This document shows positions 1 through 64,000 of a stretch of 64,000 nt of DNA, piece after piece. The stretch comes from Escherichia coli (GTDB lineage Bacteria > Pseudomonadota > Gammaproteobacteria > Enterobacterales > Enterobacteriaceae), in assembly GCF_024502345.1 (NCBI RefSeq), contig NZ_JALDNN010000001.1; one strand, 5' to 3'. A model generated the notes under the pieces. The model saw only the letters and a list, made by a program, of their open reading frames with translations, made no database searches and was not told the DNA's origin. Numbering within the stretch: position 1 is the stretch's first letter; each line of letters starts with the position of its first letter. Position numbers and translations under genes: made by a program.

Positions 1-2
1 GC

Positions 3-572
3 CTGGTGGCTTATCGCCCGCCTATCGACACCCGTAGCGTCAGTGAGATGCGCCAGATACCGCCAAACGGCTTCCCGGAAAAAGCACTTAACTTCCTGAC
101 GCCGCACCAGAAATGGGGCATTCACTCAACCTACAGTGAAAACCTGCTAATGCTGACGCTCTCTCGCGGTGGACCGATTGTCTGGATCAGCGAAACAGAT
201 GCCCGAGAACTGACCATTGTCGATAACGACTGGGTGGAAGTATTCAACGCCAACGGCGCGCTGACTGCCCGCGCGGTGGTCAGCCAACGTGTACCGCCGG
301 GCATGACCATGATGTATCACGCCCAGGAACGCATTATGAATATTCCTGGTTCGGAAGTAACTGGCATGCGCGGCGGCATTCATAACTCGGTCACCCGCGT
401 TTGCCCGAAACCAACGCATATGATTGGCGGTTACGCGCAGCTGGCCTGGGGCTTTAACTACTACGGCACCGTCGGATCGAACCGCGATGAGTTCATCATG
501 ATCCGCAAGATGAAGAACGTTAACTGGCTGGATGATGAAGGTCGCGATCAGGTACAGGAGGCGAAAAAATGA
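3..572 (+). CDS. narZ: Respiratory nitrate reductase 2 alpha subunit, C-terminal part (5' end lies outside window)
   Basis: ORF 6..572 translates to a nitrate reductase alpha C-terminus; 4-bp overlap with the following beta subunit gene; nar operon order. Confidence 0.85.
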   Translation: MVAYRPPIDTRSVSEMRQIPPNGFPEKALNFLTPHQKWGIHSTYSENLLMLTLSRGGPIVWISETDARELTIVDNDWVEVFNANGALTARAVVSQRVPPGMTMMYHAQERIMNIPGSEVTGMRGGIHNSVTRVCPKPTHMIGGYAQLAWGFNYYGTVGSNRDEFIMIRKMKNVNWLDDEGRDQVQEAKK

Positions 573-2113
573 AAATCCGTTCACAAGTCGGCATGGTGCT
601 TAACCTCGACAAATGTATCGGCTGCCATACCTGTTCGGTGACCTGTAAAAACGTCTGGACCGGGCGCGAAGGCATGGAGTACGCATGGTTTAACAACGTC
701 GAAACCAAACCGGGCATTGGTTATCCGAAAAACTGGGAAGATCAGGAAGAGTGGCAAGGCGGCTGGGTCCGCGATGTGAATGGCAAGATCCGTCCGCGTC
801 TGGGCAGCAAGATGGGCGTAATAACCAAAATCTTCGCCAACCCGGTGGTGCCGCAGATTGATGATTACTACGAACCTTTCACCTTCGACTACGAACATTT
901 GCATAGCGCACCGGAAGGCAAACATATCCCTACTGCTCGCCCGCGTTCACTGATTGACGGCAAACGGATGGACAAAGTGATCTGGGGCCCAAACTGGGAA
1001 GAACTGCTGGGCGGCGAGTTTGAAAAACGTGCCCGCGACCGCAACTTCGAGGCCATGCAAAAGGAGATGTACGGGCAGTTTGAAAACACCTTCATGATGT
1101 ACCTGCCGCGCCTGTGCGAACACTGCCTCAATCCCAGTTGCGTGGCGACCTGCCCAAGCGGCGCTATCTACAAACGCGAAGAAGACGGCATTGTGCTGAT
1201 TGATCAGGATAAATGCCGTGGCTGGCGTTTGTGCATTAGCGGTTGTCCGTACAAAAAAATCTACTTCAACTGGAAAAGCGGCAAGTCAGAAAAATGTATC
1301 TTCTGTTATCCGCGAATTGAGTCAGGCCAACCCACCGTGTGCTCAGAAACCTGCGTGGGTCGCATCCGGTATCTGGGCGTGCTGCTTTACGACGCCGACC
1401 GCATTGAGGAAGCGGCAAGCACCGAGCGCGAAGTTGACCTCTATGAGCGCCAGTGCGAAGTGTTCCTCGATCCACACGATCCCTCAGTGATCGAGGAAGC
1501 CCTGAAACAAGGTATTCCACAAAACGTGATTGAAGCTGCCCAGCGTTCGCCTGTCTACAAAATGGCGATGGACTGGAAACTGGCGCTACCGCTGCACCCT
1601 GAATATCGCACCCTGCCGATGGTCTGGTACGTTCCTCCGCTGTCGCCGATTCAGTCCTACGCAGATGCGGGCGGTTTGCCGAAAAGCGAAGGCGTGCTGC
1701 CCGCCATCGAAAGCCTGCGTATTCCGGTGCAATATCTCGCCAATATGTTGAGTGCCGGCGATACCGGTCCGGTACTGCGGGCGCTGAAACGGATGATGGC
1801 GATGCGCCACTATATGCGTTCACAAACCGTGGAAGGCGTTACTGATACTCGTGCCATCGACGAAGTAGGCCTGAGCGTCGCCCAGGTCGAAGAGATGTAT
1901 CGTTACCTCGCCATTGCCAACTATGAAGATCGTTTTGTCATCCCGACGAGCCATCGGGAAATGGCGGGCGATGCCTTCGCAGAACGCAACGGCTGCGGTT
2001 TTACCTTTGGCGACGGTTGTCACGGCTCGGACAGCAAATTCAACCTGTTCAACAGTAGCCGTATCGATGCCATCAACATCACCGAAGTGCGCGACAAAGC
2101 GGAGGGCGAATAA
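569..2113 (+). CDS. narY: Respiratory nitrate reductase 2 beta subunit (Fe-S)
   Basis: 514-aa ORF with multiple Cys-x-x-Cys ferredoxin-type clusters; position after narZ. Confidence 0.95.
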   Translation: MKIRSQVGMVLNLDKCIGCHTCSVTCKNVWTGREGMEYAWFNNVETKPGIGYPKNWEDQEEWQGGWVRDVNGKIRPRLGSKMGVITKIFANPVVPQIDDYYEPFTFDYEHLHSAPEGKHIPTARPRSLIDGKRMDKVIWGPNWEELLGGEFEKRARDRNFEAMQKEMYGQFENTFMMYLPRLCEHCLNPSCVATCPSGAIYKREEDGIVLIDQDKCRGWRLCISGCPYKKIYFNWKSGKSEKCIFCYPRIESGQPTVCSETCVGRIRYLGVLLYDADRIEEAASTEREVDLYERQCEVFLDPHDPSVIEEALKQGIPQNVIEAAQRSPVYKMAMDWKLALPLHPEYRTLPMVWYVPPLSPIQSYADAGGLPKSEGVLPAIESLRIPVQYLANMLSAGDTGPVLRALKRMMAMRHYMRSQTVEGVTDTRAIDEVGLSVAQVEEMYRYLAIANYEDRFVIPTSHREMAGDAFAERNGCGFTFGDGCHGSDSKFNLFNSSRIDAINITEVRDKAEGE

Positions 2114-2808
2114 TGCAGATCCTCAAAGTGATCGGCCTGTTGATGGAGTATCCGGACGAGCTGTTGTGGGAATGCAAGGAGGACGCGCTGGCGTTGATCC
2201 GCCGCGACGCGCCGATGCTTACGGATTTCACCCACAACCTGCTTAACGCGCCGCTGCTGGATAAACAGGCCGAATGGTGCGAAGTGTTTGACCGTGGACG
2301 TACCACATCGCTGCTGCTGTTCGAACATGTTCATGCCGAGTCCCGCGATCGCGGCCAGGCAATGGTGGACCTGCTGGCGGAGTATGAAAAGGTCGGCCTG
2401 CAGCTGGATTGTCGGGAACTGCCCGATTATCTACCGCTGTATCTGGAGTATTTAAGCGTACTGCCTGACGATCAGGCGAAAGAAGGATTGCTCAATGTTG
2501 CGCCGATCCTCGCCCTGCTTGGCGGTCGCTTAAAACAACGCGAGGCACCGTGGTACGCGTTGTTTGATGCTCTGCTGCAACTGGCGGGAAGTACACTTTC
2601 AAGTGACAGTGTCACAAAACAAGTAAACAGCGAAGAGCGCGATGACACCCGCCAGGCGCTTGATGCAGTGTGGGAAGAGGAACAGGTGAAGTTTATTGAA
2701 GATAACGCCACGGCGTGTGACAGCTCGCCGCTTAATCAATATCAGCGACGCTTTAGCCAGGATGTCGCGCCGCAATATGTCGACATCAGTGCGGGAGGTG
2801 GGAAATGA
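2113..2808 (+). CDS. narW: Nitrate reductase 2 assembly chaperone (delta)
   Basis: 231-aa ORF start overlapping narY stop; operon position. Confidence 0.9.
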
Positions 2809-3485
2809 TTCAGTATCTGAACGTCTTTTTTTACGATATCTACCCGTACATTTGTGCGACGGTGTTTTTCCTCGGCAGCTGGCTGCGCTACGACTACGGG
2901 CAGTACACCTGGCGCGCCTCCTCAAGTCAAATGCTCGATAAACGCGGGATGGTGATATGGTCGAATCTGTTCCATATCGGCATTTTGGGGATTTTCTTCG
3001 GGCACTTGTTCGGCATGTTAACGCCGCACTGGATGTACGCGTGGTTTTTGCCAGTGGCAGCGAAACAACTCATGGCGATGGTGCTCGGCGGTATTTGCGG
3101 TGTGTTGACGTTGATTGGCGGCGCAGGACTGCTGTGGCGCAGGCTGACAAATCAGCGCGTGCGTGCCACTTCCACTACGCCGGATATCATCATCATGAGC
3201 ATTTTGCTGATCCAGTGTCTGTTGGGGCTAAGTACCATACCGTTTTCAGCACAGTATCCTGATGGTAGCGAAATGATGAAGCTGGTGGGTTGGGCGCAAA
3301 GCATTGTCACTTTCCGTGGTGGATCGTCAGAGATGCTTAACGGTGTAGCGTTCGTTTTCCGCTTGCATCTGGTGTTGGGAATGACCATCTTCCTGCTCTT
3401 CCCGTTCACCCGACTGGTGCATGTGTGGAGCGCGCCGTTTGAGTACTTCACCCGCCGGTATCAGATTGTGCGCTCGCGGCGATAA
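2805..3485 (+). CDS. narV: Respiratory nitrate reductase 2 gamma subunit (cytochrome b)
   Basis: 226-aa hydrophobic ORF, 4-bp overlap with narW; operon position. Confidence 0.9.
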
Positions 3486-3563
3486 TTTTCACCCTGGCCG
3501 GATAGCCCTTCGCTCTCCGGCCACTTGCAGGCTATGATAGTTCTCCAGCCCAGGAGAACGTTA

Positions 3564-4053
3564 ATGAAACCGCAGGTTTACCACGTCGATGCTTTTACCT
3601 CTCAACCATTTCGCGGCAATTCTGCCGGTGTTGTTTTCCCCGCCGATAATCTTAGCGAAGCGCAAATGCAGCTTATCGCCCGCGAATTAGGTCATTCGGA
3701 AACCACTTTTCTGCTGCACAGCGACGACAGCGATGTGCGCATCCGCTACTTTACGCCAACCGTTGAAGTTCCGATTTGTGGTCACGCGACAGTAGCTGCA
3801 CACTATGTACGTGCGAAGGTGTTAGGTTTAGGAAATTGCACGGTCTGGCAAACATCGCTGGCAGGAAAACATCGCGTGACTATCGAAAAGCACCACGATG
3901 GTTATCGTATTTCGCTGGAACAAGGTACGCCGGGCTTTGAGCCACCGCTGGAAGGTGAAACACGTGCGGCGATTATCAACGCGCTTCATCTCACTGAGGA
4001 CGATATTCTGCCAGGCTTGCCAATTCAGGTGGCAACAACAGGACACTCAAAAG
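3564..4053 (+). pseudogene. yddE: PhzF-family isomerase YddE, 3'-truncated by IS903-family element (about 163 codons retained; the recalled full length is 297 aa)
   Basis: ATG at 3564 (MKPQVYHVDAFTS...); reading frame runs straight into the IS left inverted repeat at 4054 and stops a few codons inside it. Confidence 0.7.
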
Positions 4054-5110
4054 GGCTTTGTTGAATAAATCGAACTTTTGCTGAGTTGAAGGATCAGATC
4101 ACGTATCTTCCCGACAACGCAGACCGTTCCGTGGCAAAGCAAAAGTTCAAAATCACCAACTGGCCCACCTACAATAAAGCCCTCATCAACCGTGGCTCCA
4201 TAACTTTCTGGCTGGATGATGAAGCTATTCAGGCCTGGTATGAGTCAGCAACACCTTCTTCACGAGGCAGACCTCAGCGCTATTCTGACCTTGCCATCAC
4301 GACTGTGCTGGTCATTAAACGCGTATTCAGGCTGACCCTGCGCGCTGCGCAGGGCTTTATTGATTCCATTTTTTCTCTGATGAACGTTCCGCTACGCTGC
4401 CCGGATTACAGCTGTGTCAGCAGGCGGGCAAAGTCGGTTAATGTCAGTTTCAAAACGCCCACCCGGGGTGAAATCGCACACCTGGTAATTGATTCCACCG
4501 GGCTGAAGGTCTTCGGTGAAGGCGAGTGGAAAGTCAAAAAGCATGGCCAGGAACGCCGCCGTATCTGGCGTAAGCTGCATCTCGCCGTTGACAGTAAAAC
4601 ACATGAAATCATCTGCGCTGACCTGTCGCTGAACAACGTTACGGACTCAGAGGCCTTCCCCGGGTTAATCCGGCAAACCCACCGGAAAATCAGGTCAGCC
4701 GCCGCCGATGGCGCTTACGATACCCGGCTATGTCACGATGAACTGCGGCGTAAGAAAATCAGCGCGCTTATCCCTCCCCGAAAAGGTGCGGGTTACTGGC
4801 CCGGTGAATATGCAGACCGTAACCGTGCAGTGGCTAATCAGCGAATGACCGGGAGTAATGCGCGGTGGAAATGGACAACAGATTACAACCGTCGCTCGAT
4901 AGCGGAAACGGCGATGTACCGGGTAAAACAGCTGTTCGGGGGTTCACTGACACTGCGTGACTACGATGGTCAGGTTGCAGAGGCTATGGCCCTGGTACGA
5001 GCGCTGAACAAAATGACGAAAGCAGGTATGCCTGAAAGCGTGCGTATTGCCTGAAAACACAACCCGCTACGGGGGAGACTTACCCGAAATCTGATTTATT
5101 CAACAAAGCC
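4054..5110 (+). mobile_element. IS903-family (IS5 superfamily) insertion sequence, 1057 bp, copy 1
   Basis: 18-bp terminal inverted repeats GGCTTTGTTGAATAAATC at both ends; 1057-bp length matches IS903; identical second copy at 52638..53694; no 9-bp target-site duplication. Confidence 0.85.
4131..5054 (+). CDS. IS903-family DDE transposase (307 aa from GTG; the ORF track extends to 4086)
   Basis: ORF fills the IS; IS5-family transposase-like sequence (…NWPTYNKALINRGSITFWLDDEAIQAWY…); GTG start inferred from the 307-aa IS903 transposase length. Confidence 0.8.
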   Translation: MAKQKFKITNWPTYNKALINRGSITFWLDDEAIQAWYESATPSSRGRPQRYSDLAITTVLVIKRVFRLTLRAAQGFIDSIFSLMNVPLRCPDYSCVSRRAKSVNVSFKTPTRGEIAHLVIDSTGLKVFGEGEWKVKKHGQERRRIWRKLHLAVDSKTHEIICADLSLNNVTDSEAFPGLIRQTHRKIRSAAADGAYDTRLCHDELRRKKISALIPPRKGAGYWPGEYADRNRAVANQRMTGSNARWKWTTDYNRRSIAETAMYRVKQLFGGSLTLRDYDGQVAEAMALVRALNKMTKAGMPESVRIA

Positions 5111-5483
5111 TATGCAAGGAGTATTTGATCATGTATAAGCAATAAAAACAGCTTCAGGAAATAAGGAATATCGCAATTTTTAAACATAAAATGCGAATCG
5201 TTCAATACAAAAAAGCAGCGTTGCGTAATCTTTCCCTGATTAAATACGCTACTGCCCTACCCTGATGACATGATCTGCACTGCACTATCATATAGACATG
5301 TTTCTCAACATGCGAAAAGATGTTTTATTTTCGGATTATATTAAATTGATATTTCATATAAAAAATGAAATTACATCAATCATATAAATAATTGTACCAA
5401 CTTTAATTACTATTCATAGCAAACAAATGGATATCCAGTTAACTACGCCAGTGATTCATTAACATTAACCTCCGGCATTATTG

Positions 5484-6101
5484 TTAAATAATGACATTCC
5501 TTTTTAATACTTCTTGTAATTTCGGTAACTGACATACAGCATCAGCAATCGCACTGATATTCGTGGCATTATCCTGAAACCATTCATGCCCAGGCCCCCA
5601 TGTACGCATAGTGCAAAGATAACAGTCCACCAGCGTTAGTTGCTCACCAAACGCATAAGGTTCAGCAGTGAGCTGCGAATTCAGCCAGATATAAAGCGAT
5701 TTTCGATATTCAATAACATTCTTCTTTAACTGTTCAGGTGCGTCAGGAGCCCAACGCTCAGGGTAATCGGCGAAAGTGAATGTTGGATAGATATTAGCAA
5801 CCAGCCAGACCAATAGCCGTTGAAACTGCTGGCGTTCGGTGCGCCCAACCGGTGGCGCAAGGTCCGGGCGACGATCGAGAACCATCAATGCAATCGCCGC
5901 TGTCTCCGTCATAATCTCGTCATTTTCCAATGCCAGTGTCGGAACCTGACACAACGGGTTCAGGGTTTTCAATAACTCGCGTGAAGCTCCCTCGTGGTCA
6001 AAACCACTGACATCAACGAACTGATAAGGAATATCAGCCAGTGTTAGCATCAGCTCACTGATTGTAGAGCCCCATCCGGGTACGCCATACACCTTAATCA
6101 T
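5484..6101 (-). CDS. yncG: Glutathione S-transferase homolog
   Basis: 205-aa ORF with GST-like N-terminus; position next to ansP. Confidence 0.8.
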   Translation of the reverse strand: MIKVYGVPGWGSTISELMLTLADIPYQFVDVSGFDHEGASRELLKTLNPLCQVPTLALENDEIMTETAAIALMVLDRRPDLAPPVGRTERQQFQRLLVWLVANIYPTFTFADYPERWAPDAPEQLKKNVIEYRKSLYIWLNSQLTAEPYAFGEQLTLVDCYLCTMRTWGPGHEWFQDNATNISAIADAVCQLPKLQEVLKRNVII

Positions 6102-6367
6102 ATGCCCCTCACAATCTTTTAAAGATTAAGTGTAGGACAGTACACAGGTTAACCAGCAAAAGGATTTGTCATTTTTTCGTCAGTTGTATTATTCCCCTTC
6201 AGGATTGTAAGGGGATGTTTTGCATCGTTTATCGATAACGGGTAGGATGCTGCGCCGATAGTTTTATACCCATAAAGAATAATGGTGATAACTATCATCG
6301 CCAGGATGAATAAACATTGTTCATGGCAACTTATATGACTTTTTCATTAAAGCAATCAGGGAGAGCA

Positions 6368-7867
6368 ATGAGTAAACACGACACCGACACTTCAGATCAA
6401 CACGCCGCGAAACGCCGCTGGCTTAATGCCCACGAAGAGGGGTATCACAAAGCGATGGGCAATCGCCAGGTACAGATGATCGCCATTGGCGGCGCGATTG
6501 GCACCGGCTTGTTTTTAGGTGCAGGAGCCCGACTGCAAATGGCGGGGCCAGCACTGGCACTGGTCTATTTGATCTGCGGCCTGTTTTCATTTTTTATTCT
6601 GCGTGCATTGGGTGAGCTGGTGTTACACCGCCCTTCCAGTGGCAGTTTTGTCTCTTATGCCCGTGAGTTTTTGGGTGAGAAAGCCGCTTACGTTGCTGGC
6701 TGGATGTACTTCATCAACTGGGCGATGACAGGGATTGTCGATATCACCGCTGTAGCGCTGTATATGCATTACTGGGGTGCGTTTGGCGGCGTGCCGCAGT
6801 GGGTCTTTGCGCTCACTGCGCTGACCATCGTTGGCACCATGAATATGATCGGTGTGAAATGGTTTGCGGAGATGGAGTTCTGGTTTGCGCTTATTAAAGT
6901 GCTCGCCATTGTGACCTTTTTGGTCGTGGGTACAGTGTTCCTCGGTAGTGGTCAGCCGCTGGATGGCAACACGACTGGCTTTCATTTAATTACCGATAAC
7001 GGCGGCTTCTTCCCCCACGGTTTGCTGCCTGCTCTGGTATTGATTCAGGGCGTAGTGTTTGCTTTTGCCTCCATTGAAATGGTGGGTACAGCTGCCGGAG
7101 AATGTAAAGATCCGCAGACCATGGTGCCTAAAGCGATTAACAGTGTGATTTGGCGTATTGGCCTGTTTTACGTCGGCTCCGTGGTGTTGCTGGTTATGTT
7201 ATTGCCGTGGAGCGCGTATCAGGCGGGGCAAAGTCCGTTCGTGACGTTTTTCTCTAAACTGGGTGTGCCATATATCGGCAGCATTATGAACATTGTGGTG
7301 CTGACCGCTGCCCTCTCCAGCCTGAATTCAGGTCTGTACTGCACCGGACGTATTCTGCGCTCAATGGCGATGGGCGGTTCCGCACCGAGTTTTATGGCGA
7401 AAATGAGTCGTCAGCATGTGCCGTATGCCGGGATTCTGGCGACACTGGTTGTGTATGTCGTCGGCGTATTCCTCAACTATCTGGTGCCGTCGCGCGTATT
7501 TGAGATTGTGTTGAACTTCGCGTCGCTGGGAATCATCGCTTCATGGGCGTTTATCATCGTGTGCCAGATGCGCCTGCGTAAAGCGATTAAAGAAGGCAAA
7601 GCAGCGGATGTCAGTTTTAAACTGCCTGGCGCGCCCTTCACTTCCTGGCTGACATTACTGTTTTTACTGAGTGTCCTTGTGCTGATGGCGTTCGATTACC
7701 CGAACGGGACTTATACTATCGCGGCGCTGCCGATTATCGGTATTCTGCTGGTTATAGGCTGGTTTGGTGTGCGCAAACGCGTTGCTGAAATTCACAGCAC
7801 TGCGCCAGTCGTCGAGGAAGATGAAGAAAAACAGGAAATTGTGTTTAAGCCTGAAACGGCGAGCTAA
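6368..7867 (+). CDS. ansP: L-asparagine permease (APC family)
   Basis: Multi-pass membrane permease ORF; ATG at 6368 (MSKHDTDTSDQ...) gives 499 aa. Confidence 0.9.
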   Translation: MSKHDTDTSDQHAAKRRWLNAHEEGYHKAMGNRQVQMIAIGGAIGTGLFLGAGARLQMAGPALALVYLICGLFSFFILRALGELVLHRPSSGSFVSYAREFLGEKAAYVAGWMYFINWAMTGIVDITAVALYMHYWGAFGGVPQWVFALTALTIVGTMNMIGVKWFAEMEFWFALIKVLAIVTFLVVGTVFLGSGQPLDGNTTGFHLITDNGGFFPHGLLPALVLIQGVVFAFASIEMVGTAAGECKDPQTMVPKAINSVIWRIGLFYVGSVVLLVMLLPWSAYQAGQSPFVTFFSKLGVPYIGSIMNIVVLTAALSSLNSGLYCTGRILRSMAMGGSAPSFMAKMSRQHVPYAGILATLVVYVVGVFLNYLVPSRVFEIVLNFASLGIIASWAFIIVCQMRLRKAIKEGKAADVSFKLPGAPFTSWLTLLFLLSVLVLMAFDYPNGTYTIAALPIIGILLVIGWFGVRKRVAEIHSTAPVVEEDEEKQEIVFKPETAS

Positions 7868-7875
7868 TTGCAAAA

Positions 7876-7905
7876 TTGCCCGGCTACGTGCCGGGCAAAT
7901 TTAGA
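7876..7905 (+). terminator. Rho-independent terminator after ansP
   Basis: 9-bp stem TTGCCCGGC/GCCGGGCAA with 5-nt loop immediately after ansP stop, followed by a short T-rich tract. Confidence 0.5.
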
Positions 7906-7979
7906 TTACTGACGAAGGTGCCGCATGCGGCGTGATAAAAGTCAGGCAAGTCTCTCCGTTTTCACCCTCGCCATATCTA

Positions 7980-9041
7980 TTACAGCGCAATACGAATCAC
8001 ATCGTCCGGCTGGGTAGCTTCCTGCTGTTTAGTGGATTTTTGTTTCACACTGACATACAGCGTTTTGCCATCGGCAGACAGCGCCAGGCTGTTCGGATGA
8101 GTCGGCGTATCGAACGTTTTCACCACTTTATAGCTTTTCGCGTCAATCACACTGACTTTACCTGCCTGACGATGCGTTACGTAGGCTTCATTACGCGCTG
8201 GGTTAAACAGCACAGCCAGTGATTCCGGTGCCGCAACCTTCGCCAGAATATTGCCATTACGGGTATCGACCACTAACACTTCTGCCGCTTTAGAATCGGT
8301 GATAAATGCACGCTGCCTGGCGGTATCAAGGCTAATGTTGATAAAGAAGTGCTCTTTGCCGTCATCCAGCAGCTTTTTACGGCTGAGGATTTTATTGTCG
8401 GCGGTGTCGATGGTAATCAATTCGCCGTCAGCGTTAGTGGTGTAAAGACGTTTGCCTTTGCTATCCAGCGCCAGACCAGTACTCATTTTACCGGTGTTCT
8501 GGATGGCGGTTTTCAGTTTGATATTCTCGCCATCAACGACCCAAATCACGCTCTCTTTACCAATACCACTGATGTAAACGGTGTTCGTGGCATCATCAGC
8601 TACCAGCTCACGCGGTTGCAGCGGGCGCACTTCTTCCGTGCGCTTACGATCATCCAGCACCAGACGGCCTTTCACCTCGCCAGTTTTGGCATCTATCGCC
8701 GTGACCGCGCTGTTTACGGTGTTACCAAACCACAACGTCTGAGTCGTGTTATTGATGGTGGCACCAAACGGCTTGAGATCGTTATGGATCGCCTGCGTCA
8801 CTTCCAGAGTGACCGGATCAAGACGATAAACCACGCCACCTTTATCCAGTTTGCGGCTTTGCGAAGTGGCGAGCCACAGTGCGTTTTCTTGCTGGCTATA
8901 AGCCATTTCGTAGGCACCTTTACCTACCGCTTTACGCAGCATTTCTTCTGCGGCCTGCGTACTGAATGATGAAGCAACAAGCAATGAACCTAACAGTAAT
9001 GAACCACGCAGGCGCGATGAAAACAGATGACGTAAATGCAT
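7980..9041 (-). CDS. yncE: Periplasmic beta-propeller protein YncE
   Basis: 353-aa ORF with N-terminal signal peptide; conserved position. Confidence 0.9.
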   Translation of the reverse strand: MHLRHLFSSRLRGSLLLGSLLVASSFSTQAAEEMLRKAVGKGAYEMAYSQQENALWLATSQSRKLDKGGVVYRLDPVTLEVTQAIHNDLKPFGATINNTTQTLWFGNTVNSAVTAIDAKTGEVKGRLVLDDRKRTEEVRPLQPRELVADDATNTVYISGIGKESVIWVVDGENIKLKTAIQNTGKMSTGLALDSKGKRLYTTNADGELITIDTADNKILSRKKLLDDGKEHFFINISLDTARQRAFITDSKAAEVLVVDTRNGNILAKVAAPESLAVLFNPARNEAYVTHRQAGKVSVIDAKSYKVVKTFDTPTHPNSLALSADGKTLYVSVKQKSTKQQEATQPDDVIRIAL

Positions 9042-9127
9042 GACGACTCCCTTTGATGAACCGATATTTTTGCTGCTTCACAATGCTTCGCTAAGCGTAA
9101 TCATCGTTACGCTCTTGTTATAAATGG

Positions 9128-9146
9128 GAATGGTAATCATTATTTT
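9128..9146. promoter_or_regulatory. Putative Fur box in the yncE-yncD divergent promoter region
   Basis: GAATGGTAATCATTATTTT resembles the Fur consensus GATAATGATAATCATTATC; sits between a divergent TonB-dependent receptor gene and yncE. Confidence 0.35.
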
Positions 9147-9282
9147 CTCAAATGTGGAGCATTTCTTGCCGTTACGACTACAATTTTCTCAATTACTTAA
9201 CGTATTGTGCCGTTTCATTTTCCATAAATTTACAATTTCATTACCATGACGGCGTTTTCCCATTCTTAACCTGGCTTTTTTC

Positions 9283-11385
9283 ATGAAGATTTTTTCCGTC
9301 CGACAGACCGTTTTGCCCGCACTGCTTGTCCTTTCCCCCGTTGTTTTTGCCGCTGATGAACAGACCATGATTGTCAGTGCCGCGCCGCAGGTGGTTTCAG
9401 AACTGGATACCCCTGCAGCAGTAAGCGTGGTGGATGGCGAGGAGATGCGCCTGGCAACACCGCGCATTAACTTGTCCGAATCACTGACCGGCGTGCCTGG
9501 TTTGCAGGTACAAAACCGGCAGAACTATGCGCAAGATTTACAGCTGTCGATTCGCGGATTTGGCTCCCGTTCCACTTACGGAATTCGCGGTATTCGCCTG
9601 TATGTGGACGGTATTCCCGCCACCATGCCCGACGGGCAAGGGCAAACATCCAACATCGATTTAAGCAGTGTGCAAAATGTGGAAGTGCTGCGTGGCCCCT
9701 TCTCTGCCCTGTATGGCAACGCGTCTGGCGGTGTAATGAATGTCACCACCCAGACCGGACAACAGCCACCAACCATTGAAGCCAGTAGTTACTACGGCAG
9801 TTTTGGCAGCTGGCGCTATGGGCTGAAAGCAACGGGCGCAACGGGAGACGGCACACAGCCCGGCGATGTCGATTACACTGTCTCAACCACGCGTTTTACG
9901 ACACACGGCTATCGTGACCATAGTGGCGCACAGAAAAATTTAGCCAATGCCAAACTGGGCGTACGCATTGATGAAGCCAGCAAATTAAGCCTGATTTTCA
10001 ATAGCGTGGATATCAAAGCAGATGACCCAGGTGGGCTAACCAAAGCAGAATGGAAGGCGAATCCACAACAAGCGCCTCGTGCAGAACAGTACGACACGCG
10101 AAAAACCATCAAGCAAACTCAGGCTGGGTTGCGCTATGAACGTAGCCTGAGTTCGCGGGATGATATGAGTATGATGATGTATGCCGGAGAGCGAGAAACG
10201 ACCCAGTACCAGTCAATACCCATGGCACCACAACTTAACCCGTCACATGCGGGCGGCGTGATTACCCTGCAACGCCATTACCAGGGAATAGACAGCCGCT
10301 GGACACACCGTGGTGAACTGGGCGTTCCGGTCACGTTCACTACCGGCCTGAACTACGAAAACATGAGTGAAAACCGCAAGGGCTACAATAACTTCCGCCT
10401 GAATAGCGGCATGCCGGAGTACGGGCAAAAAGGTGAGTTGCGTCGCGACGAACGCAATCTGATGTGGAACATCGATCCCTATTTACAGACGCAGTGGCAG
10501 CTGAGCGAAAAACTGTCGCTGGATGCTGGCGTGCGCTACAGCTCCGTGTGGTTTGATTCCAACGATTATTACGTTACTCCGGGTAACGGCGATGACAGCG
10601 GTGATGCCAGTTATCACAAATGGCTACCTGCCGGTTCGTTAAAATATGCAATGACCGATGCCTGGAATATCTATCTGGCAGCCGGGCGTGGTTTTGAAAC
10701 GCCGACGATTAATGAGCTGTCTTATCGTGCTGATGGGCAAAGCGGTATGAACTTTGGTTTAAAACCATCCACCAACGATACAATTGAGATCGGCAGTAAA
10801 ACGCGTATTGGTGATGGGCTGCTTAGTCTCGCATTGTTTCAGACCGACACCGATGATGAAATTGTTGTCGATAGCAGTAGCGGTGGGCGTACGACTTACA
10901 AAAATGCCGGAAAGACCCGTCGTCAAGGCGCTGAACTGGCATGGGATCAACGTTTCGCGGGAGATTTTCGCGTAAACGCGTCCTGGACCTGGCTTGATGC
11001 GACCTATCGCAGCAATGTTTGCAACGAACAGGATTGTAACGGTAATCGGATGCCAGGGATCGCCCGTAATATGGGCTTTGCGTCGATAGGTTATGTACCG
11101 GAAGATGGTTGGTATGCAGGCACGGAAGCGCGTTATATGGGCGATATTATGGCAGATGATGAAAATACGGCAAAAGCGCCGTCTTATACTCTCGTCGGCT
11201 TATTCACCGGGTATAAATACAATTACCACAATTTAACTGTGGATTTATTTGGTCGTGTCGATAATTTATTCGATAAAGAATACGTTGGTTCTGTCATTGT
11301 CAATGAGTCAAACGGGCGATATTACGAACCTGCGCCCGGACGAAATTATGGTGTCGGCATGAATATTGCGTGGAGATTTGAGTAA
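9283..11385 (+). CDS. yncD: TonB-dependent outer membrane receptor
   Basis: 700-aa ORF with signal peptide, plug and beta-barrel features, C-terminal aromatic residue (…AWRFE). Confidence 0.9.
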   Translation: MKIFSVRQTVLPALLVLSPVVFAADEQTMIVSAAPQVVSELDTPAAVSVVDGEEMRLATPRINLSESLTGVPGLQVQNRQNYAQDLQLSIRGFGSRSTYGIRGIRLYVDGIPATMPDGQGQTSNIDLSSVQNVEVLRGPFSALYGNASGGVMNVTTQTGQQPPTIEASSYYGSFGSWRYGLKATGATGDGTQPGDVDYTVSTTRFTTHGYRDHSGAQKNLANAKLGVRIDEASKLSLIFNSVDIKADDPGGLTKAEWKANPQQAPRAEQYDTRKTIKQTQAGLRYERSLSSRDDMSMMMYAGERETTQYQSIPMAPQLNPSHAGGVITLQRHYQGIDSRWTHRGELGVPVTFTTGLNYENMSENRKGYNNFRLNSGMPEYGQKGELRRDERNLMWNIDPYLQTQWQLSEKLSLDAGVRYSSVWFDSNDYYVTPGNGDDSGDASYHKWLPAGSLKYAMTDAWNIYLAAGRGFETPTINELSYRADGQSGMNFGLKPSTNDTIEIGSKTRIGDGLLSLALFQTDTDDEIVVDSSSGGRTTYKNAGKTRRQGAELAWDQRFAGDFRVNASWTWLDATYRSNVCNEQDCNGNRMPGIARNMGFASIGYVPEDGWYAGTEARYMGDIMADDENTAKAPSYTLVGLFTGYKYNYHNLTVDLFGRVDNLFDKEYVGSVIVNESNGRYYEPAPGRNYGVGMNIAWRFE

Positions 11386-11393
11386 TTACCTTG

Positions 11394-11420
11394 AGGCCCG
11401 GTATTTGCCGGGCATTTACT
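11394..11420. terminator. Hairpin between convergent yncD and mcbR
   Basis: GCCCGG/CCGGGC stem with 6-nt loop followed by ATTT. Confidence 0.4.
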
Positions 11421-12086
11421 TTAACGATTGTATTGCTGGTATAAAATAGCAATATTTTGTTGCATAATTTCAGCAAGACAATGTCTGCATCCCTCTTTGT
11501 CTTTTGCTTTTAACGCAGCGAGTAACAGATGATAGTTTTCTATATGCTCCCGTAATTCCGCTGGATTAATCGCTTCATAGAGATAATGTAAACCAGGCCC
11601 CATCCTGACCCACAGTTGCTCAATCATCTCACACAGGATGGGCATATTCGAGCGATGATAAATCGCTAAGCGAAATAGCCTGTTTACATTAATGATTTGT
11701 TCCATGTCGCCCTTTTCTTGCGCCTGCTGTAATTTCTCGAGCAATTCCTGGAGTTCCGCCAGGTCTGGCGGGGTGAGGTTTTCAACAGCCAGAGTAACTG
11801 CCATTAATTCCAGTTCGTAGCGGATCCGATTGATTTCGTCTAATTGACGTTTCCCCACTTCCGGAACTGTAAATGCTTGCGCTGGTGCGACAGAAAGCGC
11901 ATTCACCGAAACCAGACGTAATAATGCTTCACGCACAGGTGTAAAACTCATACCTAATTGCTCCGCCAGATTTTTAGTAATCAGGCGTGCGCCAGGTTTT
12001 AGTGCGCCAATACTAAGCTGATGTTTCAGGTCGTTCTCAACCTGCAGAGTCAAACTGACATGTTTCATTTTTTCCGTTCCAGGCAT
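11421..12086 (-). CDS. mcbR: GntR-family transcriptional regulator McbR (YncC)
   Basis: ORF with N-terminal HTH (GntR-like) and FCD-like C-terminus; start taken at MPGTEK (221 aa). Confidence 0.8.
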   Translation of the reverse strand: MPGTEKMKHVSLTLQVENDLKHQLSIGALKPGARLITKNLAEQLGMSFTPVREALLRLVSVNALSVAPAQAFTVPEVGKRQLDEINRIRYELELMAVTLAVENLTPPDLAELQELLEKLQQAQEKGDMEQIINVNRLFRLAIYHRSNMPILCEMIEQLWVRMGPGLHYLYEAINPAELREHIENYHLLLAALKAKDKEGCRHCLAEIMQQNIAILYQQYNR

Positions 12087-12283
12087 TTTAATTCCTTCGC
12101 GTGTTTTCTGTCCAACCCTGCCTGCATGGCAGAAGGAATTCACCTGGTGTATTAAAGTGAATAATCATAAACCACTCACCTTTGTTGTTATTAACAGCAG
12201 AACAATGATGTGGTTAGTTAATTAAAGCTGAAAATAAGCTTTTTGCCTGGATTTTTATGGCGGCTTATGCCGCCGTTGAAACT

Positions 12284-13321
12284 TTAATCATCACCCGCCA
12301 CGCGGATCACCACTTTGCCGAAGTTTTTACCCTTCAGCAGGCCGATAAACGTCTGTGGCGCATTCTCTAAACCGTCAGTAATTTCTTCTCGGTAGTGGAT
12401 TTTATCCTCTTTCACCCATTGCCCCATCTCCTTCTGAAACTCATGGATGCGGTGACCATAATCCTGAGCGATAATAAACCCTTGCAAGCGAATACGTTTT
12501 TTCAGCACCGTTGCCATCAACAGGGGTAAACGATCCGGACCGGGTGGTAGCTCTGTAGCGTTATAGCTGCTCACTAAGCCACAAACGGGAATGCGCGCAG
12601 ATGTATTAAGTAATGGTAGCACTGCATCAAATACCTTACCGCCCACGTTTTCATAATAGATATCAATACCTTTTGGGCACGCTTTCGCCAGTTGTTCGGC
12701 AAAATCGTCCGCGTGGTGATCAAGGCAAACATCGAAGCCTAACACCTCGGTAGCATGGCGGCATTTTTCCGCGCCACCGGCTACCCCCACCACTCTGCAA
12801 CCTTTAAGTTTGCCGATTTGCCCCACCGTCGCCCCCACTGGTCCTGTCGCCGCAGCTACCACCAACGTTTCGCCCTCTTTAGGCTGACCGATATCCAGCA
12901 GCCCCATATAAGCGGTAAAGCCTGGCATCCCCAGCACACCCAGCGACCACGATGGATTTTGCGGATGATCGCCAAGTTTCACCAGATCATCACCACTGGA
13001 TATGTCATAGTCCTGCCATCCACTGTAGCCCAGCACCCAGTCGCCAGGCTGATAATCAGGATGATTCGACTCCACGACACGGCTCACCGTACCGCCGACC
13101 ATCACGCCGCCAATATCAACCGGCGGTGAATAAGATGGCTCATCGCTCATACGTCCACGCATATACGGGTCCAGGGACAAATAAACTGTGCGCAGTAACA
13201 CCTGTCCTTCACCCGGTGTGGCGACATCATCTTCTTCAAGACGGAAATTCTCCGGAACCGGTGCGCCATGCGGACGCGAGGCCAGAACCCAACGTCGATT
13301 ACGCTGCTTTTGTTGCCCCAT
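12284..13321 (-). CDS. curA: NADPH-dependent curcumin/dihydrocurcumin reductase (MDR family)
   Basis: Medium-chain dehydrogenase/reductase fold with GxGxxG (AAATGPVGATVGQ); start taken at MGQQKQ (345 aa). Confidence 0.85.
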   Translation of the reverse strand: MGQQKQRNRRWVLASRPHGAPVPENFRLEEDDVATPGEGQVLLRTVYLSLDPYMRGRMSDEPSYSPPVDIGGVMVGGTVSRVVESNHPDYQPGDWVLGYSGWQDYDISSGDDLVKLGDHPQNPSWSLGVLGMPGFTAYMGLLDIGQPKEGETLVVAAATGPVGATVGQIGKLKGCRVVGVAGGAEKCRHATEVLGFDVCLDHHADDFAEQLAKACPKGIDIYYENVGGKVFDAVLPLLNTSARIPVCGLVSSYNATELPPGPDRLPLLMATVLKKRIRLQGFIIAQDYGHRIHEFQKEMGQWVKEDKIHYREEITDGLENAPQTFIGLLKGKNFGKVVIRVAGDD

Positions 13322-13501
13322 AATGCTCTCCTGTGCTTTTGGCATGAATCCATCAATAGTAGCAGGCTCACGGGATTGGTTTTGTTTGCAGCCGTCACAT
13401 CCCCTCTGCAACACGCAATAATTTCATCGAGGAATCCGTTGCTTCGGGCTGTTTTCGATAGTATTGATAACATCATCATCATTATTTTATTGAGGCCAGA
13501 C

Positions 13502-14020
13502 ATGTCCATCCGTTTTGCCCGCAAAGCCGACTGTGCTGCCATTGCGGAAATTTATAACCACGCCGTGTTGTATACGGCGGCTATCTGGAATGACCAAACG
13601 GTGGATGCAGATAACCGCATTGCCTGGTTTGAAGCGCGGACCATAGCAGGTTATCCGGTGCTGGTAAGTGAAGAAGATGGCGTAGTGACGGGATATGCCT
13701 CATTTGGCGACTGGCGTAGTTTCGATGGTTTTCGCCATACCGTGGAACATTCGGTTTATGTCCATCCCGATCATCAGGGCAAAGGTCTGGGGCGTAAATT
13801 GTTAAGCCGATTGATTGATGAAGCGCGGGATTGCGGGAAGCATGTCATGGTCGCCGGGATCGAATCGCAAAATCAGGCCTCGCTGCATCTGCACCAGTCG
13901 CTGGGATTTGTCGTCACCGCACAAATGCCGCAGGTGGGCACTAAATTTGGGCGCTGGCTGGATCTGACATTTATGCAGTTGCAACTCGACGAACGCACTG
14001 AACCGGACGCGATTGGATGA
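13502..14020 (+). CDS. mnaT: GNAT N-acyltransferase (methionine derivative N-acetyltransferase)
   Basis: 172-aa GNAT-like ORF from ATG 13502; the longer track ORF (13268) overlaps the curA start and is rejected. Confidence 0.85.
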   Translation: MSIRFARKADCAAIAEIYNHAVLYTAAIWNDQTVDADNRIAWFEARTIAGYPVLVSEEDGVVTGYASFGDWRSFDGFRHTVEHSVYVHPDHQGKGLGRKLLSRLIDEARDCGKHVMVAGIESQNQASLHLHQSLGFVVTAQMPQVGTKFGRWLDLTFMQLQLDERTEPDAIG

Positions 14021-14466
14021 ATCAGTCGCTCACCCTTGCCTTTTTGATTGCCGCCGGAATTGGTCTGGTAGTCCAGAACACGCTGATGGTGCGCATCACC
14101 CAGACCTCCTCTATCATTCTCATCGCCATGTTGCTGAACTCACTGGTGGGGATTGTGCTCTTTGTTTCTATTTTATGGTTTAAACAAGGTATGGCGGGGT
14201 TTGGCGAACTGGTGTCCAGCGTGCGCTGGTGGACACTTATACCTGGCTTGCTGGGATCGTTTTTTGTCTTCGCCAGTATCAGCGGATATCAGAATGTGGG
14301 AGCGGCGACAACTATTGCAGTACTGGTCGCCAGCCAGCTGATTGGCGGTCTGGTTCTGGATATCTTCCGCAGTCATGGCGTACCACTACGGGCGTTGTTC
14401 GGCCCAATTTGTGGCGCAATTTTACTTGTGGTTGGCGCCTGGTTGGTAGCCAGACGCTCATTTTAA
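14017..14466 (+). CDS. ydcZ: Inner membrane protein YdcZ (DMT-like)
   Basis: 149-aa hydrophobic ORF, 4-bp overlap with mnaT. Confidence 0.85.
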   Translation: MNQSLTLAFLIAAGIGLVVQNTLMVRITQTSSIILIAMLLNSLVGIVLFVSILWFKQGMAGFGELVSSVRWWTLIPGLLGSFFVFASISGYQNVGAATTIAVLVASQLIGGLVLDIFRSHGVPLRALFGPICGAILLVVGAWLVARRSF

Positions 14467-14700
14467 TCACAGGATGGTGCCGCCTTTGGTTAACTGTTCA
14501 TGGCGCGCTTCCATATCTTCTTTATGCTTGCGACCGTGATGAGCAATAGCGGTGCGCAAACGCTGCTGCTGGGTGTAGCGATCTTCCCGACTTAACTCCG
14601 CGTCATCGCTCAGGGCGATTAATAATTCGTTCATATGGGCAATGACGCTCTCTTCAATCGCGGCATCCACGCGCGCGATGACTTCATCCAGATGCGACAT
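14467..14700 (-). CDS. ydcY: Small protein YdcY
   Basis: 77-aa ORF, conserved position. Confidence 0.75.
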   Translation of the reverse strand: MSHLDEVIARVDAAIEESVIAHMNELLIALSDDAELSREDRYTQQQRLRTAIAHHGRKHKEDMEARHEQLTKGGTIL

Positions 14701-14785
14701 ACTTTCTCCTTAGCCACTTGTGAAATTTATCGATTCATCCAAATGATATAAGTCTGCGTGGTGCCGTCAAGCCAGTGAGTAAGAT

Positions 14786-14959
14786 TTAAAACAGTGAAAA
14801 CAACAGCGCCACCGGGAAACTCATCGGCCATGTGGCCCCCACCAGAAAGGCGCTTAAGAAACGGATGCGTTTCTTATCGTGAGAAAGAAACCAGGTGATA
14901 AGAAATGCGATTGCTGCCATAACCGCATAAAAAACAAGCATGTGTTGATAGAGAGACAT
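14786..14959 (-). CDS. ortT: Orphan membrane toxin OrtT (YdcX), GhoT-like
   Basis: 57-aa two-helix hydrophobic peptide MSLYQHMLVFYAVMAAIAFLITWFLSHDKK…. Confidence 0.75.
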   Translation of the reverse strand: MSLYQHMLVFYAVMAAIAFLITWFLSHDKKRIRFLSAFLVGATWPMSFPVALLFSLF

Positions 14960-15153
14960 GTACGGGCGTCCAGCCAGATGAATAAAACGCGCGCAAATAT
15001 GCGTCATTTTTTGACGTGCATCAAGTTTTTTCACCAGTTAGAGAAAAAATCATCAAACAGCAACTTGCCCTTATCCATCTTCAGAATGAGTATTATTGCG
15101 GATTTTCTTAACCCGTACTATACACATAGGGGCAATGATAAAAGGTGGCAAAA

Positions 15154-15249
15154 ATGAATGTTTCCAGTAGAACTGTAGTACTGATAAATGTCTTTGCTGC
15201 TGTTGGTTTGTTTACTCTTATCTCTATGAGATTTGGCTGGTTTATTTGA
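15154..15249 (+). CDS. yncL: Small membrane protein YncL (31 aa)
   Basis: ATG 15154; translates MNVSSRTVVLINVFAAVGLFTLISMRFGWFI; too short for the ORF track. Confidence 0.6.
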   Translation: MNVSSRTVVLINVFAAVGLFTLISMRFGWFI

Positions 15250-15271
15250 TGTAGTGATTTTGCACGCAGCA

Positions 15272-15306
15272 CGTACTGTCAGAGAAATCAACTCTCTGAC
15301 AGTACG
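15272..15306. terminator. 13-bp perfect-stem hairpin downstream of yncL
   Basis: CGTACTGTCAGAG-(9-nt loop)-CTCTGACAGTACG, 23 nt after yncL stop; no clear T-tract. Confidence 0.35.
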
Positions 15307-15650
15307 CAAGATCTTCTCATACTCTCCAGGTTTACAACATTATCCTTAATATTTACTTCTTTTTGCTGGCATCTACATTGAAATGAGTAGAAAACATCCC
15401 CCTACTGTCGTCTATACAAACAGCTTACTGATTCAAAGGGAATCTTGTTTTCACATTTTTCTATCATGAATACTTTATACGCGCGGGAGTCTATAAATGC
15501 TTTATACTTTCAAGGAATAACGCAAATATAAAAAGATGGCGTAAAGTATATGCATGGCAGGATGTTTGCAACCTCCTTCATGACGCTGCCCCATTGAAAT
15601 TGCAAACCCCGCCCTGGTTATCTTGCCCATTTATCATGCAAAACAGATAA

Positions 15651-16460
15651 TTATAGGCCTCTGAATACCTCAGAAAGATTGAATTTTTTATAGTCCCTCT
15701 CTTGAATATTTCCATTTGAAATCAATCGATTCATCTCTTCAACAAAATAATTTATATCATCACACTTGTTATTATCCGGAAGATCTGAGTAGTTATAATT
15801 CCACCATTTTATTCTCAACAGTTCATCAATAACATTTGAATCAAACCTAAATCTGATTATTTTTGCAGGAACTCCTGCAACTATGGCATATGGGGGCACA
15901 TCTTTGGTAACAACGGAATTGGCAGCAATAACAGCACCATCACCTATTGTGATGCCACCTTTCAATACAACATCATTTCCTATCCAGACATCATTTCCTA
16001 TAATCGGATTTTCAGGTTTTGTAATGAATGGTTTCAATGTCCAGCTACGTTCAAACTCACTCATAGCAAACTTATCAAATTCACCGTTATAAGTCATCAT
16101 GTGAGTAGTAAAACGATTCAAAGAATGATTTCCACCCATTATTTTTACATTTGATGCAATACTACAAAATCGACCTATACGTATATTCCCTGAAAAATGA
16201 CAGGTCGGAAATGAAAAAGCGCCGACACTGGAGAAATTTTTTACAGGCATTGTTGAATATTCTTCAGCAATAACATTATCTTCAATTGTTATCTTGTCAC
16301 CTTTTGAGAAAAGAAATAAATTCCTTTCTTTATACGACTTCTTCCCCTTATGATTTAAAAAGATTTTATTATCCATACAAAACTCAAAGTGTTTTTTCGT
16401 CCATCTGAAGGTAAGGGGTTTATTTTTATCTTCCGTGAATTTGTACAATTGAACTTTCAT
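15651..16460 (-). CDS. Hexapeptide-repeat (left-handed beta-helix) acetyltransferase, Vat/CatB-like xenobiotic acetyltransferase family, with N- and C-terminal extensions
   Basis: 269-aa ORF; motif …IIGNDVWIGNDVVLKGGITIGDGAVIAANSVVTKDVPPYAIVAGVPAKIIRFRF… typical of streptogramin/chloramphenicol acetyltransferases; gene and flanks are markedly AT-rich relative to neighbours. Confidence 0.75.
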   Translation of the reverse strand: MKVQLYKFTEDKNKPLTFRWTKKHFEFCMDNKIFLNHKGKKSYKERNLFLFSKGDKITIEDNVIAEEYSTMPVKNFSSVGAFSFPTCHFSGNIRIGRFCSIASNVKIMGGNHSLNRFTTHMMTYNGEFDKFAMSEFERSWTLKPFITKPENPIIGNDVWIGNDVVLKGGITIGDGAVIAANSVVTKDVPPYAIVAGVPAKIIRFRFDSNVIDELLRIKWWNYNYSDLPDNNKCDDINYFVEEMNRLISNGNIQERDYKKFNLSEVFRGL

Positions 16461-16669
16461 TGTTAATACTTCTACTTATAAAGTATTAGTTTAATAACGA
16501 TACTCTAAAGCCTTATGCTAATCAACTGTGACAGGATGAAAAATCGCCATCAAACATTTAGCCTAATTTTTACGCTAGTTATTAATGTAATCATTCTAAT
16601 ACTTAACCGCCATTAAACTCAGAACCGAAAACGATAGTGGCCGTCCTATAACAGCCACTAACATCTAAC

Positions 16670-18094
16670 TTAATGTTTAACCATGACGTGGCGGACGACG
16701 GTGTAATCCTCCAGCCCATAAAGTGACATATCCTTGCCGTAACCAGAAAGTTTCTGCCCACCGTGCGGCATTTCACTTACCAGCATGAAATGGGTATTGA
16801 CCCAGGTACAACCATATTGCAGTCGTGCGCTGACGCGATGCGCCCTGCCCACATCTTTCGTCCATACCGAAGATGCAAGTCCGTACTGGCTGTCATTCGC
16901 CCAGTTCACCACCTGTTCTTCGTTGTCGAAGAGCGTAACACTCACTACTGGACCAAATACCTCTTTTTGCACGATGGCATCGTCCTGTAATGCGCCAGCC
17001 AGCAGCGTCGGCTCATAGTAATAGCCATTACCCTTGCGCTTTTCACCGCCAGTGATCACTTTGATGTGCCCTGTCGCTTTCGCCTCTTCTACTGCCTTGC
17101 TGACGCGTTCGAGATGCGCCAGCGAGCTTAAAGGTCCAAGCTCCGTAGACTCGTCATCCGGCGCACCAGATTTTAACGTTGCCACTGCAGCACCGAGTTT
17201 TTCCACCAACGTATCGTAAATGCCTTTTTGCGCGTAGATCCGACAAGCCGCAGTACAATCCTGTCCGGCATTGTAATAGCCAAATGTACGTACACCTTCG
17301 ACCACTGCTTCAATATCCGCATCATCAAAAACAATCACTGGCGCTTTGCCACCAAGTTCCATATGAGTTCGCTTAATGGACGGCGCGGTATGGCTGATGA
17401 TGTGCTCGCCGGTGGCGATAGAGCCCGTCAGCGACACCATCCGCACTTTGGGATGACCGGTCAGCGGATCGCCCACCGTTTTGCCTCTGCCAAACAGCAC
17501 ATTAATCACGCCTGCCGGGAAGATATCTTTCGCCAGCCCTGCCAACTTCAACGCGGTCAGCGGGGTAATTTCTGATGGTTTAAGCACTACGCAGTTCCCT
17601 GCCGCCAGCGCCGGAGCAAGTTTCCACGCTGCCATCATCAGCGGATAATTCCACGGTGCGATAGAAGCCACGACCCCCAACGGATCGCGACGGATCATCG
17701 AAGTATGACCTTCAAGATATTCACCTGCCGCCAGACCATTCAGACAGCGCGCCGCACCCGCGAAAAAGCGAAAAACATCGACAATCGCCGGGATTTCATC
17801 ATTGAACGCACTATGCAGCGGTTTGCCACAATTACGGGACTCCAGTTCGGCAAAAACCTGACCATTTTCTTCGATTACATCAGCCAGTTTCAGCAGACAT
17901 TCCGCACGCACTTTCGGCGTGGTTTGCCCCCATTCGGCAAATGCTGCATCTGCCGCGCGCACAGCAGCATCGACCTGCTCTGCGGATGCCTCGGCAATCT
18001 CCAGTAAAACGTCCCCCGTTGCCGGACTATAGACAGGCTGTTTTTCCCCTTCGCCGCTAACCAGTTCTCCGTTAATCAGTAACTTATGTTGCAT
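16670..18094 (-). CDS. patD: Gamma-aminobutyraldehyde dehydrogenase
   Basis: 474-aa aldehyde dehydrogenase ORF; conserved position. Confidence 0.9.
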
Positions 18095-18115
18095 AGCATA
18101 TTCCTGTATCAGTGG

Positions 18116-18910
18116 TTATTGACCATTGTCGCCTTCGCGGGTTAGCCACCAGGCCCCCAGGATCGGCAAGGTTGTTACCAACATAACCAGCAGTGCCACC
18201 ACGTTAGTTACCGGTACATCACGCGGTCGCCCAAGCTGATTGAGCAACCACAACGGTAACGTTCGTTCATGACCTGCCGTAAAGGTCGTAACGATGATTT
18301 CATCGAACGACAAGGCAAACGCCAGCATTCCTCCTGCCAGTAACGCCGAACTGAGATTCGGCAACACTACGTAGCGGAAGGTTTGCCAGCCATTGGCCCC
18401 AAGATCCATTGACGCCTCAACCAGACTCCATGAGGTGCGGCGAAAACGGGCGATGACATTGTTAAACACCACAACTACACAAAAAGTCGCATGACCGACC
18501 ACGATGGTGAAAAATCCCGGCTCCAGATTGATGGTTTTAAAGGCGGTTAATAACGCCAGACCAGTGACAATGCCCGGCAGCGCAATGGGCAGCAGCAGTA
18601 ACAGCGAAATGGCGTTTTTGCCGAAAAAGTCTCGTCGCCACAGCGCGCCAGCTGCCAGCGTCCCTAACACCAGCGCCATTAATGTCGCCAGCGCCGCCAC
18701 TTTAAGTGACAGTGTCACGGCATCAAGAATATCACTACGCTGTGCTGCCACGCTAAACCAGCGCAGCGTCAGGCCCTGCGGTGGAAAACTAAACGCCGCA
18801 TCTTCAGTGTTAAACGCATAGGCGGCGATTATCAGGATGGGAAAATGTAGGAAAACAACGCCGCCCCAGGCCGCCAGTTTGAGGAAAAACGGTGCGCGTT
18901 CAGAGTGCAT
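18116..18910 (-). CDS. ydcV: ABC transporter permease
   Basis: 264-aa membrane ORF in four-gene ABC operon. Confidence 0.9.
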
Positions 18911-19841
18911 CGAACGCTCCCAGACGTTTCACGAACGCCAGGTACAGTGCGATGAGAACAATCGGCACCAGGGTGAATGCCGCCGCCATCGGCATATTGC
19001 CAATCGCCCCCTGCTGGGAATAAACCATATTGCCGATAAAATATCCTGGCGGGCCAACCAGCTGCGGGACGATAAAATCGCCCAGTGTGAGTGAGAAGGT
19101 AAAGATAGAGCCAGCGGCAATGCCCGGGATCGCCAGCGGCAGCACCACATAGCGAAAGGTTTGTCGTGGACGTGCGCCGAGATCAGCCGACGCCTGCAAC
19201 AATGACGGCGGCAAACGCTCAAGCGCCGCCTGCACGGGCAGGATCATGAACGGCAGCCAGATATAGAGAAACACCAGAAAGCGCCCCAGCCCGGAAGTTG
19301 ACAGCGTATTGCCGCCCACCGCAGGTAATGTAAGGAACGCAGTCAGCAGTGGTTCCAGCCCAAGATGTTGTAAAAACCACTGAGCCACGCCATCTTTTGC
19401 CAGCAATAACGTCCAGGCATAGGCTTTAACAATGTAGCTCGCCCACATCGGCAACATTACCGCAATATAAAAAAACGCTTTCATTTTCCCGCTGGTATAG
19501 CGCGCCATATACCACGCCATTGGAAAAGCCAGAATGGCGCTGGCGATAGTGACTGCCACAGCCATAGTCAGCGTGCGGAGAATGATGTCGTAATTTGCCG
19601 GATTAAACAGCGCACGGATGTTCGCCAGCGTCCGTTCCGGCGTTACCGACATGGTGAAATCGTCAAAGGTATAAAAGCCCTGCCATAACAGCGTTAGCAG
19701 CGAGCCGAAATAGACAATGCCAAACCACATTAGCGGGCCAAGCAGCAGCAAAAACAGCCCCAGCCCCGGATTCCGCCAGAAGAAACCGGACACCTTACCC
19801 AGACCTGGACGTGAAGGTGATTGCAATACGTTCATCGCCAT
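18900..19841 (-). CDS. ydcU: ABC transporter permease
   Basis: 313-aa membrane ORF overlapping ydcV. Confidence 0.9.
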
Positions 19842-20855
19842 TCACCTCTCCTCAACCAGCGGCACCATCACATCACGCGACCAGGAAACCATCACCTGTT
19901 GTCCGGGCGTGAGCGTGGCAGGCAGTTCTTCGCCTGTCATATTGGCCTGACTCACAAGCAGTTTTTCACCGCCGTTCAATTTCAGTTCAAAACGAGTTGC
20001 CGCGCCCTGATATTGCACCGCCTGGATCGTGCCATTGGCCTGCAGTTCACCAGAGGTGTTGAGGCGGATATGTTCCGGTCGCAGGGCGAAGCTTCCCGTC
20101 ATACCACAAAGTTTCTCTGCCATCAGTCCATCAAAAACATTCGATGTACCAACGAACCCGGCAACAAACGGCGTGCGCGGGCGCATATAGAGATCGCGCG
20201 GGGAATCGACCTGCTCAATGCGTCCATTATTGAAAACCGCCACACGATCGGACATCGATAATGCCTCGCCCTGATCGTGGGTGACGAAGATAAAAGTGAT
20301 GCCGAGAGACTGTTGCAGCTTTTTCAGCTCAAGCTGCATTTGTTCTCGCAATTTGAGATCCAGTGCGCCGAGCGGTTCATCCAACAGCAATACGCGCGGT
20401 TCGTTCACCAGAGCTCTGGCAATGGCGACTCGCTGACGTTGACCACCAGAAAGTTGTGACGGTTTGCGTTGCTGAACAAAACCCAGCGCCACTTTCTCCA
20501 GCGCCTCTTGCGCCATTGCGTGCCGCTGCTTTTTATTCACGCCTTTGACCATCAGCCCGTAGGCGACGTTGTCAAGAATCGACATATGCGGAAATAGCGC
20601 GTAGTCCTGGAAGACAGTATTCACGTCCCGCTCCCACGGTGGCAGATTGCTGGCGGGTTTACCAAAGATAGAGATAGCCCCGCCGGAAAGCTGTTCGAAG
20701 CCAGCAATCAGGCGCAGGCAGGTGGTTTTGCCGGAGCCGGACGGCCCCAGCATAGAGAAGAACTCACCATCTTTTATCGCAATACTGACGCCATCTACTG
20801 CGCGCACGTCACCGTACAACCGCGAGACGTTGTCAAACTCCACTGCGTACGTCAT
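19842..20855 (-). CDS. ydcT: ABC transporter ATP-binding protein
   Basis: Walker A GPSGSGKT, ABC signature LSGGQRQR, Walker B LLLDEP. Confidence 0.9.
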   Translation of the reverse strand: MTYAVEFDNVSRLYGDVRAVDGVSIAIKDGEFFSMLGPSGSGKTTCLRLIAGFEQLSGGAISIFGKPASNLPPWERDVNTVFQDYALFPHMSILDNVAYGLMVKGVNKKQRHAMAQEALEKVALGFVQQRKPSQLSGGQRQRVAIARALVNEPRVLLLDEPLGALDLKLREQMQLELKKLQQSLGITFIFVTHDQGEALSMSDRVAVFNNGRIEQVDSPRDLYMRPRTPFVAGFVGTSNVFDGLMAEKLCGMTGSFALRPEHIRLNTSGELQANGTIQAVQYQGAATRFELKLNGGEKLLVSQANMTGEELPATLTPGQQVMVSWSRDVMVPLVEER

Positions 20856-20872
20856 AAAGCACCCCAGCGAAG

Positions 20873-22018
20873 TTAGCGACCGCCCATAATGGCAATGTAA
20901 TCCTGCGTCCAGCGACTGTAGGGAACAAACTTGCCCCCTTCTGCTATAGGCGTTTTCCAGAAGGCTATTTTATCGAAATAGTTAAAACCGTTTGTTTCAC
21001 ACCCTTTCTCGCCTAATAACGAACTGGCTTTACACCCTTCCGGCACGACTGGTAACGAGCCAAACCAGGCCGCCACATCGCCCTGCACTTTTGGCGTTAA
21101 TGACCAGTTCATCCATTTGTAGGCGCAAACCGGATGTTTCGCTTCGCTATGTAGCATGGTGGTGTCAGCCCAACCGGTAACGCCCTCTTTCGGAAATACG
21201 GTAGCGACAGGCTGGCCTTCGGCTTTCAGGGCGTTGGCCTGATAGGGCCAGGCACTGGAAGCAACCACACCCTCGTTTTTGAAATCGCTCATTTGCACGG
21301 TAGTGTCATGCCAGTAGCGATGGATCAAACTATGTTGATCACGCAGCACTTTCAGCACCGCCTGGTACTGTTCTTCGGTGAGTTGATACGGATCGCTGAT
21401 GCCCAACTGCGGCTGAGTGGCTTTAACGAACAACGCAGCGTCCGCAATGTAGATAGGGCCATCATAAGCCTGGACGCGGCCTTTATTGCTCTTGCCGTCC
21501 GGCAGATTTTGCTCAACAAAAACCACTTGCCAGCTATCCGGCGGCGTCGGGAAGGTTTTAGTGTTGTACATCAGCAGGTTCGGCCCCCATTGGTAAGGTG
21601 TACCGTAAACTTTGCCGCCAACGTTAAACCAGTCGCCTTTAACCACGCGCGGATCGAGCGTTTTCCAGTTGGTAATCAAGGCGGTATTAATCGGCTGCAC
21701 GCGTTTACCCATAATCAAACGCAGCGAGGCATCGCCGGATGCCGTAACCAGATCGTAACCCCCTTTGGTCATCAGACTGACCATTTCATCGGAAGTCGCG
21801 GCGGTTTTAACATTCACCGCGCAGCCTGTCTCTTTTTCGAATTGCGTTACCCAGTCGTATTGTTTATCAGTTTGTCCGCGTTCGATATATCCCGGCCAGG
21901 CGATAATATCCAGTCGCCCTTCCGGTTTATCTAAATTGGTAGGCGGTTCGGCGGCGTGAGCGGTCATTATTGTCATGCTGAGCGCACACAGGCTGCTGCG
22001 GGCAAATGTCTTGCTCAT
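20873..22018 (-). CDS. ydcS: Periplasmic polyamine-type substrate-binding protein
   Basis: 381-aa ORF with signal peptide; first gene of the ydcSTUV operon. Confidence 0.9.
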   Translation of the reverse strand: MSKTFARSSLCALSMTIMTAHAAEPPTNLDKPEGRLDIIAWPGYIERGQTDKQYDWVTQFEKETGCAVNVKTAATSDEMVSLMTKGGYDLVTASGDASLRLIMGKRVQPINTALITNWKTLDPRVVKGDWFNVGGKVYGTPYQWGPNLLMYNTKTFPTPPDSWQVVFVEQNLPDGKSNKGRVQAYDGPIYIADAALFVKATQPQLGISDPYQLTEEQYQAVLKVLRDQHSLIHRYWHDTTVQMSDFKNEGVVASSAWPYQANALKAEGQPVATVFPKEGVTGWADTTMLHSEAKHPVCAYKWMNWSLTPKVQGDVAAWFGSLPVVPEGCKASSLLGEKGCETNGFNYFDKIAFWKTPIAEGGKFVPYSRWTQDYIAIMGGR

Positions 22019-22262
22019 AAGGTCTTACTCCTGTCGTAATTAATTGTTCAGCCGCCGTGCCGTAAAAATATCTCCTTGTTTAACCATAGACGGCGGCTTG
22101 CAGGCACACCTTCGCCCCTGAGAAAATTTAATCAGGTTGTGAGCTACCGCGCATTATACCGTCTGTAAGGTTATCTTCTGGAGTATAGTCAAGGAGTTAG
22201 GAAATATGACTGCTATTCGAAATTCATATTACCCAATCTAAGAGGAATTAAATTAAACGCTA

Positions 22263-23669
22263 TTACAGCCGTTCTTGAATAAGTTTGCCTAATTGTTTTA
22301 CCGCCTGTTCTTCACGTTCTCCCCACTGCCACGCGGTATTAAAACGAAAAAAACGTGACCAGTTTTCACCGGTAGAAAACATTTTACCCGGCGCAATACT
22401 GATATGATGCGTCAGTGCCGCCAGGCTCAATTCGCCGGCATCTAACGGCTCGGGGAGCTCCAGCCAGAGAAAATAACCGCTGTCATTATGATGAATTTTC
22501 ACTTCCGCAGGCAGATAACGCAGCAGTGCCTGCCAGGCACGTTGTTTACGTTCCGCAAGCTGGCGACGCAGGCGACGAAGATGGGCGTCGTATCGGCGCG
22601 TGGAAAGGTAATCCACCAGCGCAAGCTGCATCGGTGAGCTGGTGGAAAGCGTACTCATCAACTGCAATCGTTGAATTTTACGTGCATGTTTTCCGGCGGC
22701 GACCCAACCAATACGAAAACCAGGCACCAGACATTTCGAAAACGAAGAGCAATGCAAAACGCCATCGTGGCGATCCCACGCTTTCGCAGTCAGCGGTTTT
22801 TCCCGTCCAAAATAAAGTTCGCTGTAAACGTCATCTTCAATCAGCGTTACGTTGTACTGATTGAGCAACGCCACCAGTTGTGCTTTTTTTTGCGGCGTTA
22901 AGGTAAATCCGAGTGGATTCTGGCTATTAGTCATCAGCCAGCACGCTTTCACCGGATACTCCTGCAACGCCAGTTCCAGCGCCTGAAGATCGATCCCTTC
23001 TTTAACATCCGTCGCCACCGATAACGCCTTCAGCCGTAGCCGCTCCAGCGCCTGCAACGCACCGTAGAAACAAGGATTCTCTACTATCACCCAATCGCCC
23101 GGTTCAGTTACCGCTTGCAAACTGAGGTTTAATGCCTCTAACGCCCCGGCAGTAATGACAATTTCATCAGGAGAAATGGTGATGCCCTGTAAGGCATAGC
23201 GACGGGCAATAGCCTGACGCAGTTCTGCGTTTCCTGGCGGCAAGTTTTCAATCACGCTCATCGCCGTGGCGGTTTTGCTTACCTGCGCCAGCGAGCGGTT
23301 TAGTTGTTGGAGGGGGAAAAGTCGCGGGTCGGGAAAGGCCGAGGCAAACGGAACGACCGACGGATCGCGACTGGCCTGCAACATATCAAAAATATAAGTG
23401 TTGATATCGACTGCTTCATCTCGAGTGACTGGAATGACTGGCGCTTTCGGCATTTTTATTGCCTGTGGCGCAACGTAATAACCCGACTGCGGTCGTGCGA
23501 TAATATATCCCTGACTTTCGAGCAACTGATAGGCATGGCTGACAGTCATAAAGCTCATGCCAGAAAGCGCCACCTGGTCACGCAACGAAGGCAAACGATC
23601 GCCGGGTTGCCAGATACCCGACGCAATCTGCTCGCGTAATTGTTCTGCAAGCTGCTGGTATTTTTTCAT
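22263..23669 (-). CDS. ydcR: MocR-family regulator (GntR HTH fused to aminotransferase-like domain)
   Basis: 468-aa ORF with N-terminal HTH and PLP-fold C-terminal domain. Confidence 0.9.
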   Translation of the reverse strand: MKKYQQLAEQLREQIASGIWQPGDRLPSLRDQVALSGMSFMTVSHAYQLLESQGYIIARPQSGYYVAPQAIKMPKAPVIPVTRDEAVDINTYIFDMLQASRDPSVVPFASAFPDPRLFPLQQLNRSLAQVSKTATAMSVIENLPPGNAELRQAIARRYALQGITISPDEIVITAGALEALNLSLQAVTEPGDWVIVENPCFYGALQALERLRLKALSVATDVKEGIDLQALELALQEYPVKACWLMTNSQNPLGFTLTPQKKAQLVALLNQYNVTLIEDDVYSELYFGREKPLTAKAWDRHDGVLHCSSFSKCLVPGFRIGWVAAGKHARKIQRLQLMSTLSTSSPMQLALVDYLSTRRYDAHLRRLRRQLAERKQRAWQALLRYLPAEVKIHHNDSGYFLWLELPEPLDAGELSLAALTHHISIAPGKMFSTGENWSRFFRFNTAWQWGEREEQAVKQLGKLIQERL

Positions 23670-23747
23670 TATCGAATCGTAATTATGTGCAGATGATTCG
23701 GCAGTCTATATCAGTTGTTAAAAATGACAACTTTTCATTAACTGTTA

Positions 23748-24185
<438 letters not shown>

Positions 24186-24209
24186 GTCATTAACCTTTTT
24201 AATTGGCGA

Positions 24210-24386
24210 TTAACTCAAACCGAGTTGTTTCAGGATTGCTTTACGCAATGGTTCTTTAATCTCATCGCAGGGGTGACGCGGCATGACACTGCGCCTCCCA
24301 TGAAACCTGAGTTTCAAATGGTTGCTGCCATTCGCTACATCGACGCCCTGAGATTCGAGCCAACGTCTGAACTCGCTTTGTTTCAC
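24210..24386 (-). CDS. hicA: HicA mRNA-interferase toxin (58 aa, GTG start)
   Basis: Translates VKQSEFRRWLESQGVDVANGSNHLKLRFHGRRSVMPRHPCDEIKEPLRKAILKQLGLS; below the ORF-track size cutoff. Confidence 0.8.
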   Translation of the reverse strand: MKQSEFRRWLESQGVDVANGSNHLKLRFHGRRSVMPRHPCDEIKEPLRKAILKQLGLS

Positions 24387-24607
24387 GTCGCCTCCCTGCC
24401 GCTGAGTATATCAACAAAGTAAACATTAGTGTTTACCTCCGTGTGTAATTTGCTCGAAAATAGCACTTAATCGCCGCAACGGCAGAATGCAATGCAAAAT
24501 CAGGAAGGAAGATTCCAGAATTTCTTTGCGCTAATTTGCAAAACTGAATAATAACCTAAAGAAACTATCGGCATCATAGCGGCAAAAGGTAAGAAAAAGG
24601 TGGCAGG

Positions 24608-24838
24608 ATGTTTACGAAGGCGTTATCGGTTGTCTTATTAACGTGTGCGCTGTTCTCTGGACAACTCATGGCAGGGCACAAAGGACATGAATTTGTGTGG
24701 GTAAAGAATGTGGATCATCAGCTGCGTCATGAAGCGGACAGCGATGAATTGCGTGCTGTGGCGGAAGAGTCGGCGGAAGGTTTGCGCGAGCATTTTTACT
24801 GGCAAAAATCGCGCAAACCAGAAGCGGGACAACGTTGA
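24608..24838 (+). CDS. yncJ: Secreted small protein YncJ
   Basis: 76-aa ORF with signal peptide. Confidence 0.75.
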   Translation: MFTKALSVVLLTCALFSGQLMAGHKGHEFVWVKNVDHQLRHEADSDELRAVAEESAEGLREHFYWQKSRKPEAGQR

Positions 24839-24929
24839 GTCGTTTGATGCCGGATGCGGCGTAACGCCTTACCCGGCAGGCAATATCATGCAGATTCAAT
24901 AAGTTGTGAGTAACCAGAAAACTGGCGTT

Positions 24930-26933
24930 TTACCCTTTTCGCTTCGGCAATGTTTTCAGCAGCTCATCCGGACTTACGGATGCCACTACGCTTCCCGGTA
25001 ACGGCATTTTCAGTATGTGATTTTTGATTTTGCCAATGACGTGCATCTCGCATGGGCGGCAATCAAACTTTAGCGTTAATACTTCATCGCCGTTTACCAG
25101 TTGCATTGGCGTCGCCTTCCAGCTTTTGATATTGCCTTTCGCCTGTTTCGGGCACAAATTAAAGGCAAAGCGCAGACAATGCTTGGTGATCATCACCGGG
25201 ACTTCGCCCTTCTCTTCATGTGCCTCATACGCCGCGTCAATCAGCTGCACACCATAGCGATGATAAAATTCACGCGCTTTCTGGTTGTAAACGTTCGCGA
25301 GGAAACTCAGATGCGTTTGCGGATAAACCGGCGCAGGATCAGCAACCGGTTTACGGCTGCCGCGCTGGTAACTGGCAAGACGCGCAGCATCCAGCATGTC
25401 AGCAGCTTCACGGCGGAACTGGTTTAACAGACTGTTTGGTACAAACAGCGCCCCCGGCAAATTAATTTGCACATCGCGGGCGTAATAGATGGTTTGCCCC
25501 AGTTTTGCCAGACCATCCTTCAGATTGTTCATTGCTTTTTCGGCGTTATTGGCTTCGTCGAACTGCCCATCCAGCGTATGCGTGATGCTGACCCCCTCTT
25601 CACTGGTGAGGGTCAGAATCAGTTGTTCCTGCCAGCCGCCCAGTTCAATGTCTACCGCCACCCGACGTTCGCTGGAGGTTTTTGTCAGTGCCTGCTGCCA
25701 GTTATGATCAAGATTACGGTTTAGTGGGTGATGCGGGCGAATTTTGTGCAAATCTGCTGGCATTTCATTGGGCCAGACGCGGTACTGATTTTCTCCGGTT
25801 TTCTCGACCGTATTGGCACGAAAACCGACGACTTCACGTTTAATCAACACGTTCAGGCCATCGCCATTTGCCAGTGGATCGGTAACGGCAACATCGAGAT
25901 GATCTTTCGCCACTTTCAATACTTCACCCACCGGCAGGCCGATAAATTTCGGCGAATCGAACGCGCCAATATCGCCTTTACGGGCATTCACAAAATAATC
26001 TGTGCTACCACGATGGAAAGTCTTTTCCGTCGATGGAACAAAGAAATGTTCAGTACGACCTGATGAAGCGCGCGTCAGATCGCCACGTTCTTCAATAATG
26101 GCATCCAGCATCTGGCGATAATGGGCGGTGATATTCTTCACGTAGCTCATATCTTTGTAACGCCCTTCAATCTTGAAGGAGCGTACGCCAGCATCAATCA
26201 GCGCGCCGAGGTTGGCAGTCTGATCGTTATCTTTCATCGACAGCAGATGTTTTTCATAGGAAACCACCCGCCCCTGATCGTCTTTCAATGTGTATGGCAA
26301 ACGGCACGCTTGCGAGCAATCGCCACGGTTGGCGCTACGCCCTGTTTGCGCATGAGAAATGTAGCACTGACCCGAATAGGCCACGCACAGTGCGCCATGA
26401 ATAAAGAATTCAATGGTCGCGTCCGTGGCCTGGTGAATCGCGCGGATCTGCTCAAGATTCAGCTCTCGCGCCAGCACAATCTGCGTGAAGCCAACATCAG
26501 AGAGGAACTTCGCTTTTTCTACTGTACGAATGTCGCACTGCGTACTGGCGTGCAGTTCAATCGGCGGAATATCAAGTTCCAGAATCCCCATATCCTGAAC
26601 AATCAGCGCATCGACACCGGTCTGGTAGAGGTCAGTAATCAGCCGTTGCGCGGGTTCCAGCTCATCATCATGCAAAATGGTGTTAAGCGTGACGAAAATT
26701 TTTGCACCATAACGATGGGCAAACGGCACCAGCTCGGCAATATCTTTCAGGCTATTACTGGCATTATGACGGGCACCAAAACCAGGGCCGCCGATATAAA
26801 CAGCATCAGCACCGTGCAAAATAGCTTCGCGGGCAATGGCGGCATCGCGTGCCGGGCTTAACAGTTCAAGTCGATGAGAAGATACGGTCACATTCTTATC
26901 CAGTAGCTGAAAAATGGCGGCTATTTTAGCCAC
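24930..26933 (-). CDS. ydcP: Peptidase U32-family protein (YdcP / RlhA, 23S rRNA hydroxylation factor)
   Basis: 667-aa ORF; U32-family signature region; the true start may be a downstream Met. Confidence 0.9.
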   Translation of the reverse strand: MAKIAAIFQLLDKNVTVSSHRLELLSPARDAAIAREAILHGADAVYIGGPGFGARHNASNSLKDIAELVPFAHRYGAKIFVTLNTILHDDELEPAQRLITDLYQTGVDALIVQDMGILELDIPPIELHASTQCDIRTVEKAKFLSDVGFTQIVLARELNLEQIRAIHQATDATIEFFIHGALCVAYSGQCYISHAQTGRSANRGDCSQACRLPYTLKDDQGRVVSYEKHLLSMKDNDQTANLGALIDAGVRSFKIEGRYKDMSYVKNITAHYRQMLDAIIEERGDLTRASSGRTEHFFVPSTEKTFHRGSTDYFVNARKGDIGAFDSPKFIGLPVGEVLKVAKDHLDVAVTDPLANGDGLNVLIKREVVGFRANTVEKTGENQYRVWPNEMPADLHKIRPHHPLNRNLDHNWQQALTKTSSERRVAVDIELGGWQEQLILTLTSEEGVSITHTLDGQFDEANNAEKAMNNLKDGLAKLGQTIYYARDVQINLPGALFVPNSLLNQFRREAADMLDAARLASYQRGSRKPVADPAPVYPQTHLSFLANVYNQKAREFYHRYGVQLIDAAYEAHEEKGEVPVMITKHCLRFAFNLCPKQAKGNIKSWKATPMQLVNGDEVLTLKFDCRPCEMHVIGKIKNHILKMPLPGSVVASVSPDELLKTLPKRKG

Positions 26934-26963
26934 AAGCGCGACGTTGCGAAATAGTTTTCCCGC

Positions 26964-27500
26964 TTAACTGCGCGGGTAATGGATGAGGGAATGAAAATGT
27001 ACGATTTGCTCCCCACCATTACGATAGATATGCGTGACGTCTGCAGCAAATCGAGCGCCTTCCCCACAATTAAGGCTCTGCCATTCACCATCAACGCACA
27101 GATCAAGTTGTCCATCAATGACGACGACATGTTCGATTACCCCCTTCTCATGGGGCGTCGATTCGCTTATTGCACCGGGTGCCATCTGAATCGAGAAGTG
27201 TTCAAAGCAGAGTTGTGGATCATAAGGAAACAGCGAAGTGATCACCATCGCCTGCTGTTGTGGATCATAAACTGAAGGCGTAGCGGACTGTGGCGGAGAA
27301 ATAAATGTCGAAAAGGGCACGTTCAACCCGGTAGCAATTTTCCATAATGTCGCGACCGTCGGGCTGGACTCATTACGCTCAATCTGTCCTAACATTGCTT
27401 TAGAAACGCCCGTCGCTTCTGCCAGTCGCGAAAGACTCCAGCCGCGCTGCTGACGTAGTTGTTTAAGTGTGGTGGATAAAAAGCGAGCGAGATTTTCCAT
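26964..27500 (-). CDS. sutR: XRE-family HTH regulator with cupin domain (YdcN/SutR)
   Basis: 178-aa ORF; N-terminal HTH …LSRLAEATGVSKAMLGQIERNESSPTVATL…. Confidence 0.85.
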   Translation of the reverse strand: MENLARFLSTTLKQLRQQRGWSLSRLAEATGVSKAMLGQIERNESSPTVATLWKIATGLNVPFSTFISPPQSATPSVYDPQQQAMVITSLFPYDPQLCFEHFSIQMAPGAISESTPHEKGVIEHVVVIDGQLDLCVDGEWQSLNCGEGARFAADVTHIYRNGGEQIVHFHSLIHYPRS

Positions 27501-27591
27501 GCGACTCCTCCGGCAAAACGGAAGTTTATCACTTGTGCGTTATAACGGACAAATGCTACGGTACCTGTACGCTATAACGCACGAGGTGACT

Positions 27592-28764
27592 ATGCGTCTG
27601 TTTTCTGTTCCTCCACCCACGCTACTGGCGGGGTTTCTGGCGGTATTAATTGGCTACGCCAGTTCAGCGGCAATAATCTGGCAAGCAGCGATTGTCGCCG
27701 GAGCCTCCACTGCACAAATCTCTGGCTGGATGACGGCGCTGGGGCTGGCAATGGGCGTCAGTACGCTGACTCTGACATTATGGTATCGCGTACCTGTTCT
27801 CACCGCATGGTCAACGCCTGGCGCGGCTTTGTTGGTCACCGGATTGCAGGGACTAACACTTAACGAAGCCATCGGCGTTTTTATTGTCACCAACGCGTTA
27901 ATAGTCCTCTGCGGCATAACGGGACTCTTTGCTCGTCTGATGCGCATTATTCCGCACTCGCTTGCGGCGGCAATGCTTGCCGGGATTTTATTACGCTTTG
28001 GTTTACAGGCGTTTGCCAGTCTGGACGGTCAATTTACGTTGTGTGGAAGTATGTTGCTGGTATGGCTGGCAACCAAGGCCGTTGCGCCGCGCTATGCGGT
28101 AATTGCCGCGATGATTATTGGGATCGTGATCGTTATCGCGCAAGGTGACGTTGTCACAACTGATGTTGTCTTTAAACCCGTTCTCCCCACTTATATTACC
28201 CCTGATTTTTCGTTTGCTCACAGCCTGAGCGTTGCACTCCCCCTTTTTCTGGTGACGATGGCATCGCAAAACGCACCGGGTATCGCAGCAATGAAAGCAG
28301 CCGGATATTCGGCTCCTGTTTCGCCATTAATTGTATTTACTGGATTGCTGGCACTGGTTTTTTCCCCTTTCGGCGTTTATTCCGTCGGTATTGCGGCAAT
28401 CACCGCGGCTATTTGCCAAAGCCCGGAAGCGCATCCGGATAAAGATCAACGTTGGCTGGCAGCTGCCGTTGCAGGCATTTTCTATTTGCTCGCAGGTCTG
28501 TTTGGTAGTGCCATTACCGGGATGATGGCTGCCCTGCCCGTAAGTTGGATCCAGATGCTGGCAGGTCTGGCGCTGTTGAGTACCATTGGCGGCAGTTTGT
28601 ATCAGGCGCTGCATAATGAGCGTGAGCGCGACGCGGCGGTGGTGGCATTTCTGGTAACGGCAAGTGGATTGACGCTGGTCGGGATTGGTTCTGCGTTTTG
28701 GGGATTAATTGCCGGAGGTGTTTGTTACGTGGTGTTGAATTTAATCGCTGACAGAAACCGATAA
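27592..28764 (+). CDS. ydcO: BenE-family membrane transporter
   Basis: Hydrophobic multi-pass ORF; start taken at MRLFSVPP (the upstream extension overlaps the sutR promoter). Confidence 0.8.
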   Translation: MRLFSVPPPTLLAGFLAVLIGYASSAAIIWQAAIVAGASTAQISGWMTALGLAMGVSTLTLTLWYRVPVLTAWSTPGAALLVTGLQGLTLNEAIGVFIVTNALIVLCGITGLFARLMRIIPHSLAAAMLAGILLRFGLQAFASLDGQFTLCGSMLLVWLATKAVAPRYAVIAAMIIGIVIVIAQGDVVTTDVVFKPVLPTYITPDFSFAHSLSVALPLFLVTMASQNAPGIAAMKAAGYSAPVSPLIVFTGLLALVFSPFGVYSVGIAAITAAICQSPEAHPDKDQRWLAAAVAGIFYLLAGLFGSAITGMMAALPVSWIQMLAGLALLSTIGGSLYQALHNERERDAAVVAFLVTASGLTLVGIGSAFWGLIAGGVCYVVLNLIADRNR

Positions 28765-28798
28765 TAAAAAGCGCCATCTAACGATGGAGCGTCTGGAA

Positions 28799-29467
28799 CT
28801 ACTTTTTGTTAACGTCAAACATGGTGGCATCGGTCGCCATGTCATCAATAACTTGTTTAATATTTTCGAAAGCCATTGGCGTACTTTCGTTATTCAGGTC
28901 TTTACCTTCGCCCTGACGAACGACTTTGATAACCGGTTTATTAGTTGCTGCATCAATCAGCTCACCTTCAAAATACAAGCGAGTATCCATGGTACGGTGG
29001 CCTGTAGCCATTTGCGTCCCCGCAACCACTAATGCAACAGGAACCACTTCATAGAATTGCAGCCCTTCTTTGCTGGTATCTACACCGGTAATGGCCCCAC
29101 GGAAAATCAGACTACGCGGCCCCGCGGTGGTAACCAGTGGTTTACGCTGCGCTATCGCTTCTTTCATTTCGGTGTTGGTATAGTTCAAAATTTTATCCAG
29201 AACTTTCTGCCCTACCTGGGTCGAAGGTTTCGGTACCGGATAATAAGTGATTGGGTTCCAGACGATGCTGTCATATTTGCTTTGATCAAAACTCGGGTCT
29301 ACCCACCGTAAAACCGGTTTACCTGTAGCCGAGGTTGTTTCTTTTAAATCAGAGTAATTGTTTAAAAAACCAGAATATTTATCTGGCTGGGTGATTTTAG
29401 AGGCACAACCAGACAGAGCCAACAAGCCGCATAAAGCTGCAACTTTCGCAAATGATGTGGTACGCAT
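28799..29467 (-). CDS. ydcL: Lipoprotein YdcL
   Basis: 222-aa ORF with lipobox (LALSGCAS). Confidence 0.85.
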   Translation of the reverse strand: MRTTSFAKVAALCGLLALSGCASKITQPDKYSGFLNNYSDLKETTSATGKPVLRWVDPSFDQSKYDSIVWNPITYYPVPKPSTQVGQKVLDKILNYTNTEMKEAIAQRKPLVTTAGPRSLIFRGAITGVDTSKEGLQFYEVVPVALVVAGTQMATGHRTMDTRLYFEGELIDAATNKPVIKVVRQGEGKDLNNESTPMAFENIKQVIDDMATDATMFDVNKK

Positions 29468-29769
29468 GAATAGTTTCCTGAGATGATTATATTACTTTTT
29501 AAGTTATAGCAAAAAGCGCCGCTTCGTGTTGTGGCAAAAAAAGTGTTGGTGAAAATAAATTTTTCAGCCCCTTTTCAGACGACATAGTCAATGCCGAAAA
29601 AGGGGCTAAGTCAATCATCAGTAGTTAAATTTCAGTAAGTTAAGCTGCTAAAAAACTTCGACTACTGTGATTAATTTCACATCCCTTCGATAAAAAATAT
29701 GCTTACCGAAAAGAAGAACAGTAAACCATCTCAGCGTGGGGAATTTTCACGCGCTTTGTTCTTACCGGG

Positions 29770-30363
29770 TCATTTTTTACGTGCCAGCATCGTGGCGAAA
29801 CGCAGTTTAATACGATTACCGTTGGCGTCGGTGCGGTGCAGCTCGCCGACGTCCTCATTGTATTTCACCATCTCCCAGTCTTCGTAATATCGACGTAATT
29901 CTCCCTCTTTGAAGGCAAACGGGAAGCCGACGGTACATGGATAATCAGCGGTATCCATCGCCGCCACAATCAGGTTGTAACCACCAGGTTTCGTGCAACG
30001 TTGCATATTGGCAATCAGCCCTGGGATGGTCTTAGCCTCAAGGAACATCAGTACCACAGTCGAAAGAATAAAATCGTACTGTCCATCAAATGTGAGGTTA
30101 TTCAGATCAACGACCCGGGTGTGTAAATTATCCAGATTTTCAATGGATTTAATGCGCTCGACGTTGGCGATACTCATGGCATTTTTATCCCATGCGTCAA
30201 CATCATAACCATTGGCTGCCAGGAAAAGACTGTTACGACCATTGCCACAGCCCAGATCCAGCGTTTTACCCGGTTTAACCACTTTCACCGCTTCCAGTAC
30301 TTCAGAGTGTGTGCGGGTTAATTCATATTTATCAGTAAAATAGTTTTCGTCACGAATGATCAT
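29770..30363 (-). CDS. tehB: Tellurite methyltransferase
   Basis: 197-aa SAM-dependent methyltransferase (…[15 protein letters not shown]…). Confidence 0.9.
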
Positions 30364-31352
30364 TCTTTGTCCTCTGCTTTCATTAAAACGGCGCGCTCAG
30401 TTCTGACTAACAATTTTCCCTGCATCAGAAGCGCAAAAGTACGGATGAGCAGTATTGCAATAATAAAATTGGTAAAGATAAACAGCGGCACCGCCAGCGT
30501 ATGGAAAAATCCATTATCGCTGCCACTCCCCAGATGCAAACCGGTGGTTGCCAGTGCAGATACGCCGAACGAGAAACTCCAGAATGAAGCATTAAATGGC
30601 TGGGAGAGATACCATGGCATCAGACGTAGCATAAACAGCAGTTGCAGTAGTCCATAACCGAAAAGCATTTTCGCCAGCGTGTCACCCTCGCCGCCGTTGA
30701 CGCTCAGCCAGGCACTACAGGCCACCAGCGCAGGAGCGAGCTGAATGCCGAGTGATGTCCGCAGTGCCGTGGGTAATTCTCCCGCACTGCGCAGACGCTG
30801 CAAGATCACCGGTTCAAGGCTTAGCCATGAGAAAACGCCTGCGCCTAAAAACACCAGACCGGCGTCGGTGTAGCCCAACGCACCACAGGCCATTGCGCTG
30901 ATAAAGTTGTTGGCAACTGTCGGCAGATACAGTCCAGGCGTGGTAGCTTCTTCAGGGTGAGATCCGCGCCATAATCCCGCAGTTTGCCAGGCGGCATAAG
31001 CCAGTTGCACCACGACACCAAAACTGAACAGGCACACCGCCAGTGGGCGAAACCACGGAACAAAACCAATCGCCACCAGCATCGTCGTTGCCGGAAACAA
31101 ACTCACAAAACTGCTCAGCACTGGATGGCGAACTTCCGCCAGCACGCTATGCGGAAAGCGTATGAGTCGGGTAATAAATGCGCTAGTTAATAATCCCCAG
31201 ATGATCATCGCCAGAATCACCAGCCCATCCCCTAACCAGTGGCTGACCTGCCAAACCTGGCTGGCATAGCGCCAGGCAAATCCCATCCCTATCGTCCCCA
31301 ACACAATACCAAAGTAGCCTGCCGGCAAATTGAGCACTTTATCGCTCTGCAT
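30360..31352 (-). CDS. tehA: Tellurite resistance / dicarboxylate-type transporter TehA
   Basis: Membrane ORF overlapping tehB; start taken at [14 protein letters not shown] (330 aa). Confidence 0.9.
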
Positions 31353-31475
31353 CTTCTTACTCATTTTGTTTAATTTATAAAGTATATTTGAAATGCATTT
31401 TATGGAATTTTCTCGAGCATAGCCAGAGCCGCAGAATTTGCTACGGTTATAGTAAGTCACCTGTGGGAAAACGCT

Positions 31476-32456
31476 ATGCGCAAATATCGTCTAAGTGAAG
31501 AACAGCGAGCCTTTAGTTATCAGGAAGATGGCACTAAAAAAAGTGTGTTATTACGGCAGATTATCGCCATTAGCGATTTTAACGATGTGATAGCAGGAAC
31601 CGCTGGCGGCTGGATCGATCGCGAAACGGTGTTAGCACAGGAAGGAAATTGCTGGATTTACGACCAGAATGCTATTGCGTTCGGCGGAACGGTGATTTCC
31701 GGTAATACGCGCATCACCGGCACCAGCGTGCTGTGGGGAGAGGTTTACGCAACGGATAATGTCTGGATCGATAATAGTGAAATCAGCCAGGGTGCATATA
31801 TAAGTGACAGCGTCACCATTCATGACTCACTGGTTTGCGGGCAATGTAGAATATTTGGTCACGCCTTAATTAATCAACATTCTATGATCGTCGCCGCACA
31901 AGGCTTAACGCCCGACCATCAACTCCTGCTCCAAATTTATGATCGCGCAAGGGTTAGCGCCTCGCGTATTGTCCACCAGGCACAAATTTATGGCGATGCC
32001 GTCGTCCGGTATGCTTTTATTGAACATCGCGCCGAAGTTTTTGATTTTGCCAGTGTTGAAGGTAATGAAGAGAACAACGTCTGGCTATGCGATTGCGCTA
32101 AAGTCTACGGTCACGCGCAGGTGAAAGCTGGCATAGAAGAAGATGCCATTCCGACGATTCATTACAGTTCGCAGGTGGCGGAATATGCCATTGTGGAAGG
32201 TAATTGTGTGTTAAAACATCATGTCTTGATTGGCGGAAATGCCGTGGTACGTGGTGGACCGATTCTGCTCGACGAGCACGTTGTAATACAAGGTGAGAGC
32301 CGTATTTCAGGTGCGGTGATAATTGAAAACCATGTGGAGTTAACCGACCACGCCGTCGTTGAAGCCTTTGATGGCGACACGGTTCATGTCCGTGGTCCAA
32401 AAGTCATTAACGGCGAGGAGCGCATTACGCGAACGCCGCTGGCAGGGTTATTATGA
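31476..32456 (+). CDS. ydcK: Hexapeptide-repeat protein YdcK
   Basis: 326-aa ORF, left-handed beta-helix repeats. Confidence 0.85.
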
Positions 32457-32987
32457 ATCGATAATACGCGCGTATAAGTTCACATCATCATAGGCATCAT
32501 TCAGGAACTCAGCCTGTTTCAGGCAACCTTCAAGGATAAAACCATTGCGCAAAGCGACCTGGTTGCTTTGCGGATTGTCCACCCGACATTTGATCACGAA
32601 GCGTCTAAGTTCACCAGACTGAGCGTAATGATGAATCAATGCCTGCAGCGCCTGAGAAATGATCCCCTGCCCCTGATGAGATTCGTCCAGCCAGTAGCCG
32701 ATTTCAGCAGTTTTATTCAGTGGTTCAATACGATTAAACGAGATAACGCCGATAAGTTCATCTTCTTTGAAAATCATGAACATTTTGGCATAGCCGCGTT
32801 GATGCAACATCACATTACCCTGCACCGTTTTTCGCGTGTCCTCTTCACTCTGAACGAACTGCGGCCAGTTTAGCGACTGCTGTAACCAGGTTTTATTTTT
32901 ACAGATTAACTGATAAAGAGGTGTGACGTGACTTTCCGCAACAGCATGTAATTCAAGTGATTCGCTTACTTTTATCGTTTCAGTCAT
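32451..32987 (-). CDS. rimL: Ribosomal protein L7/L12 N-acetyltransferase
   Basis: GNAT ORF; start taken at [13 protein letters not shown]. Confidence 0.85.
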
Positions 32988-33013
32988 CTTATCTCCAGTC
33001 AATCCATGCTGTT

Positions 33014-33040
33014 GTTAAAAAAGCCGCCTGGCTGGCGGCT
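33014..33040 (-). terminator. Rho-independent terminator downstream of ydcH
   Basis: AGCCGCC/GGCGGCT stem followed on the minus strand by a T-run (A-run on plus at 33015-33021). Confidence 0.5.
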
Positions 33041-33049
33041 TAGGAAAGT

Positions 33050-33280
33050 TTACACCTCTTTGACGCTCTCCTGCTGCAGGATTTTGAGCATCTCATCTTT
33101 TAACTGTAGCTTTTGTTTTTTCATGCGGACCACTTCCGCATTGTACCCTCGACCGTCGGAACCTTCCTTTCTGGCAATTTCATGATCAAGTTTATTGTGT
33201 TTATCGAACAAGGACATAAAGCGAGGATTTTCGTTTTTCAGACGGGATATTAAATCTCGGTATTCTGGAAACATACGCAC
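33050..33280 (-). CDS. ydcH: Small protein YdcH (DUF465-like)
   Basis: 76-aa ORF; K-12 start may be the Met at residue 3. Confidence 0.7.
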   Translation of the reverse strand: MRMFPEYRDLISRLKNENPRFMSLFDKHNKLDHEIARKEGSDGRGYNAEVVRMKKQKLQLKDEMLKILQQESVKEV

Positions 33281-33413
33281 TCCCTGTTAGTGGCTGACAA
33301 GGTGTATCTGAAATACACACCATCAGATTACTCATTTAACTTAGGGAAAAATGCGAGCGGGATCGTGTTTAACCAGACGGCACCTCCCGAAGAAGGTGCC
33401 GAAGAAAAAACGA

Positions 33414-35069
33414 TTAACTCATCACGCGGTCGTCAACATACTGACGTTTATCCGGCGCTGGCGGAAAATACTGATACAGCCATGTTTCACTGATAGCGTC
33501 CCCCTGACAACGTAGATACATCCGCATATCGACCGGATCAGTGGAGTCCGAAGTCGGATACCAGTCAAACTGAATACGATAACCATCGATGGGTTCAATA
33601 TAGAGAATTTCGATTTGCTTCGCTTCCCCACTGGAAAGCGTAATCACCGGCTCAATGCCTTTTGGCGCGGCAGCTTTCAGATCACCACCAACGAAATCGA
33701 CGGCAAAACGACGCGCCCATTTTTCGGGATAGTGTTCACCTGGCGCCCAACCTTCCGGGAAACCGCCCATGCCGGTACGCGTCGCCATAACGCGCGCTAA
33801 TGGGCAATGAACAGGCGGTTGCGCACTCCAGTACAGACGATACTGGAATGCAAACTCATCACCTGCTTTTACAGCTTTTTCTGGCTGCCAGAAGCAGACA
33901 ATGTTATCCAGCGTTTCGCCCGTTGTTGGGATTTCCATCAGGCCGATGGTGCCCTTACCCCACTTGTTACGCGGTTCCACCCACAGACTTGGGCGTTTGT
34001 TATACCAGCCCATAATGTCCTGATAATGGGAGAAGTCACGATCCAGTTGCAATAAACCAAACCCTTTCGGGTTGTTGTCGGTGTAAGCATTGAACTGCAA
34101 TTTTTGCGGATTATTCAGCGGACGGCAAATCCACTCGCCGTTGCCCCGCCACATGGACAGACGATCAGAGTCATGAATTTGCGGATGAATTGTATCGCAC
34201 ATCCGACGTTCATTAGTACCGCAGCTGAACATACTGGTCATCGGCGCAATGCCCAGCTGTTTAATGTCTTTGCGCGCATACAGGTGATTTTCCACATCCA
34301 TAATCACCTGACTTTTCTCACAATGGATAGTGAACTTATAGGCACCAGTAATGCTGGCGCTATCGAGCAACGCATAAACGGTAAAGGTAGTTGCCCCCGG
34401 TTTTACCGTATCAAACCAGAAGGCGGTAAAGTCGGGGAACTCTTCTTTACTGTCGGTGTAAGTGTCGATCGCCAGGCCGCGGGCCGACAAACCGTATTGA
34501 TATGTATCATCAACGGCGCGGAAATAACTCGCGCCGAGAAATGATACTACATCACGGCGCGCCAGTTCGGGGGCTTTAAACACGCGAAAACCGGCAAAGC
34601 CGAGATCGCTTTGCCCTTCTAATTGTTTTGTATCAACACCCGCATCGTTGTATTTGAACAACTCCGGGCGAAAGTGAATTTCACGCGCCAGATGTGTTGC
34701 TGGATCTACAGAAAACATACGAACGCGGCGACGGAATCCCATTCCCATATGGAAGAACTGAGCGTCCAGTTGACGGTTCTCAACGTTATGCCAGAGCGAT
34801 TTTTCGGCGTCGTATTGAATACTGTTATAAGCCTGCGGCGTCATTGTCGCCAGCGTGTCAGGTAACGGACGAGGCGCACCACGCCACGCTGTTTGCGCTA
34901 AGTCGTGCGCCATTGACTGTAGAATGGAGAAGTCAAAACGCTGGGTTTGCCCGTCGGCAATATCAGAATCTGCCGCGAATGCCGCCTGAGAAAAAAGAGA
35001 AGCAATGCCGCTGGTACCGCACACGGCGGCCATAGCCATTGAACCTTTAATAAATCGTCTACGATCCAT
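33414..35069 (-). CDS. opgD: Glucans biosynthesis protein D (periplasmic, Tat signal)
   Basis: 551-aa ORF with twin-arginine motif (MDRRRFIKG). Confidence 0.9.
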
Positions 35070-35293
35070 ACCTGAAAGTGAGTCCTTCTGGTGTTGTGAA
35101 TGGTCCCGCGCTGGTCGTTTTCAGCGGCAAGAAAGTGCTTATTTATGACCGCTCACTCTAGACAATATTTATTAATAATCCAATTGTTGAACTGAGAGAA
35201 TATGCATAAATCGGCATTTTTTTTATGTCGATGGGATGAGCCTGATTCGTTTGTAAAATCAGGCAAATTTTTGCAAAGGCGGATGGTCAGAAT

Positions 35294-36637
35294 TTAAAGC
35301 AAACCACAGCGACGTTTACTGCGTTCTTCCGCTTCCTGGTAAAGCTGGAACTCATCCAAAACCGGACAACCCAACGCCTGCTCAAATGCTTCGCGACTGG
35401 CATTACCGTGACTGCGTGTCTGCGTTTCATTACCCAGATTTGACTGGAAGATCCCCGCCGCGCTAACGGGCAAGAAATCTTCATAGGTGATGGGTTGCGC
35501 CACTACCCAACCACGTTCAATTAAGGGCTGTGGATCGTCTCCAGGATGAATCGCCTGACGATGCGCCTCACCCGAAGGCGTCAGACGGTACCGGAACCAT
35601 GCCAACCCTTGCTGACGCATTAAAAACTCACTGTCAGGAAAAGTGCGGAAGGTTTCCTGTAAATGCATTTGGTGAGTGAGATTATCCTGCCCGGTTCCAG
35701 CGTTACGCAGAAGATCATCATACAGTTGTCGCCCTTTCGGCGTTAATGCCACGCCACGCTGCTCAATTTCACCAAAGCGCGCGGTATGCGTGCCCTGTTT
35801 CTGCCCCGCAAACAACACCGTCTCTTCCAGTGCTTTAAAGCTGGTCTGGCGTAGTAAAATCGGTACCTCGCGGCGCGGCGGCCCCTCGATGAGAATTTTG
35901 GGTTCAATTCCGCATTCAGGCATCATCGACTGCACCCGGTCAATATCCAGCGTACGTGGCGTCAGGTGGTTGATATGGCATCCAGGAAAACAGACCACAT
36001 CAGCAATCAACCGATGTTCGTTGTGCAAGGCGCGATAGGTTTCTTCATCTACCGTTGCTGACTGGTGCCAGCGAAACGTTTCCAGGGCTTCCTGCACAAA
36101 CTCCTGTGCCTGTGTTTCGTTAAAACCGCCCTGCTGCTCATATTCCTCTAACAGTTGTCGACAACGTGGGGTGAAGATATCGCGCTGACGCAGAATCTCC
36201 GCCGCTTTCTGGCGCAAAATTTCGTTCTCGATAAGCTCAAGGCGGAGTAAGGAGGTAAAAACGCGGAAGGGATTACGCGCCAGAGAAGCATCATCAATGG
36301 GCCGAAATGCTGTCGAATGTACCGGCACCCCTGCCTGCGAGAGATCGTAATAGCTCACCGGGTACATCCCCATAATGGCAAACATCCGCCGAAGAGTAGC
36401 AAGCTCTTGTGCAGTCCCAACGCGAATCGCCCCATGACGTTCAACATTCAGTCGCGCCAGCTCGTCTGCATTTACCATTTTTTCGTGCAGTTGAGGATTG
36501 TTTTCCAGCACAGCCAGATTCACATCAGCTACCAGTTCCAGCAGCGTGCCATATTGCGGAACTTCTTGCTGGTACATGGCTGACATTGCCTGCGAAAACT
36601 GTTCCCGAATCTCATCCGCCGTGATGCTGTTCGCCAT
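35294..36637 (-). CDS. ydcJ: DUF1338-family protein YdcJ
   Basis: 447-aa ORF at the conserved position. Confidence 0.85.
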   Translation of the reverse strand: MANSITADEIREQFSQAMSAMYQQEVPQYGTLLELVADVNLAVLENNPQLHEKMVNADELARLNVERHGAIRVGTAQELATLRRMFAIMGMYPVSYYDLSQAGVPVHSTAFRPIDDASLARNPFRVFTSLLRLELIENEILRQKAAEILRQRDIFTPRCRQLLEEYEQQGGFNETQAQEFVQEALETFRWHQSATVDEETYRALHNEHRLIADVVCFPGCHINHLTPRTLDIDRVQSMMPECGIEPKILIEGPPRREVPILLRQTSFKALEETVLFAGQKQGTHTARFGEIEQRGVALTPKGRQLYDDLLRNAGTGQDNLTHQMHLQETFRTFPDSEFLMRQQGLAWFRYRLTPSGEAHRQAIHPGDDPQPLIERGWVVAQPITYEDFLPVSAAGIFQSNLGNETQTRSHGNASREAFEQALGCPVLDEFQLYQEAEERSKRRCGLL

Positions 36638-36853
36638 AGTGTCTGCCTCCAGTGGTCAGTAATCTGGAGTGTAGGTAACCGCATTCACTCTGGCGGGAAG
36701 AATTTACAAACTGTGATCTCGCCGCGAAAACATCAATATTATCCATTTTGATGTAACATAATTGCTTTAATTGTTAATAATATTTTGCAATCAAGTTATC
36801 ATAATCAAACAACTTCACTTGTCAGCGACACCGCTTCGTTTTTAACATCGCTT

Positions 36854-37777
36854 ATGGAAAAAAATAGTCTGTTTAGTCAGCGCATCCGTTTGCGCCACCT
36901 TCATACATTCGTAGCTGTCGCACAACAAGGAACTTTGGGGCGCGCGGCTGAAACCCTTAATTTGAGTCAACCTGCGCTCTCTAAGACATTGAATGAACTG
37001 GAGCAACTGACGGGCGCTCGCTTGTTTGAGCGTGGTCGTCAGGGGGCGCAACTTACCTTACCCGGCGAACAATTTTTAACGCATGCAGTCAGAGTTCTTG
37101 ACGCCATCAACACTGCTGGACAGTCGCTTAATCGTAAAGAAGGTCCTAATAATGATGTCGTCAGGGTTGGTGCACTACCTACTGCGGCACTGGGGATATT
37201 ACCTTCGGTTATAGGTCAGTTTCATCAGCAACAAAAAGAGACGACCTTGCAAGTTGCGACAATGAGTAACCCTATGATTCTGGCGGGTTTGAAAACCGGG
37301 GAAATCGATATCGGCATTGGTCGGATGTCAGATCCTGAACTGATGACCGGGCTTAATTACGAACTGCTGTTTCTTGAATCGCTGAAGCTGGTTGTCCGCC
37401 CTAATCACCCGCTACTTCAGGAGAACGTAACGCTAAGCCGGGTGCTGGAATGGCCGGTCGTTGTATCACCAGAAGGCACTGCGCCACGCCAGCATTCAGA
37501 TGCATTAGTGCAGAGCCAGGGCTGTAAAATTCCTTCGGGTTGTATCGAAACGCTATCTGCTTCGCTATCCCGTCAACTTACGGTTGAATACGATTACGTG
37601 TGGTTTGTCCCTTCTGGCGCTGTAAAAGACGACCTGCGTCATGCCACGCTGGTGGCCCTGCCTGTTCCGGGACATGGTGCAGGCGAACCGATTGGAATAC
37701 TAACCCGCGTAGATGCGACGTTCTCTTCTGGTTGCCAGTTGATGATTAACGCTATTCGAAAATCAATGCCGTTCTGA
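36854..37777 (+). CDS. ydcI: LysR-family transcriptional regulator
   Basis: HTH plus LysR substrate-binding domain; start taken at MEKNSLF (307 aa). Confidence 0.85.
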   Translation: MEKNSLFSQRIRLRHLHTFVAVAQQGTLGRAAETLNLSQPALSKTLNELEQLTGARLFERGRQGAQLTLPGEQFLTHAVRVLDAINTAGQSLNRKEGPNNDVVRVGALPTAALGILPSVIGQFHQQQKETTLQVATMSNPMILAGLKTGEIDIGIGRMSDPELMTGLNYELLFLESLKLVVRPNHPLLQENVTLSRVLEWPVVVSPEGTAPRQHSDALVQSQGCKIPSGCIETLSASLSRQLTVEYDYVWFVPSGAVKDDLRHATLVALPVPGHGAGEPIGILTRVDATFSSGCQLMINAIRKSMPF

Positions 37778-37814
37778 AAGGTGAAGGGATCTGTCGATCC
37801 CTCCTTTAACATTT

Positions 37815-39455
37815 TCACACCGTAGCGAAACTAACTTGTTCACCCGCTCCGCGAGGTTCTGCCGACACAGAATGTTTGTTCAGACGGAATACGTCCACCG
37901 CCTCAGTTAATCGTGCCGCCTGTTCTTCAAGGGACACCGCCGCTGCTGAGGCCTCTTCTACCAGAGAAGCATTCTGTTGCGTCACCTTATCCATTTCAGA
38001 AATCGCCTGGCTAACCTGAGTTATGCCTCTACTTTGTTCATCCGAGGCGGCGGCGATTTCCTGCATGATATGTGTGACACTCGCGACGGCATCAACAATA
38101 GTGCTCATGGTTTTCCCTGCCGTTGCCACCTCATCCGACCCCAGGTCAATTAACCTGACTGATTCACTGATCAAGCCTTCAATCTCTTTCGCCGCCTGAG
38201 CGCTGCGGCTTGCGAGTGTCCGTACTTCGCTGGCGACAACGGCAAATCCACGCCCTTGCTCACCCGCTCGCGCGGCTTCAACGGCAGCATTCAGTGCCAG
38301 AATATTCGTCTGGAAAGCAATACTGTTGATGACGGCGGTGATCTCAGAAATTTTCTTCGAACTCATAGAGATAGCACCCATCGTTTTTACTACCCCGGAA
38401 ACCGTCTGCCCGCCATCGCTGGCTTTAATAGAAGCCTCTTGCGCCAGTTTGCTGGCATGATGCGCGTTATCCGCATTCGGTTTCACCGTCGCAGTGAGTT
38501 GCTCCATGCTGGCGGCAGTTTGTTCGATAGCCGCCGCTTGTTCTTCGGTGCGAGATGAAAGGTCCGCATTGCCAGCGGAAATTTCGCTGGTGCCACGATA
38601 AATCTCTTCCGCACCCTGTCGAACAGTCCCTACGGTCATCCCCAGTGAATGCTGCATTTGCTGTAAATGACGACTTAAGCGACCGATTTCATTACGACCC
38701 GCCGGTTCATCCTTCATCGTCAGATCGCCACTAGCGATTTTTTCAATCCGTTGTGCGGCATGTTGCAGTGGACGAATGACGATCCGACGTAGCACCATAA
38801 ATGTTATCAGCGTCATGACCAGGGCAAGCACAAACGCGCCAATCATGAACATCCCACCCAGGCGGGTGCGCTGATGGGCCAGTTCCGCCAGTTGGTTGGC
38901 TCTGGTGCTACGTATCTTAACGGCTTTGTTCAAAATATCGGTATAAGCATTATCCAGCGGTCGGATCTGCTCACTTTCATGATTGATAATCGCTTCAAAC
39001 ATGCCATTTTTGGCATATTTCAACATAGGTTGCATACCCGTGATATAAGCCTGAAAGCGTTGATTTAATTCAGTGTCGAGGGCTTCATCAGCAGGTGTTT
39101 TCACCGGCCGATTCTGATAAGCACGATACCCTTGCTGCGACTGTTTAATCTCCGATTCGGCTTGCGCAATATTTCGCTTCATTGCTTCCATTTCCGCAAT
39201 ACGACTCGCAGCCCCGGCCTGAATCATATTGATCCGGGCTGAACGCAAAAAATCTGAACTGTTCGCCAACCCGGTCCGAATCTCAATCTCCGCAGTAACA
39301 TCACGCTGATCGCGATCGGCCTGCCAGAGGAAATAGCCAGCCAGAGCAGAACTTAATGCGAATAGAACTAAGATACCGCCAAGAATGCAGGCAAATAACG
39401 GAACCAGCCTGATGTGATGCAAAAAACCTAATCGCTGTGAGGGAGTTGTATTCAT
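37815..39455 (-). CDS. trg: Methyl-accepting chemotaxis protein III (ribose/galactose sensor)
   Basis: 546-aa ORF with HAMP domain and MCP signalling domain. Confidence 0.9.
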
Positions 39456-39734
39456 TACCGTTGTCTCTCGTCCAGGTTTACTCCTGATAGAAAGTCATCG
39501 GCACTTGACGGTAATTACTTATGACCAAAAACCTCTTTGCGTCACATTTTTACAACAATTATTGCAGAGAAAATTAATGCTATTGGAATGAAGAGAGTAA
39601 CGAATGGCTAAACTGGCTAACCCGAATGACGAAAAATTCTGGAAAACAGCACGCAATTTCGTGAAGTGATTATTTTCGTCCCTAAGGAAACCTCATAGGA
39701 TGCCTGCGGGTGCCTGAGACTTTCTGTTTTCAGG

Positions 39735-39794
39735 CTAACCGGGAATCAGAAAGACGAAGGCCCCGACCGATATTTCTATCAACCGAGGCCAACG

Positions 39795-39805
<11 letters not shown>
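39735..39805 (-). ncRNA. sokB: Putative SokB antisense RNA (position approximate)
   Basis: By analogy with hok/sok loci, the antisense RNA overlaps the mok translation-initiation region; boundaries not determined from sequence. Confidence 0.3.
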
Positions 39806-40003
<198 letters not shown>

Positions 40004-40074
40004 GGGCAAGCGCGGGGATTTTCCCCGCGCATCTGACTAGCAGATTCATTTTCTCATGGCACCCCTTTTACACT

Positions 40075-40248
40075 TCAGTTAGTGCATGTTTTTTTCGATG
40101 CACTAATAGAACCATCATTACAGACAAATTTGCCGCCTGCCGTACAGTGTGAGATCCCCCCTTTCGAACCAGAACAGGGTTTGCGCCCGGCATCGGCATA
40201 AAAGGAAACAAGCGTTCCCATAAACAAAATAAGTGCCAGTTTTTTCAT
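40075..40248 (-). CDS. ydcA: Small Cys-rich protein YdcA (57 aa)
   Basis: Signal-peptide-bearing 57-aa ORF MKKLALILFMGTLVSF… with SD upstream. Confidence 0.65.
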   Translation of the reverse strand: MKKLALILFMGTLVSFYADAGRKPCSGSKGGISHCTAGGKFVCNDGSISASKKTCTN

Positions 40249-40418
40249 ATAACCTCCATGGTTTATCGAATCTTATGTTCGATTTGAACGTTATACGCTG
40301 GTTTATTTTGATACCGTTGATGAGATCAAAGATCGGGTGAATTGATTAAAAATAAGCCAGATGGACGTATGGGCAAGGATTATGGTTTTATTTGTCATAC
40401 AAATAAATATAATAGGCG

Positions 40419-40482
40419 CTTCCGATGTAGACCCGTATTCTTCGCCTGTACCACGGGTCGGTTTTAGTACAGGCGTTTTCTT
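40419..40482 (+). ncRNA. rydC: RydC small RNA (64 nt)
   Basis: CTTCCGATGTAGACCCGTATTCTTCGCCTGTACCACGGGTCGGTTTTAGTACAGGCGTTTTCTT matches recalled RydC; TATAAT -10 at 40406-40411; intrinsic terminator at 3' end. Confidence 0.7.
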
Positions 40483-40492
40483 TAAATATTCT

Positions 40493-41023
40493 TCAGGAAC
40501 GTTTACGCGGCATCATGCGTAGAAGTGTGTTGTCCTTCCAGAAATAGTGGTGTGCCAGTGCAGCCGCAGCGTGCAAACCGATGACAAAATATCCCAGATT
40601 CGCCAGCGTTTCATGCCACGACTTTAAGCTATCTACCCGTTCGAAATTGGCCTCTGAAGCGTAAGGCATCGTCAAACCAAACGCAAACCACGGGTTGCCC
40701 CGGTTATACATCATCACCAAACCAATCACTGGCAGCGCAATAAACAGGAGATAAATCACCAAATGTCCCAAATGCGCCAGTCCCGTCATCATCGGTTTCG
40801 GCTTAGGTATAATCGGCGGGGTTGGGTATTTCAGTCTTAACAAAAGACGAACCACCATCAGCACGAGAATTGAGATGCCACAGGAAACATGAATCATGTT
40901 GATGAGCGGCCGTTCGCTACGTGGGAAGAAACCACGAAACTCCATTGCGCAATACGCTGCGATAACCAGCAAAAAGACCAGCCAGTGAATGCCGATTTGT
41001 AACCTTGAGTATTTATTTTCCAT
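40493..41023 (-). CDS. cybB: Cytochrome b561
   Basis: Membrane di-heme cytochrome ORF; start taken at MENKYSRLQIGIHW (176 aa). Confidence 0.85.
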   Translation of the reverse strand: MENKYSRLQIGIHWLVFLLVIAAYCAMEFRGFFPRSERPLINMIHVSCGISILVLMVVRLLLRLKYPTPPIIPKPKPMMTGLAHLGHLVIYLLFIALPVIGLVMMYNRGNPWFAFGLTMPYASEANFERVDSLKSWHETLANLGYFVIGLHAAAALAHHYFWKDNTLLRMMPRKRS

Positions 41024-41211
41024 AACATTTCCTGCTTCAACATAATTTTCCGTTAACATAACGGGCTTTTCTCAAAATTTCATTAAATATTGTTCACCCG
41101 TTTTCAGTACGTTACGTTTCACTGTAAGAATGGAGATTGCCCATCCCACAATCCTGGTCTAAGCCTGGAAAGGATCAATTTTCATCCGAACGTTCCTGAC
41201 AGGAGAAAACC

Positions 41212-42213
41212 ATGAGTAAAGTTGGTATTAACGGTTTTGGTCGTATCGGTCGACTGGTGTTGCGTCGATTACTTGAAGTCAAAAGCAACATAGACGTTGT
41301 CGCTATTAATGATCTCACTTCTCCAAAAATTCTCGCCTACCTGCTCAAACATGATTCAAACTACGGACCGTTCCCCTGGAGCGTTGATTTTACGGAAGAT
41401 TCACTTATCGTTGATGGGAAAAGTATCGCGATTTACGCCGAAAAAGAGGCTAAAAATATTCCGTGGAAAGCGAAAGGGGCAGAAATCATTGTCGAATGTA
41501 CTGGCTTTTATACCTCCGCCGATAAATCGCAGGCGCATCTTGATGCTGGTGCGAAGAAGGTGTTGATTTCCGCTCCTGCCGGTGAAATGAAAACTATCGT
41601 TTATAACGTCAATGACGACACTCTGGATGGCAACGACACCATTGTTTCCGTGGCGTCATGCACCACTAACTGTCTTGCGCCGATGGCCAAAGCCTTGCAT
41701 GACAGTTTCGGGATAGAAGTCGGCACGATGACGACCATTCATGCCTATACTGGCACCCAGTCACTGGTGGATGGCCCACGTGGTAAAGATTTACGTGCTT
41801 CACGCGCAGCGGCAGAAAATATCATTCCCCACACTACGGGGGCGGCAAAAGCCATTGGTCTGGTGATCCCGGAACTGAGCGGCAAACTGAAAGGTCATGC
41901 GCAACGCGTGCCGGTGAAAACAGGTTCGGTCACTGAACTGGTATCGATTCTCGGAAAAAAAGTGACTGCCGAAGAGGTGAATAACGCACTTAAACAAGCA
42001 ACCACCAATAACGAGTCATTTGGTTATACCGATGAAGAAATAGTCTCTTCCGATATCATTGGCAGCCATTTCGGTTCAGTGTTTGATGCCACGCAAACGG
42101 AAATTACCGCCGTGGGCGATTTACAACTGGTGAAAACGGTCGCCTGGTACGATAACGAATATGGCTTCGTCACGCAGCTTATTCGCACCCTCGAAAAATT
42201 CGCTAAACTCTGA
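41212..42213 (+). CDS. gapC: Glyceraldehyde-3-phosphate dehydrogenase C (intact here)
   Basis: 333-aa uninterrupted ORF with NAD-binding GFGRIGR and catalytic SCTTNCL. Confidence 0.9.
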
Positions 42214-42221
42214 CGCGCACA

Positions 42222-42250
42222 GGCGGAGGGAAAAAACCTCCGCCTCTTTC
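42222..42250. terminator. Bidirectional rho-independent terminator between gapC and aldA
   Basis: GGCGGAGG/CCTCCGCC stem, A-rich loop, T-tract on plus strand. Confidence 0.6.
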
Positions 42251-42255
42251 ACTCA

Positions 42256-43695
42256 TTAAGACTGTAAATAAACCACCTGGGTCTGCAGATATTCATGCAG
42301 GCCATGTTTACCATCTGCGCCGCCAATACCGGATTTACGCCATCCGGCGTGGAAGCCTTGCATAGCTTCGAAGTTTTCACGGTTGATGTAAGTTTCACCA
42401 AACTTCAGCCCTTTAATGGCTTTCATCGCGACGTTCAGATTTTGGGTATAGATTGATGAGGTCAGGCCGTAATCACTGTCATTAGCCATTGAGATAGCAT
42501 CTTCCAGCGTGTCAAATGCGACTACCGGCAGAACCGGGCCAAAGGTTTCCTCATGCATAATCGACATTTCCTGGCGAACATCCAGCAGCAATGTCGGCGG
42601 ATAATAATATCCTTTCCCCTCTACCGCTTTGCCACCCAACGCCACTCTCGCCCCTTCTTCTACTGCGCGCGCCACTTTTTGCTCGACCCTTTCCAGCGCC
42701 GCGGCGTTAATCAACGGCCCCATCGCAATGTCGTTGCGTTCAGCGGGGTTACCAAATTGAACCGCCTGCATCGCTTCACCCAGCCGATTGACGAACTGAT
42801 CATAAATGCCTTTCTGTACATAAACACGTTCTGCACAGTTACACACTTGCCCACTATTAATGACGCGTGAATCAACGATGGCTTTGACTGCCAGTTCAAG
42901 ATCGGCATCGTCCATTACGATAGCTGGTGCTTTACCCCCCAATTCCAGACACACTTTGGTGATGTTTTTCGCCGCAGTCGCCATGATCTTCTCACCTGCA
43001 GAGACGCTGCCTGTCATACTGACCATTGTGACCTTTGGGTTACCCGCCAGTTCTTGCCCAACGGTTTCACCACGCCCCAGTACAAGGTTAAACACGCCGC
43101 GCGGAAGGCCTATTTCATCGACGATTTTGGCGAATGCAATCGCATTGTTTGGCGTAAATTCACTAGGTTTAATGACGATGGTATTACCGGTCAAAAGAGC
43201 GGGAGCCATTTTGCGGGCAATGAGGAAGAACGGGAAGTTCCACGGCAGAATGCCGGTAGTCACACCAAGCGCACGTTTAAACAAAAGAATATTTTCTCCT
43301 GGACGATCGCTTTGAATAATCTCGCCCTCGTAACGCCGTGCCCACTCCGCCATGTAATCGATATAGTCGGCAGTAAAAGCCACTTCGACTTCAGCCAGCT
43401 GCTGGATCTTGCCCCCTTCTTCAACAATCAGCGCACTGATTTCACTGGCGCGTTCGCGGATCCCGGCGGAGATTTTGCGCAACCAACTGGCGCGTTCAAT
43501 AGCAGGCAACGCTTCCCATTCTGGTTGTGCACGTTCTGCTGCATCGATTGCCTTACGGGCATCCTCGGCCTGACCATCGGGTATGCGGGAAATGACAGCC
43601 TCTGTAGCAGGGTTTACCACATCAATCCATGCGTCTCCACGCCAGGTAACAAACTGTCCATCGATATACATAGGATGTTGAACGGGTACTGACAT
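42256..43695 (-). CDS. aldA: Lactaldehyde dehydrogenase
   Basis: 479-aa ALDH ORF. Confidence 0.95.
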   Translation of the reverse strand: MSVPVQHPMYIDGQFVTWRGDAWIDVVNPATEAVISRIPDGQAEDARKAIDAAERAQPEWEALPAIERASWLRKISAGIRERASEISALIVEEGGKIQQLAEVEVAFTADYIDYMAEWARRYEGEIIQSDRPGENILLFKRALGVTTGILPWNFPFFLIARKMAPALLTGNTIVIKPSEFTPNNAIAFAKIVDEIGLPRGVFNLVLGRGETVGQELAGNPKVTMVSMTGSVSAGEKIMATAAKNITKVCLELGGKAPAIVMDDADLELAVKAIVDSRVINSGQVCNCAERVYVQKGIYDQFVNRLGEAMQAVQFGNPAERNDIAMGPLINAAALERVEQKVARAVEEGARVALGGKAVEGKGYYYPPTLLLDVRQEMSIMHEETFGPVLPVVAFDTLEDAISMANDSDYGLTSSIYTQNLNVAMKAIKGLKFGETYINRENFEAMQGFHAGWRKSGIGGADGKHGLHEYLQTQVVYLQS

Positions 43696-43891
43696 GGGCG
43701 ACTCCTGTGATTTATATGTTTGTTTTCGGTGAATGCATTGTTAATTAACATCAATCATCAGAGAGACGGCATCGGGAAAGGACAATTCTGTGAAGGGCTT
43801 CATAAAAACAAGTGTAAAAGGAATAAAAGGCAGAAATAAAAGTCAGGAGTCATGCCCGTTTGCAAACAAGTGGTTCACAAACGGGCAATTT

Positions 43892-44692
43892 TTAACGTAA
43901 CGAGCGACTTTCCATCGCCTCGATGAGCACCGCATCATGTTTCAGCGTTTGCCATGCATGGATGACTTCTGCCGGAAAATCAACGTGAACGATAAAATCT
44001 CGCCCGCGGGGACCGTAGCCATCGCTATCATCGTGTAAACGCGGCAGCTCGCCAGTGAGTAGTGAGAGATAACGCTCAACCGGCCATAATCCTTGTAACT
44101 GATTAATAAAGATTACACTGTCTGCGTTATTTCCTAACTGAGGAACGAATCCGGGATAACTTAACCAGCGTGGTGCATCGGGATTGTCCCCGGTCATACG
44201 GCGGAACGTTGCCATCGTGCGCCGCTGCATGGTGGGGTCCTGTACAACGATAGCCGTATGAACTCGTTCTACGGCCTGATTCAATAGCGCGATGCTAAAG
44301 CGTGCGTTTTCACCGCAGTTTGTTGACTGGTCTTCAATCCAGATTTTTTCATGCGGAATGTGCCAGAACTGATGAGCGATATCCGCCAGGATGGTCGCTT
44401 CTGCTCTGCCAGTGGTGCGGATAGTGTTGTAGTGCGTATGCTGTGCGATGGCGCTATACAAAAATGTTGTCGAGTGACCGATACCACCACTAATCAGTAA
44501 AGGAATTTGCTGATCGCGGGCAATCTTACATGCCGCATCGATAGTCGGCATAATCGCATTGCCTGCAAGGATCACGCAATCGGCCTGATACGGCACCTCA
44601 CCGGAGAAATCATCCTGCGCCAGCCACTGTCCGATAACATTTATGGCATCTATAGTTGCCGGCGAAAGCGTCGGAAACGGGGTAATGTTCAT
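43892..44692 (-). CDS. ydcF: DUF218-family protein YdcF
   Basis: 266-aa ORF at conserved position. Confidence 0.85.
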
Positions 44693-44906
44693 GGTTCCTC
44701 CTTATCGTTCCCTTAAGAATACTGCGTGAGATAATAGTGAGAAGCGGAGCACTCTGAAAGGAGGAAGTCGTATGTCCTTAACCGCCACTCCGCAAGCCTG
44801 ACATATCTTTTAAGGAAATGCTGTAGATAAACATTATTCATCTTGCAGCAGAGAATTGTATTTTTCTGAATTCCTGAATTTTTACCCTTACCATTTTAGA
44901 ATTAAT

Positions 44907-44942
44907 AAAAAACCCGGCGCTAAATGCTTACCGGGTTTTTTC
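44907..44942 (-). terminator. Rho-independent terminator downstream of hrpA
   Basis: CCCGG/CCGGG stem flanked by an A-run and a T-run (bidirectional). Confidence 0.55.
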
Positions 44943-44963
44943 TTTATCAGGCAAATAGCAGGG

Positions 44964-47900
44964 TTAACCGCTAATCTGCTCCATCGCCTGCAAAATACGC
45001 TTATCTGAAATCGGATAAGGCGTACCAAGTTGTTGAGCGAAGTAACTAACGCGCAACTCTTCTATCATCCAACGGATCTCTTTCACGTCTTCATCCTCAC
45101 GACGTGCGGGCGGCAGTTTGTTGATCCATTGCTGCCACGCCTGCTGGACGTTTTCGACTTTCAGCATCTGCGCACGGTCGCGATGTGGATCAACCGCCAG
45201 TTTTTCCAGCCGTTTTTCAATCGCCTGCAAATATCGCAGCGTGTCGCCCAGCCGTTTGAAGCCGTTACCAGTGACAAAACCGCGATATACCAACCCGCCC
45301 ATCTGCGCTTTAATGTCAGAAAGCCCCAGCGCCATGGTCATATCCACCCGCCCTTTCAGACGTTTGTTGATATTGAACACTGCCGTAAGGATTTGCTCGA
45401 CCTGCTTCGCAATATCCACCACCGTGTCGTTCAGTTCGGCACGCACTTTTTCATGCAGCGCAGCAAAGCCTTCTTCCGTCCAGACCGGGCCACCATTGGC
45501 GTCGATCAATTTATCCACACCGCAGGAGATACAGTCGTCGATCAGCTCCAGCACTTTGCCATACGGGTTAAAGTACAGTCCCAGCTTGGCTTTGTTCGGT
45601 AACTTTTCATGTAAATATTTGATTGGCGATGGAATATTCAGCAGCAGTAGACGGCGAAGACCGTTCCACATTGCCTGCTTTTGCTCCAGCGGGTTATCAA
45701 ACAGTTTGATCGCCACACTGTCGCGCTCATCCACCAGCGCCGGCCACGCCTTCACTTTGTAGTTGCCACGCTTCTGTTCGTAGCTTTCCGGCAGCTGACC
45801 AAAACTCCAGATATGTAAGCCGCTCTGCTCGATACCGTCATCCGCCACCGCAGATAGCGTTTCCTGCACTTTGCCTTTCAGCGCATCTTTCAGATCTTGT
45901 AGCGAGCGCCCTTCTTTTAGCTTCTTGTTTTTGTCATCCACCACGCGGAAGGTAATTTTCAGGTGATCAGGCACCTGATCCCAGTGCCAGTCTTCGCGGT
46001 CAACGGTAACGCCGGTCATCCGCCGTAACTCGCGCTCAAGGCTGTCGAGCAACGGTAACTCCAGCGGTTTGACGCGGCCTAAAAACGCTTCGGCATAGTT
46101 TGGCGCGGGTACAAAATTACGGCGTACCGGTTTCGGCAACGATTTAATCAGAGCAATCACCAGTTCGCGGCGCAGACCGGGGATCTGCCATTCAAACCCG
46201 CTTTCCTCAACCTGGTTAAGTAACGGCAGCGGAATATGTACGGTCACACCGTCAGCATCCGCGCCGGGCTCAAACTGATAGCTCAAACGCAGCTTGAGAT
46301 TGCCCTGATGCCAGAAGTTCGGGTAATCCAGCTTGCTGATTTTTTCTGCGCCCTCTTTGATCAACATGCTTTTTTCAAAGTTGAGCAAATCAGGGGTTTC
46401 GCGGCTGACTTTTTTCCACCAGCTGTCGAAGTGACGAGCGGAGATTACATCGTGGCTGATGCGCTGGTCGTAGAACTCAAACAACGTTTCGTCATCAACC
46501 AGAATATCGCGGCGACGTGATTTGTGTTCCAGTTCTTCCACTTCAGCCCGCAGTTTCAGGTTTTCACGGAAGAATGCGTGACGCGTCTGCCAGTCACCTT
46601 CCACCAGCGCATGGCGAATAAAGAGTTCACGACATAACGCCGGATCGATCTGGCTGTAGTTGACCTTGCGCGCGGCAACAATCGGCAAACCATAAACAGT
46701 GACTTTTTCCGTTGCCATCACCGCGCCCTGCGCCCGTTCCCAGTGCGGTTCGCTGTAGGTACGTTTAATCAAATGCTGAGCGACAGGCTCCACCCATTCC
46801 GGGTCGATACGCGCAGCAATGCGCCCCCACAGGCGGCTGGTTTCTACCAGTTCCGCCACCATTACCCATTTCGGCGGTTTTTTGAATAAACCAGAACCGG
46901 GGAAGATGGAGAAACGCGCGTTACGTGCGCCGGTATATTCTTGTTTATCGGCATCTTTCATGCCGATATGGGATAGTAAACCCGTCAGCAACGCAATGTG
47001 AATTTCGCGATACTCCGCCGGTTCGCTGTTAACCGGAATGCCAAGTTCTTTCACCACCTGACGCAACTGGGTGTAGATATCCTGCCATTCGCGCACGCGC
47101 AGATAGTTGAGATAATCGGTACGACACAGGCGACGGAAGGCGTTTGAAGAAAGCGCCTTTTGCTGCTCGCCAAGATAATTCCACAGATTTACAAACGCGA
47201 GGAAGTCGGATTCTTTGTCGTGGAAGCGACGATGTTTTTCGTCCGATGCCTGCTGTTTGTCCATCGGCCGCTCACGCGGGTCCTGAATGGAGAGCGCGGA
47301 CGTGATAATCATCGCCTCACGCACGCAGCCATGTTTCTGCGCTTCCAGCACCATACGCGCCAGACGTGGGTCGACAGGCAACTGCGAGAGCTGGCGACCG
47401 AGCGGCGTCAGTTTATAGGCGCTGGCCTGTTCATCCGTGGTGATCGCGCCCAGCTCTTCGAGCAGACGCACGCCATCCTGGATATTGCGTTTATCCGGTG
47501 CTTCGACAAACGGGAACGCAGCGATATCGCCCAGCCCCAGCGCGGTCATCTGCAAAATAACCGAGGCCAGGTTGGTACGCAGAATCTCCGGATCGGTAAA
47601 CTCCGGGCGCGAGAGGAAATCGTCTTCGGAATAGAGACGAATACAGATCCCTTCGGACACACGACCACAACGGCCTTTACGCTGATTGGCAGACGCCTGT
47701 GAAATGGGTTCAATCGGCAAACGCTGCACTTTGGTGCGATAGCTGTAGCGGCTGATACGCGCCGTACCGGGGTCGATAACGTATTTAATCCCCGGTACAG
47801 TCAGCGAGGTTTCCGCGACGTTGGTCGCCAGCACAATGCGTCGCCCGCTGTGCGACTGGAACACGCGGTTCTGTTCGCTATTCGAAAGCCGCGCATAAAG

Positions 47901-48866
47901 CGGCAAGATTTCGGTATGGCGTAAGTTCAGCTTGTTCAGCGCATCGGCGGTATCGCGAATTTCCCGCTCGCCGCTCATAAAGATCAGAATGTCGCCAGGG
48001 CTTTCCTGGCTCAGTTCGTCTACGGCGTCAAAAATCGCCTGCAACTGATCGCGCTCGGTGTCATCGGCTTCTTCAACAATCGGGCGATAGCGCACTTCCA
48101 CCGGATAGGTCCGACCGGAGACTTCGATAATCGGCGCATTATTAAAGTGGCGAGAAAAGCGTTCCGGGTCGATAGTCGCGGAAGTGATAATGATTTTTAG
48201 GTCAGGACGCCGCGGCAGCAACTCTTTCAAATAGCCGAGCAGAAAATCGATATTCAGGCTGCGTTCGTGTGCTTCGTCAATAATGATGGTGTCGTACTGC
48301 ATCAGCAGGCGGTCTTGCTGGATCTCCGCCAGCAGGATACCGTCGGTCATCAGCTTGACCATCGTGTTATCACTTACGTGATCGCTGAAACGCACTTTGT
48401 AACCGATGCAACCGCCTGGCTCCGTTTTCAGCTCTTCCGCAATACGGTTCGCCACCGTTCTTGCCGCCAGACGACGCGGCTGGGTATGGCCGATCAGTCC
48501 TTTAATCCCGCGCCCCAGCTCCATACAGATTTTCGGTAGCTGAGTCGTTTTACCGGAACCGGTTTCCCCGGCGACGATCACCACCTGGTGATCACGAATC
48601 GCTTCGAGAATGTCCTGTTTTTTCTGACTAACCGGCAAATTGTCCGGATAAGTGATTTCCGGACGTGCCGCTTCACGCAGCAGGACTTTCCCTGCCGCCT
48701 GGTCAATCTCTTTCGCCATCTCCTGGAAAATGGCCTGTTGTGCATCAGGATTTTTAACCTTCTTCACACCGTGCAGACGGCGAGAAAAACGCTGTCTGTC
48801 GCGCAGCATCAGCGAATCCAGCCGCTGCTGCAAGACTGTAAAGGTCAATTTTTGTTGTTCTGTCAT
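44964..48866 (-). CDS. hrpA: ATP-dependent RNA helicase HrpA (DEAH-box)
   Basis: 1300-aa ORF with GETGSGKTTQ Walker A and DEAH motif. Confidence 0.95.
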   Translation of the reverse strand: MTEQQKLTFTVLQQRLDSLMLRDRQRFSRRLHGVKKVKNPDAQQAIFQEMAKEIDQAAGKVLLREAARPEITYPDNLPVSQKKQDILEAIRDHQVVIVAGETGSGKTTQLPKICMELGRGIKGLIGHTQPRRLAARTVANRIAEELKTEPGGCIGYKVRFSDHVSDNTMVKLMTDGILLAEIQQDRLLMQYDTIIIDEAHERSLNIDFLLGYLKELLPRRPDLKIIITSATIDPERFSRHFNNAPIIEVSGRTYPVEVRYRPIVEEADDTERDQLQAIFDAVDELSQESPGDILIFMSGEREIRDTADALNKLNLRHTEILPLYARLSNSEQNRVFQSHSGRRIVLATNVAETSLTVPGIKYVIDPGTARISRYSYRTKVQRLPIEPISQASANQRKGRCGRVSEGICIRLYSEDDFLSRPEFTDPEILRTNLASVILQMTALGLGDIAAFPFVEAPDKRNIQDGVRLLEELGAITTDEQASAYKLTPLGRQLSQLPVDPRLARMVLEAQKHGCVREAMIITSALSIQDPRERPMDKQQASDEKHRRFHDKESDFLAFVNLWNYLGEQQKALSSNAFRRLCRTDYLNYLRVREWQDIYTQLRQVVKELGIPVNSEPAEYREIHIALLTGLLSHIGMKDADKQEYTGARNARFSIFPGSGLFKKPPKWVMVAELVETSRLWGRIAARIDPEWVEPVAQHLIKRTYSEPHWERAQGAVMATEKVTVYGLPIVAARKVNYSQIDPALCRELFIRHALVEGDWQTRHAFFRENLKLRAEVEELEHKSRRRDILVDDETLFEFYDQRISHDVISARHFDSWWKKVSRETPDLLNFEKSMLIKEGAEKISKLDYPNFWHQGNLKLRLSYQFEPGADADGVTVHIPLPLLNQVEESGFEWQIPGLRRELVIALIKSLPKPVRRNFVPAPNYAEAFLGRVKPLELPLLDSLERELRRMTGVTVDREDWHWDQVPDHLKITFRVVDDKNKKLKEGRSLQDLKDALKGKVQETLSAVADDGIEQSGLHIWSFGQLPESYEQKRGNYKVKAWPALVDERDSVAIKLFDNPLEQKQAMWNGLRRLLLLNIPSPIKYLHEKLPNKAKLGLYFNPYGKVLELIDDCISCGVDKLIDANGGPVWTEEGFAALHEKVRAELNDTVVDIAKQVEQILTAVFNINKRLKGRVDMTMALGLSDIKAQMGGLVYRGFVTGNGFKRLGDTLRYLQAIEKRLEKLAVDPHRDRAQMLKVENVQQAWQQWINKLPPARREDEDVKEIRWMIEELRVSYFAQQLGTPYPISDKRILQAMEQISG

Positions 48867-49057
48867 AACGTTAGAGGGCAGTAGGCTGCCTGATTAATTT
48901 TCTTTTAAATGATAGATATAGAGTACCACATCGCGGCTTTCTATGCGTTGTTCAATAAATTCGAACATAGGCTTCGATTTATTGCGCTATCTCTGTGGCA
49001 GGATTGTGAATAAAGTGTCAGCAAGCAACGGGGCATCGCCCATTCAAACATCTATAA

Positions 49058-49672
<615 letters not shown>

Positions 49673-49680
49673 CCGGACAC

Positions 49681-49719
49681 GATCTTGATGTGGACTGTAG
49701 TTCAGTCCACATCAAGATC
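49681..49719. terminator. 17-bp perfect inverted repeat between convergent azoR and ynbD
   Basis: GATCTTGATGTGGACTG-(5-nt loop)-CAGTCCACATCAAGATC. Confidence 0.6.
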
Positions 49720-49722
49720 CAC

Positions 49723-52637
<2,915 letters not shown>

Positions 52638-53694
52638 GGCTTTGTTGAATAAATCGAACTTTTGCTGAGTTGAAGGATCAGATCACGTATCTTCCCGACA
52701 ACGCAGACCGTTCCGTGGCAAAGCAAAAGTTCAAAATCACCAACTGGCCCACCTACAATAAAGCCCTCATCAACCGTGGCTCCATAACTTTCTGGCTGGA
52801 TGATGAAGCTATTCAGGCCTGGTATGAGTCAGCAACACCTTCTTCACGAGGCAGACCTCAGCGCTATTCTGACCTTGCCATCACGACTGTGCTGGTCATT
52901 AAACGCGTATTCAGGCTGACCCTGCGCGCTGCGCAGGGCTTTATTGATTCCATTTTTTCTCTGATGAACGTTCCGCTACGCTGCCCGGATTACAGCTGTG
53001 TCAGCAGGCGGGCAAAGTCGGTTAATGTCAGTTTCAAAACGCCCACCCGGGGTGAAATCGCACACCTGGTAATTGATTCCACCGGGCTGAAGGTCTTCGG
53101 TGAAGGCGAGTGGAAAGTCAAAAAGCATGGCCAGGAACGCCGCCGTATCTGGCGTAAGCTGCATCTCGCCGTTGACAGTAAAACACATGAAATCATCTGC
53201 GCTGACCTGTCGCTGAACAACGTTACGGACTCAGAGGCCTTCCCCGGGTTAATCCGGCAAACCCACCGGAAAATCAGGTCAGCCGCCGCCGATGGCGCTT
53301 ACGATACCCGGCTATGTCACGATGAACTGCGGCGTAAGAAAATCAGCGCGCTTATCCCTCCCCGAAAAGGTGCGGGTTACTGGCCCGGTGAATATGCAGA
53401 CCGTAACCGTGCAGTGGCTAATCAGCGAATGACCGGGAGTAATGCGCGGTGGAAATGGACAACAGATTACAACCGTCGCTCGATAGCGGAAACGGCGATG
53501 TACCGGGTAAAACAGCTGTTCGGGGGTTCACTGACACTGCGTGACTACGATGGTCAGGTTGCAGAGGCTATGGCCCTGGTACGAGCGCTGAACAAAATGA
53601 CGAAAGCAGGTATGCCTGAAAGCGTGCGTATTGCCTGAAAACACAACCCGCTACGGGGGAGACTTACCCGAAATCTGATTTATTCAACAAAGCC
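52638..53694 (+). mobile_element. IS903-family insertion sequence, 1057 bp, copy 2 (identical to copy 1, same orientation)
   Basis: Same 18-bp terminal inverted repeats; the encoded ORFs are identical to copy 1; no target-site duplication. Confidence 0.85.
52715..53638 (+). CDS. IS903-family DDE transposase
   Basis: Identical to the transposase ORF at 4131..5054. Confidence 0.8.
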   Translation: MAKQKFKITNWPTYNKALINRGSITFWLDDEAIQAWYESATPSSRGRPQRYSDLAITTVLVIKRVFRLTLRAAQGFIDSIFSLMNVPLRCPDYSCVSRRAKSVNVSFKTPTRGEIAHLVIDSTGLKVFGEGEWKVKKHGQERRRIWRKLHLAVDSKTHEIICADLSLNNVTDSEAFPGLIRQTHRKIRSAAADGAYDTRLCHDELRRKKISALIPPRKGAGYWPGEYADRNRAVANQRMTGSNARWKWTTDYNRRSIAETAMYRVKQLFGGSLTLRDYDGQVAEAMALVRALNKMTKAGMPESVRIA

Positions 53695-54038
53695 GAGTGA
53701 TGCGTTACTTTCCGGTAAAAATAAAAAGGTAAATAGAGCGCAATATCGGAAATAACATCGCCAGTTTCATTCAAAATCGCCCCCAGACGTGTTTGCTGAT
53801 TGCACTCACGCGCCAACATGCCATCCAGCGCATTGAGCGCCATACGGATAAAAAGCACGATGGGCAATAGCAAAAAGAGGATGGGTTGTGCCACCAACAC
53901 CAACAGCAATCCGGTAAAAAGAGAAAGCGCCAGTGCCGTAAGAGTGATGTGATTCGCTGTAACGTGGTGCTTATAAAGCCAAAACATCGTCGGCCTTAAC
54001 AGCGACTGAAAGAGCGGTTTTATCTGGTAGAGCGTCAT
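53695..54038 (-). pseudogene. ynbA: CDP-alcohol phosphatidyltransferase-family protein YnbA, 3'-truncated by the IS element (about 114 codons retained)
   Basis: ORF begins MTLYQIKPLFQSLL… and continues into the IS right end. Confidence 0.65.
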
Positions 54039-54287
54039 TTATCATTCCGTGATATTCAGTTTGCTCTATGGTGCATCAATTGTGATGGCGGAGATATCAC
54101 AACGCGGAGCATCAACGTAAATTCGGAATATATCAAGATGTGGTGGATGGTTTTCCTACACATCTGTTTGATTACCGACTGGATGTCAGTGAGATACCAT
54201 CGATCACTGTACGAATCAATGAATCCATTGCCTTTTCCCTGATTATCCAGCCGCAAATCCTGGCCTTAAACATATGCACTCCATGCC

Positions 54288-54328
54288 ATTAAAAAAGAAA
54301 CAAAAGGGAAATGCATCTTTCCCTTTTG
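54288..54328 (-). terminator. Rho-independent terminator downstream of ydbC
   Basis: 11-bp stem CAAAAGGGAAA/TTTCCCTTTTG followed on the minus strand by a T-rich run. Confidence 0.55.
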
Positions 54329-54336
54329 TATATTCG

Positions 54337-55197
54337 TTATTCTCGCGAAATACCATCCAACGTAGACAACACTTCCTCAGAAAGATGCAATTTTTCAGCA
54401 GCCATATTCTCCCGTAAATGCGCAACAGAAGACGTCCCTGGGATCAGCAAAATATTCGGTGAACGTTGTAACAGCCACGCCAGCGCCACCTGCATGGGTG
54501 TTGCACCCAGGCTCGCAGCAACATCGGAAAGTGTGGACGATTGCAGCGGTGTAAAGCCCCCGAGCGGGAAGAACGGCACGTAGGCAATGCCATCGTGGGC
54601 CAAAGCATCAATCATTGCATCATCAGCACGGTGCGCGATGTTGTATTCGTTTTGCACACAGACAATTTCGGCAATCTTGCGCGCCTCTGCAACCTGCGTC
54701 GGTGTGACATTGCTCAGGCCAATATGTTTTACCAGGCCTTGTTGTTGCATCTCTGCCAGCACGGTCAGGCTGGCCTCAATCGATCCTTCCGCTGGGCCAT
54801 GACCATCCCCCATCATAACGCGCAGGTTAACCACATCCAGCACGTCCAGCCCGAGATTACGTAGATTATCGTGCACCGCTTTTTGCAGCTCTGCCGGAGA
54901 AAATGCGGGCAACCAGGAAGCGTCCTCTCCACGCCGCGCACCAATTTTAGTGACAATTGTCAGGTCGTCAGAGTAAGGATAAAGCGCTTCGCGGATAATC
55001 TGATTGGTGACGTGCGGACCATAAAAGTCGCTGGTATCAATGTGAGTGACGCCCAATGCCAGCGCCTCACGCAGCACAGTTATAGCGACGTGGCGATCTC
55101 TTGGGGGACCAAAAACCCCAGGACCTGCCAGTTGCATCGCGCCATAACCAAGACGGTTAACGGATTTTGTACCGAGAGTAAATGTATTGCTGCTCAT
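54337..55197 (-). CDS. pdxI: Aldo-keto reductase (pyridoxine 4-dehydrogenase PdxI/YdbC)
   Basis: 286-aa AKR-fold ORF. Confidence 0.85.
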   Translation of the reverse strand: MSSNTFTLGTKSVNRLGYGAMQLAGPGVFGPPRDRHVAITVLREALALGVTHIDTSDFYGPHVTNQIIREALYPYSDDLTIVTKIGARRGEDASWLPAFSPAELQKAVHDNLRNLGLDVLDVVNLRVMMGDGHGPAEGSIEASLTVLAEMQQQGLVKHIGLSNVTPTQVAEARKIAEIVCVQNEYNIAHRADDAMIDALAHDGIAYVPFFPLGGFTPLQSSTLSDVAASLGATPMQVALAWLLQRSPNILLIPGTSSVAHLRENMAAEKLHLSEEVLSTLDGISRE

Positions 55198-55351
55198 CGC
55201 ACCCTGCCCTGTAATAAAACGGATTGAGAAAAATCAGTATAGAAACGAAAAGAGATAAATAATGCGAAGGCGTAAACAAGATTACTGGATGAGTTGCTCT
55301 ATTGTCCTGAAAAACACAAAACAAAACGCGTCAAGTACCGCATCCGGCAAT

Positions 55352-55383
55352 AAAAAACCGCAACCTGTATAGCGTTGCGGTTT
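55352..55383 (-). terminator. Rho-independent terminator downstream of paaY
   Basis: CCGCAAC/GTTGCGG stem with T-run on the minus strand. Confidence 0.55.
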
Positions 55384-55425
55384 AGGTATCACATGCTAAA
55401 AATTAGAATGTTCAGTATCTGGACG

Positions 55426-56016
55426 TTACTGTTTCGGTCGCAGATTCTCATCAAATACCAGACGTTTCCTGTTCGGTTCAACTTCCCGCAATGGCTCAAC
55501 TTGATGCAACGTCTGCTTACAACGAGTCACCAGCACCTGATACTCATGCGTACCCTGCTTTTTCCATGCCAGCTCCTGCTCACTGAGTTCACGAATCGCT
55601 TTCGCCGGGCTGCCGACAATCAGGTAATTGGCAGGCATTTCTGCTTTGGCTTTCACAAATGCGGATGCGCCAACAATGCTGTTCTCGCCAATCACCGCGC
55701 CGTCCATCACTACCGCGTTCATTCCCACTAATGCATTGCGGCGGATAATGCAACCATGAAGGATAGCGCTATGACCAATATGCCCATCTTCTTCCACGAC
55801 AGTATCCTGTTCGGGAAAACCGTGCATAACGCAATTATCCTGAATGTTCGCGCCATCTTTCACTACGATACGACCAAAATCGCCACGCAGATTGGCATTT
55901 GGCCCAACGTAAACGCCCTTGCCGAGAATAACATCGCCGATCAATACCGCTGTCGGATGGACAAAACTCTCTTCTGGCACAACCGGAGTCAGACCATCTA
56001 TCTGGTAAATTGGCAT
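55426..56016 (-). CDS. paaY: Hexapeptide-repeat thioesterase PaaY
   Basis: 196-aa left-handed beta-helix ORF; position downstream of the paaX remnant. Confidence 0.85.
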
Positions 56017-56555
56017 AACGCCTCCTGTTCAATATTCAAACCGCCAAAACGTTGAAAATACAGGCTTCCCGGCGCAGGCAGTTCACCGACCGAGGTTTCA
56101 CCTTTTTCACTAACGAACGCTAAAGCAGCAGGCGCTACGCGCTGATAAATGTTGATACACAGCTGACGCGCCGTATGCCCTGCCCAGTGCGCCGGAAGCA
56201 ACTCCTCTGGCAACAATGGGTCTTTAAGGACGACACGGCGATAAAAATGGATCAGTAAAAGCTGAATATGAAATGCACGCTCCGGGGTTAACTCGTCTGC
56301 TGCCTCTTTTAACAGCGGCACCAGCGGGCGGAATGACTGAATAAAGGTTTCGTACATGGCATTTTGTTCAGTTAAATGCCAGCACTCTTCCACTCTGGCA
56401 CGCAGTGCTGCACGAGAAAGCGCCAGTGGTATTTGCGCTTCAAAACAAATCACGTTATCCGCCAGAAGGGCATTATTTAGCGCATTACGTGCGGCGGGAC
56501 GGTTAAGGGTCAGCAACAATACTTGTTGCTGACGGCTGACGATCAGTTCGCTCAT
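55998..56555 (-). pseudogene. In-frame fusion remnant: first ~31 codons of enoyl-CoA hydratase PaaF joined to the C-terminal ~154 codons of repressor PaaX
   Basis: N-terminus MSELIVSRQQQVLLLTLNRPAARNALNNALL is a crotonase-type start, but the remainder lacks crotonase features and sits where the paaX 3' end should be; junction near 56462. Confidence 0.6.
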
Positions 56556-57193
56556 GCCATCCCCTTCGCGTCAAAGTCAACCACCACATCGCTGGTCAGC
56601 GGCAGTGCCTGGCAACTCAACACATAGCCTGCGGCCAGTTCATCCGGTTCCAGACTGTAATTGGTTTCCATCGCCACTTTGCCACGCAGCACTTTGCATT
56701 TGCAGGTCGCACAGACGCCGCCTTTGCAGGCATAGGGCAGATCAGCCCCCTGGCGCAATGCCGCATCGAGAATGCTTTCATCGTCGGCATTAAGCACGAT
56801 TTCCCGATCCCGCCCATCCTGACGTACAGTCACTTTTTGTCCGTCACTTTGCACGTTAACGCTACGTTTGACGCGCGTGCCAGGCGTATTAAACCGCTCC
56901 AGATGAATGGTTTTATCTGGCATTCCCAGTGCTTTTAAGGCGGCTTCCGTCTCATCCATCATCGCCGCCGGACCACAAATAAATGCCTCATCATAAAGAC
57001 GAAAATTAATGAGCGAGGCCCCAAGTGACTGTAATTTTTCACCGTCAATACGCCCGTGAAGCAGATCGCTGTCGAGGGTTTCCTGACTGAAAATGCACAA
57101 CAACTGTAAACGCTGAGGATATTTGTCTTTCAGGTCTGCCAGTGCCTGGCGAAACATCATGCTCTGGCTGGTACGGTTACCGTAGATCAGGGT
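56552..57193 (-). pseudogene. paaE: 3' fragment of paaE (ferredoxin-NADPH reductase subunit; 2Fe-2S C-terminal domain retained, N-terminal FAD domain deleted)
   Basis: CKGGVCATCKCKVL 2Fe-2S motif; the frame extends upstream of the listed Met to about 57193, where homology ends. Confidence 0.65.
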
Positions 57194-57956
57194 GATGCCC
57201 GCACAAAACCAGCGACATGCTCTGCAACTGGCTTGTGCAGGCGGCGGTAGCCTTGCGGGAACGCTGGTGACGGCTGATCCGCAAATTGCGCGTCAGTTTA
57301 TTGCCGACGCGGCACGTACGCATGGGCGAATTCAGATCCTCAATGAAGAATCGGCAAAAGAATCCACCGGGCATGGCTCCCCACTGCCACAACTGTTACA
57401 TGGTGGGCCTGGTCGCGCAGGAGGCGGTGAAGAATTAGGTGGTTTACGAGCGGTGAAACATTACATGCAGCGAACCGCTGTTCAGGGTAGTCCGACGATG
57501 CTTGCCGCTATCAGTAAACAGTGGGTGCGCGGTGCGAAAGTCGAAGAAGATCGTATTCATCCGTTCCGCAAATATTTTGAGGAGCTGCAACCAGGCGACA
57601 GCCTGTTGACTCCCCGCCGCACAATGACAGAGGCCGATATTGTTAACTTTGCTTGCCTCAGCGGCGATCATTTCTATGCACATATGGATAAAATTGCTGC
57701 TGCCGAATCTATTTTTGGTGAGCGTGTGGTACATGGATATTTTGTGCTTTCTGCGGCTGCGGGTCTGTTTGTCGATGCCGGTGTCGGTCCGGTCATAGCT
57801 AACTACGGGCTGGAAAACTTGCGTTTTATCGAACCCGTAAAACCAGGCGATACCATCCAGGTGCGTCTCACCTGTAAGCGCAAGACGCTGAAAAAACAGC
57901 GTAGCGCAGAAGAAAAACCAACAGGTGTGGTGGAATGGGCGGTATGGGCACGCTAA
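57194..57956 (+). pseudogene. paaZ: 3' fragment of paaZ (end of ALDH domain plus MaoC hot-dog hydratase domain); last ~20 codons replaced at the tynA junction
   Basis: MaoC-like region …[19 protein letters not shown]…VVHGYFVL…; divergent from the paaE fragment with no intervening paaA-D. Confidence 0.65.
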
Positions 57957-58963
57957 CCTCACCAATTGCTCGTGGTAAAGATGCCCCGTCTAACGCAGTG
58001 CTCCTTAATGAAACCATCGCCGACTACACTGGCGTGCCGATGGAGATCCCTCGCGCTATCGCGGTATTTGAACGTTATGCCGGGCCGGAGTATAAGCATC
58101 AGGAAATGGGCCAGCCCAACGTCAGTACCGAACGCCGGGAGTTAGTGGTGCGCTGGATCAGTACAGTGGGTAACTATGACTACATTTTTGACTGGATCTT
58201 CCATGAAAACGGCACTATTGGCATTGATGCCGGTGCTACGGGCATCGAAGCGGTGAAAGGTGTTAAAGCGAAAACCATGCACGATGAGACGGCGAAAGAT
58301 GACACGCGCTACGGCACGCTTATCGATCACAATATCGTGGGTACTACACACCAACATATTTATAATTTCCGCCTCGATCTGGATGTAGATGGCGAGAATA
58401 ACAGCCTGGTGGCGATGGACCCAGTGGTAAAACCGAATACTGCCGGTGGCCCACGCACCAGTACCATGCAAGTTAATCAGTACAACATCGGCAATGAACA
58501 GGATGCCGCGCAGAAGTTTGATCCGGGCACGATTCGTCTGTTGAGTAACCCGAACAAAGAGAACCGCATGGGCAATCCAGTTTCCTATCAAATTATTCCT
58601 TATGCAGGTGGTACTCACCCGGTAGCAAAAGGTGCCCAGTTCGCGCCGGACGTGTGGATCTATCATCGTTTAAGCTTTATGGACAAGCAGCTTTGGGTAA
58701 CGCGTTATCATCCTGGCGAGCGTTTCCCGGAAGGCAAATATCCGAACCGTTCTACTCATGACACCGGTCTTGGACAATACAGTAAAGATAACGAGTCGCT
58801 GGACAACACCGACGCCGTTGTCTGGATGACCACCGGCACCACACATGTGGCCCGCGCCGAAGAGTGGCCGATTATGCCGACCGAATGGGTACATACTCTG
58901 CTTAAACCATGGAACTTCTTTGACGAAACGCCAACGCTAGGGGCGCTGAAGAAAGATAAGTGA
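57941..58963 (+). pseudogene. tynA: 3' fragment of copper amine oxidase tynA (C-terminal catalytic domain, about 340 codons)
   Basis: TPQ-site motif VGNYDY and conserved His ligands; N-terminal domains and signal peptide absent. Confidence 0.7.
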
Positions 58964-58973
58964 TTGTTTCAGA

Positions 58974-59002
58974 CAAAAAAACGGCACCAGGTGCCGTTTT
59001 TT
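58974..59002. terminator. Bidirectional terminator between tynA and feaB
   Basis: A7-ACGGCAC-CAG-GTGCCGT-T6. Confidence 0.6.
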
Positions 59003-59020
59003 ACTTATGAGCGAACCAGA

Positions 59021-60523
59021 TTAATACCGTACACACACCGACTTAGTTTCACACCAACCGTCCAGCCAGTCGGGGCCAAAATCACGGCCCGTTCCTGACT
59101 GCTTCATCCCACCAAACGGTAAGTTAGCGTCAATTAAGGTATGGCTGTTTACCCACACCGTCCCTGCCTGTAAGCGATCGCTATATTCCAGAGCCTGGGA
59201 GAGATTTTGCGTCCAGACACTGGCAGTTAAGCCATATTCCGTGTCGTTTGCCAGTTGTAACGCCTCTTCTCCATCCGCTACTCGCACCAGGTTTACCACC
59301 GGACCAAACACCTCTTCACGAGTTAAGCGCAATTTAGCATCGGGATTTACCACCAGCGTTGGCGCAACATAATACCCCTCTCCGGCTGGTCCATTCGACC
59401 CGCGAATCAGCTCTGCTTGCTGTGCCTGCGCATCGTCGAGGAATGAACACACTTTGTCGCAGTGCGCACGAGAAACCAAAGGGTTAATCTGTGCAACAGG
59501 TGACATCCCCGGTCCCACTTGCAACGATTTTACCGCCTGCTCAAATCCACTAACCAGCGTGTCAAACAACGGCGCTTCAATATAAATTCGCGAACTGGCG
59601 GCGCATACTTGCCCTTGATTCAGGAAGCTTCCGGTCATCAAGCCTTCAATAACCCATTGCGGATCAGCATCTTTTAATACAATTGCCGGGTTTTTACCGC
59701 CCAGTTCCAGCGTTACACGCGTTAAGTGATCAGCAGCAGTTCTGGCAATACCTTTTCCCGTCGCGGTTGAACCGGTAAAACTGATTTTCGCAACATGAGG
59801 ATGTGACGTCAGGGCCGCGCCGCATACAGCACCTGACCCGGTGACCACATTAAAAACGCCATCAGGGATACCAGCCTCGCTGGCCAGTTCCGCCACGCGC
59901 AACATCGTCAGTGGCGTGGTTTCCGAAGGCTTAATCACGATTGAACAGCCTGCTGCCAGTGCTGGCATCACCTTCCACATACCAATCATCAACGGAAAGT
60001 TCCATGGCACAATTCCCGCCACTACGCCAACCGGCTCTTTACGCGTCCAGGCCTGATAACGCGCCCCCTGGGGTAAGGGAATCGACAAGTCCAGCGTTTT
60101 ACCCGCGATTTTGGTCGTTAACCCGGCGGTATAACGCATCCAGTTCAGCGTACAGCCCACTTCAAAAGCACGGGAAATGGCAATTGACTTGCCTTGCTCC
60201 AGGGTTTCCAGTTGCGCCAGCTCCTCACTGTGCTGTTCCACCAGATCGGCAAAACGTAGCAGAATACGTTCACGCTCTGCGGGTAATCGCCCGGCCCAGC
60301 GACGCGAGACAAAGGCCCGCCAGGCAGACATGACTGCGTTATCTACATCCGCTTCGTTGGCATCAGCAGTAGACGCAATTTCTTGCCCGGTGGCCGGATC
60401 AAAGATCGCCAATCGTTTTTCACTTTGTGCGGGGCCTGGACGACCATCAATATAAAGACCGTGTTGACGATCGAGAAACTGTTGGACCTGGCTTAATACT
60501 GCTACATGCGGCTCTGTCATCAC
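59021..60523 (-). CDS. feaB: Phenylacetaldehyde dehydrogenase
   Basis: 500-aa ALDH ORF. Confidence 0.9.
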
Positions 60524-60755
60524 TTTTCCTTATTATTTACCCAGTGTGATTTCAGTGTACGCAGCGACAAGAAAAGTCACTTTTTTCGCTGTGACATTCG
60601 CTTTGTCAGCTGTGACAAGCTCCGCAAATCGTGACAATAACCGCTTATGTCTCTATGCCTGACAAGACTTATTTCCTATAGTCAGGCTCATTAGCATCGT
60701 TTACTGCAACACAAATGCAACAATAAAAATACATTTCACAGAGCGAAAACGTGCC

Positions 60756-61661
60756 ATGAACCCCGCAGTGGATAATGAGTTTCAGCAATGGCTTTCCCAA
60801 ATCAATCAGGTATGCGGAAATTTTACCGGACACCTGCTGACTGAGCGTTACACGGGTGTACTGGATACGCATTTTGCCAAAGGACTAAAGCTGAGTACCG
60901 TGACAACCAGCGGGGTGAATTTATCCCGCACCTGGCAGGAAGTAAAAGGCAGCGACGATGCCTGGTTTTACACCGTTTTTCAGCTTAGTGGTCAGGCAAT
61001 AATGGAGCAGGATGAGCGTCAGGTGCAGATTGGCGCTGGCGATATTACGTTACTCGATGCCTCACGCCCCTGTTCGCTTTACTGGCAGGAGTCTTCTAAA
61101 CAGATTTCATTACTTTTGCCACGCACTCTGCTGGAACAATATTTTCCCCATCAAAAACCTGTCTGCGCAGAAAGACTGGACGCTGACTTACCCATGGTGC
61201 AACTCAGTCATCGCCTGTTACAGGAGAGCATGAATAATCCGGCACTTTCTGAAACAGAAAGTGAAGCTGCGCTACAGGCGATGGTGTGTCTGCTGCGCCC
61301 GGTACTTCATCAGCGGGAATCTGTTCAACCTCGTCGTGAACGTCAGTTTCAAAAAGTGGTTACGTTGATAGACGATAATATTCGCGAAGAGATATTACGC
61401 CCGGAGTGGATAGCCGGAGAGACAGGTATGTCAGTACGTAGTTTGTACCGAATGTTTGCCGATAAAGGTTTGGTGGTCGCGCAATATATTCGTAACCGTC
61501 GTCTCGATTTTTGTGCAGATGCGATTCGCCATGCCGCAGATGATGAAAAACTGGCAGGCATCGGCTTTCATTGGGTATTTTCTGACCAGAGTCATTTTTC
61601 AACGGTATTTAAGCAACGCTTTGGGATGACGCCAGGCGAGTATCGACGTAAATTCCGCTAA
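60756..61661 (+). CDS. feaR: AraC-family activator of tynA/feaB
   Basis: 301-aa ORF with C-terminal AraC HTH. Confidence 0.85.
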   Translation: MNPAVDNEFQQWLSQINQVCGNFTGHLLTERYTGVLDTHFAKGLKLSTVTTSGVNLSRTWQEVKGSDDAWFYTVFQLSGQAIMEQDERQVQIGAGDITLLDASRPCSLYWQESSKQISLLLPRTLLEQYFPHQKPVCAERLDADLPMVQLSHRLLQESMNNPALSETESEAALQAMVCLLRPVLHQRESVQPRRERQFQKVVTLIDDNIREEILRPEWIAGETGMSVRSLYRMFADKGLVVAQYIRNRRLDFCADAIRHAADDEKLAGIGFHWVFSDQSHFSTVFKQRFGMTPGEYRRKFR

Positions 61662-61696
61662 CTAATTGGCGTTGTGTGTACTGCAACGCCAATTAG
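61662..61696 (+). terminator. 13-bp stem hairpin immediately after feaR stop
   Basis: CTAATTGGCGTTG-(9-nt loop)-CAACGCCAATTAG. Confidence 0.45.
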
Positions 61697-61832
61697 TTAA
61701 AACAAATATTTGACTATGCATTTTTCAGGGCGAAAGGCAATTTGACAGGAGTTTTTGAATATTCACCTTGTTTCAGGAAAATAGATCAATCGCTTTCTCC
61801 TGTAGCGTTATCCCGATATTGCGGTTTTGCTA

Positions 61833-62159
61833 TTAAAATTTTCGCACCCATTTACCGTTTATCCCTTGTACATATTCCCCCGGTTTGGCCCGAGCTACGA
61901 GCTTTTGCCCGGCGAGTTTCGCGATATCATCTACAGACACATTATTTTGCTTTGCCAGTTGTTGGTAACTCGCTTTACGTTCGGCATTAATGTCGGTTAC
62001 TAATTTCTCTGTTTCAGCATCCGTTTTCAGCGCAACCAGATAACCATAAAATGTTTCCCCGACCCGCCCCTGCGTTCTGGCTTCATCCAGAGTCAATGCC
62101 ATTACATTGCTGCTTACCAGCCCAACAAGAAACGCACAAAGAAGTAATGTTTTCTTCAT
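61833..62159 (-). CDS. ydbL: Periplasmic protein YdbL (DUF1318)
   Basis: Start taken at MKKTLLLCAFLVG (signal peptide), 108 aa. Confidence 0.75.
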   Translation of the reverse strand: MKKTLLLCAFLVGLVSSNVMALTLDEARTQGRVGETFYGYLVALKTDAETEKLVTDINAERKASYQQLAKQNNVSVDDIAKLAGQKLVARAKPGEYVQGINGKWVRKF

Positions 62160-62166
62160 CATCGCC

Positions 62167-62352
62167 TCAGAAAAGATCGCTACGAGTTTCAAGCAGCTCT
62201 TCGACATCTTTGTCTGCCTTGATGATGATCTCATGCTCAATTTTAACGTTCATATTGATAGTGATCGGTTCCTTGGGCGCAGCGACTTCAATACGCGGCG
62301 TACAGGCAGCCAGCATAAAAGATGACGTCAACGCAGCCAGTAAAATTTTCAT
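62167..62352 (-). CDS. ynbE: Lipoprotein YnbE
   Basis: 61-aa ORF with lipobox LAACT. Confidence 0.75.
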   Translation of the reverse strand: MKILLAALTSSFMLAACTPRIEVAAPKEPITINMNVKIEHEIIIKADKDVEELLETRSDLF

Positions 62353-64000
62353 TGTTTTTCCTCACACTCTTTTCCTTGCGGACAGTCATTTCCCGGCAGA
62401 CGTGCGTTCTGCTCCAACCATGCCTGGAGATTATCGCCAAAGCGTAAACTGCGCCACAGCGTAAAAATATTCTCTTCATGATGGTAATTAAGGTTTACCG
62501 TACCGCTTTTACCATCAACGCGACTGGTACCTGTAATGTTGGCCTGCATGGTTAATAAACCGAGATTATCTAAATTAATATTTGTCGATGAACGGCTAAT
62601 TTCCATATAGCGCAACCAGTTAATTGCTGAACCCGCAGTCATATTGTCTTTCACCACCGCATCTGCGGTGTCTTTATCCAGCCGCAAGGTCATTGGCCCG
62701 CTATTTGCCAGCCAACCATCTTTCACTATCCATTTTTCGTTGTTTAGCCATAACGGCAATGCACCACTAAATGCCCCGGACATGGCGAATTGTTTCGGAT
62801 TGACGGCGCTAACCAGTTCGCTGGATGAGAGATTATTCAGCCGCAACAGCGCCGGGTCATGTTGCGGCATACGTAATTGTTTCATCAGTACGTTACCGCC
62901 TAACACATCGACGCTAACATCAGTCAACAGCAAGGGTTCTTCTTCAGTCCACGGATAACGCCCTTGCAAATCAGCCGTAATATTTTTCGCTGTCACCAGA
63001 TTAATCACTTCGGCAATTCGCAACGTAACGGGGCCGCGAGTCCCCAGATGCCAGGCTCCATCGGCAAAACGGAAAGGCAGGACAAAATCGACACCGTTAA
63101 CCTGATTATCTGGCATCCAGGCACTACCGCCTTTCAACACGCCGTGCCCTCCCGCGCGGAATCCTTGTTCAGGCGCAGCAGAAAATGCAACCTGAGCATA
63201 CAGTTCACCATCGCGTAAGTTCATCTTCCAGTCGGGTGGCACCAGCGGCTGGAATACAGTCAGTGATTGTTTTGGCCACCAGGCGTTACCGCGCAGACGA
63301 ATACCGTCCCAGCGACCATTTACCCGAACCGGGCCAATCTCACCAGCATGTAAATCGCCTTTAAAGAGGAAATACGTCGGATCGCGCCCATCGACGCTAA
63401 ATTTTAAGGTTGATGGCGGTAACACACTGCCGCCAGTGAACAGCGTTTGCCCGGCGTCCAGTGACAGCGCGCCGCTGAAGGAGGGATGCTGTGCGTCACG
63501 TACCCAGACGACGGGCTTGTCGAGAATTAATCGCGGCTTTTCTACCGTCATCGTACCGTATTGTAACTGGTCGAAACCGGTGGAGAGGTCGGTCAGCGTA
63601 ATCGTGCTGTCATGCCATTCACCTTTTCCTGCGACATCCCAGGTGGCATTCATCGGTGTAAAACTGCCTTTTCCCCAGTAGCGCCACTGCCAGCGGCCCG
63701 CGTCAGGGAGAAAATCATTCGCCAGCCCATCCATATGCAGCACGAAATCGCCCAGTTCATTTTCATGCGCCTGCAAAATGGCCTGCAAACGTCCGTCAAC
63801 ACCACGTTGGGTGACTTTTACACCCGCTAAAGGCCAGCGGATTTCATCGATGTCCAGCGAATCGATGACTCTTCCCTTTGAACGAAGTAACGCGCCTGGC
63901 TCAAAGGCCAGCGTTGGGTCAGTCAGACTTCCACTTAGCTGCGCGGGTAAGCGGGCATATAAAATGAGGTCCGCCTGTTTCGCTTCACCGGTCAGCTGCA
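62349..64000 (-). CDS. ydbH: AsmA-family protein YdbH, C-terminal part (5' end outside window)
   Basis: Long minus-strand ORF overlapping the ynbE start; conserved ydbH-ynbE-ydbL arrangement. Confidence 0.75.
   Translation of the reverse strand, partial: QLTGEAKQADLILYARLPAQLSGSLTDPTLAFEPGALLRSKGRVIDSLDIDEIRWPLAGVKVTQRGVDGRLQAILQAHENELGDFVLHMDGLANDFLPDAGRWQWRYWGKGSFTPMNATWDVAGKGEWHDSTITLTDLSTGFDQLQYGTMTVEKPRLILDKPVVWVRDAQHPSFSGALSLDAGQTLFTGGSVLPPSTLKFSVDGRDPTYFLFKGDLHAGEIGPVRVNGRWDGIRLRGNAWWPKQSLTVFQPLVPPDWKMNLRDGELYAQVAFSAAPEQGFRAGGHGVLKGGSAWMPDNQVNGVDFVLPFRFADGAWHLGTRGPVTLRIAEVINLVTAKNITADLQGRYPWTEEEPLLLTDVSVDVLGGNVLMKQLRMPQHDPALLRLNNLSSSELVSAVNPKQFAMSGAFSGALPLWLNNEKWIVKDGWLANSGPMTLRLDKDTADAVVKDNMTAGSAINWLRYMEISRSSTNINLDNLGLLTMQANITGTSRVDGKSGTVNLNYHHEENIFTLWRSLRFGDNLQAWLEQNARLPGNDCPQGKECEEKQ

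Follow-up and report, generated by a model that had tools for sequence, protein, structure and literature searches.

A nine-codon ORF with a near-ideal Shine-Dalgarno motif in the ydcF-hrpA spacer of Escherichia coli: a probable by-product of drift in a deletion scar

Main finding

The spacer between ydcF and hrpA in Escherichia coli contains a nine-codon open reading frame placed behind an AGGAGG motif. We consider it very probable that this AGGAGG-ATG mini-ORF arose recently, as a by-product of neutral drift over the ydcF promoter region in a deletion scar, and is not a gene. The original prediction had offered three readings, namely a micro-protein, a leader peptide or chance, and it is chance that gains support from the shuffle counts, the derived ATG, the allele census and the outgroups. 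Coordinates, shuffle expectation, allele states with their counts and the homology to a gene-island tail are shown directly, and the K-12 start sites of ydcF are taken from the literature; the absence of function, the direction of the mutations and the hexamers of the upstream ydcF promoter (P2) are what we infer.

The mini-ORF and its genomic setting

The window, i.e. the whole stretch of 64,000 nucleotides that was analysed, carries AGGAGG at 44759-44764, then the 7-nt gap AAGTCGT and an ATG at 44772 on the plus strand, as read directly from the sequence and exactly as first noted. The frame ATG TCC TTA ACC GCC ACT CCG CAA GCC TGA (44772-44801, plus strand) is likewise confirmed and translates into MSLTATPQA. 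It runs opposite to both of its neighbours, as had been stated, with ydcF and hrpA both on the minus strand; aldA is located beyond ydcF. The features needed first are these:

43892-44692, minus strand: ydcF, a DUF218 protein of 266 aa, with its own AGGAGG 4 nt before its ATG
44759-44764, plus strand: SD-like hexamer AGGAGG, at the margin of the conserved promoter block of ydcF; the K-12 upstream ydcF transcription start site (TSS) at 44760 (minus strand) falls within the hexamer
44772-44801, plus strand: nine-codon mini-ORF from ATG to TGA (MSLTATPQA*), lineage-specific and not conserved
44964-48866, minus strand: hrpA, an ATP-dependent RNA helicase of 1300 aa

An identical mini-ORF is found in K-12 MG1655 at complement(1487126..1487155), with a single substitution in the stretch between the SD motif and the ATG, and the spacers of the window and K-12 align with zero indels. 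The curated RefSeq annotation of MG1655 has no feature at the site of the mini-ORF. The peptide has 9 residues without obvious features, and there is no regulatory codon run. Taken together, motif, 7-nt distance and start codon come close to the optimum, and in strains with the ATG a plus strand RNA that includes them would probably be translated. The combination that marks a small-protein gene, a ribosome-binding site and a start codon at proper spacing, is present in the ATG allele only (2689/5426 genomes).

Distribution of the start codon among Escherichia

The start codon was compared in an alignment (A1) of eleven sequences, nine from E. coli and two from cryptic Escherichia clades that served as outgroups; two B2-type alleles (L091 and L092) were read separately. 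ATG and an intact mini-ORF are seen in the window, in K-12 and in one further allele (L089). The remaining 8/11 aligned alleles, both outgroup clades included, have ATT instead of ATG, and so do the two B2-type alleles; in all, ATT is found in nine other E. coli allele samples and takes the place of ATG in every other allele group sampled. Nissle 1917 and ATCC 11775 are among the strains with natural ATT alleles. Both B2-type alleles also have codon 3 changed from TTA to TGA, an in-frame stop, and one of the outgroups (L007) combines ATT with a lost stop (TGA to TGG). In a second alignment (A2), the positions of the start codon and the SD read ATT and AGGAAG in E. albertii and E. whittamii, and all alleles that bear the gene island described below share both states. 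Polarised by the outgroups, ATG would be the derived state and ATT the ancestral one.

A census was made over 5426 complete E. coli genomes with exact 33-mers (window 44768-44800), in which the start-codon base was forced to match:

ATG allele: 2689/5426 genomes, exact 33-mer
ATT allele 1: 800/5426 genomes, exact 33-mer
ATT allele 2: 261/5426 genomes, exact 33-mer
ATT allele 3: 195/5426 genomes, exact 33-mer
Other alleles, unclassified: about 695/5426 genomes, by subtraction
K-12-type segment absent: about 780/5426 genomes (~14%), by segment matches

Conservation of the reading frame had been named as one check on the mini-ORF. Neither the frame nor the start codon passes it, given the ATT alleles, the gain and loss of stop codons and the lack of the whole segment in ~14% of the genomes, and the idea of a conserved micro-protein is therefore refuted. 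Translation at a low level may nevertheless occur in strains that bear the ATG, such as K-12.

Sequence variation along the spacer

Variable columns were counted per stretch, first among the 9 E. coli alleles and then among all 11 sequences of alignment A1:

44693-44765, ydcF 5' UTR and core promoter: 0/73 variable (9 E. coli); 5/73 (all 11)
44765-44801, stretch from SD to ATG plus mini-ORF: 6/37 (9 E. coli); 13/37 (all 11)
44802-44892, remainder of the scar: 8/91 (9 E. coli); 15/91 (all 11)
44893-44963, terminator region: 6/71 (9 E. coli); 13/71 (all 11)

The stretch with the mini-ORF (44765-44801) thus has the highest variable share of the four. About three of the changes within the mini-ORF are synonymous, and the others are non-synonymous or strike the start or stop. 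Across the 11 aligned alleles and the two B2-type ones, nothing points to purifying selection that acts on the frame. The block of the ydcF 5' UTR and core promoter (44693..44765, minus strand) is common to the island-type alleles too, and the AGGAGG is conserved because it stands at the edge of this invariant block, not owing to the mini-ORF.

Chance occurrence of SD and ATG pairs

AGGAGG is found 14 times in the window on both strands together, against 14.6 times in shuffles of dinucleotide type, and the combination of AGGAGG, 4 to 10 nucleotides and ATG occurs 5 times against 2.0 +/- 1.5 in the shuffles. The 5 sites comprise three starts of long ORFs, that of ydcF among them, and two mini-ORFs. 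When 5-mer SD cores are allowed, there are 12 mini-ORFs of at most 30 codons with SD and ATG in the window. The motif counts are near the level of the shuffles, and hence the motif by itself is what chance yields.

The second AGGAGG mini-ORF, near position 14110 on the minus strand, has its ATG 8 nt on and comprises 24 codons, antisense within a plus strand ORF of 149 aa (14017..14466), and as an internal control it indicates that such motifs arise by chance. An SD and ATG pair of textbook quality can consequently appear by chance, here in two non-genic cases per 64 kb.

Promoters of ydcF beneath the mini-ORF

Two TSSs of ydcF (b1414) were mapped by SMRT-Cappable-seq at NC_000913.3 positions 1487203 and 1487167 (Yan et al. 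2018; PMC6131387). These positions can be transferred from K-12 to the window because the spacer has no indels, and they correspond to 44724 and 44760, respectively. Two promoters are placed accordingly:

44731-44758, minus strand: ydcF proximal promoter P1, with -35 TTCAGA (44758-44753), a 16-nt spacer and -10 TATTAT (44736-44731), from a consensus promoter scan
44767-44795, minus strand: inferred ydcF upstream promoter P2, with -35 TTGCGG (44795-44790), a 17-nt spacer and -10 TACGAC (44772-44767), hexamers read by eye

From the scanned -10 of P1 down to its start at 44724 the distance is exactly 7 nt, and the P2 start at 44760 lies within AGGAGG. Mapped TSSs and suitably spaced sigma-70 hexamers are thus both present for ydcF, the hexamers of P2 being putative. 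The nucleotides of the mini-ORF overlap both the -35 and the -10 proposed for P2, on the opposite strand.

The last base of the putative P2 -10, at window position 44767 (K-12 1487160), differs between strains: K-12 has TACGAT, compared with TACGAC in the window and most other alleles. Judged from this base, the P2 start may be weaker or absent in the strain of the window.

An ATG ORF of 42 codons on the minus strand (44713..44841), which ends 20 nt before the start of ydcF, was considered as a uORF of ydcF or a gene remnant and rejected, with a stop in one allele (L090), many non-synonymous changes and an interruption by the island junction. This ORF is probably non-coding.

A deletion scar in a cassette hotspot

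A 351-nt region around the spacer has matches in 5418/5426 complete genomes, full length in only 4605 of them. The middle segment of K-12 type (44764-44905) is found in 4640/5426 genomes, with identities from 100% down to 93.7%, and no annotated feature lies in it among the 60 matches listed. The genomes that lack it (about 780) have a 1.8-kb island of four genes or some other arrangement. In O157:H7-type genomes the homology ends at ~44765 and restarts at the hrpA terminator, with the 1.8-kb island between. The island of E. coli O157:H7 strain 1130 (L002 3159-4847) encodes four small hypothetical proteins of 125, 143, 112 and 141 aa on the strand of ydcF. Escherichia sp. MOD1-EC7003 and E. 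whittamii likewise carry genes for all four between hrpA and ydcF; the two proximal to ydcF are seen on a truncated contig of E. albertii, and in one genome named E. coli (L004) the ends of the island remain but its genes have been deleted. Searches with the four proteins gave no match in Pfam, NCBIfam or PADLOC and no meaningful sequence match in PDB.

44766-44892, no strand: K-12-type variable segment (deletion scar), homologous to the ydcF-proximal non-coding tail of the island and its last codons

In alignment A2, the K-12-type GAAGTCGTATTTCCTTAACCGCC corresponds to GAAGTCGAATTTTCTTTATCGTC in E. albertii and GAACTCGAATTTTTTCAACCGCC in E. whittamii, and the homology extends as far as the final codons of island gene 1. 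Because of this homology to the island tail, the most plausible reading of the K-12-type spacer is an old scar left by deletion of the four-gene island.

A 16-nt direct repeat between 44778-44793 and the 3' end of hrpA (44964-44979), 81% identical, was also considered as a duplicated hrpA end; this was rejected, as the repeat is short and the alignment with the island tail explains the segment better.

Further variants of the spacer were observed. At the island-type junction AAGGAAGATAATG (L002 3110-3200, plus strand), an SD-like motif precedes an ATG; the ORF of ~28 codons that begins there overlaps the 3' end of island gene 1 in antisense and is another coincidental mini-ORF at the same junction. 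In E. coli strain 15.03CC (L088 1-345), IS1 is inserted in the scar, and beside it the segment is reduced to the 61 nt nearest hrpA. Among Citrobacter and relatives (L010-L025, L043 and L052), some hrpA-ydcF spacers measure 66-126 nt and contain a GC-rich, REP-like hairpin, and others hold unrelated inserts of 0.7-1.8 kb; in one of them (L023) the spacer insert is a same-strand ORF. The spacer looks like a long-standing cassette hotspot, bounded by the hrpA terminator and the ydcF promoter motif TTTCAGAG.

The events proposed for the assembly of the mini-ORF are as follows. The four-gene island between hrpA and ydcF would have been deleted, leaving a scar of ~130 nt. A first point mutation would then have turned AGGAAG into AGGAGG in the lineage with the scar, and a subsequent one, in part of E. 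coli, ATT into ATG. The resulting mini-ORF would lie on the non-template (plus) strand over the ydcF promoter region, where AGGAGG spans the mapped start of P2.

A possible transcript on the plus strand

Two further elements bear on possible expression from the plus strand:

44727-44735, plus strand: TGAGATAAT, an extended -10-like element, read in the sequence, invariant in alignment A1 and not reported by the consensus scan
44901-44947, no strand: Rho-independent terminator hairpin of hrpA with flanking A-tract and T-tract, recognised as an inverted repeat and by folding, and absent from a strict terminator scan

The plus strand GATAAT in TGAGATAAT overlaps the minus strand -10 of P1 (TATTAT) with an offset of 1 nt, which is the geometry of a bidirectional promoter. 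Bidirectional sigma-70 promoters with overlapping -10 elements were reportedly described by Warman et al. in 2021. A spacing of 18 bp between divergent TSSs is common among bidirectional promoters (PMC12825309). The plus strand site has a poor -35. From its position, TGAGATAAT is predicted to start a plus strand RNA near 44742, of ~205 nt and ending at the hrpA terminator. That terminator could be bidirectional and could stop plus strand transcripts that cross the mini-ORF. The predicted RNA of ~205 nt folds more stably than shuffles (z = -2.5), with AAGGA from the SD base-paired to UCCUU in codons 2-3.

Published data were searched for such an RNA. SMRT-Cappable-seq left out RNAs below 1 kb and is silent on a transcript of ~205 nt (PMC6131387). 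No entries near the locus occur in the accessible portion of the Cappable-seq supplements (PMC4782308), and the supplement of smORFer and those of the bidirectional-promoter paper have no entry for it. A literature search on ydcF returned nothing about the intergenic region and no report of such an RNA. Rfam gave only sub-threshold matches, with Thr_leader and Leu_leader far below threshold. GcvB (RF00022) aligns over its full length to 44751-44945 with 21.8 bits, short of the gathering threshold of 42 (E = 0.006-0.013).

Alternative explanations

Among the alternatives, a young lineage-specific micro-protein or proto-gene fares best, which in ATG strains would be translated from a divergent transcript of a bidirectional P1, running from ~44742 to the hrpA terminator. 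The SD, spacing and start codon are near ideal, and the ATG allele is common (2689 genomes). TGAGATAAT is 1 nt off the P1 -10 and fits the divergent spacing of 18 bp, with the P1 TSS at 44724 confirmed, and the terminator ~100 nt downstream of the mini-ORF would complete an sRNA-like unit with a fold at z = -2.5. However, TGAGATAAT has a poor -35 and was missed by the scan, the SD is paired with codons 2-3 in the predicted fold, and the frame is kept in no lineage without the ATG. Furthermore, the peptide of 9 residues has no obvious features, the MG1655 annotation is empty at its site, and the available parts of the start-site and small-ORF data that we consulted contain neither a plus strand TSS nor a ribosome footprint for it. 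We therefore regard a proto-gene as unlikely. Very unlikely is the fuller version, according to which two point mutations would have made a translatable nine-codon ORF on a divergent ~205-nt P1 transcript in about half of E. coli, K-12 included, as a datable birth of a micro-gene.

The same elements might instead delimit a non-coding sRNA of ~200 nt on the plus strand (44742-44947) that contains the mini-ORF by coincidence. A promoter-like element, a terminator and the stable fold (z = -2.5) agree with this, as does the GcvB alignment, which is full-length though sub-threshold (21.8 bits). Yet that score is half of the 42-bit threshold, and the alignment has many non-canonical pairs and is mostly driven by the terminator. 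The G of the ATG pairs in the 5' stem of the GcvB alignment, and in the ATT alleles a mismatching U takes its place. The body of the RNA would coincide with the part of the spacer that evolves fastest, which is missing from ~14% of genomes, and the literature searched reports no such RNA; we give an sRNA only a very small probability.

The AGGAGG could also matter through its complement. CCUCCU lies in a perfect 9-bp inverted repeat, TTCCTCCTT and AAGGAGGAA (44695-44703 and 44758-44766), and could act as an anti-SD that hides the ribosome-binding site of ydcF in long transcripts; the minimum-energy fold of the minus strand leader indeed pairs both arms. However, both ydcF TSSs (44760 and 44724) are at or downstream of the upstream arm, and hence the ydcF mRNA lacks the anti-SD. 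Moreover, the fold of the leader is not more stable than shuffles (z = +0.72), island-type alleles have AGGAAG, and one outgroup (L005) alters the SD arm of ydcF without a compensating change. On the TSS positions and the fold z-score we rejected this hairpin, whose probability is slighter still than that of the sRNA.

A leader peptide that controls a downstream gene by attenuation, as also suggested at the outset, shares the short frame, the strong SD and a terminator hairpin ~100 nt on, but it deserves next to no credence and is excluded since no plus strand gene lies downstream, where only the hrpA terminator and then 3.9 kb antisense to hrpA follow, while the hairpin belongs to hrpA as its terminator, a regulatory codon run is lacking and the ORF is not conserved.

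Implications

A by-product of drift, which we prefer over these alternatives, is of little importance in itself, and its context is more useful: the hrpA-ydcF spacer as a cassette hotspot, the K-12 arrangement as a scar and the motif atop two mapped ydcF promoters. A strain-level allele census combined with an outgroup comparison can settle such calls fast. If the mini-ORF were translated, AGGAAG/ATT, AGGAGG/ATT and AGGAGG/ATG would form a natural series for the emergence of a de novo micro-ORF, with the ATT and island-type alleles as controls.

Comparison with known systems

The mini-ORF resembles attenuation leaders of the trpL, pheL, thrL and leuL types in its brevity, its strong SD and the terminator hairpin that follows. 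Unlike these, it is not conserved, lacks a run of regulatory codons and is followed by no gene on its own strand, and the hairpin terminates the convergent hrpA. As in dual-function RNAs such as Spot 42 with its 15-aa SpfP, a tiny ORF would be located within a possible transcript of ~200 nt that ends in a terminator; RNAs of the Spot 42/SpfP type and their ORFs are reportedly conserved, with expression shown by experiment (PMC8916003), whereas here the transcript is predicted and the ORF is lineage-specific.

The overlap of -10 elements on opposite strands, with TSSs predicted to lie 18 bp apart (44724 and ~44742), would fit the pattern of bidirectional sigma-70 promoters (PMC12825309). In contrast to the documented cases, only the TSS in the direction of ydcF is mapped here, by an assay that leaves out RNAs below 1 kb.

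The order of the enabling mutations given by the outgroups, from AGGAAG to AGGAGG and then from ATT to ATG, recalls the de novo birth of ORFs through proto-genes, although expression, selection and function of the mini-ORF are hypothetical. Many ORFs of 1-10 codons are contained among the initiation-enriched ribosome footprints in Table S1 of Stringer et al. (bioRxiv 10.1101/2021.07.02.450978). Those mini-ORFs are supported by footprints, while the one between ydcF and hrpA is known only as a sequence; nevertheless, it is like the spurious or pervasively translated mini-ORFs of E. coli in that study in having few codons, an SD-like motif, no conservation and a setting at a promoter or in antisense.

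Follow-up and report, generated by a model that had tools for sequence, protein, structure and literature searches.

The two compact junctions on either side of pdxI (ydbC) in the 64,000-nucleotide stretch of Escherichia coli DNA analysed here (the window) are very probably inherited scars of old deletions, and ordinary alleles in E. coli. The alignments show the marks of two events. One deletion took out the paaY–ydbA spacer, ynbG included, and spared only the final ≈22 nt of ydbA, so that the ydbA terminator came to lie ≈40 nt behind paaY while the pdxI upstream region stayed as it was. A separate, independent event removed ydbD from codon 11 to 71 nt beyond its stop codon, leaving the pdxI terminator, the ydbD ribosome-binding site and 10 codons, a segment of 106 nt, and the ynbA upstream region.

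Since each event spared the signals of the neighbouring genes, both alleles would have been tolerated and have diverged. Homologous recombination may then have carried the compact alleles from one lineage to another. The window's lineage would have inherited both scars and later added its own, unrelated decay, consisting of paa/tynA deletions and an IS903-like element.

Organization of the pdxI region

The features of the region are listed in Table 1. The gap between the ynbA start and the pdxI stop measured 298 nt (54039–54336) and that between the pdxI start and the paaY stop 228 nt (55198–55425), in agreement with the sizes given in the initial annotation. The K-12 gene order given there also agreed with the MG1655 annotation (b1400–b1408), which reads paaY–ynbG–ydbA(IS2D, IS30C)–pdxI–ydbD–ynbA. 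Each gap had furthermore been described as essentially filled by a terminator hairpin. One good hairpin was indeed found in each, but at ≈30 nt it occupies only about one-tenth of the gap. The remainder is made up of the upstream regions of pdxI (conserved) and ynbA, the gene remnants and the 106-nt segment.

Table 1. Features of the window from the ynbA fragment to paaY.
Feature	Position	Strand	Evidence or remarks
ynbA 5′ fragment, 124 codons	53664–54038	−	ORF listing, NCBIfam and blastn
ynbA upstream region	54039–54137	−	Common to ydbD-containing alleles; ≈79% identity to K-12
106-nt segment, only in ydbD-less alleles	54138–54243	.	
ydbD remnant: start codon and first 10 codons (MFKARICGWI)	54244–54273	−	
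ydbD ribosome-binding site	≈54278–54282		Just upstream of the ydbD remnant
pdxI intrinsic terminator (predicted)	54300–54329	−	12-bp stem, then TTTCTTTTTT; z = −4.5
pdxI (ydbC), pyridoxine 4-dehydrogenase, intact	54337–55197	−	PRK10376, 557 bits
pdxI upstream region	55198–55354	−	≈96% identity to K-12; half-REP-like GCCGGATGCGG motif inside
Former ydbA terminator hairpin and T-tract (predicted)	55355–55383	−	≈40 nt downstream of the paaY stop
ydbA 3′-end remnant, including stop codon (GTCCAGATACTGAACATTCTAA)	55403–55424	−	
paaY, intact	55426–56016	−	TIGR02287, 375 bits

Both hairpins have the features of putative Rho-independent terminators: a GC-containing stem-loop, a U-tract, stability above that of shuffled sequences and a location downstream of a gene. 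The 83-nt stretch that holds the hairpin behind paaY had a folding energy of −23.8 kcal/mol (z = −3.4 relative to shuffles), and the hairpin is followed by UUUUUU. The stem behind pdxI was picked up by the terminator scan on the plus strand as well. The ynbA fragment gave matches of the CDP-alcohol phosphatidyltransferase type in NCBIfam, none of which reached the curated cut-offs; for a gene fragment this is not surprising. The half-REP-like motif (GCCGGATGCGG...) lies at 55324–55348, between the ydbA terminator and pdxI, in both the window and K-12; compared to this half-REP, a full paired REP element was present upstream of pdxI in Pseudocitrobacter (L005) and in a divergent genome labelled E. 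coli (L004).

Three blocks flanking the junctions could be aligned to K-12 MG1655 by blastn: window 53694–54137 to K-12 1477966–1477522 (93.3% identity), 54244–55412 to 1475173–1474004 (98.0%), and 55425–56464 to 1465062–1464023 (96.6%). Two K-12 intervals had no counterpart in the window by blastn, namely 1465063–1474003 (8.9 kb, comprising ynbG, ydbA and two IS elements) and 1475174–1477521 (2.3 kb, comprising ydbD). paaY, pdxI and ynbA, with their terminator and upstream sequences, are orthologous in the two strains at 93–98% identity. K-12 differs in having ynbG, an intact ydbD of 768 codons and a broken ydbA, annotated in MG1655 as a pseudogene with IS2D and IS30C inside it; of these genes, only 22 nt of ydbA and 30 nt of ydbD are left in the window.

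The ydbA remnant between paaY and pdxI

Read in the K-12 orientation, paaY ends in ...CAGTAAC in the window, followed by GTCCAGATACTGAACATTCTAA and then by the hairpin AAACCGCAACGCTATACAGGTTGCGGTTTTTT. Less diverged compact alleles, from O145 RM9872 and KTa005, read GTCCTGATGCTGAAC-GTTCTAA, compared to GGCGTGATGCTGAACttcaagaaaacGTTCTAA at the 3′ end of K-12 ydbA. These alleles match the end of the K-12 ydbA frame by an exact 11-mer and an exact 7-mer, with the 11 nt between them missing and AAC repeats flanking. Base-level alignment to K-12 revealed the same paaY–pdxI junction in five compact alleles. The deletion begins one base past the paaY stop codon and removes ynbG. As expected of a ydbA-null allele, what follows the paaY stop is the terminal ≈22 nt of ydbA with the ydbA terminator behind it, and sequence comparison identified the hairpin at 55355–55383 as the ydbA terminator of K-12, APEC O18 and A24.

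The gene is found next to pdxI outside the typical E. coli strains as well. The order in Pseudocitrobacter faecalis is paaK–paaX–paaY–ydbA–pdxI–azoR and that in the divergent genome L004 is ydbA–pdxI–azoR, and ydbA also adjoins pdxI in a cryptic Escherichia clade (L099–L101). Because the compact alleles retain remnants of the ydbA 3′ end and terminator, and because these outgroups have ydbA beside pdxI, ydbA was most likely present ancestrally and then deleted.

No IS sequence was found at either compact junction. An IS-mediated deletion, or a scar left by IS excision, was rejected on this ground and because the genomes with the 106-nt segment all have just one copy of it.

The ydbA product is a large surface protein of the BigA/YdbA type. 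When the 3′ end of K-12 ydbA (L002, 12800–14014) was compared with 5426 complete E. coli genomes, the ydbA alleles ranged from 100% down to 60–80% nucleotide identity, making them far more diverse than the adjoining genes. Old allelic lineages, as of a surface protein, could account for this diversity. In some RefSeq records (H104–H107, H162 and H201–H206; locus L083), divergent or frameshifted ydbA genes bear the name "EntS/YbdA MFS transporter", which looks like a mix-up of the names ydbA and ybdA.

The ydbD remnant and the 106-nt segment

Past the pdxI terminator, the window retains GGCATGGAGTGCAT ATG TTT AAG GCC AGG ATT TGC GGC TGG ATA, corresponding to the ydbD ribosome-binding site and ten codons. 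Over 157 nt, the stretch containing this remnant shows no difference from the ydbD allele of L094/L095 (100% identity). Alignment confirmed the same ydbD-null allele, consisting of the pdxI terminator, the ydbD ribosome-binding site and first 30 nt, the 106-nt segment and the ynbA upstream region, in strains APEC O18, 504239, 729_270514_x_12, FHI_NMBU_03 and 2013C-3264. APEC O18, which we take to be a phylogroup B2 strain, shares the breakpoints and the 106-nt segment with the window, with 13 differences in 298 nt. Unlike the window, it has an intact ydbA of 8316 bp (encoding a 2771-residue YdbA) adjoining pdxI, and it lacks the whole fea/tynA/paa cluster, so that ydbL abuts ydbA. (Strain A24 was set aside as evidence, since its shorter junction looks like the result of assembly indels and many of its genes are frameshifted.)

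In E. albertii (L092/L093), the order is ydbL–pdxI–ydbD–azoR, with ydbL directly beside pdxI; paa, ydbA and ynbABCD are absent. The E. albertii ydbD is full-length, with 768 codons, and starts MLKARICGWI. The presence of a full ydbD after pdxI in this species indicates that ydbD and its start predate E. coli. The cryptic Escherichia clade has ynbABCD without ydbD, and only 74 nt separate pdxI from ynbA. The junction there reads ...GCATGGAGTGCATATGTTTAAAACAAGGATTGATAATG and keeps the ydbD start: ATGTTTAA of ydbD is retained, and the join lies at AGGATT, a sequence common to ydbD codons 5–6 and the ynbA leader. The cryptic clade thus represents a second, independent loss of ydbD with other breakpoints, joined at a microhomology. 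Other strains carry ydbD inactivated by IS1, by ISVsa5 or by frameshifts, and in two strains the gene is truncated beside IS200C. YdbD homologues (PF10971, DUF2773) were found only in Escherichia.

The 106-nt segment occurs once per genome in the 482 genomes with a compact pdxI–ynbA junction, and was absent elsewhere in the 5426 E. coli genomes in a distant blastn search. Comparison of the segment to K-12 ydbD and its spacer gave nothing above chance by blastn or by Smith–Waterman alignment with shuffles. The same was true of blastn comparisons to the L094-type ydbD allele (86% identity) and the E. albertii loci, and k-mer matching to the K-12, L094-type and E. albertii ydbD genes did not exceed chance. 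A seven-residue tblastn match between FIDSYSD in the segment and FIDSYYD in K-12 YdbD (E = 0.3) was rejected, because the motif is missing from other ydbD alleles. Since the 106 nt match no ydbD allele, the ydbD event was not a simple two-breakpoint deletion.

Nowhere in the gap is variation higher than in this segment, which has 13 variable sites among six alleles, as well as a 1-nt deletion in one. Seven of 15 variable sites fell at third codon positions, which by a rough estimate is not a significant bias, and the 1-nt deletion shifts the frame in the one haplotype that has it. The segment folded no better than shuffled sequences (z = −0.4 and −1.9) and had no match at threshold in Rfam. 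On the basis of the codon positions, the frameshift, the folding and the Rfam result, a gene for a small protein or small RNA in the segment was rejected. Likewise, there was no support for the 106 nt being a functional small RNA or peptide that replaces ydbD. The segment appears to evolve neutrally; neutral filler or captured DNA is our interpretation.

On its ynbA flank, the compact allele differs from K-12 to an unusual degree, with 79% identity for the leader and 93% for ynbA, compared to 99.5% for ynbC. Over the longer stretch from ynbC to ynbD (49924–52637), identity to K-12 was 98.6–99.5%, against the diverged ynbA 5′ part and leader (53694–54137). The fact that the latter are far more diverged than the adjoining ynbC–ynbD suggests import by recombination, in which case the diverged ynbA-side haplotype, linked to the ydbD-less allele, would be old and may have moved between lineages. 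The identical breakpoints, together with the divergence of this flank (93% for ynbA against 99.5% for ynbC, relative to K-12), point to a probable single origin and a probable spread through recombination.

The same observations can be arranged in a different order for the pdxI–ynbA junction only: the ydbD-less allele would be the original E. coli state, in which ynbABCD arrived with a 106-nt leader and displaced ydbD, and the combination of ydbD with ynbABCD would be a later recombinant. In favour of this order are the lack of any relation between the 106 nt and ydbD, and the occurrence of ydbD without ynbABCD in E. albertii and of ynbABCD without ydbD in the cryptic clade; the unusual divergence of the compact-allele ynbA flank would also be accounted for. 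However, an extra illegitimate recombination would be needed to rebuild ydbD upstream of ynbA, and two ydbD alleles that are only 86% identical in protein show the same 71-nt ydbD-distal spacer and breakpoint. Moreover, a microhomology deletion in a parent with ydbD next to ynbA accounts for the cryptic-clade junction, and even under this order of events, ydbD would have been lost rather than never present. We therefore consider it unlikely.

The interval between pdxI and azoR is found in several states: empty in Pseudocitrobacter, Kluyvera, Enterobacter and the divergent genome L004, with ydbD only in E. albertii, with ynbABCD only in the cryptic clade, and with both in most E. coli. With ynbABCD missing from E. 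albertii, and ydbD as well as ynbABCD missing from several relatives, what the interval contained ancestrally is an inference. The E. albertii spacer past ydbD has no recognisable kinship to the K-12 spacer after ydbD, and so did not serve to place the left boundary of the ynbABCD block. YnbA homologues outside Escherichia are only about 70–75% identical, which is too distant for tracing non-coding flanks. A possible but rather doubtful elaboration is that the pdxI–azoR interval has long been a hot spot in Escherichia at which genes were repeatedly gained and lost, with at least two losses of ydbD at different breakpoints, and that the 106 nt are foreign or donor-flank DNA captured in one such event.

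Distribution of the compact junctions and decay next to them

Junction-spanning queries were used to search 5426 complete E. coli genomes. The compact paaY–pdxI junction was present in 2032 of them at 93–99.8% identity, with the alignment uninterrupted across the junction, and the compact pdxI–ynbA junction in 482. Among the latter, the 106-nt segment was at least 99% identical to that of the window in 74, and 90–95% identical in about 400, including APEC O18. Both junctions were found on one fragment in at most 153 genomes. ydbD was present in 3991 genomes, and the barrel-encoding end of ydbA in at least 2538, at 60–100% identity.

All four combinations of ydbA and ydbD presence were found in E. 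coli. Both genes are present in K-12 and O157:H7; ydbA is absent and ydbD kept in O104:H4, O121:H19 and O103:H2 strains; ydbA is intact and ydbD absent in APEC O18; and both are absent, as in the window, in 2013C-3264 and about 150 other genomes.

The initial annotation had offered two explanations for the compact junctions. The first takes ydbA and ydbD for insertions of the K-12 lineage, which would make the compact state the ancestral one. K-12 ydbA does carry two IS insertions at the level of the lineage, YdbD homologues are confined to Escherichia, and pdxI lies directly beside azoR in Enterobacter, Kluyvera and Pseudocitrobacter. However, the frequencies of ydbD (3991/5426) and ydbA (at least 2538/5426) mean that neither gene is specific to K-12; ydbA is syntenic with paaY and pdxI in Pseudocitrobacter, as is ydbD with pdxI in E. 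albertii; and the compact alleles contain internal pieces of both genes. The first explanation thus fails in its K-12-specific form, and we regard it as highly improbable. A related candidate, a horizontally acquired K-12 island that is absent here, was rejected because the "empty" sites hold pieces of ydbA and ydbD, and because of the same synteny in Pseudocitrobacter and E. albertii.

The second explanation, further deletions in this strain, had the right direction, in that sequence was deleted, but the deletions are not specific to the strain. Strain 2013C-3264 is colinear with window 53694–56464 at 99.86% identity and has paaJ–paaY intact, which, together with the junction counts, shows that the junctions are not private to the window's strain. 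In its strict form, this explanation makes both junctions recent, private deletions that belong to the same decay as the loss of the paa operon. The lineage is clearly decaying. Three deletion junctions with alignment overlaps of 2–5 nt were found at window positions 56463–56464, 57193–57195 and 57940–57944, and the K-12 sequences missing from the window are 1457590–1464022 (paaF 3′ part to paaX 5′ part), 1452436–1456856 (paaZ 5′ part to paaE 5′ part) and 1450100–1451683 (tynA 5′ part to paaZ 3′ end). These deletions have taken the bulk of the paa operon, along with parts of paaZ and of tynA, leaving the fused fragments paaF'-'paaX, 'paaE, 'paaZ and 'tynA. A 1057-bp IS903-like element (IS5 family) at 52638–53694, the only IS near the compact junctions, truncates ynbA to 124 codons, a point that the initial annotation does not raise; an identical copy lies in the same orientation at 4054–5110. 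The element is abutted by a 1320-bp deletion (K-12 1477967–1479286), with loss of the ynbA 3′ part, all of ynbB and the ynbC 5′ end.

This decay has a very different distribution from that of the compact junctions. Not one of the 5426 complete E. coli genomes had the window's paa/tynA junctions in combination, against hundreds to thousands of genomes with base-identical compact junctions, in which the paa operon was intact where examined. The same decayed lineage was recognized in GCA_050022275.1 and in some metagenome assemblies, and one metagenome contig of the lineage, which still has a full-length paaE, is less decayed. Thus, it is the paa/tynA deletions and the IS903-like element, not the compact junctions, that are truly private events of the window's lineage, and a recent private origin of the two junctions is scarcely credible.

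In the sections considered here, Goldstone et al. 2016 (PMC4951805) describe the paa–ydbA interval as a region of heterogeneity between core genes in E. coli, with variable carriage of the paa genes and ydbA; by their account, about 42% of the genomes from phylogroup A have a full-length ydbA. Theirs is the same interval, from core genes ydbH/ynbE/ydbL to ynbC/ynbD/azoR. Those sections treat gene presence and absence only, whereas the present analysis gives the exact scars, their frequencies in 5426 genomes, the outgroups and the separate ydbD polymorphism. The heterogeneity of the paa–ydbA region was therefore already known, and the compact junctions are an ordinary presence/absence polymorphism.

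It follows, as a correction to the initial annotation, that the absence of ydbA and ydbD is uninformative about the strain's own decay, or about K-12 being unusual. The polymorphism is a standing one: about 37% of complete E. coli genomes are without ydbA at paaY–pdxI, and about 9% are without ydbD in the manner of the window. The scars are handy markers for the locus and show that ydbA and ydbD are dispensable. For ydbD, which encodes a DUF2773 protein, the repeated loss and inactivation is a modest hint of low selective value.

Follow-up and report, generated by a model that had tools for sequence, protein, structure and literature searches.

A paaF'-'paaX hybrid reading frame, probably left by a spontaneous deletion in the paa locus of wild Escherichia coli

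The paa genes of E. coli form three transcription units that are driven by the promoters Pz, Pa and Px, with paaXY under the control of Px (PMC9493321; PMC13186573). Goldstone et al. 2016 found the fea-tynA-paa locus of E. coli to be genomically heterogeneous, and reported independent tynA-paaZABCDE deletions in mastitis lineages as well as a deletion-made paaA-paaK fusion gene in DEC6A/DEC6B (PMC4951805). The feature described here is an ordinary natural deletion remnant, i.e. a new allele in a locus with a published record of such decay.

The reading frame in question occupies positions 55998-56555 on the minus strand of the window (by which we mean the whole stretch of 64,000 nucleotides that was analysed) and encodes 185 amino acids from an ATG start. 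According to the ORF listing, BLASTP, Pfam and NCBIfam it has the composition PaaF(1-31)::PaaX(163-316) and spans a deletion, D1. The paaF part (56463-56555, minus strand, codons 1-31) includes the native start codon, which overlaps the paaE stop codon (ATGA), and the paaX part (55998-56462, minus strand, codons 163-316 and the stop) encodes the tail of PaaX_M and the whole of PaaX_C. In BLASTP, residues 26-185 correspond to residues 157-316 of K-12 PaaX (155/160 identical, E=7e-117), and residues 1-31, with a chance extension to residue 40, match K-12 PaaF (E=8e-16). A first-pass annotation, made from the sequence alone, had proposed a paaF'-'paaX chimera that switches at about codon 31, and the BLASTP, Pfam and NCBIfam results bear it out. 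Since there are matches to both PaaF and PaaX, and no end-to-end alignment with any single protein, which the annotation had named as the possible refutation, the ORF is a true chimera.

The domain content is in agreement with this composition. K-12 PaaX consists of a wHTH domain (PF07848, residues 19-87), a Cas2-like central domain (PF20803, 104-172) and PaaX_C (PF08223, 190-280). Pfam detects PaaX_C in complete form at residues 59-149 of the fusion (profile positions 1-90/91, E=2.5e-29). The winged-helix DNA-binding domain PF07848 was not found by Pfam in the fusion, as had been anticipated for a PaaX part without its DNA-binding N-terminus, and there is likewise no Pfam match to the PF20803 dimerisation domain in the fusion, which begins at PaaX residue 163. 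PaaX_C is the sole surviving PaaX domain because D1 removes paaX codons 1-162. The PaaF portion gives a weak N-terminal match to ECH_1 (residues 8-39, profile positions 2-33/251, E=0.045); PaaF contributes residues 1-31 only, and the complete ECH_1 domain (~250 residues with the catalytic Glu residues) is not there. In NCBIfam the PaaX model TIGR02277 covers residues 24-170 with 187.6 bits, below its cut-off of 264.55, and the PaaF model NF007239 covers residues 2-38, also with a score below its cut-off.

The junction, J1, was located by BLASTN against the K-12 reference locus L001 (NC_000913 1,444,000-1,480,000). Window positions 55425-56464 correspond to L001 21063-20024 (paaY and the 3' part of paaX) and positions 56463-57195 to L001 13590-12858 (nt 1-93 of paaF together with the 3' 644 nt of paaE), so that J1 lies at 56463/56464, where two bases (TG in gene orientation) are shared as microhomology. 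At the base level, paaF ...GCCCT(G/T)CTG passes into paaX GCGGATAACG..., and the parental sequences have only TG in common. Inspection of the junction at this level revealed no filler, repeat, IS, FRT, lox or other mobile-element sequence. The reading frame is kept across the join (31 PaaF codons followed by 154 PaaX codons), and the native overlaps are retained on both sides, i.e. the paaE-stop/paaF-start ATGA and the 19-bp paaX/paaY overlap. The alignment with K-12 paaF and paaX, which the first-pass annotation had suggested as a check, thus placed the join next to the predicted position near 56462, and the base-level view agrees with its description of an in-frame junction free of FRT, loxP or IS scars. 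The extent of the loss has to be corrected, however. Instead of paaG-paaK, D1 comprises 6,435 bp (L001 13591-20025, MG1655 1,457,590-1,464,024) and has taken away paaF codons 32-255 (88% of paaF), paaGHIJK, the paaK-paaX intergenic region with Px, and paaX codons 1-162. The wHTH of PaaX has gone with it, as has almost the whole Cas2-like dimerisation domain in the centre of the protein.

D1 has two close neighbours, so that deletions of 6.4, 4.4 and 1.6 kb lie side by side in the tynA-paaZ-paaA..K-paaX module. The idea of a scarless deletion stands, while that of paaG-paaK as the whole loss does not, the adjoining deletions D2 and D3 with their junctions J2 and J3 having been overlooked. D2 (L001 8437-12857, 4,421 bp) ends in J2 at 57193-57195, where there is a 3-bp microhomology TCA. 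Lost in D2 are paaZ codons 1 to ~402, the divergent Pz/Pa promoter region, paaABCD and paaE codons 1 to ~142, and the interiors of paaZ and paaE are fused head-to-head. D3 (L001 6101-7688, 1,588 bp) has its junction J3 at 57940-57944, with one shared G within an imperfect TACNG match; it has removed tynA codons 1 to ~417, the tynA-paaZ intergenic spacer and the last ~30 codons of paaZ, and connects the interior of tynA to a point near the 3' end of paaZ. An IS element is absent from J1, J2 and J3 alike.

What is retained between tynA' and 'paaX amounts to ~1.5 kb (748 bp of paaZ and 733 bp of paaE/paaF). The paaE 3' fragment (56552-57195, minus strand, from ~codon 143 to the stop) contains a callable ORF of 201-202 aa that starts at an internal Met and carries the 2Fe-2S ferredoxin domain only; the 202-aa ORF that precedes the fusion is therefore a C-terminal fragment of PaaE and no intact gene. 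An internal fragment of paaZ (57196-57939, plus strand, ~codons 403-652) covers PaaZ profile positions 397-643 and accounts for the 254-aa ORF at 57192-57956. The tynA 3' fragment (57945-58963, plus strand, ~codons 418-757) gives a 342-aa ORF at 57935-58963 that represents the C-terminal half of TynA. This fragment has a private change, PDVWIYH as compared to PDEWIYH in its relatives.

Downstream of the fusion, paaY (55426-56016, minus strand) was read as intact from the start, and so it is, with 196 aa and one private substitution, S42N. The private changes in the TynA fragment and PaaY, which are too few for statistics, could reflect relaxed constraint. There is no decay by point mutation in paaY or in the 'paaX part, which differs from its relatives mainly synonymously; this undecayed state speaks to some degree against a pseudogene, but it is equally as a recent deletion predicts. 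The Pz, Pa and Px regions all fall within D1 or D2, so the paaE'-fusion-paaY string is left without a known promoter, and a consensus scan of the minus strand from 56555 to 59200, i.e. from the fusion to feaB, found no sigma-70-like promoter. Unless transcription from feaB reads through the antisense tynA' and paaZ' scraps, the fusion would be transcriptionally silent. Any protein made from it would be a PaaX C-terminal domain that has neither the wHTH nor the dimerisation domain and so would be unable to repress. As there is no promoter, no DNA-binding or dimerisation domain and no operon left to regulate, the fusion most likely has no function and is a silent chimeric pseudogene. A strain that carries this locus is expected not to grow on phenylacetate or 2-phenylethylamine.

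Each of the three junctions was found in 0/5,426 complete E. coli genomes. Nevertheless, the exact 185-aa protein is encoded in the NCBI assembly GCA_050022275.1, in four ENA metagenome assemblies and in one Logan SRA run, and the contigs with the fusion protein are 100% identical to the window across every shared base. The allele is thus rare, natural and wild. The ydbH-feaRB-tynA-paa-pdxI-ynb region is reversed in the window with respect to K-12, and the remainder matches K-12 collinearly (98-99% identity); the haplotype is not that of a K-12 laboratory strain. The region is a mosaic in which paaZ'/tynA' are like O121, paaE'F' like A7 and 'paaX like E2865. A single wild-type progenitor haplotype was sought among O121 RM8352, A7 and E2865 and rejected, each of them matching some segments only; no progenitor is among these.

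We consider it very probable that the ORF is a chimeric pseudogene left by a spontaneous and presumably RecA-independent illegitimate deletion, which in a wild E. coli lineage brought paaF codon 31 next to paaX codon 163. Illegitimate deletions leave junctions with 0-10 bp of microhomology and with neither a mobile element nor a long repeat, and the three junctions have this appearance (TG at J1, TCA at J2 and G at J3). Hairpins and inverted repeats were searched for at all six parental breakpoints, and none was present at the paaZ or paaX sites. Judged from the junction anatomy and from established knowledge, a double-strand break would have been repaired by microhomology-mediated end joining, or else the join would stem from template switching during replication. 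D1, D2 and D3 together dismantle the tynA-paaZ-paaA..K-paaX module, and the kept reading frame would most simply be a 1-in-3 accident.

An artefact of assembly, in which reads of paaF and paaX were joined to a chimera, is conceivable a priori and has nothing else in its favour; the same junction is seen in seven independently assembled contigs that come from different assemblers and samples, and we discount this explanation almost entirely. Scarless engineering of D1 (by lambda-Red/CRISPR or in a genome-reduction project) deserves hardly more credit. It would be in line with a junction that has a scar of no kind and with the grouping of several deletions in one dispensable locus, and the mention of FRT and loxP in the first-pass annotation had hinted in this direction. 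Yet the same allele is present in the independent NCBI draft assembly and in five metagenome or SRA contigs, the breakpoints are arbitrary, intragenic and marked by 1-3 bp of microhomology, the haplotype differs from K-12 by 1-3% and is a mosaic in comparison with natural strains, the sister alleles L014 and L005 hold only a subset of the deletions, and natural IS903-like elements with apparently nested adjacent deletions lie nearby. Neither a recombinase scar nor a designed breakpoint was found, and the allele is not confined to a constructed strain. A further question is whether the three deletions arose in one complex, replication-based event (serial template switching of the FoSTeS/MMBIR type) rather than sequentially. 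The three jumps share one direction, the microhomologies measure 1-3 bp, the retained segments are short (748 and 733 bp), and D2 and D3 always occur together in the recovered contigs. On the other hand, L014 has D2 and D3 with intact paaF-paaJ, so it is without D1, while in L005 and L007 D1 is present and paaE runs on past J2, so they are without D2. From these subset contigs it follows, with the proviso that metagenome contigs may be chimeric, that either D1 at least arose separately or wild-type DNA has restored parts of the locus by homologous recombination. A single event is an unlikely alternative to sequential deletion.

It can also be imagined that the in-frame fusion was kept by selection, the strong paaF start driving 'paaX and, by translational coupling over the 19-bp overlap, paaY; either the PaaY thioesterase would stay expressed, or the PA-CoA-binding C-domain of PaaX would gain a new role. 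The PaaX C-domain is indeed in frame with an upstream ATG next to an intact paaY, both here and in the independent allele of strain 165, and the native paaE/paaF and paaX/paaY overlaps are unbroken. However, two in-frame outcomes are expected by chance at ~1/9, which is not compelling, the promoter regions are deleted with none left, the known substrate of PaaY is a by-product of the deleted pathway (PMC9493321), and an allele found in 0/5,426 complete genomes is rare. Selection for the fusion thus appears very improbable.

Other natural inactivating lesions are abundant at this locus. Among the complete genomes there are four other independent IS-free deletions of paaZ'/paaA..paaD(E'), in A7, in 97.3 and its relatives, in HS-01 and in 26561. 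A fifth deletion, the 12.3-kb paaZ'-'paaX deletion of the strain 165 type, occurs in 19/5,426 complete genomes. In the assembly databases, L022 represents a tynA'-paaC' deletion and L025 a 7-bp frameshift in tynA. Moreover, the identical 201-aa PaaE' ORF (56552-57160 in the window) has been called in no fewer than 111 database blocks and in many lesion contexts (L028-L037); among these are frameshifts, an IS3-family insertion, a rearrangement that resembles an inversion, and deletions that run into paaE from feaR, tynA or paaZ. On the evidence of these reading frames, the epoxidase part of the pathway is often and independently inactivated. The clusters of truncated TynA and PaaE' proteins, with many lesions close to the breakpoints of the window, were considered as hot spots and rejected, the clustering being made by the grouping of ORFs that are similar in length or identical; owing to this bias of ORF calling and retrieval they count only toward frequent independent inactivation. 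The 155-aa PaaX C-terminal ORFs P0004 and P0010 were likewise dismissed as same-site junctions: they are 1-bp frameshifts at differing upstream positions after which the gene caller restarts at the V162 GTG, and they provide no hot-spot evidence.

The neighbourhood of the locus contains further rearrangements. Two 1,057-bp IS903-like copies (IS5 family; terminal repeats GGCTTTGTTGAATAAATC) are located at 52638-53694 and 4054-5110, both of them without target-site duplications. The former is flanked by ynbC' and ynbA', with ynbB and parts of ynbA and ynbC gone. The latter is flanked by a truncated yddE-like ORF and yncG, with the intervening K-12 genes gone (the gene names at this left copy were read from ORF translations). 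Both look like IS-associated deletions. The border between the IS903-like element and ynbA, compared at window 53694, L003 11199, L004 4437 and L005 4191, differs among contigs that are otherwise 100% identical: in L001 coordinates it is at 33967 in the window, at 34157 in L004 and L005, and at 34304 in L003. This pattern suggests nested IS-adjacent deletions that may still be eating into ynbA. ydbD is gone as well, and in its place there are 106 bp (54138-54243) with no detectable similarity to K-12, O121, A7 or E2865 at the locus. ydbA is absent too, as in many strains, and the neighbouring 5' region of ynbA is unusually diverged (92-95% identity). Finally, between patD and yncL the window has a 1,313-bp insert relative to K-12 (15356-16668), with an 11-bp bounding sequence that aligns on both sides. 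It encodes a 269-aa hexapeptide-repeat acetyltransferase, a relative of the Vat/CatB xenobiotic acetyltransferases that stays below all NCBIfam cut-offs.

The strain-165 deletion is of particular interest in terms of its end points. It retains L001 up to 7686 and from 20033 onwards, and the window retains L001 from 7689 on the paaZ side of J3 and from 20026 on the paaX side of J1. In other words, its breakpoints lie 5-7 bp from J1 (paaX) and 2-3 bp from J3 (paaZ side), as compared between window positions 56457-56464 and 57940-57944 and positions 5159-5160 of L002 (NZ_CP020509.1). If breakpoints are taken as uniformly distributed, the joint chance of this near-coincidence is estimated at ~1e-4. 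Deletion alone cannot turn either allele into the other, since each retains sequence that is missing from its counterpart. The 100% identity of 'paaX to that of strain 165 was considered as proof of shared descent; the 444-bp haplotype is shared by ~20% of paa+ E. coli, so the identity is uninformative. The breakpoints do not resemble IS903 pseudo-ends either, the alignment scores at the two recurrent sites being at the 71st and the 36th percentile of the region. As for a common site-specific motif, comparison by eye gave no more than a weak inverted similarity, CCRCCACACC, whose register with respect to the cuts differs between the sites, and the idea was dropped as unconvincing.

That K-12 1,464,024/25 (paaX) and 1,451,687/88 (paaZ side) are recurrent breakage points is a possibility that we regard as doubtful. 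Were it so, the sites might be fragile ones fixed by sequence or structure, or they might result from abortive recombination between a wild-type chromosome and another deletion allele, with breaks at the borders of heterology. In the latter case existing deletion alleles would seed new deletions in the population. The near-coincidence is the only feature of the locus with wider potential, and if real it would be a sign of fragile sites or of deletion induced by recombination at borders of heterology. By itself the fusion matters little, being a further decayed form of a catabolic island that E. coli can dispense with. Nevertheless, it is a clean case, resolved to the base, of IS-free microhomology deletions that give rise to in-frame hybrid ORFs, which annotation pipelines label 'PaaX C-terminal domain protein', and it shows that the deletions of this locus occur in several combinations (D1, D2+D3 and all three).

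A close counterpart of the fusion is the strain-165 allele, which in NZ_CP020509.1 and 18 other complete genomes is annotated as a 'PaaX family transcriptional regulator C-terminal domain-containing protein' pseudogene. Like the window, it has a PaaX C-terminal fragment followed by an intact paaY, and its junction is scarless with a 2-bp microhomology, TA. Unlike the window, it goes back to one deletion of 12.3 kb (L001 7687-20032), has kept tynA whole, and contains no paaE, paaF or internal paaZ scraps. Its 'paaX is fused to antisense paaZ and not to paaF (it is in frame from an ATG in the antisense paaZ sequence and reads MNTS-NVICFE), and the flanking haplotypes differ by 1-3%. In comparison with wild-type PaaX (PDB 8A39; TIGR02277), the fusion is 97-99% identical to K-12 over residues 163-316 and has the whole of PF08223, but it is devoid of the wHTH PF07848 and of ~85% of PF20803, and its NCBIfam score is below the cut-off; judging by this domain content it cannot bind the operator in the way described for PaaX. 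The deletions of PMC4951805 resemble those of the window in that they affect the same locus, are intragenic and IS-free and create hybrid ORFs, and paaZABCDE is again preferentially lost. They differ from them in their breakpoints; in the window paaF has been fused to paaX, the losses extend to the regulator and the lower-pathway genes, and a single haplotype unites three deletions.

Follow-up and report, generated by a model that had tools for sequence, protein, structure and literature searches.

Introduction

Reductive evolution in the Enterobacteriaceae, in which dispensable catabolic islands decay through pseudogenes and deletions, has been described for Shigella and for host-restricted Salmonella. 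At the level of the single lesion, illegitimate deletions that use short homologies were classically mapped in lacI of E. coli and arise by RecA-independent slippage or end-joining. Replicative events of the FoSTeS/MMBIR type generate complex rearrangements with a "deletion-normal-deletion" structure.

The window, a 64,000-nucleotide stretch of E. coli DNA, very probably carries the wreck of the phenylethylamine/phenylacetate island (tynA-feaB-feaR, paaZ, paaA-K, paaX, paaY) of one rare wild lineage, left by three microhomology-mediated deletions in at least two steps, with inert remnants whose sizes are coincidental. Such a finding is of an ordinary, well-documented kind, a dispensable catabolic island dismantled in steps. 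No account of these alleles turned up in a literature search.

Architecture of the locus

Blastn against K-12 MG1655 shows that window positions 55,425-61,000 fall into four blocks collinear with the E. coli paa-tynA-fea region, and three junctions proposed earlier from the letters of the sequence (at about 56462, 57194 and 57941) are confirmed as the places where these blocks meet. The blocks, the joints J1, J2 and J3 and the surviving genes are summarized in Table 1. In all, 12.4 kb of K-12 DNA is missing. Neighboring blocks overlap by 2, 3 and 5 bp at J1, J2 and J3 respectively, with zero inserted DNA, and the breakpoints of all three joints lie inside ORFs. Extended homology is absent from the 32 nt on either side of J1-J3, and direct repeats of tens of bp occur at no joint. 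No IS, FRT, lox, cassette remnant or other foreign DNA is present at J1, J2 or J3. Site-specific recombination finds no signature here either, as the partner sites share 2-5 bp only and the locus holds no recombinase gene. The features of microhomology-mediated deletion, namely collinear parental sequences, direct abutment, 1-10 bp of identity and no long repeats, are found at all three joints.

Table 1. Coordinates of the blocks, joints, remnants and neighboring features in the window (K-12 positions refer to locus L003).
Feature	Position	Strand	Description
IS903-type element	52638..53693	+	Replaces ynbC 5' end, all of ynbB and ynbA 3' part
First block	55425-56464		paaY and 3' part of paaX
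paaY	55426..56016	-	Full length, 196 aa; Hexapep domain; collinear with K-12 paaY
Chimeric 185-aa ORF	55998..56555	-	paaF codons 1-31 fused in frame to C-terminal 154 codons of paaX
J1	56463..56464		paaX (22024) joined to paaF (15590); microhomology CA
J1 deletion			6,433 bp: most of paaF, paaG-K, 5' part of paaX
Second block	56463-57195		paaF first 93 bp and paaE last 644 bp; 733 bp in total
paaE 3' remnant	56552..57195	-	644 bp; 201-aa ORF called from internal ATG; 2Fe-2S ferredoxin domain only
Palindrome	57172..57184		Perfect, 13 bp, TACGGT-T-ACCGTA; in paaE remnant, 17 bp from J2
J2	57193..57195		paaE (14858) head to head with paaZ (10436); microhomology TGA
J2 deletion			4,421 bp: 5' part of paaE, paaD-A, divergent promoter region, 5' part of paaZ
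Third block, internal paaZ fragment	57193..57944	+	752 bp; MaoC hydratase domain present; aldehyde dehydrogenase domain and last 88 bp of gene absent
J3	57940..57944		paaZ (9685) joined to tynA (8100); microhomology CGGTA
J3 deletion			1,584 bp: paaZ end, intergenic region with tynA promoter, 1,250 bp of tynA
Fourth block	57940-61000		Last 1,024 bp of tynA, then feaB and feaR
tynA 3' remnant	57940..58963	+	342-aa ORF called across J3
feaB	59021..60520	-	Full length (499/500 aa); Pfam domains kept
feaR	60756..61661	+	Full length (301 aa); Pfam domains kept

In the PaaF-PaaX chimera Pfam finds PaaX_C alone, the DNA-binding N-terminus being gone, and an exact-protein look-up placed the identical chimera in 7 contigs. 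The stretch described in the earlier note as a paaE remnant of about 0.73 kb does measure 733 bp but also holds 31 codons of paaF, and the size of about 0.75 kb given there for the paaZ remnant agrees with the measured 752 bp. The paaZ fragment is 100% identical to the O121 RM8352 allele. The tynA remnant has neither signal peptide nor N-terminal domains, and its catalytic domain lacks the first ~78 positions of the profile. The view of paaY, feaB and feaR as intact holds for their length and Pfam domains; it fails for the expression of paaY in so far as the known promoters of that gene are deleted. The intergenic regions with known promoters (paaZ-paaA, paaK-paaX and paaZ-tynA) all lie within the deleted blocks, so paaY and the remnants are probably silent DNA awaiting decay rather than retained functions. 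Pangenome or metabolic reconstructions ought not to treat the orphan paaY, the PaaF-PaaX fusion or the fragments of PaaE, PaaZ and TynA as functional.

Natural origin of the joints

The same joints, base for base, are found in the 116-kb contig of an NCBI isolate assembly, in Logan contigs 38 and 124 kb long and in metagenome contigs from MEGAHIT and SPAdes, and the contigs that carry them are 100% identical to the window over the common segments. An assembly or consensus artefact, in favor of which nothing speaks except the unusual look of the region, has a negligible probability: the joints come out identical from at least four pipelines and from over 15 samples, and microhomologies of 2-5 bp are far below any assembler k-mer. 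It is just as far-fetched that J1-J3 are the footprints of laboratory gene deletions. Scarless joints and remnants of similar size would fit engineering, but FRT, lox and cassette remnants are absent from the joints, the breakpoints fall in ORFs and create out-of-frame junk, relatives carry the joints in differing combinations, and the joints also turn up in metagenomes, human-associated ones among them, and in many unrelated runs. J1-J3 are real, natural deletions, and the suspicion that they were made in the laboratory or by an assembler can be dropped.

Order of the deletions

Among 5,426 complete E. coli genomes none carries J1, the identical J2, J3 or the whole arrangement; an apparent J2 match in HS-01 proved to be a different deletion. 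Close relatives do have the joints in common, either J2 and J3 or all three. In relatives on the identical haplotype, J2 and J3 are present and paaF-paaX is intact. These J2+J3-only genomes (L028, L029/L055, L031, L032, L033) match the window without a single mismatch on either side of J1, and their S3-like haplotype is unbroken for 1,265 bp across the right-hand site of J1 and, relative to L027, continuous across the left-hand site. J2 and J3 are therefore the older joints and J1 the younger one, which makes at least two steps; the comparison with close relatives that the earlier note had proposed has ordered the deletions. An IS903 copy is absent from one J2+J3-only genome and present in all J1 carriers with contigs that reach its position.

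Three contigs are at odds with this order. L006 and L008, both short, show J1 with paaE running on past J2, and L051 shows J2 running on past J3. Because each of them switches haplotype at or near the joint concerned, they are rejected as true "J1-only" or "J2-only" intermediates and are more plausibly explained by homologous recombination that restored the lost DNA, or by strains mixed in one contig. L006 is placed after the triple-joint state by the IS903 nested-deletion series. The population data would then hold deletion alleles that have apparently been re-patched by recombination.

That a dispensable aromatic-catabolism island underwent stepwise reductive evolution, as had been proposed, is borne out by the relatives that have J2 and J3 on an otherwise identical haplotype without J1, by the sister genome SRR24000611, in which feaR is additionally frameshifted, and by the frequency with which the island is damaged elsewhere: a paaE match is absent from 2,281 of the 5,426 complete genomes (~42%).

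It is quite possible, if short of probable, that J2 and J3, or all three joints, stem from one template-switching event of the FoSTeS/MMBIR type in which islands of ~0.74 kb are the length copied between switches. J2 and J3 always occur together on the haplotype of the window (nine places among 15 contigs with the 253-aa remnant), no clean J2-only or J3-only intermediate was found on that haplotype, and a J3-only probe (full-length PaaZ with the J3 tail) returned no record. The 752-bp island keeps its original orientation with microhomology at both joints, and comparable alleles exist with two joints (L018, 103-bp island) and with four (L024). For all three joints the proposal is refuted by the J2+J3-only haplotype, which is continuous across both J1 sites; since J1 is later than J2 and J3, the 733-bp remnant cannot be a "copied tract". 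Islands of 103 and 198 bp in other alleles also speak against a characteristic length. For J2 and J3 alone, L051 (J2 without J3) is weakly contrary, its haplotype having switched, and the two joints may represent a single "deletion-island-deletion" event.

The regular spacing of the joints, to which attention had been drawn, is real in that the remnants measure 733 and 752 bp, but it is only nominally unusual: in a random-breakpoint simulation the probability of a difference of 19 bp or less is 0.0055, or 0.039 given that both remnants are below 1 kb, values to be read in the knowledge that the pattern was noticed after the fact. Nor is the spacing the sign of a single mechanism, since the two ends of the 733-bp remnant, J1 and J2, differ in age. 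The near-equal sizes are best read as chance.

Mechanism and cause of the losses

Microhomology-mediated illegitimate recombination, that is, replication slippage, template switching or end-joining at 2-5 bp matches, most probably accounts for the three joints, and no mobile element or site-specific system had a part in them. The first step comprised J2 and J3, whether they formed as two deletions or in one complex event that spared the 752-bp island between them. The epoxidase genes paaA-D went with it, along with both divergent promoters, half of paaZ and the 5' part of tynA, and these losses killed the pathway. In a second step, confined to a sub-lineage, J1 took the now-useless paaF-paaK and the 5' part of paaX, and the same sub-lineage gained an IS903 copy next door. 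The remainder from paaY to tynA', every known promoter gone, is most likely inert, and feaB and feaR have probably just not been hit yet.

The island is also broken in other lineages. Internal deletions are found in A7, HS-01, 26561, O68:H12 97.3, ETEC1716 and the strain-165 type (a single 12.3-kb paaX'|paaZ' deletion in ~20 complete E. coli genomes), and in several genomes small lesions have inactivated paaX independently. Two or three deletions in one 20-kb region with zero flanking substitutions are more than a low, uniform rate would predict, and selection or a higher local rate of deletion may have played a part. It is rather unlikely that the losses were selected instead of presumably neutral, for example by avoidance of TynA H2O2 or of toxic epoxide/aldehyde intermediates of a partly functional paa pathway. 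The deletion of the same core (paaA-E, paaZ) or inactivation of paaX in many independent lineages would be expected under selection, as would the gathering of several hits here without flanking substitutions. Relaxed selection on a dispensable island likewise predicts repeated loss, however, and J1 would bring no obvious benefit to a pathway already dead after J2 and J3.

Recurrent breakpoints

In other genomes, at least seven rearrangements of independent origin have their breakpoint, to the nucleotide, at the center of the paaE palindrome; most of them came from a probe able to detect a break at any point of an interval of at least 82 bp. The center of TACGGT-N-ACCGTA has been used in unrelated E. 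coli by deletions in both directions, by a reciprocal inversion and by an IS insertion. The breakpoints of J1, J2 and J3 lie 7, 17 and 0-1 bp from breakpoints of unrelated alleles, a closeness for which a purely random process fails to account.

A tentative explanation, on the unlikely side, is that sequence-specific breakage, nicking or fork stalling seeds the deletions at fragile sites in place of neutral slippage. Candidate sites are the paaE palindrome TACGGTNACCGTA, the paaZ site ...GGGCGGTA^GAGG and the paaX site ...CGTTA^TCCGCCA^ (breaks marked ^). Breaks at the palindrome center in HS-01, ETEC1716, L018, L019, L021/25 and L022, with the reciprocal inversion in L024 and an IS insertion 3-6 bp from the center, would fit such sites, and two of at most eight complete genomes with any break within 150 bp on either side break exactly there. 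The GTA at which J3 breaks paaZ is used by the strain-165-type deletion too, with the opposite side retained, and the paaX breakpoints of J1 and the strain-165 type are 7 bp apart. In paaA, L018 and strain 97.3 are broken 4 bp apart. By chance, ~0.3 such pairs would be expected. Against this, J2 lies 17 bp from the palindrome center and retains the whole palindrome, so J2 did not come from a break at that center. The resemblance of partner sites is partly imposed by the microhomology requirement. Single-strand folding is unremarkable at all six parental sites (z -0.65 to +0.8), no better than that of shuffled sequence, and a hairpin or cruciform explanation was rejected. The palindrome contains GGTNACC, which suggested a restriction site, but four other GGTNACC sites in the locus are without breakpoints. 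The lesions of paaX elsewhere are scattered small mutations, and the paaX site is unsupported as a multi-partner hotspot. A DNA gyrase site was considered as well; its published motif is long and degenerate, and the Topo-Seq supplements available as text make no mention of these genes.

There is perhaps a one-in-several chance that the paa-tynA island holds nucleotide-precise, reused breakpoints that would reflect a sequence-specific source of breaks, nicks or fork stalling in wild E. coli, with the joints of the window partly products of fragile sites. Candidates for such a source would be restriction attack of the GGTNACC type, a topoisomerase or nickase site, or a bound protein. Breakpoint reuse is the more interesting lead, and if confirmed, it would make the locus a natural model for the factors that set hotspots of illegitimate recombination in wild bacteria.

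The neighboring IS903 lesion

The lesion of ynbC-ynbA is a separate, IS-anchored deletion, apart from the scarless joints, and the distance between the end of IS903 and ynbA codon 115 is 337, 189 or 0 bp, depending on the member of the lineage. From 5.5 to 52.6 kb the window runs collinear with strain S3, free of scars like those at J1-J3. An IS200/IS605 copy of S3 is missing from the window. Genome-wide decay of the Shigella kind was considered and rejected, the other 47 kb being collinear with S3 apart from the IS903 lesion and the IS200/IS605 difference.

Comparison with known systems

With the reductive decay known from Enterobacteriaceae the locus shares the piecemeal loss of a non-essential pathway, the fragments and orphan genes left behind and the relatives at successive stages. 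Here, however, the damage is at one locus, with 47 kb of the window free of any other scarless deletion, and IS elements are absent from the three paa joints. Nested adjacent deletions of the IS903 type do operate next door, but J1-J3 have no IS at the joint and so are unexplained by them. Deletions of the lacI type resemble these joints in their 2-5 bp matches, the lack of inserted DNA, the kilobase-scale loss and the position of some breakpoints beside a short palindrome; those are selected laboratory mutants, whereas these are natural population alleles. J2 and J3 resemble FoSTeS/MMBIR rearrangements, and may be one, in that they flank a 752-bp island in its original orientation, have microhomology on both sides and are always co-inherited; J1 is demonstrably separate and later.

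A natural counterpart is the strain-165 type, which affects the same island on a related paaY-paaX haplotype (99.3%) and shares the paaZ GTA with J3 and, to within 7 bp, the paaX breakpoint with J1. Unlike the window, it retains the last 88 bp of paaZ and an intact tynA. As each allele retains DNA that the other lacks and their flanks differ by 0.7-1.2%, neither derives from the other.

Structure of the paa-tynA remnant

Alignment to K-12 MG1655 resolves window 55,425-61,000 into four collinear blocks separated by three scarless deletion joints (J1 to J3), at which the segments D1 to D3 have been lost. The blocks abut directly, and comparison with K-12 reveals no inserted DNA at any joint. The alignment into four blocks bears out the junction coordinates (about 56462, 57194 and 57941) and remnant sizes of the earlier note, and paaY, feaB and feaR are intact as it had stated, being full length with complete domains.

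Blocks, deletion joints and neighbouring features in the window, with deleted lengths and identities relative to K-12 MG1655
Feature	Window position	Description	Identity to K-12
IS903-type element	52638-53693	replaces ynbC 5' end, whole ynbB and ynbA 3' part	
Block 1	55,425-56,464	paaY and 3' part of paaX	96.6%
J1	56,463/4	blocks overlap by 2 bp (CA); D1, 6,433 bp deleted	
Block 2	56,463-57,195	733 bp: paaF (first 93 bp) and paaE (last 644 bp)	99.0%
paaE palindrome	57,172-57,184	perfect, 13 bp, TACGGT-T-ACCGTA (L012 11556-11568)	
J2	57,193-57,195	blocks overlap by 3 bp (TGA); D2, 4,421 bp deleted	
Block 3	57,193-57,944	internal paaZ fragment, 752 bp, ending 88 bp short of the gene end	98.1%
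J3	57,940-57,944	blocks overlap by 5 bp (CGGTA); D3, 1,584 bp deleted	
Block 4	57,940-61,000	final 1,024 bp of tynA, followed by feaB and feaR	99.4%

At J1 the reading frame of paaF continues, after its first 31 codons, into the C-terminal 154 codons of paaX; PaaX_C is the sole domain left in the 185-aa product. Only the ferredoxin domain is retained in the paaE fragment and only the MaoC domain in the paaZ fragment, while the tynA fragment has none of its N-terminal domains. The known promoters of the paa regulon are located in the intergenic paaZ-paaA, paaK-paaX and paaZ-tynA regions, which were lost with D2, D1 and D3, respectively. Because these regions all fall within the deletions, the 3.5-kb stretch reaching from paaY to tynA' is probably silent.

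Elsewhere, at window 28763/28764, strain S3 carries an IS200/IS605-family element (insQ/tnpA, 1.75 kb) that is missing from the window. The first 5.5 kb (window 1-5485) does not align to S3, where an RHS element stands instead.

Occurrence in independent assemblies

Neither the whole arrangement nor any single joint is present in 5,426 complete E. coli genomes. The joints were traced by exact-protein look-ups with junction-specific ORFs, an approach whose sampling of alleles is biased toward particular ORFs. These look-ups recovered the PaaF::PaaX fusion of J1 in 7 contigs, the J3-tailed 253-aa PaaZ fragment in 15 and the 342-aa TynA fragment in 3. Carriers include the 116-kb contig of an NCBI isolate assembly (GCA_050022275.1), Logan contigs (38 and 124 kb), and metagenome contigs from both MEGAHIT and SPAdes; every shared segment is 100% identical to the window and the breakpoints are the same. 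The regular spacing of the joints had raised the possibility of an assembly artefact or of laboratory deletions. Assembly error is ruled out because independent assemblies share these breakpoints at full identity, and laboratory deletions because the joints recur in these assemblies and no scar is present. The case in which relatives share none of the three joints does not hold, since many independent assemblies carry them.

Order of the deletions

J2 and J3 occur together with intact paaF-paaK and paaX in L028, L029/L055, L031, L032 and L033, which have no mismatches to the window on either side of J1. Their haplotype, which resembles that of S3, the strain collinear with most of the window, spans the right-hand J1 site with 1,265 bp free of differences and, compared with L027, is also unbroken at the left-hand J1 site. 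J1 thus arose later, on a J2+J3 background, and comparison with close relatives, as proposed in the earlier note, places J2 and J3 first. The IS903 element provides an independent marker that agrees with this order. It is missing beside ynbA in SRR24000611, a J2+J3-only sister genome. Among J1 carriers, its distance from ynbA codon 115 is 0 bp in the window and 337 or 189 bp in others. Compared across L057, L005, L006, L059 and L055, these positions form a nested series of deletions adjacent to the IS.

The same exact 115-aa truncated YnbA is found in IS1-/IS3-rich, Shigella-like NCBI drafts (L052-L054, L056). These drafts are without the entire paa-tynA-feaB block, and IS1 adjoins a feaR fragment.

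Two short metagenome contigs (L006, L008) appear to combine J1 with an intact paaE, and a Logan contig (L051) has J2 and runs on through the J3 site. These were rejected as ancestral intermediates because in each the haplotype changes at or close to the joint (L006, 1-499; L008, 1-266; L051, 28-1464). L006 matches the S3-type throughout the 733-bp remnant and has 9-11 differences in the 499 bp past it; those nearest J2 are 4 bp away (against L023) and 35 bp away (against S3). In L051, 8 of the 752 remnant positions differ from the window. Our reading of all three is that homologous recombination apparently restored deleted DNA, or that the contigs mix strains.

Look-ups for single-joint alleles turned up no genome with J2 alone or J3 alone in clean form, so J2 and J3 may have arisen in two steps or together, in one complex "deletion-island-deletion" event. 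Two-joint alleles do occur at the locus, e.g. in L018, where two joints enclose a 103-bp paaA island.

The even spacing of the joints leaves remnants of similar size, 733 and 752 bp. Random-breakpoint simulation gave P=0.0055 for two remnants differing by at most 19 bp in size, and P=0.039 given that both are shorter than 1 kb. No one mechanism can have fixed the size of the 733-bp remnant, because its bounding joints, J1 and J2, differ in age, and islands in other multi-joint alleles measure 103 and 198 bp. The similarity is nominally unusual, and as a pattern spotted post hoc it is treated here as coincidence.

Reused breakpoints

The J3 breakpoint in paaZ uses the same GTA as the strain-165-type deletion (compared at window 56457-56464 and 57940-57944 and at L001 4156-4160). 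That deletion is a separate allele, found in about 20 complete genomes, which joins paaX' to the final 88 bp of paaZ and retains the opposite side. The paaX breakpoint of that allele is 7 bp from that of J1. Neither allele can be derived from the other. The paaA breaks of L018 and strain 97.3 are 4 bp apart.

Unrelated E. coli have at least seven independent deletions or inversions whose breakpoint is, to the nucleotide, the centre of the paaE palindrome, with microhomologies of 2-4 bp (HS-01; ETEC1716, with the opposite side of the palindrome kept; L018; L019; L021/L025; L022; and L024, a reciprocal inversion). The related loci compared were L013, L018, L019, L021, L022, L024, L025, L027 and L037; in L027 an IS3-family element is inserted 3-6 bp from the centre. 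A 201-aa PaaE fragment occurs in 111 blocks of the collection beside many different neighbours. The clustering is real, because the probe could detect breaks across at least 82 bp and, among 3,145 complete genomes, two of the eight with any paaE break within ±150 bp break at the centre. J2 lies 17 bp from the centre. Single-strand folding was unremarkable as a cause, and other sites in the locus matching the GGTNACC within the palindrome are without breakpoints. This reuse is a lead, and the sole element that might interest a specialist.

Mechanism and decay of the island

J1 to J3 have no mobile element, long repeat, recombinase site or filler, and show microhomology of 2-5 bp. From this anatomy, the best explanation is RecA-independent illegitimate recombination, in which slippage, template switching or microhomology end-joining would have produced the joints. 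The pattern of loss is consistent with relaxed selection acting on a dispensable island. Its stepwise reductive evolution, one of the readings in the earlier note, is supported by J2 and J3 preceding J1 in relatives and by the complete absence of paaE from 42% of complete E. coli genomes; other internal deletions are found in other lineages. In otherwise intact paa clusters, paaX has been inactivated independently by a 13-bp tandem duplication, a 1-bp deletion, an 8-bp deletion and a nonsense codon (L038-L043; L012 ~4330-4400), which suggests that the repressor has been lost repeatedly. The island is still decaying, as feaR is frameshifted into 158-aa and 143-aa ORFs in SRR24000611 (L010 8822-9726; L029 11562-12466). 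Genome-wide reduction was rejected, since the remainder of the window (5.5-52.6 kb) shows collinearity with S3 apart from the IS903 lesion; the decay is locus-specific.

No literature description of these particular alleles was found; the kind of event is well known. J1 to J3 failed all tests for IS-mediated, engineered, site-specific, repeat-mediated and artefactual joints, and they show every testable feature of classical microhomology-mediated gene decay.

Follow-up and report, generated by a model that had tools for sequence, protein, structure and literature searches.

What brought truncated copies of paaE and paaZ, which paaA-D and a divergent promoter region separate in the intact phenylacetate cluster, into direct contact in this Escherichia coli genome? 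The two fragments lie in a 64,000-nucleotide stretch of contig NZ_JALDNN010000001.1, here called the window, whose right-hand 14 kb corresponds to the stretch ynbD-pdxI-paaY ... tynA-feaB-feaR-ydbL of the E. coli chromosome, inverted with respect to the K-12 map. Comparison of the window by blastn with an intact K-12 paa cluster (NZ_CP032667.1, reference L001) gave four collinear blocks, all on the same strand (Table 1), and the collinear pattern was also seen against O121 RM8352 and A30. Neighbouring blocks overlap by 2, 3 and 5 nt, at joints that we call J1, J2 and J3, and the reference DNA lost between them totals 12,438 bp. Both flanks are syntenic with the native locus, with ynbD...pdxI-paaY on one side and tynA-feaB-feaR-ydbL on the other, and what remains has the same position, gene order and orientation as the intact K-12/W cluster (paaZ / paaABCDEFGHIJK / paaXY, next to tynA-feaB-feaR). 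Of the 14-gene phenylacetate pathway and tynA, only paaY is whole; paaE, paaF, paaX, paaZ and tynA survive as five stumps, the window has no paaA, B, C, D, G, H, I, J or K, and the deletions also took the two catabolic promoters and the promoter region of paaX. The remnants share 97-100% nucleotide identity with intact alleles and have no internal frameshifts, and the deletions are therefore recent.

Table 1. Coordinates of the blocks, joints and remnants in the window, of neighbouring features, and of deletion alleles in other E. coli (a slash separates the two reference positions that are joined)
Feature	Window position	Strand	L001 position	Description
Block 1	55425-56464		4374-5413	paaY and 3' half of paaX
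Block 2	56463-57195		11847-12579	first 31 codons of paaF and codons 144-356 of paaE; 99.0% identity
Block 3	57193-57944		17001-17752	codons 403-653 of paaZ; 98.1% identity
Block 4	57940-64000		19337-25397	tynA from codon ~418, feaB, feaR, ydbL, ynbE, ydbH
J1	56463..56464		5413/11847	paaX joined to paaF; 6,433 bp lost; microhomology CA
J2	57193..57195		12579/17001	paaE joined to paaZ; 4,421 bp lost; exact 3-bp microhomology TGA
J3	57940..57944		17752/19337	paaZ joined to tynA; 1,584 bp lost; exact 5-bp microhomology CGGTA
paaY	55426..56016	-	4374-4965 (collinear)	intact, 196 aa, K-12 length; the only whole paa gene
PaaF'-'PaaX chimeric ORF	55998..56555	-		185 aa in frame; PaaF 1-31 and PaaX ~163-316; PF08223 PaaX_C
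paaE 3' remnant	56552..57195	-		codons 144-356 and stop; truncated NAD-binding and complete 2Fe-2S domain
paaZ internal remnant	57193..57944	+		codons 403-653 of 681; end of aldehyde-dehydrogenase domain and MaoC hydratase domain
tynA 3' remnant	57940..58963	+		codons ~418-757; PF01179; without start codon, signal peptide or promoter
feaB and feaR	59021..61661	feaB -, feaR +		feaB, 500-aa ORF; feaR, 301 aa; both full length
IS903B copy	52638..53694	+		1,057 bp, no target-site duplication; replaces 1,321 bp (5' end of ynbC, ynbB, 3' end of ynbA)
ydbD deletion scar	54138..54243			2,348 bp of K-12 replaced by 106 bp of unaligned sequence
A7 deletion			12886/16195	paaE::paaZ
HS-01 deletion			12563/16412	paaE::paaZ
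26561 deletion			13088/17280	paaD::paaZ
97.3 type deletion			12988/15181	paaE::paaA
Strain-165 type deletion			5406/17751	paaX::paaZ; 19 genomes
F404 deletion				IS1-mediated; paaX to ydbL

The joint under study, J2, falls inside the interval of 57190-57200 in which the preliminary description had the two fragments abut. Alignment to the intact reference places the breakpoint within a TGA that both parental sequences share, with no filler and no insertion sequence (IS): with a slash for the breakpoint, the paaE side reads ...CAGGGTGA/ACTG, the paaZ side ...ACGC/TGATGCCCGC and the window CAGGGTGATGCCCGC. Missing are codons 1-143 of paaE, all of paaD, C, B and A, the divergent promoter region between paaZ and paaA, and codons 1-402 of paaZ. 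A deletion of the paaZ 5' end, the promoter region and paaA-D, taking about 4-5 kb including the ring-oxygenase genes, had been proposed; the alignments support it, measure it at 4,421 bp against L001, and add the 5' end of paaE to what was lost. The orientation given earlier needs correction, the stumps being head-to-head and divergent, meeting at their truncated 5' ends, instead of tail-to-head. The complete 2Fe-2S domain (Pfam Fer2) attributed to the paaE remnant is present, but is not its only domain, a partial NAD_binding_1 match being found as well (BLASTP, 99% to PaaE 144-356). The paaZ remnant does have a MaoC domain (Pfam MaoC_dehydratas; BLASTP, 99% to PaaZ 403-653), but it is not the 3' end of the gene: its last 28 codons were removed by J3, which makes the piece internal. 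This stump is identical to O121 RM8352 at 752 of 752 positions. The ORF finder called the paaE remnant as a 202-aa ORF starting at an internal Met (56552-57160), and a 254-aa ORF (57192-57956) with a GTG start at J2 is a mechanical call that does not by itself indicate a gene.

Two further joints flank J2, each about 0.73 kb away, and leave retained islands of 733 and 752 bp. J1 removed the 5' half of paaX, paaK, J, I, H and G, and most of paaF. Its paaX side reads ...TATCCGCCA/C, its paaF side ...GCGTCA/GAAGGG and the window TATCCGCCAGAAGGG, with CA shared within an imperfect CG[C/T]CA. J3 removed the last 28 codons of paaZ, the paaZ-tynA intergenic region and codons 1-417 of tynA; the paaZ side reads ...TGGGCGGTA/GAGG, the tynA side ...CTACGGTA/TGGGC and the window TGGGCGGTATGGGC, and the shared CGGTA is exact when measured against the matching paaZ allele. 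The C-terminal remnant of tynA was called as a 342-aa ORF (57935-58963).

The joints were read against the best-matching intact alleles, since K-12 is not the closest match throughout; in the paaF/paaE island, identity to A7 and to the clusters L008 and L010 is 99.7-100%. Against matching alleles all three joints are seamless and keep one copy of the microhomology (CA, TGA and CGGTA), and the apparent mismatches to K-12 near J1 and J3 are allelic differences, not junction-associated mutations. No filler bases, IS sequence or terminal repeat was found at J1, J2 or J3 (56463, 57194 and 57942). Direct repeats of tens of bp, the long endpoint repeats of a homologous (RecA-dependent) deletion, are absent as well: within 20 nt either side of any endpoint pair the longest exact match is 7 nt, and for the pairs actually joined the longest direct match is 4-6 nt (a-b 5, c-d 4 and e-f 6). 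Among repeats of 300 nt or more the window has a single family, IS903B, located away from the junctions. Collinear loss with 1-10 bp of homology and without a mobile element, long repeat or insert is the pattern of a microhomology deletion. A search of the six endpoints for a common motif or structure returned inverted 7-8-nt matches (a-e, b-d and c-f; post-hoc P about 0.03), which we treat as chance.

Deletions by short-homology (microhomology-mediated) illegitimate recombination are an established class in enterobacteria. The joints described here resemble them in their 2-5 bp of exact microhomology, in the single copy kept and in the lack of filler or a mobile element, and differ from them only in having two endpoints very close to the endpoints of a deletion that arose independently in another clone. 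We therefore consider it highly likely that J2 is the scar of a 4,421-bp deletion in the native locus by short-homology illegitimate recombination, and that the remnants are silent relics. The TGA in paaE would have recombined with the TGA in paaZ independently of RecA, by replication slippage or microhomology-mediated end joining, and this would have removed the ring 1,2-epoxidase genes paaA-D together with 143 codons of paaE, the divergent promoters and 402 codons of paaZ. Two more deletions of the same type, paaX::paaF and paaZ::tynA, would account for J1 and J3. As judged from the sequence of the joints, slippage or end joining is the probable mechanism of all three, and microhomology of 2-5 bp also fits other end-joining routes.

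Other origins for J2 have to be weighed against this one. The fragments might be duplicated relics, with a complete paaZ-paaABCDE elsewhere in the genome; however, they lie in native synteny between pdxI-paaY and feaB-feaR-ydbL, the missing 4.4-kb segment has no blastn match anywhere in the 64-kb window, and complete E. coli genomes nearly always have the locus a single time (a median of one place per genome), so that the chance of such a duplication appears very slim. An IS-mediated adjacent deletion followed by loss of the IS would have precedents, both in the active-looking IS903B copies of this lineage, which made adjacent deletions 3.5 kb away, and in strain F404, which lost the interval from paaX to ydbL through IS1. 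Against it stand the seamless joints with their native microhomology, free of IS sequence, and the great rarity with which an IS, having made an adjacent deletion, is then cleanly lost. An IS terminus was found at a junction only at the ynbC-ynbA loss (52638-53694) and at none of J1-J3, and we find an IS-mediated origin of J2 scarcely credible. An assembly or scaffolding artefact is almost certainly not the explanation, given that the same J2 appears in independent assemblies, which differ in sample and in assembler, namely an NCBI isolate draft, MEGAHIT/SPAdes metagenome contigs and Logan unitig-based contigs. The full J1-J2-J3 arrangement is present in that draft (GCA_050022275.1), where 10.3 kb reaching as far as the IS903B copy match the window at 100% identity, and in two ENA metagenome contigs (L003 and L005); an identical J2 is also found in a Logan contig (L025, from SRR24000611). 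None of J1, J2 and J3 occurs among 5,426 complete RefSeq E. coli genomes, J2 was not found in the JGI metagenome collection, and our literature search found descriptions of variable tynA/paa presence and no description of the J1-J3 junctions. Over a neutral 14-kb stretch no complete genome exceeds 99.3% identity to the window, and the lineage is thus poorly represented among finished genomes.

The same contigs bear on whether the three joints arose together. L025, 38 kb long, has J2 and J3 with paaF, G, H, I and J intact (1-5261), and so no J1; the only differences from the window in 7.5 kb are a single SNP and a frameshift in feaR. Two ENA contigs, L004 and L006, have J1 and the loss of ydbD and match the window at 100% as far as the J2 site, beyond which paaE runs into paaD. 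These two contigs are the same, including the 266 bp past the J2 site, which differ by at least 1.5% from every other reference compared; their samples may be related, and chimerism, though less likely, could also have produced the J1-only haplotype that they represent. All these relatives have the 733-bp paaF'-paaE' island in identical form. All three joints could in principle stem from one complex event, by MMBIR-like serial template switching or repair of simultaneous breaks, as three junctions of the same type within 1.5 kb and retained islands of similar size might suggest. That J2 and J3 occur without J1, and J1 with paaE continuing past the J2 site, in contigs identical or nearly identical to the window in the sequence that they share, makes a single event very improbable. 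Because J1-only and J2+J3-only contigs exist, we regard J1 and J2 (with or without J3) as separate events; J2 and J3 were never seen apart, and a joint origin of those two is possible. Intact, J1-only, J2+J3-only and triple haplotypes all exist, and the triple haplotype consequently requires at least one homologous exchange between close relatives, or the restoration of one deletion by import; it may have been put together by such recombination, or by stepwise events and re-import. The separable haplotypes can serve as markers of recent recombination or stepwise decay in one clonal group. We had also considered an order in which J1 came first, with loss of the PaaX repressor, and selected for J2 because oxygenase genes of no further use were derepressed; this is weakened by the existence of J2+J3 without J1. 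In L025, feaR is split by the frameshift into 158 and 143 aa (8822-9726), and in the window it is intact.

Decay of this locus is widespread in the species. At least 80% of the paaY-tynA interval is kept in 3,098 of 5,426 complete genomes (57%), and about 1,000 complete genomes hold only scraps of paa/tynA, such as the 3' end of tynA in a BL21 derivative, paaY with the 3' end of paaX in 042, and a diverged scrap of paaY in ST131. Other E. coli deletion alleles (Table 1) have the same outcome and the same kind of scar, several of them fusing a 5'-truncated paaE or paaD to a 5'-truncated paaZ; in contrast, their breakpoints differ in every case, and three separate deletions are seen here as against one there. 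J2 is genuine but unremarkable, a deletion scar that represents a new allele of a familiar kind in a lineage that is losing the cluster piecemeal, and it reflects how a dispensable catabolic cluster is routinely worn down through short-homology illegitimate recombination. Taken alone it carries little weight, documenting a further loss, specific to one lineage, of a dispensable cluster for aromatic-acid catabolism in a gut E. coli. Two metagenome contigs whose clusters are otherwise complete have paaE frameshifted into ORFs of about 155 aa and 202 aa (L008 2097-3166 and L009 2052-3136); either the epoxidase reductase was independently inactivated here too, or the assemblies are in error.

Any wider interest of the locus is confined to the possible reuse of two breakpoints by independent deletions. 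The strain-165 type deletion, found in an unrelated clone of 19 genomes, joins paaX at L001 5404-5406 to paaZ at 17750-17752 via TA (L016 4159-4160), which puts its endpoints 5-9 bp from the paaX endpoint of J1 (5411-5413) and 0-5 bp from the paaZ endpoint of J3, inside the same CGGTA. Shared descent of this deletion with those in the window is unsupported: the flanks of the strain-165 clone differ from the window by 1-2%, and the 439-bp paaX 3' allele that the two share is also present in an intact cluster (L010). Since J1 and J3 are separable, three independent events would have used two sites. Such near-coincidence is not predicted by random illegitimate recombination, and by a rough estimate its probability by chance is 1e-5, or about 1e-3 once the comparisons made are taken into account. 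The paaZ site (endpoint e) is at the 3' edge of a G-rich tract with a G4Hunter score of 1.08, which is the 97th percentile in the cluster and below the usual thresholds; scores at the other five endpoints are unremarkable. The segment of paaX at L001 5404-5413 (NZ_CP032667.1 2418567-2418576) and the G-rich paaZ site GGTGTGGTGGAATGGGCGGTA/GAGG (17748-17752; 2430911-2430915) might be recurrent hot spots of breakage or recombination, a suggestion that we think unlikely to be right, and for which a structure-forming G-rich tract, a nuclease target or a replication pause site are candidate causes. If true, it would mean that site-specific fragility in the E. coli chromosome shapes natural deletion spectra. 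A Chi-like reading of GGTGTGGTGG was dropped, this sequence having two mismatches to GCTGGTGG and an orientation that does not fit all events.

The consequences for metabolism can be predicted from the genes that remain and from what the paa, tynA and fea genes are established to do. The window has no functional phenylacetate pathway, nine genes being absent, five truncated and the promoter region deleted. Phenylacetate would not be catabolised, because phenylacetyl-CoA ligase, the ring epoxidase, ring opening by PaaZ and the beta-oxidation-like steps are gone. Oxidation of phenylethylamine is also predicted to be lost, because tynA is left without promoter, start codon, signal peptide and N-terminal half; feaB and feaR, upstream phenylethylamine genes, are now without tynA or the paa pathway. 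No growth would be expected on phenylacetate or phenylethylamine. A scan of 55200-59100 for promoters and terminators gave nothing above shuffled expectation, and Rfam had no match in that region. It is most likely that the remnants are recent, silent relics. For annotation, the ORFs at 55998-56555, 56552-57160, 57192-57956 and 57935-58963 are best treated as pseudogene fragments or chimeras, not genes.

The window has undergone several other changes. The loss of ydbD (Table 1), which makes ynbA and pdxI adjacent, is shared with strain A30 and is therefore older than J1-J3; ydbA is also absent from the neighbourhood. In the paa region A30 is the closest strain, but it was rejected as a direct ancestor, its IS being at a different site and that IS only 93% identical. 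The gene ynbD (49723-51040, minus strand) has an in-frame stop near codon 64 and, with ynbC and ynbA truncated and ynbB lost, the ynbABCD operon is dead. A second IS903B copy at 4054-5110 is 100% identical to that at 52638-53694 and in direct orientation to it, 48.6 kb apart. Neither copy has a 9-bp target duplication, and both adjoin DNA that is missing relative to K-12, the copy at 4054-5110 adjoining an 8.5-kb loss from the 3' end of yddE to yncH. The K-12 IS609 (insQ/tnpA) between ydcO and ydcL is missing at 28763/28764, where the junction is clean. Next to patD, a 1.3-kb insertion relative to K-12 (15356-16668), which is not an IS, encodes a 269-aa ORF resembling hexapeptide-repeat acetyltransferases (15651-16460, minus strand). 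Rfam matches to the sok antitoxin RNA of the hokB/sokB locus (39708-39859) and to the RydC sRNA (40419-40482) are at their expected K-12 positions.

Follow-up and report, generated by a model that had tools for sequence, protein, structure and literature searches.

Two reading frames that overlap out of register, one beginning within paaZ and the other within tynA, raise the question of how this arrangement came about in an Escherichia coli chromosome and what it means for the pathway to which both genes belong. The reading we favor, with a probability of about 0.88, is that of a natural deletion scar: loss of DNA by short homology, death of the pathway, and later erosion of what remained.

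A Colinear Locus with Blocks Missing

The window, by which we mean the whole 64-kb stretch analyzed, is E. coli chromosome with ~98.3% identity to K-12, spanning narZYWV to ydbH in the orientation opposite to the K-12 map. The locus in question serves phenylethylamine/phenylacetate catabolism, with the gene order pdxI-paaY-paaX-paaK..A / paaZ-tynA / feaB / feaR. BLAST against K-12 DH5alpha (L001) resolved it into four blocks, all colinear with that reference: window 54244-56464 corresponds to L001 1855-4077 (pdxI, paaY, and the 3′ part of paaX), 56460-57195 to 10508-11243 (the start of paaF and the 3′ part of paaE), 57193-57944 to 15665-16416 (internal paaZ), and 57940-64000 to 18001-24061 (the 3′ part of tynA onward).

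A tblastn search that took every K-12 Paa, TynA, and Fea protein as query found paaY, feaB, feaR, and pdxI complete in the window, and none of paaA, B, C, D, G, H, I, J, or K there. The full-length paaY (55426..56016, minus strand) encodes 196 aa with 99.5% identity to K-12; feaB, for phenylacetaldehyde dehydrogenase, is likewise full length (59021..60523, minus strand), its pathway step now orphaned, as is feaR (60756..61661, plus strand), the activator of tynA and feaB. In a sister sample, SRR24000611, feaR is frameshifted by a 1-nt deletion (L008 ~13976), which fits relaxed selection on an orphaned regulator.

The Junction between paaZ and tynA

At the boundary between the last two blocks (57940-57944; hereafter J3), paaZ codon 653 is joined out of frame to tynA codon 418. 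The joint was aligned base by base with K-12 DH5alpha, the O121 strain RM8352 (L018), and the horse strain A30 (L019), and all three references agree: the flanks are colinear and 97.6-100% identical, and 1,589 bp present in the intact references is absent between them. The sequence CGGTA stands at both ends of the missing segment, in paaZ codons 652-653 and tynA codons 417-418 of the intact references, and is kept once at the joint. Lost are paaZ codons 654-681, the intergenic region, and tynA codons 1-417. The open reading frame at 57192..57956 (plus strand) ends in VVEWAVWAR and a stop; since 1,589 equals 3 × 529 + 2, the paaZ frame picks up three foreign codons (W-A-R) before ending at the TAA at 57954-57956, and the overlapping frame at 57935..58963 reads as K-12 TynA from residue 418.

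A first-pass annotation of this DNA had described this pair of frames and had proposed the deletion of the 3′ end of paaZ, the intergenic region, and the 5′ half of tynA; the frames are borne out by the open reading frames and by K-12 TynA from residue 418 on, and the deletion holds by BLAST and by base-by-base alignment to three references. Its count of about 23 missing C-terminal paaZ codons was too low, the actual loss being 28 sense codons (654-681), and the N-terminal loss from tynA, put there at about 415 codons, is real and covers residues 1-417. The bases shared at the joint, given as GGT(A) at 57941-57944, do represent a short homology, which exact alignment extends to the five bases CGGTA (57940-57944) common to both ends of J3. 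As to a full-length tynA elsewhere, tblastn found no other tynA sequence within the 64-kb window.

When 200,000 random paaZ/tynA breakpoint pairs were simulated on the reference, microhomology of at least 5 bp arose with a frequency of 0.0057 (0.055 for at least 3 bp, 0.16 for at least 2 bp), so that the 5-bp overlap at J3 is unlikely to be accidental, with the qualification that this figure of 5 bp depends on an ancestral allele of the CGGTA type. The frequency supports the earlier suggestion that the short homology is consistent with a microhomology-mediated deletion. As for the qualification, E. coli alleles differ at the second base of the repeat within paaZ; those of strains NH-21 and HS-01 read CTGTA, and from a CTGTA-type ancestor the exact overlap would be just 1 bp. 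The retained 752 bp of paaZ is 100% identical to the paaZ allele of O121 RM8352 and of A30, and both of these alleles read CGGTA; on this comparison, a CGGTA-type paaZ allele in the J3 ancestor would be the most parsimonious assumption, albeit not a proven one.

These alignments show that in the ancestor the feaR-feaB-tynA-paaZ-paaA..K-paaXY locus was intact and of the ordinary E. coli type and that 1,589 bp was lost between the two copies of CGGTA. Neither the base-by-base alignment nor a repeat scan found an IS end, a repeat, filler DNA, or a recombinase-type site at J3. What the joint does have, colinear flanks, a repeat above chance length kept once, and a clean transition, is the pattern of a short-homology deletion scar.

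The clean joint bears on the possibility that an insertion sequence made the deletion, by adjacent deletion or IS-IS recombination, and was lost afterwards. Such activity has left its traces in the vicinity: the window holds two identical, directly oriented 1,057-bp copies of IS903B (4054-5110 and 52638-53694), both without 9-bp target duplications and both adjoining missing DNA. At the first, yddE is cut short and the K-12 genes that separate it from yncG are missing; at the second, ynbC′-ynbB-′ynbA was lost alongside, an IS903B-adjacent deletion cutting ynbC, ynbB, and ynbA. The nearest complete genome, that of strain 873.10 (99.4% identity over 23.8 kb of flanking DNA), has moreover lost the whole locus to IS1, with an IS1B in place of ynbB-ynbA-pdxI-paa-tynA-feaB-feaR (L017, NZ_CP061754.1 2652185-2652882). 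However, a deletion made by an IS leaves that element at the joint, as the IS903B copies abut the endpoints of their losses, whereas no IS abuts 57940-57944: J3 passes directly from paaZ through CGGTA into tynA, without any intervening foreign base or IS terminal repeat, and it is equally clean in nine independent samples. IS-mediated deletion clearly operates near the locus and is unsupported at J3, for which we regard an IS origin as very improbable.

Two Further Deletions within 1.5 kb

The paaZ sequence is also cut at its 5′ side, and two more deletions lie within 1.5 kb, features that the first-pass annotation had overlooked; its account was incomplete rather than wrong, J3 being one of several scars left as the locus eroded step by step. 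At J2 (57193-57195), paaE′ is joined to ′paaZ with TGA common to both ends and 4,424 bp missing, and the loss comprises paaE codons 1-142, paaD, C, B, and A, the divergent paa promoter region, and paaZ codons 1-403. The paaE 3′ remnant (56552..57195, minus strand; PaaE residues 143-356) now stands head-to-head with the paaZ fragment. Because J2 and J3 bound it on either side, “paaZ” here amounts to a 752-bp internal fragment (57193..57944, plus strand), codons ~404-653 of 681.

The remaining deletion, J1 (56463-56464), lies 736 bp to the left of the paaZ fragment, so that J1, J2, and J3 all fall within 1.5 kb. It joins paaX′ to ′paaF with CA common to both ends, and the 6,435 bp lost, an in-frame length (3 × 2145), took most of paaF, all of paaG, H, I, J, and K, and the N-terminal DNA-binding half of paaX. 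The outcome is a chimeric frame of 185 codons (55998..56555, minus strand) in which PaaF residues 1-32 continue in frame into the PaaX C-terminal domain; it scored below the NCBIfam cut-offs of both families. Measured against random breakpoint pairs, the chance of the overlap seen is P = 0.055 for the 3 bp at J2 and P = 0.16 for the 2 bp at J1.

The erosion is local to this dispensable catabolic locus and not genome-wide. Comparison of 44 upstream genes with K-12 found all except ynbC, ynbB, and ynbA to align essentially at full length and in one piece, which rules out a broad, Shigella-like genome decay. The missing ydbD (54138-54243) was considered as a further deletion and dropped: between ynbA and pdxI it is replaced by a 106-bp spacer, and this arrangement is common in E. 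coli, with 481 complete genomes covering at least 80% of the spacer probe. Two other differences from K-12 were observed in the window. A 1.3-kb insert between yncL and patD (15356-16668) holds a 269-codon frame (15651-16460, minus strand) for a hexapeptide-repeat acetyltransferase resembling the Vat/CatB-type xenobiotic acetyltransferases, which scored under every NCBIfam cut-off; and ~375 bp running from the first IS903B copy to yncG (5111-5485) was unmatched in the K-12 stretch compared.

Relatives Carrying the Junctions

Exact-protein look-ups, queried with the remnants of TynA (342 codons) and PaaZ (253 codons), and exact junction strings recovered J3 together with J2 in contigs of nine independent samples: Logan assemblies of five runs (ERR972159, SRR24000611, SRR36242540, ERR1600703, and SRR32820517), three ENA metagenome assemblies (ERZ27263756, ERZ773152, and ERZ27262646), and the NCBI assembly GCA_050022275.1. 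These contigs were produced by different assembly pipelines, and each matches the window at 99.94% identity or more. Both J3 and J2 are absent from all 5,426 complete RefSeq E. coli genomes, and an exact scan for the 26-mer spanning J3 gave zero matches in genome_contigs (one genome per species) and in the JGI metagenome_contigs. No mention of the sample accessions of this lineage was found in the literature.

Three deletions in 1.5 kb look unusual, but apart from this and the general possibility nothing suggests that J3 is an assembly artefact, a chimera, or an engineered deletion. The exact 26-mer recurs in nine NCBI, ENA, and Logan samples, metagenomes included, from different assemblers, which rules out misassembly and points to a near-clonal natural lineage; as to engineering, there is no FRT or lox scar and no cassette, the breakpoints lie inside open reading frames, and J3 is out of frame. 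We consider an artificial origin of either kind scarcely credible.

The lineage contigs also place the deletions in order. Whereas J2 and J3 co-occur in every lineage contig found, a recovery biased towards contigs with both, since the look-up protein requires J3 and starts at J2, J1 was seen only in the window and in GCA_050022275.1, and paaF to paaX is complete in the five lineage contigs that extend far enough to show it. With J1 confined to a sub-branch, J2 and J3 came first and J1 later, that is, by stepwise erosion. The window is the more derived of the two J1 carriers: 337 bp of ynbB/ynbA beside IS903B is gone from it and still present in GCA_050022275.1. An apparent truncation of paaH in lineage members, where the gene is called at 460 aa, was set aside, as the full 475-codon frame is open and the shorter call reflects the gene caller's choice of start.

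Remnant Proteins and Predicted Loss of Function

The domain content of the two remnants indicates what can have survived. Complete PaaZ combines an aldehyde dehydrogenase domain (Aldedh, residues 27-497) with a whole C-terminal hot-dog domain; with codons ~404-653 alone, the fragment keeps the last 94 residues of the former together with the Pfam MaoC match and is without the final 28 residues. In TynA, the Pfam domains are N1 (34-110), N2 (124-209), N3 (216-316), and the catalytic domain (337-750). The 3′ remnant (57940..58963, plus strand) encodes TynA residues 418-757 plus the stop and therefore is without the signal peptide, N1 to N3, 81 residues of the catalytic domain, and precursor Asp413. 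This residue corresponds to mature Asp383 in the numbering checked here, which is the catalytic base in the literature on the E. coli copper amine oxidase (ECAO). The remnant retains precursor Tyr496, mature Tyr466, the tyrosine that gives rise to TPQ, and the His motifs of the copper ligands. With residues 1-417 gone, Asp413 included, the remnant falls short of a functional copper amine oxidase.

Could the remnants have been retained for a function, either because the 253-codon PaaZ fragment works as a hydratase on its own or because the 342-codon TynA frame is expressed? Both frames are open and were called as genes, the whole Pfam MaoC match (residues 536-650) lies inside the PaaZ fragment, and the fragments are identical across the nine samples. 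These samples are near-clonal, however, so that identity is uninformative on selection; the hydratase domain is minus its last 28 residues, and the TynA fragment has neither signal peptide nor catalytic base. Nor is there an evident source of transcription: a consensus scan of 56400-59100 found no sigma-70-like promoter, against 2.5 expected from shuffled sequences, and the deletions have removed the promoters that natively serve paaZ, paaA-K, and tynA. Retention for function is accordingly a very doubtful proposition, and both remnants are best regarded, on their coding content, as pseudogene fragments. Amine oxidase activity and growth on 2-phenylethylamine and phenylacetate are predicted, from the domain content, to be lost.

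The Same Locus in Other E. coli

The species has lost this locus repeatedly. Around 40% of complete E. coli genomes are without any match to it, and tynA has been described as variably present, missing from O157:H7, and a dispensable “reserve” metabolic gene (PMC4640556). As is predicted for the window lineage, such tynA-negative E. coli (e.g., O157:H7, PMC4640556) have lost the periplasmic copper amine oxidase and with it growth on 2-phenylethylamine; unlike that lineage, they were scored by PCR as lacking the gene, whereas the window lineage has a 3′ remnant (418-757) fused to a paaZ remnant.

Deletions inside the locus were found in other strains. Strain SW071610 has a paaE′-′tynA deletion, HS-01 a paaE′-′paaZ deletion, and NH-21 a deletion of ~390 bp inside tynA; together with 873.10, they share with the window lineage the same locus and a broken phenylethylamine/phenylacetate pathway. 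The joints of SW071610 and HS-01 are clean and inside open reading frames, as J3 is. The breakpoints and the lineages differ nevertheless, and none of the four strains carries J2 or J3. On the paaE side, SW071610 (L006 ~6080) and HS-01 (L016 ~9135) break at the identical nucleotide, equivalent to window position 57179, at the center of the 13-nt palindrome TACGGTTACCGTA and 16 nt from J2. The right ends of their deletions differ, lying in tynA and in paaZ, respectively, and the two events were independent. The paaE side was examined as a deletion hot spot with 200-bp probes in complete genomes and rejected: the probe was broken in 8/3,145 genomes on the paaE side, in 20/3,164 at the paaZ 3′ end, and in 7/3,271 in the middle of tynA, so that there is no enrichment over the two control probes.

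These strains also bear on the question of whether a single complex event (two successive template switches at a stalled replication fork, or the mending of a region broken at several points) produced both J2 and J3 and left the 752-bp paaZ island behind. Consistent with a single event, all J3 contigs carry J2 and no complete genome has either alone, both joints have short homology, and the paaZ island has kept its order and orientation. The co-occurrence is weakened by the bias of the look-up protein noted above, however, and single deletions are found in the same locus in the strains just described; J1, a deletion of the same kind 736 bp away, arose later, which demonstrates that serial independent deletions occur here. 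We therefore hold one complex event to be unlikely, while giving it more weight than the other alternatives. More tentative again, and rather improbable, is its extension, in which J2 and J3 would be the product of one multi-jump event, a bacterial counterpart of the “deletion-retained segment-deletion” pattern of template-switching rearrangements in eukaryotes, and paa-tynA would have preferred breakpoints, for which the common breakpoint in the palindrome of two seemingly unrelated strains, SW071610 and HS-01, is invoked.

Proposed Origin and Mechanism

Returning to the natural deletion scar, we propose that J3 was formed by RecA-independent short-homology (illegitimate) recombination. The favored route would be the rejoining of a broken chromosome after resection, by RecBCD/LigA-dependent alternative end-joining; the alternative would be template switching during replication between the two CGGTA repeats. 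As the repeats are 5 bp long and 1.6 kb apart, we consider the rejoining of a resected break somewhat likelier than slippage, although end-joining and replication slippage cannot be told apart from sequence alone.

By losing its export signal, N-terminal domains, catalytic base, and FeaR-dependent promoter, TynA would have ceased to provide a periplasmic amine oxidase, and J2 and J3 together would abolish the route from 2-phenylethylamine via phenylacetaldehyde and phenylacetate to central metabolism at stages one and three, leaving feaB, feaR, and paaY stranded. With the pathway dead, the remainder was probably free to erode under relaxed selection, and a further 6,435 bp was then lost in the sub-branch to which the window belongs.

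Deletions flanked by microhomology have been reported in bacterial pseudogenes and tied to alternative end-joining (PMC6054270); for A-EJ in E. coli, we refer to Chayot et al. (2010) as discussed in PMC6054270. J3 resembles the deletions of that study in its clean joint, its few shared bases, the absence of a mobile element, and the setting of relaxed selection, and its kilobase-scale loss adds to the deletional bias in a manner akin to those pseudogene deletions. The scale and the organisms differ: the events described there were mostly small indels in symbiont genomes (PMC6054270), whereas the E. coli lineage described here is free-living and its deletions span 1.6-6.4 kb.

Implications

For practical purposes, the J3 26-mer is a clean marker, having picked out nine samples of a poorly represented E. 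coli clone. A PCR or gene-presence screen directed at the tynA 3′ half or at the MaoC region of paaZ would falsely score this lineage as positive, although it is predicted to grow on neither 2-phenylethylamine nor phenylacetate and to lack periplasmic amine oxidase. The process is ordinary gene decay, a well-known one of which this is a fresh instance, and existing views are unchanged by it. What the locus offers is a series, in which members of the lineage carrying two deletions come before a sub-branch carrying three, and with it a small but well-resolved snapshot of a dead catabolic locus shrinking through kilobase-scale losses at joints that share 2-5 bp.
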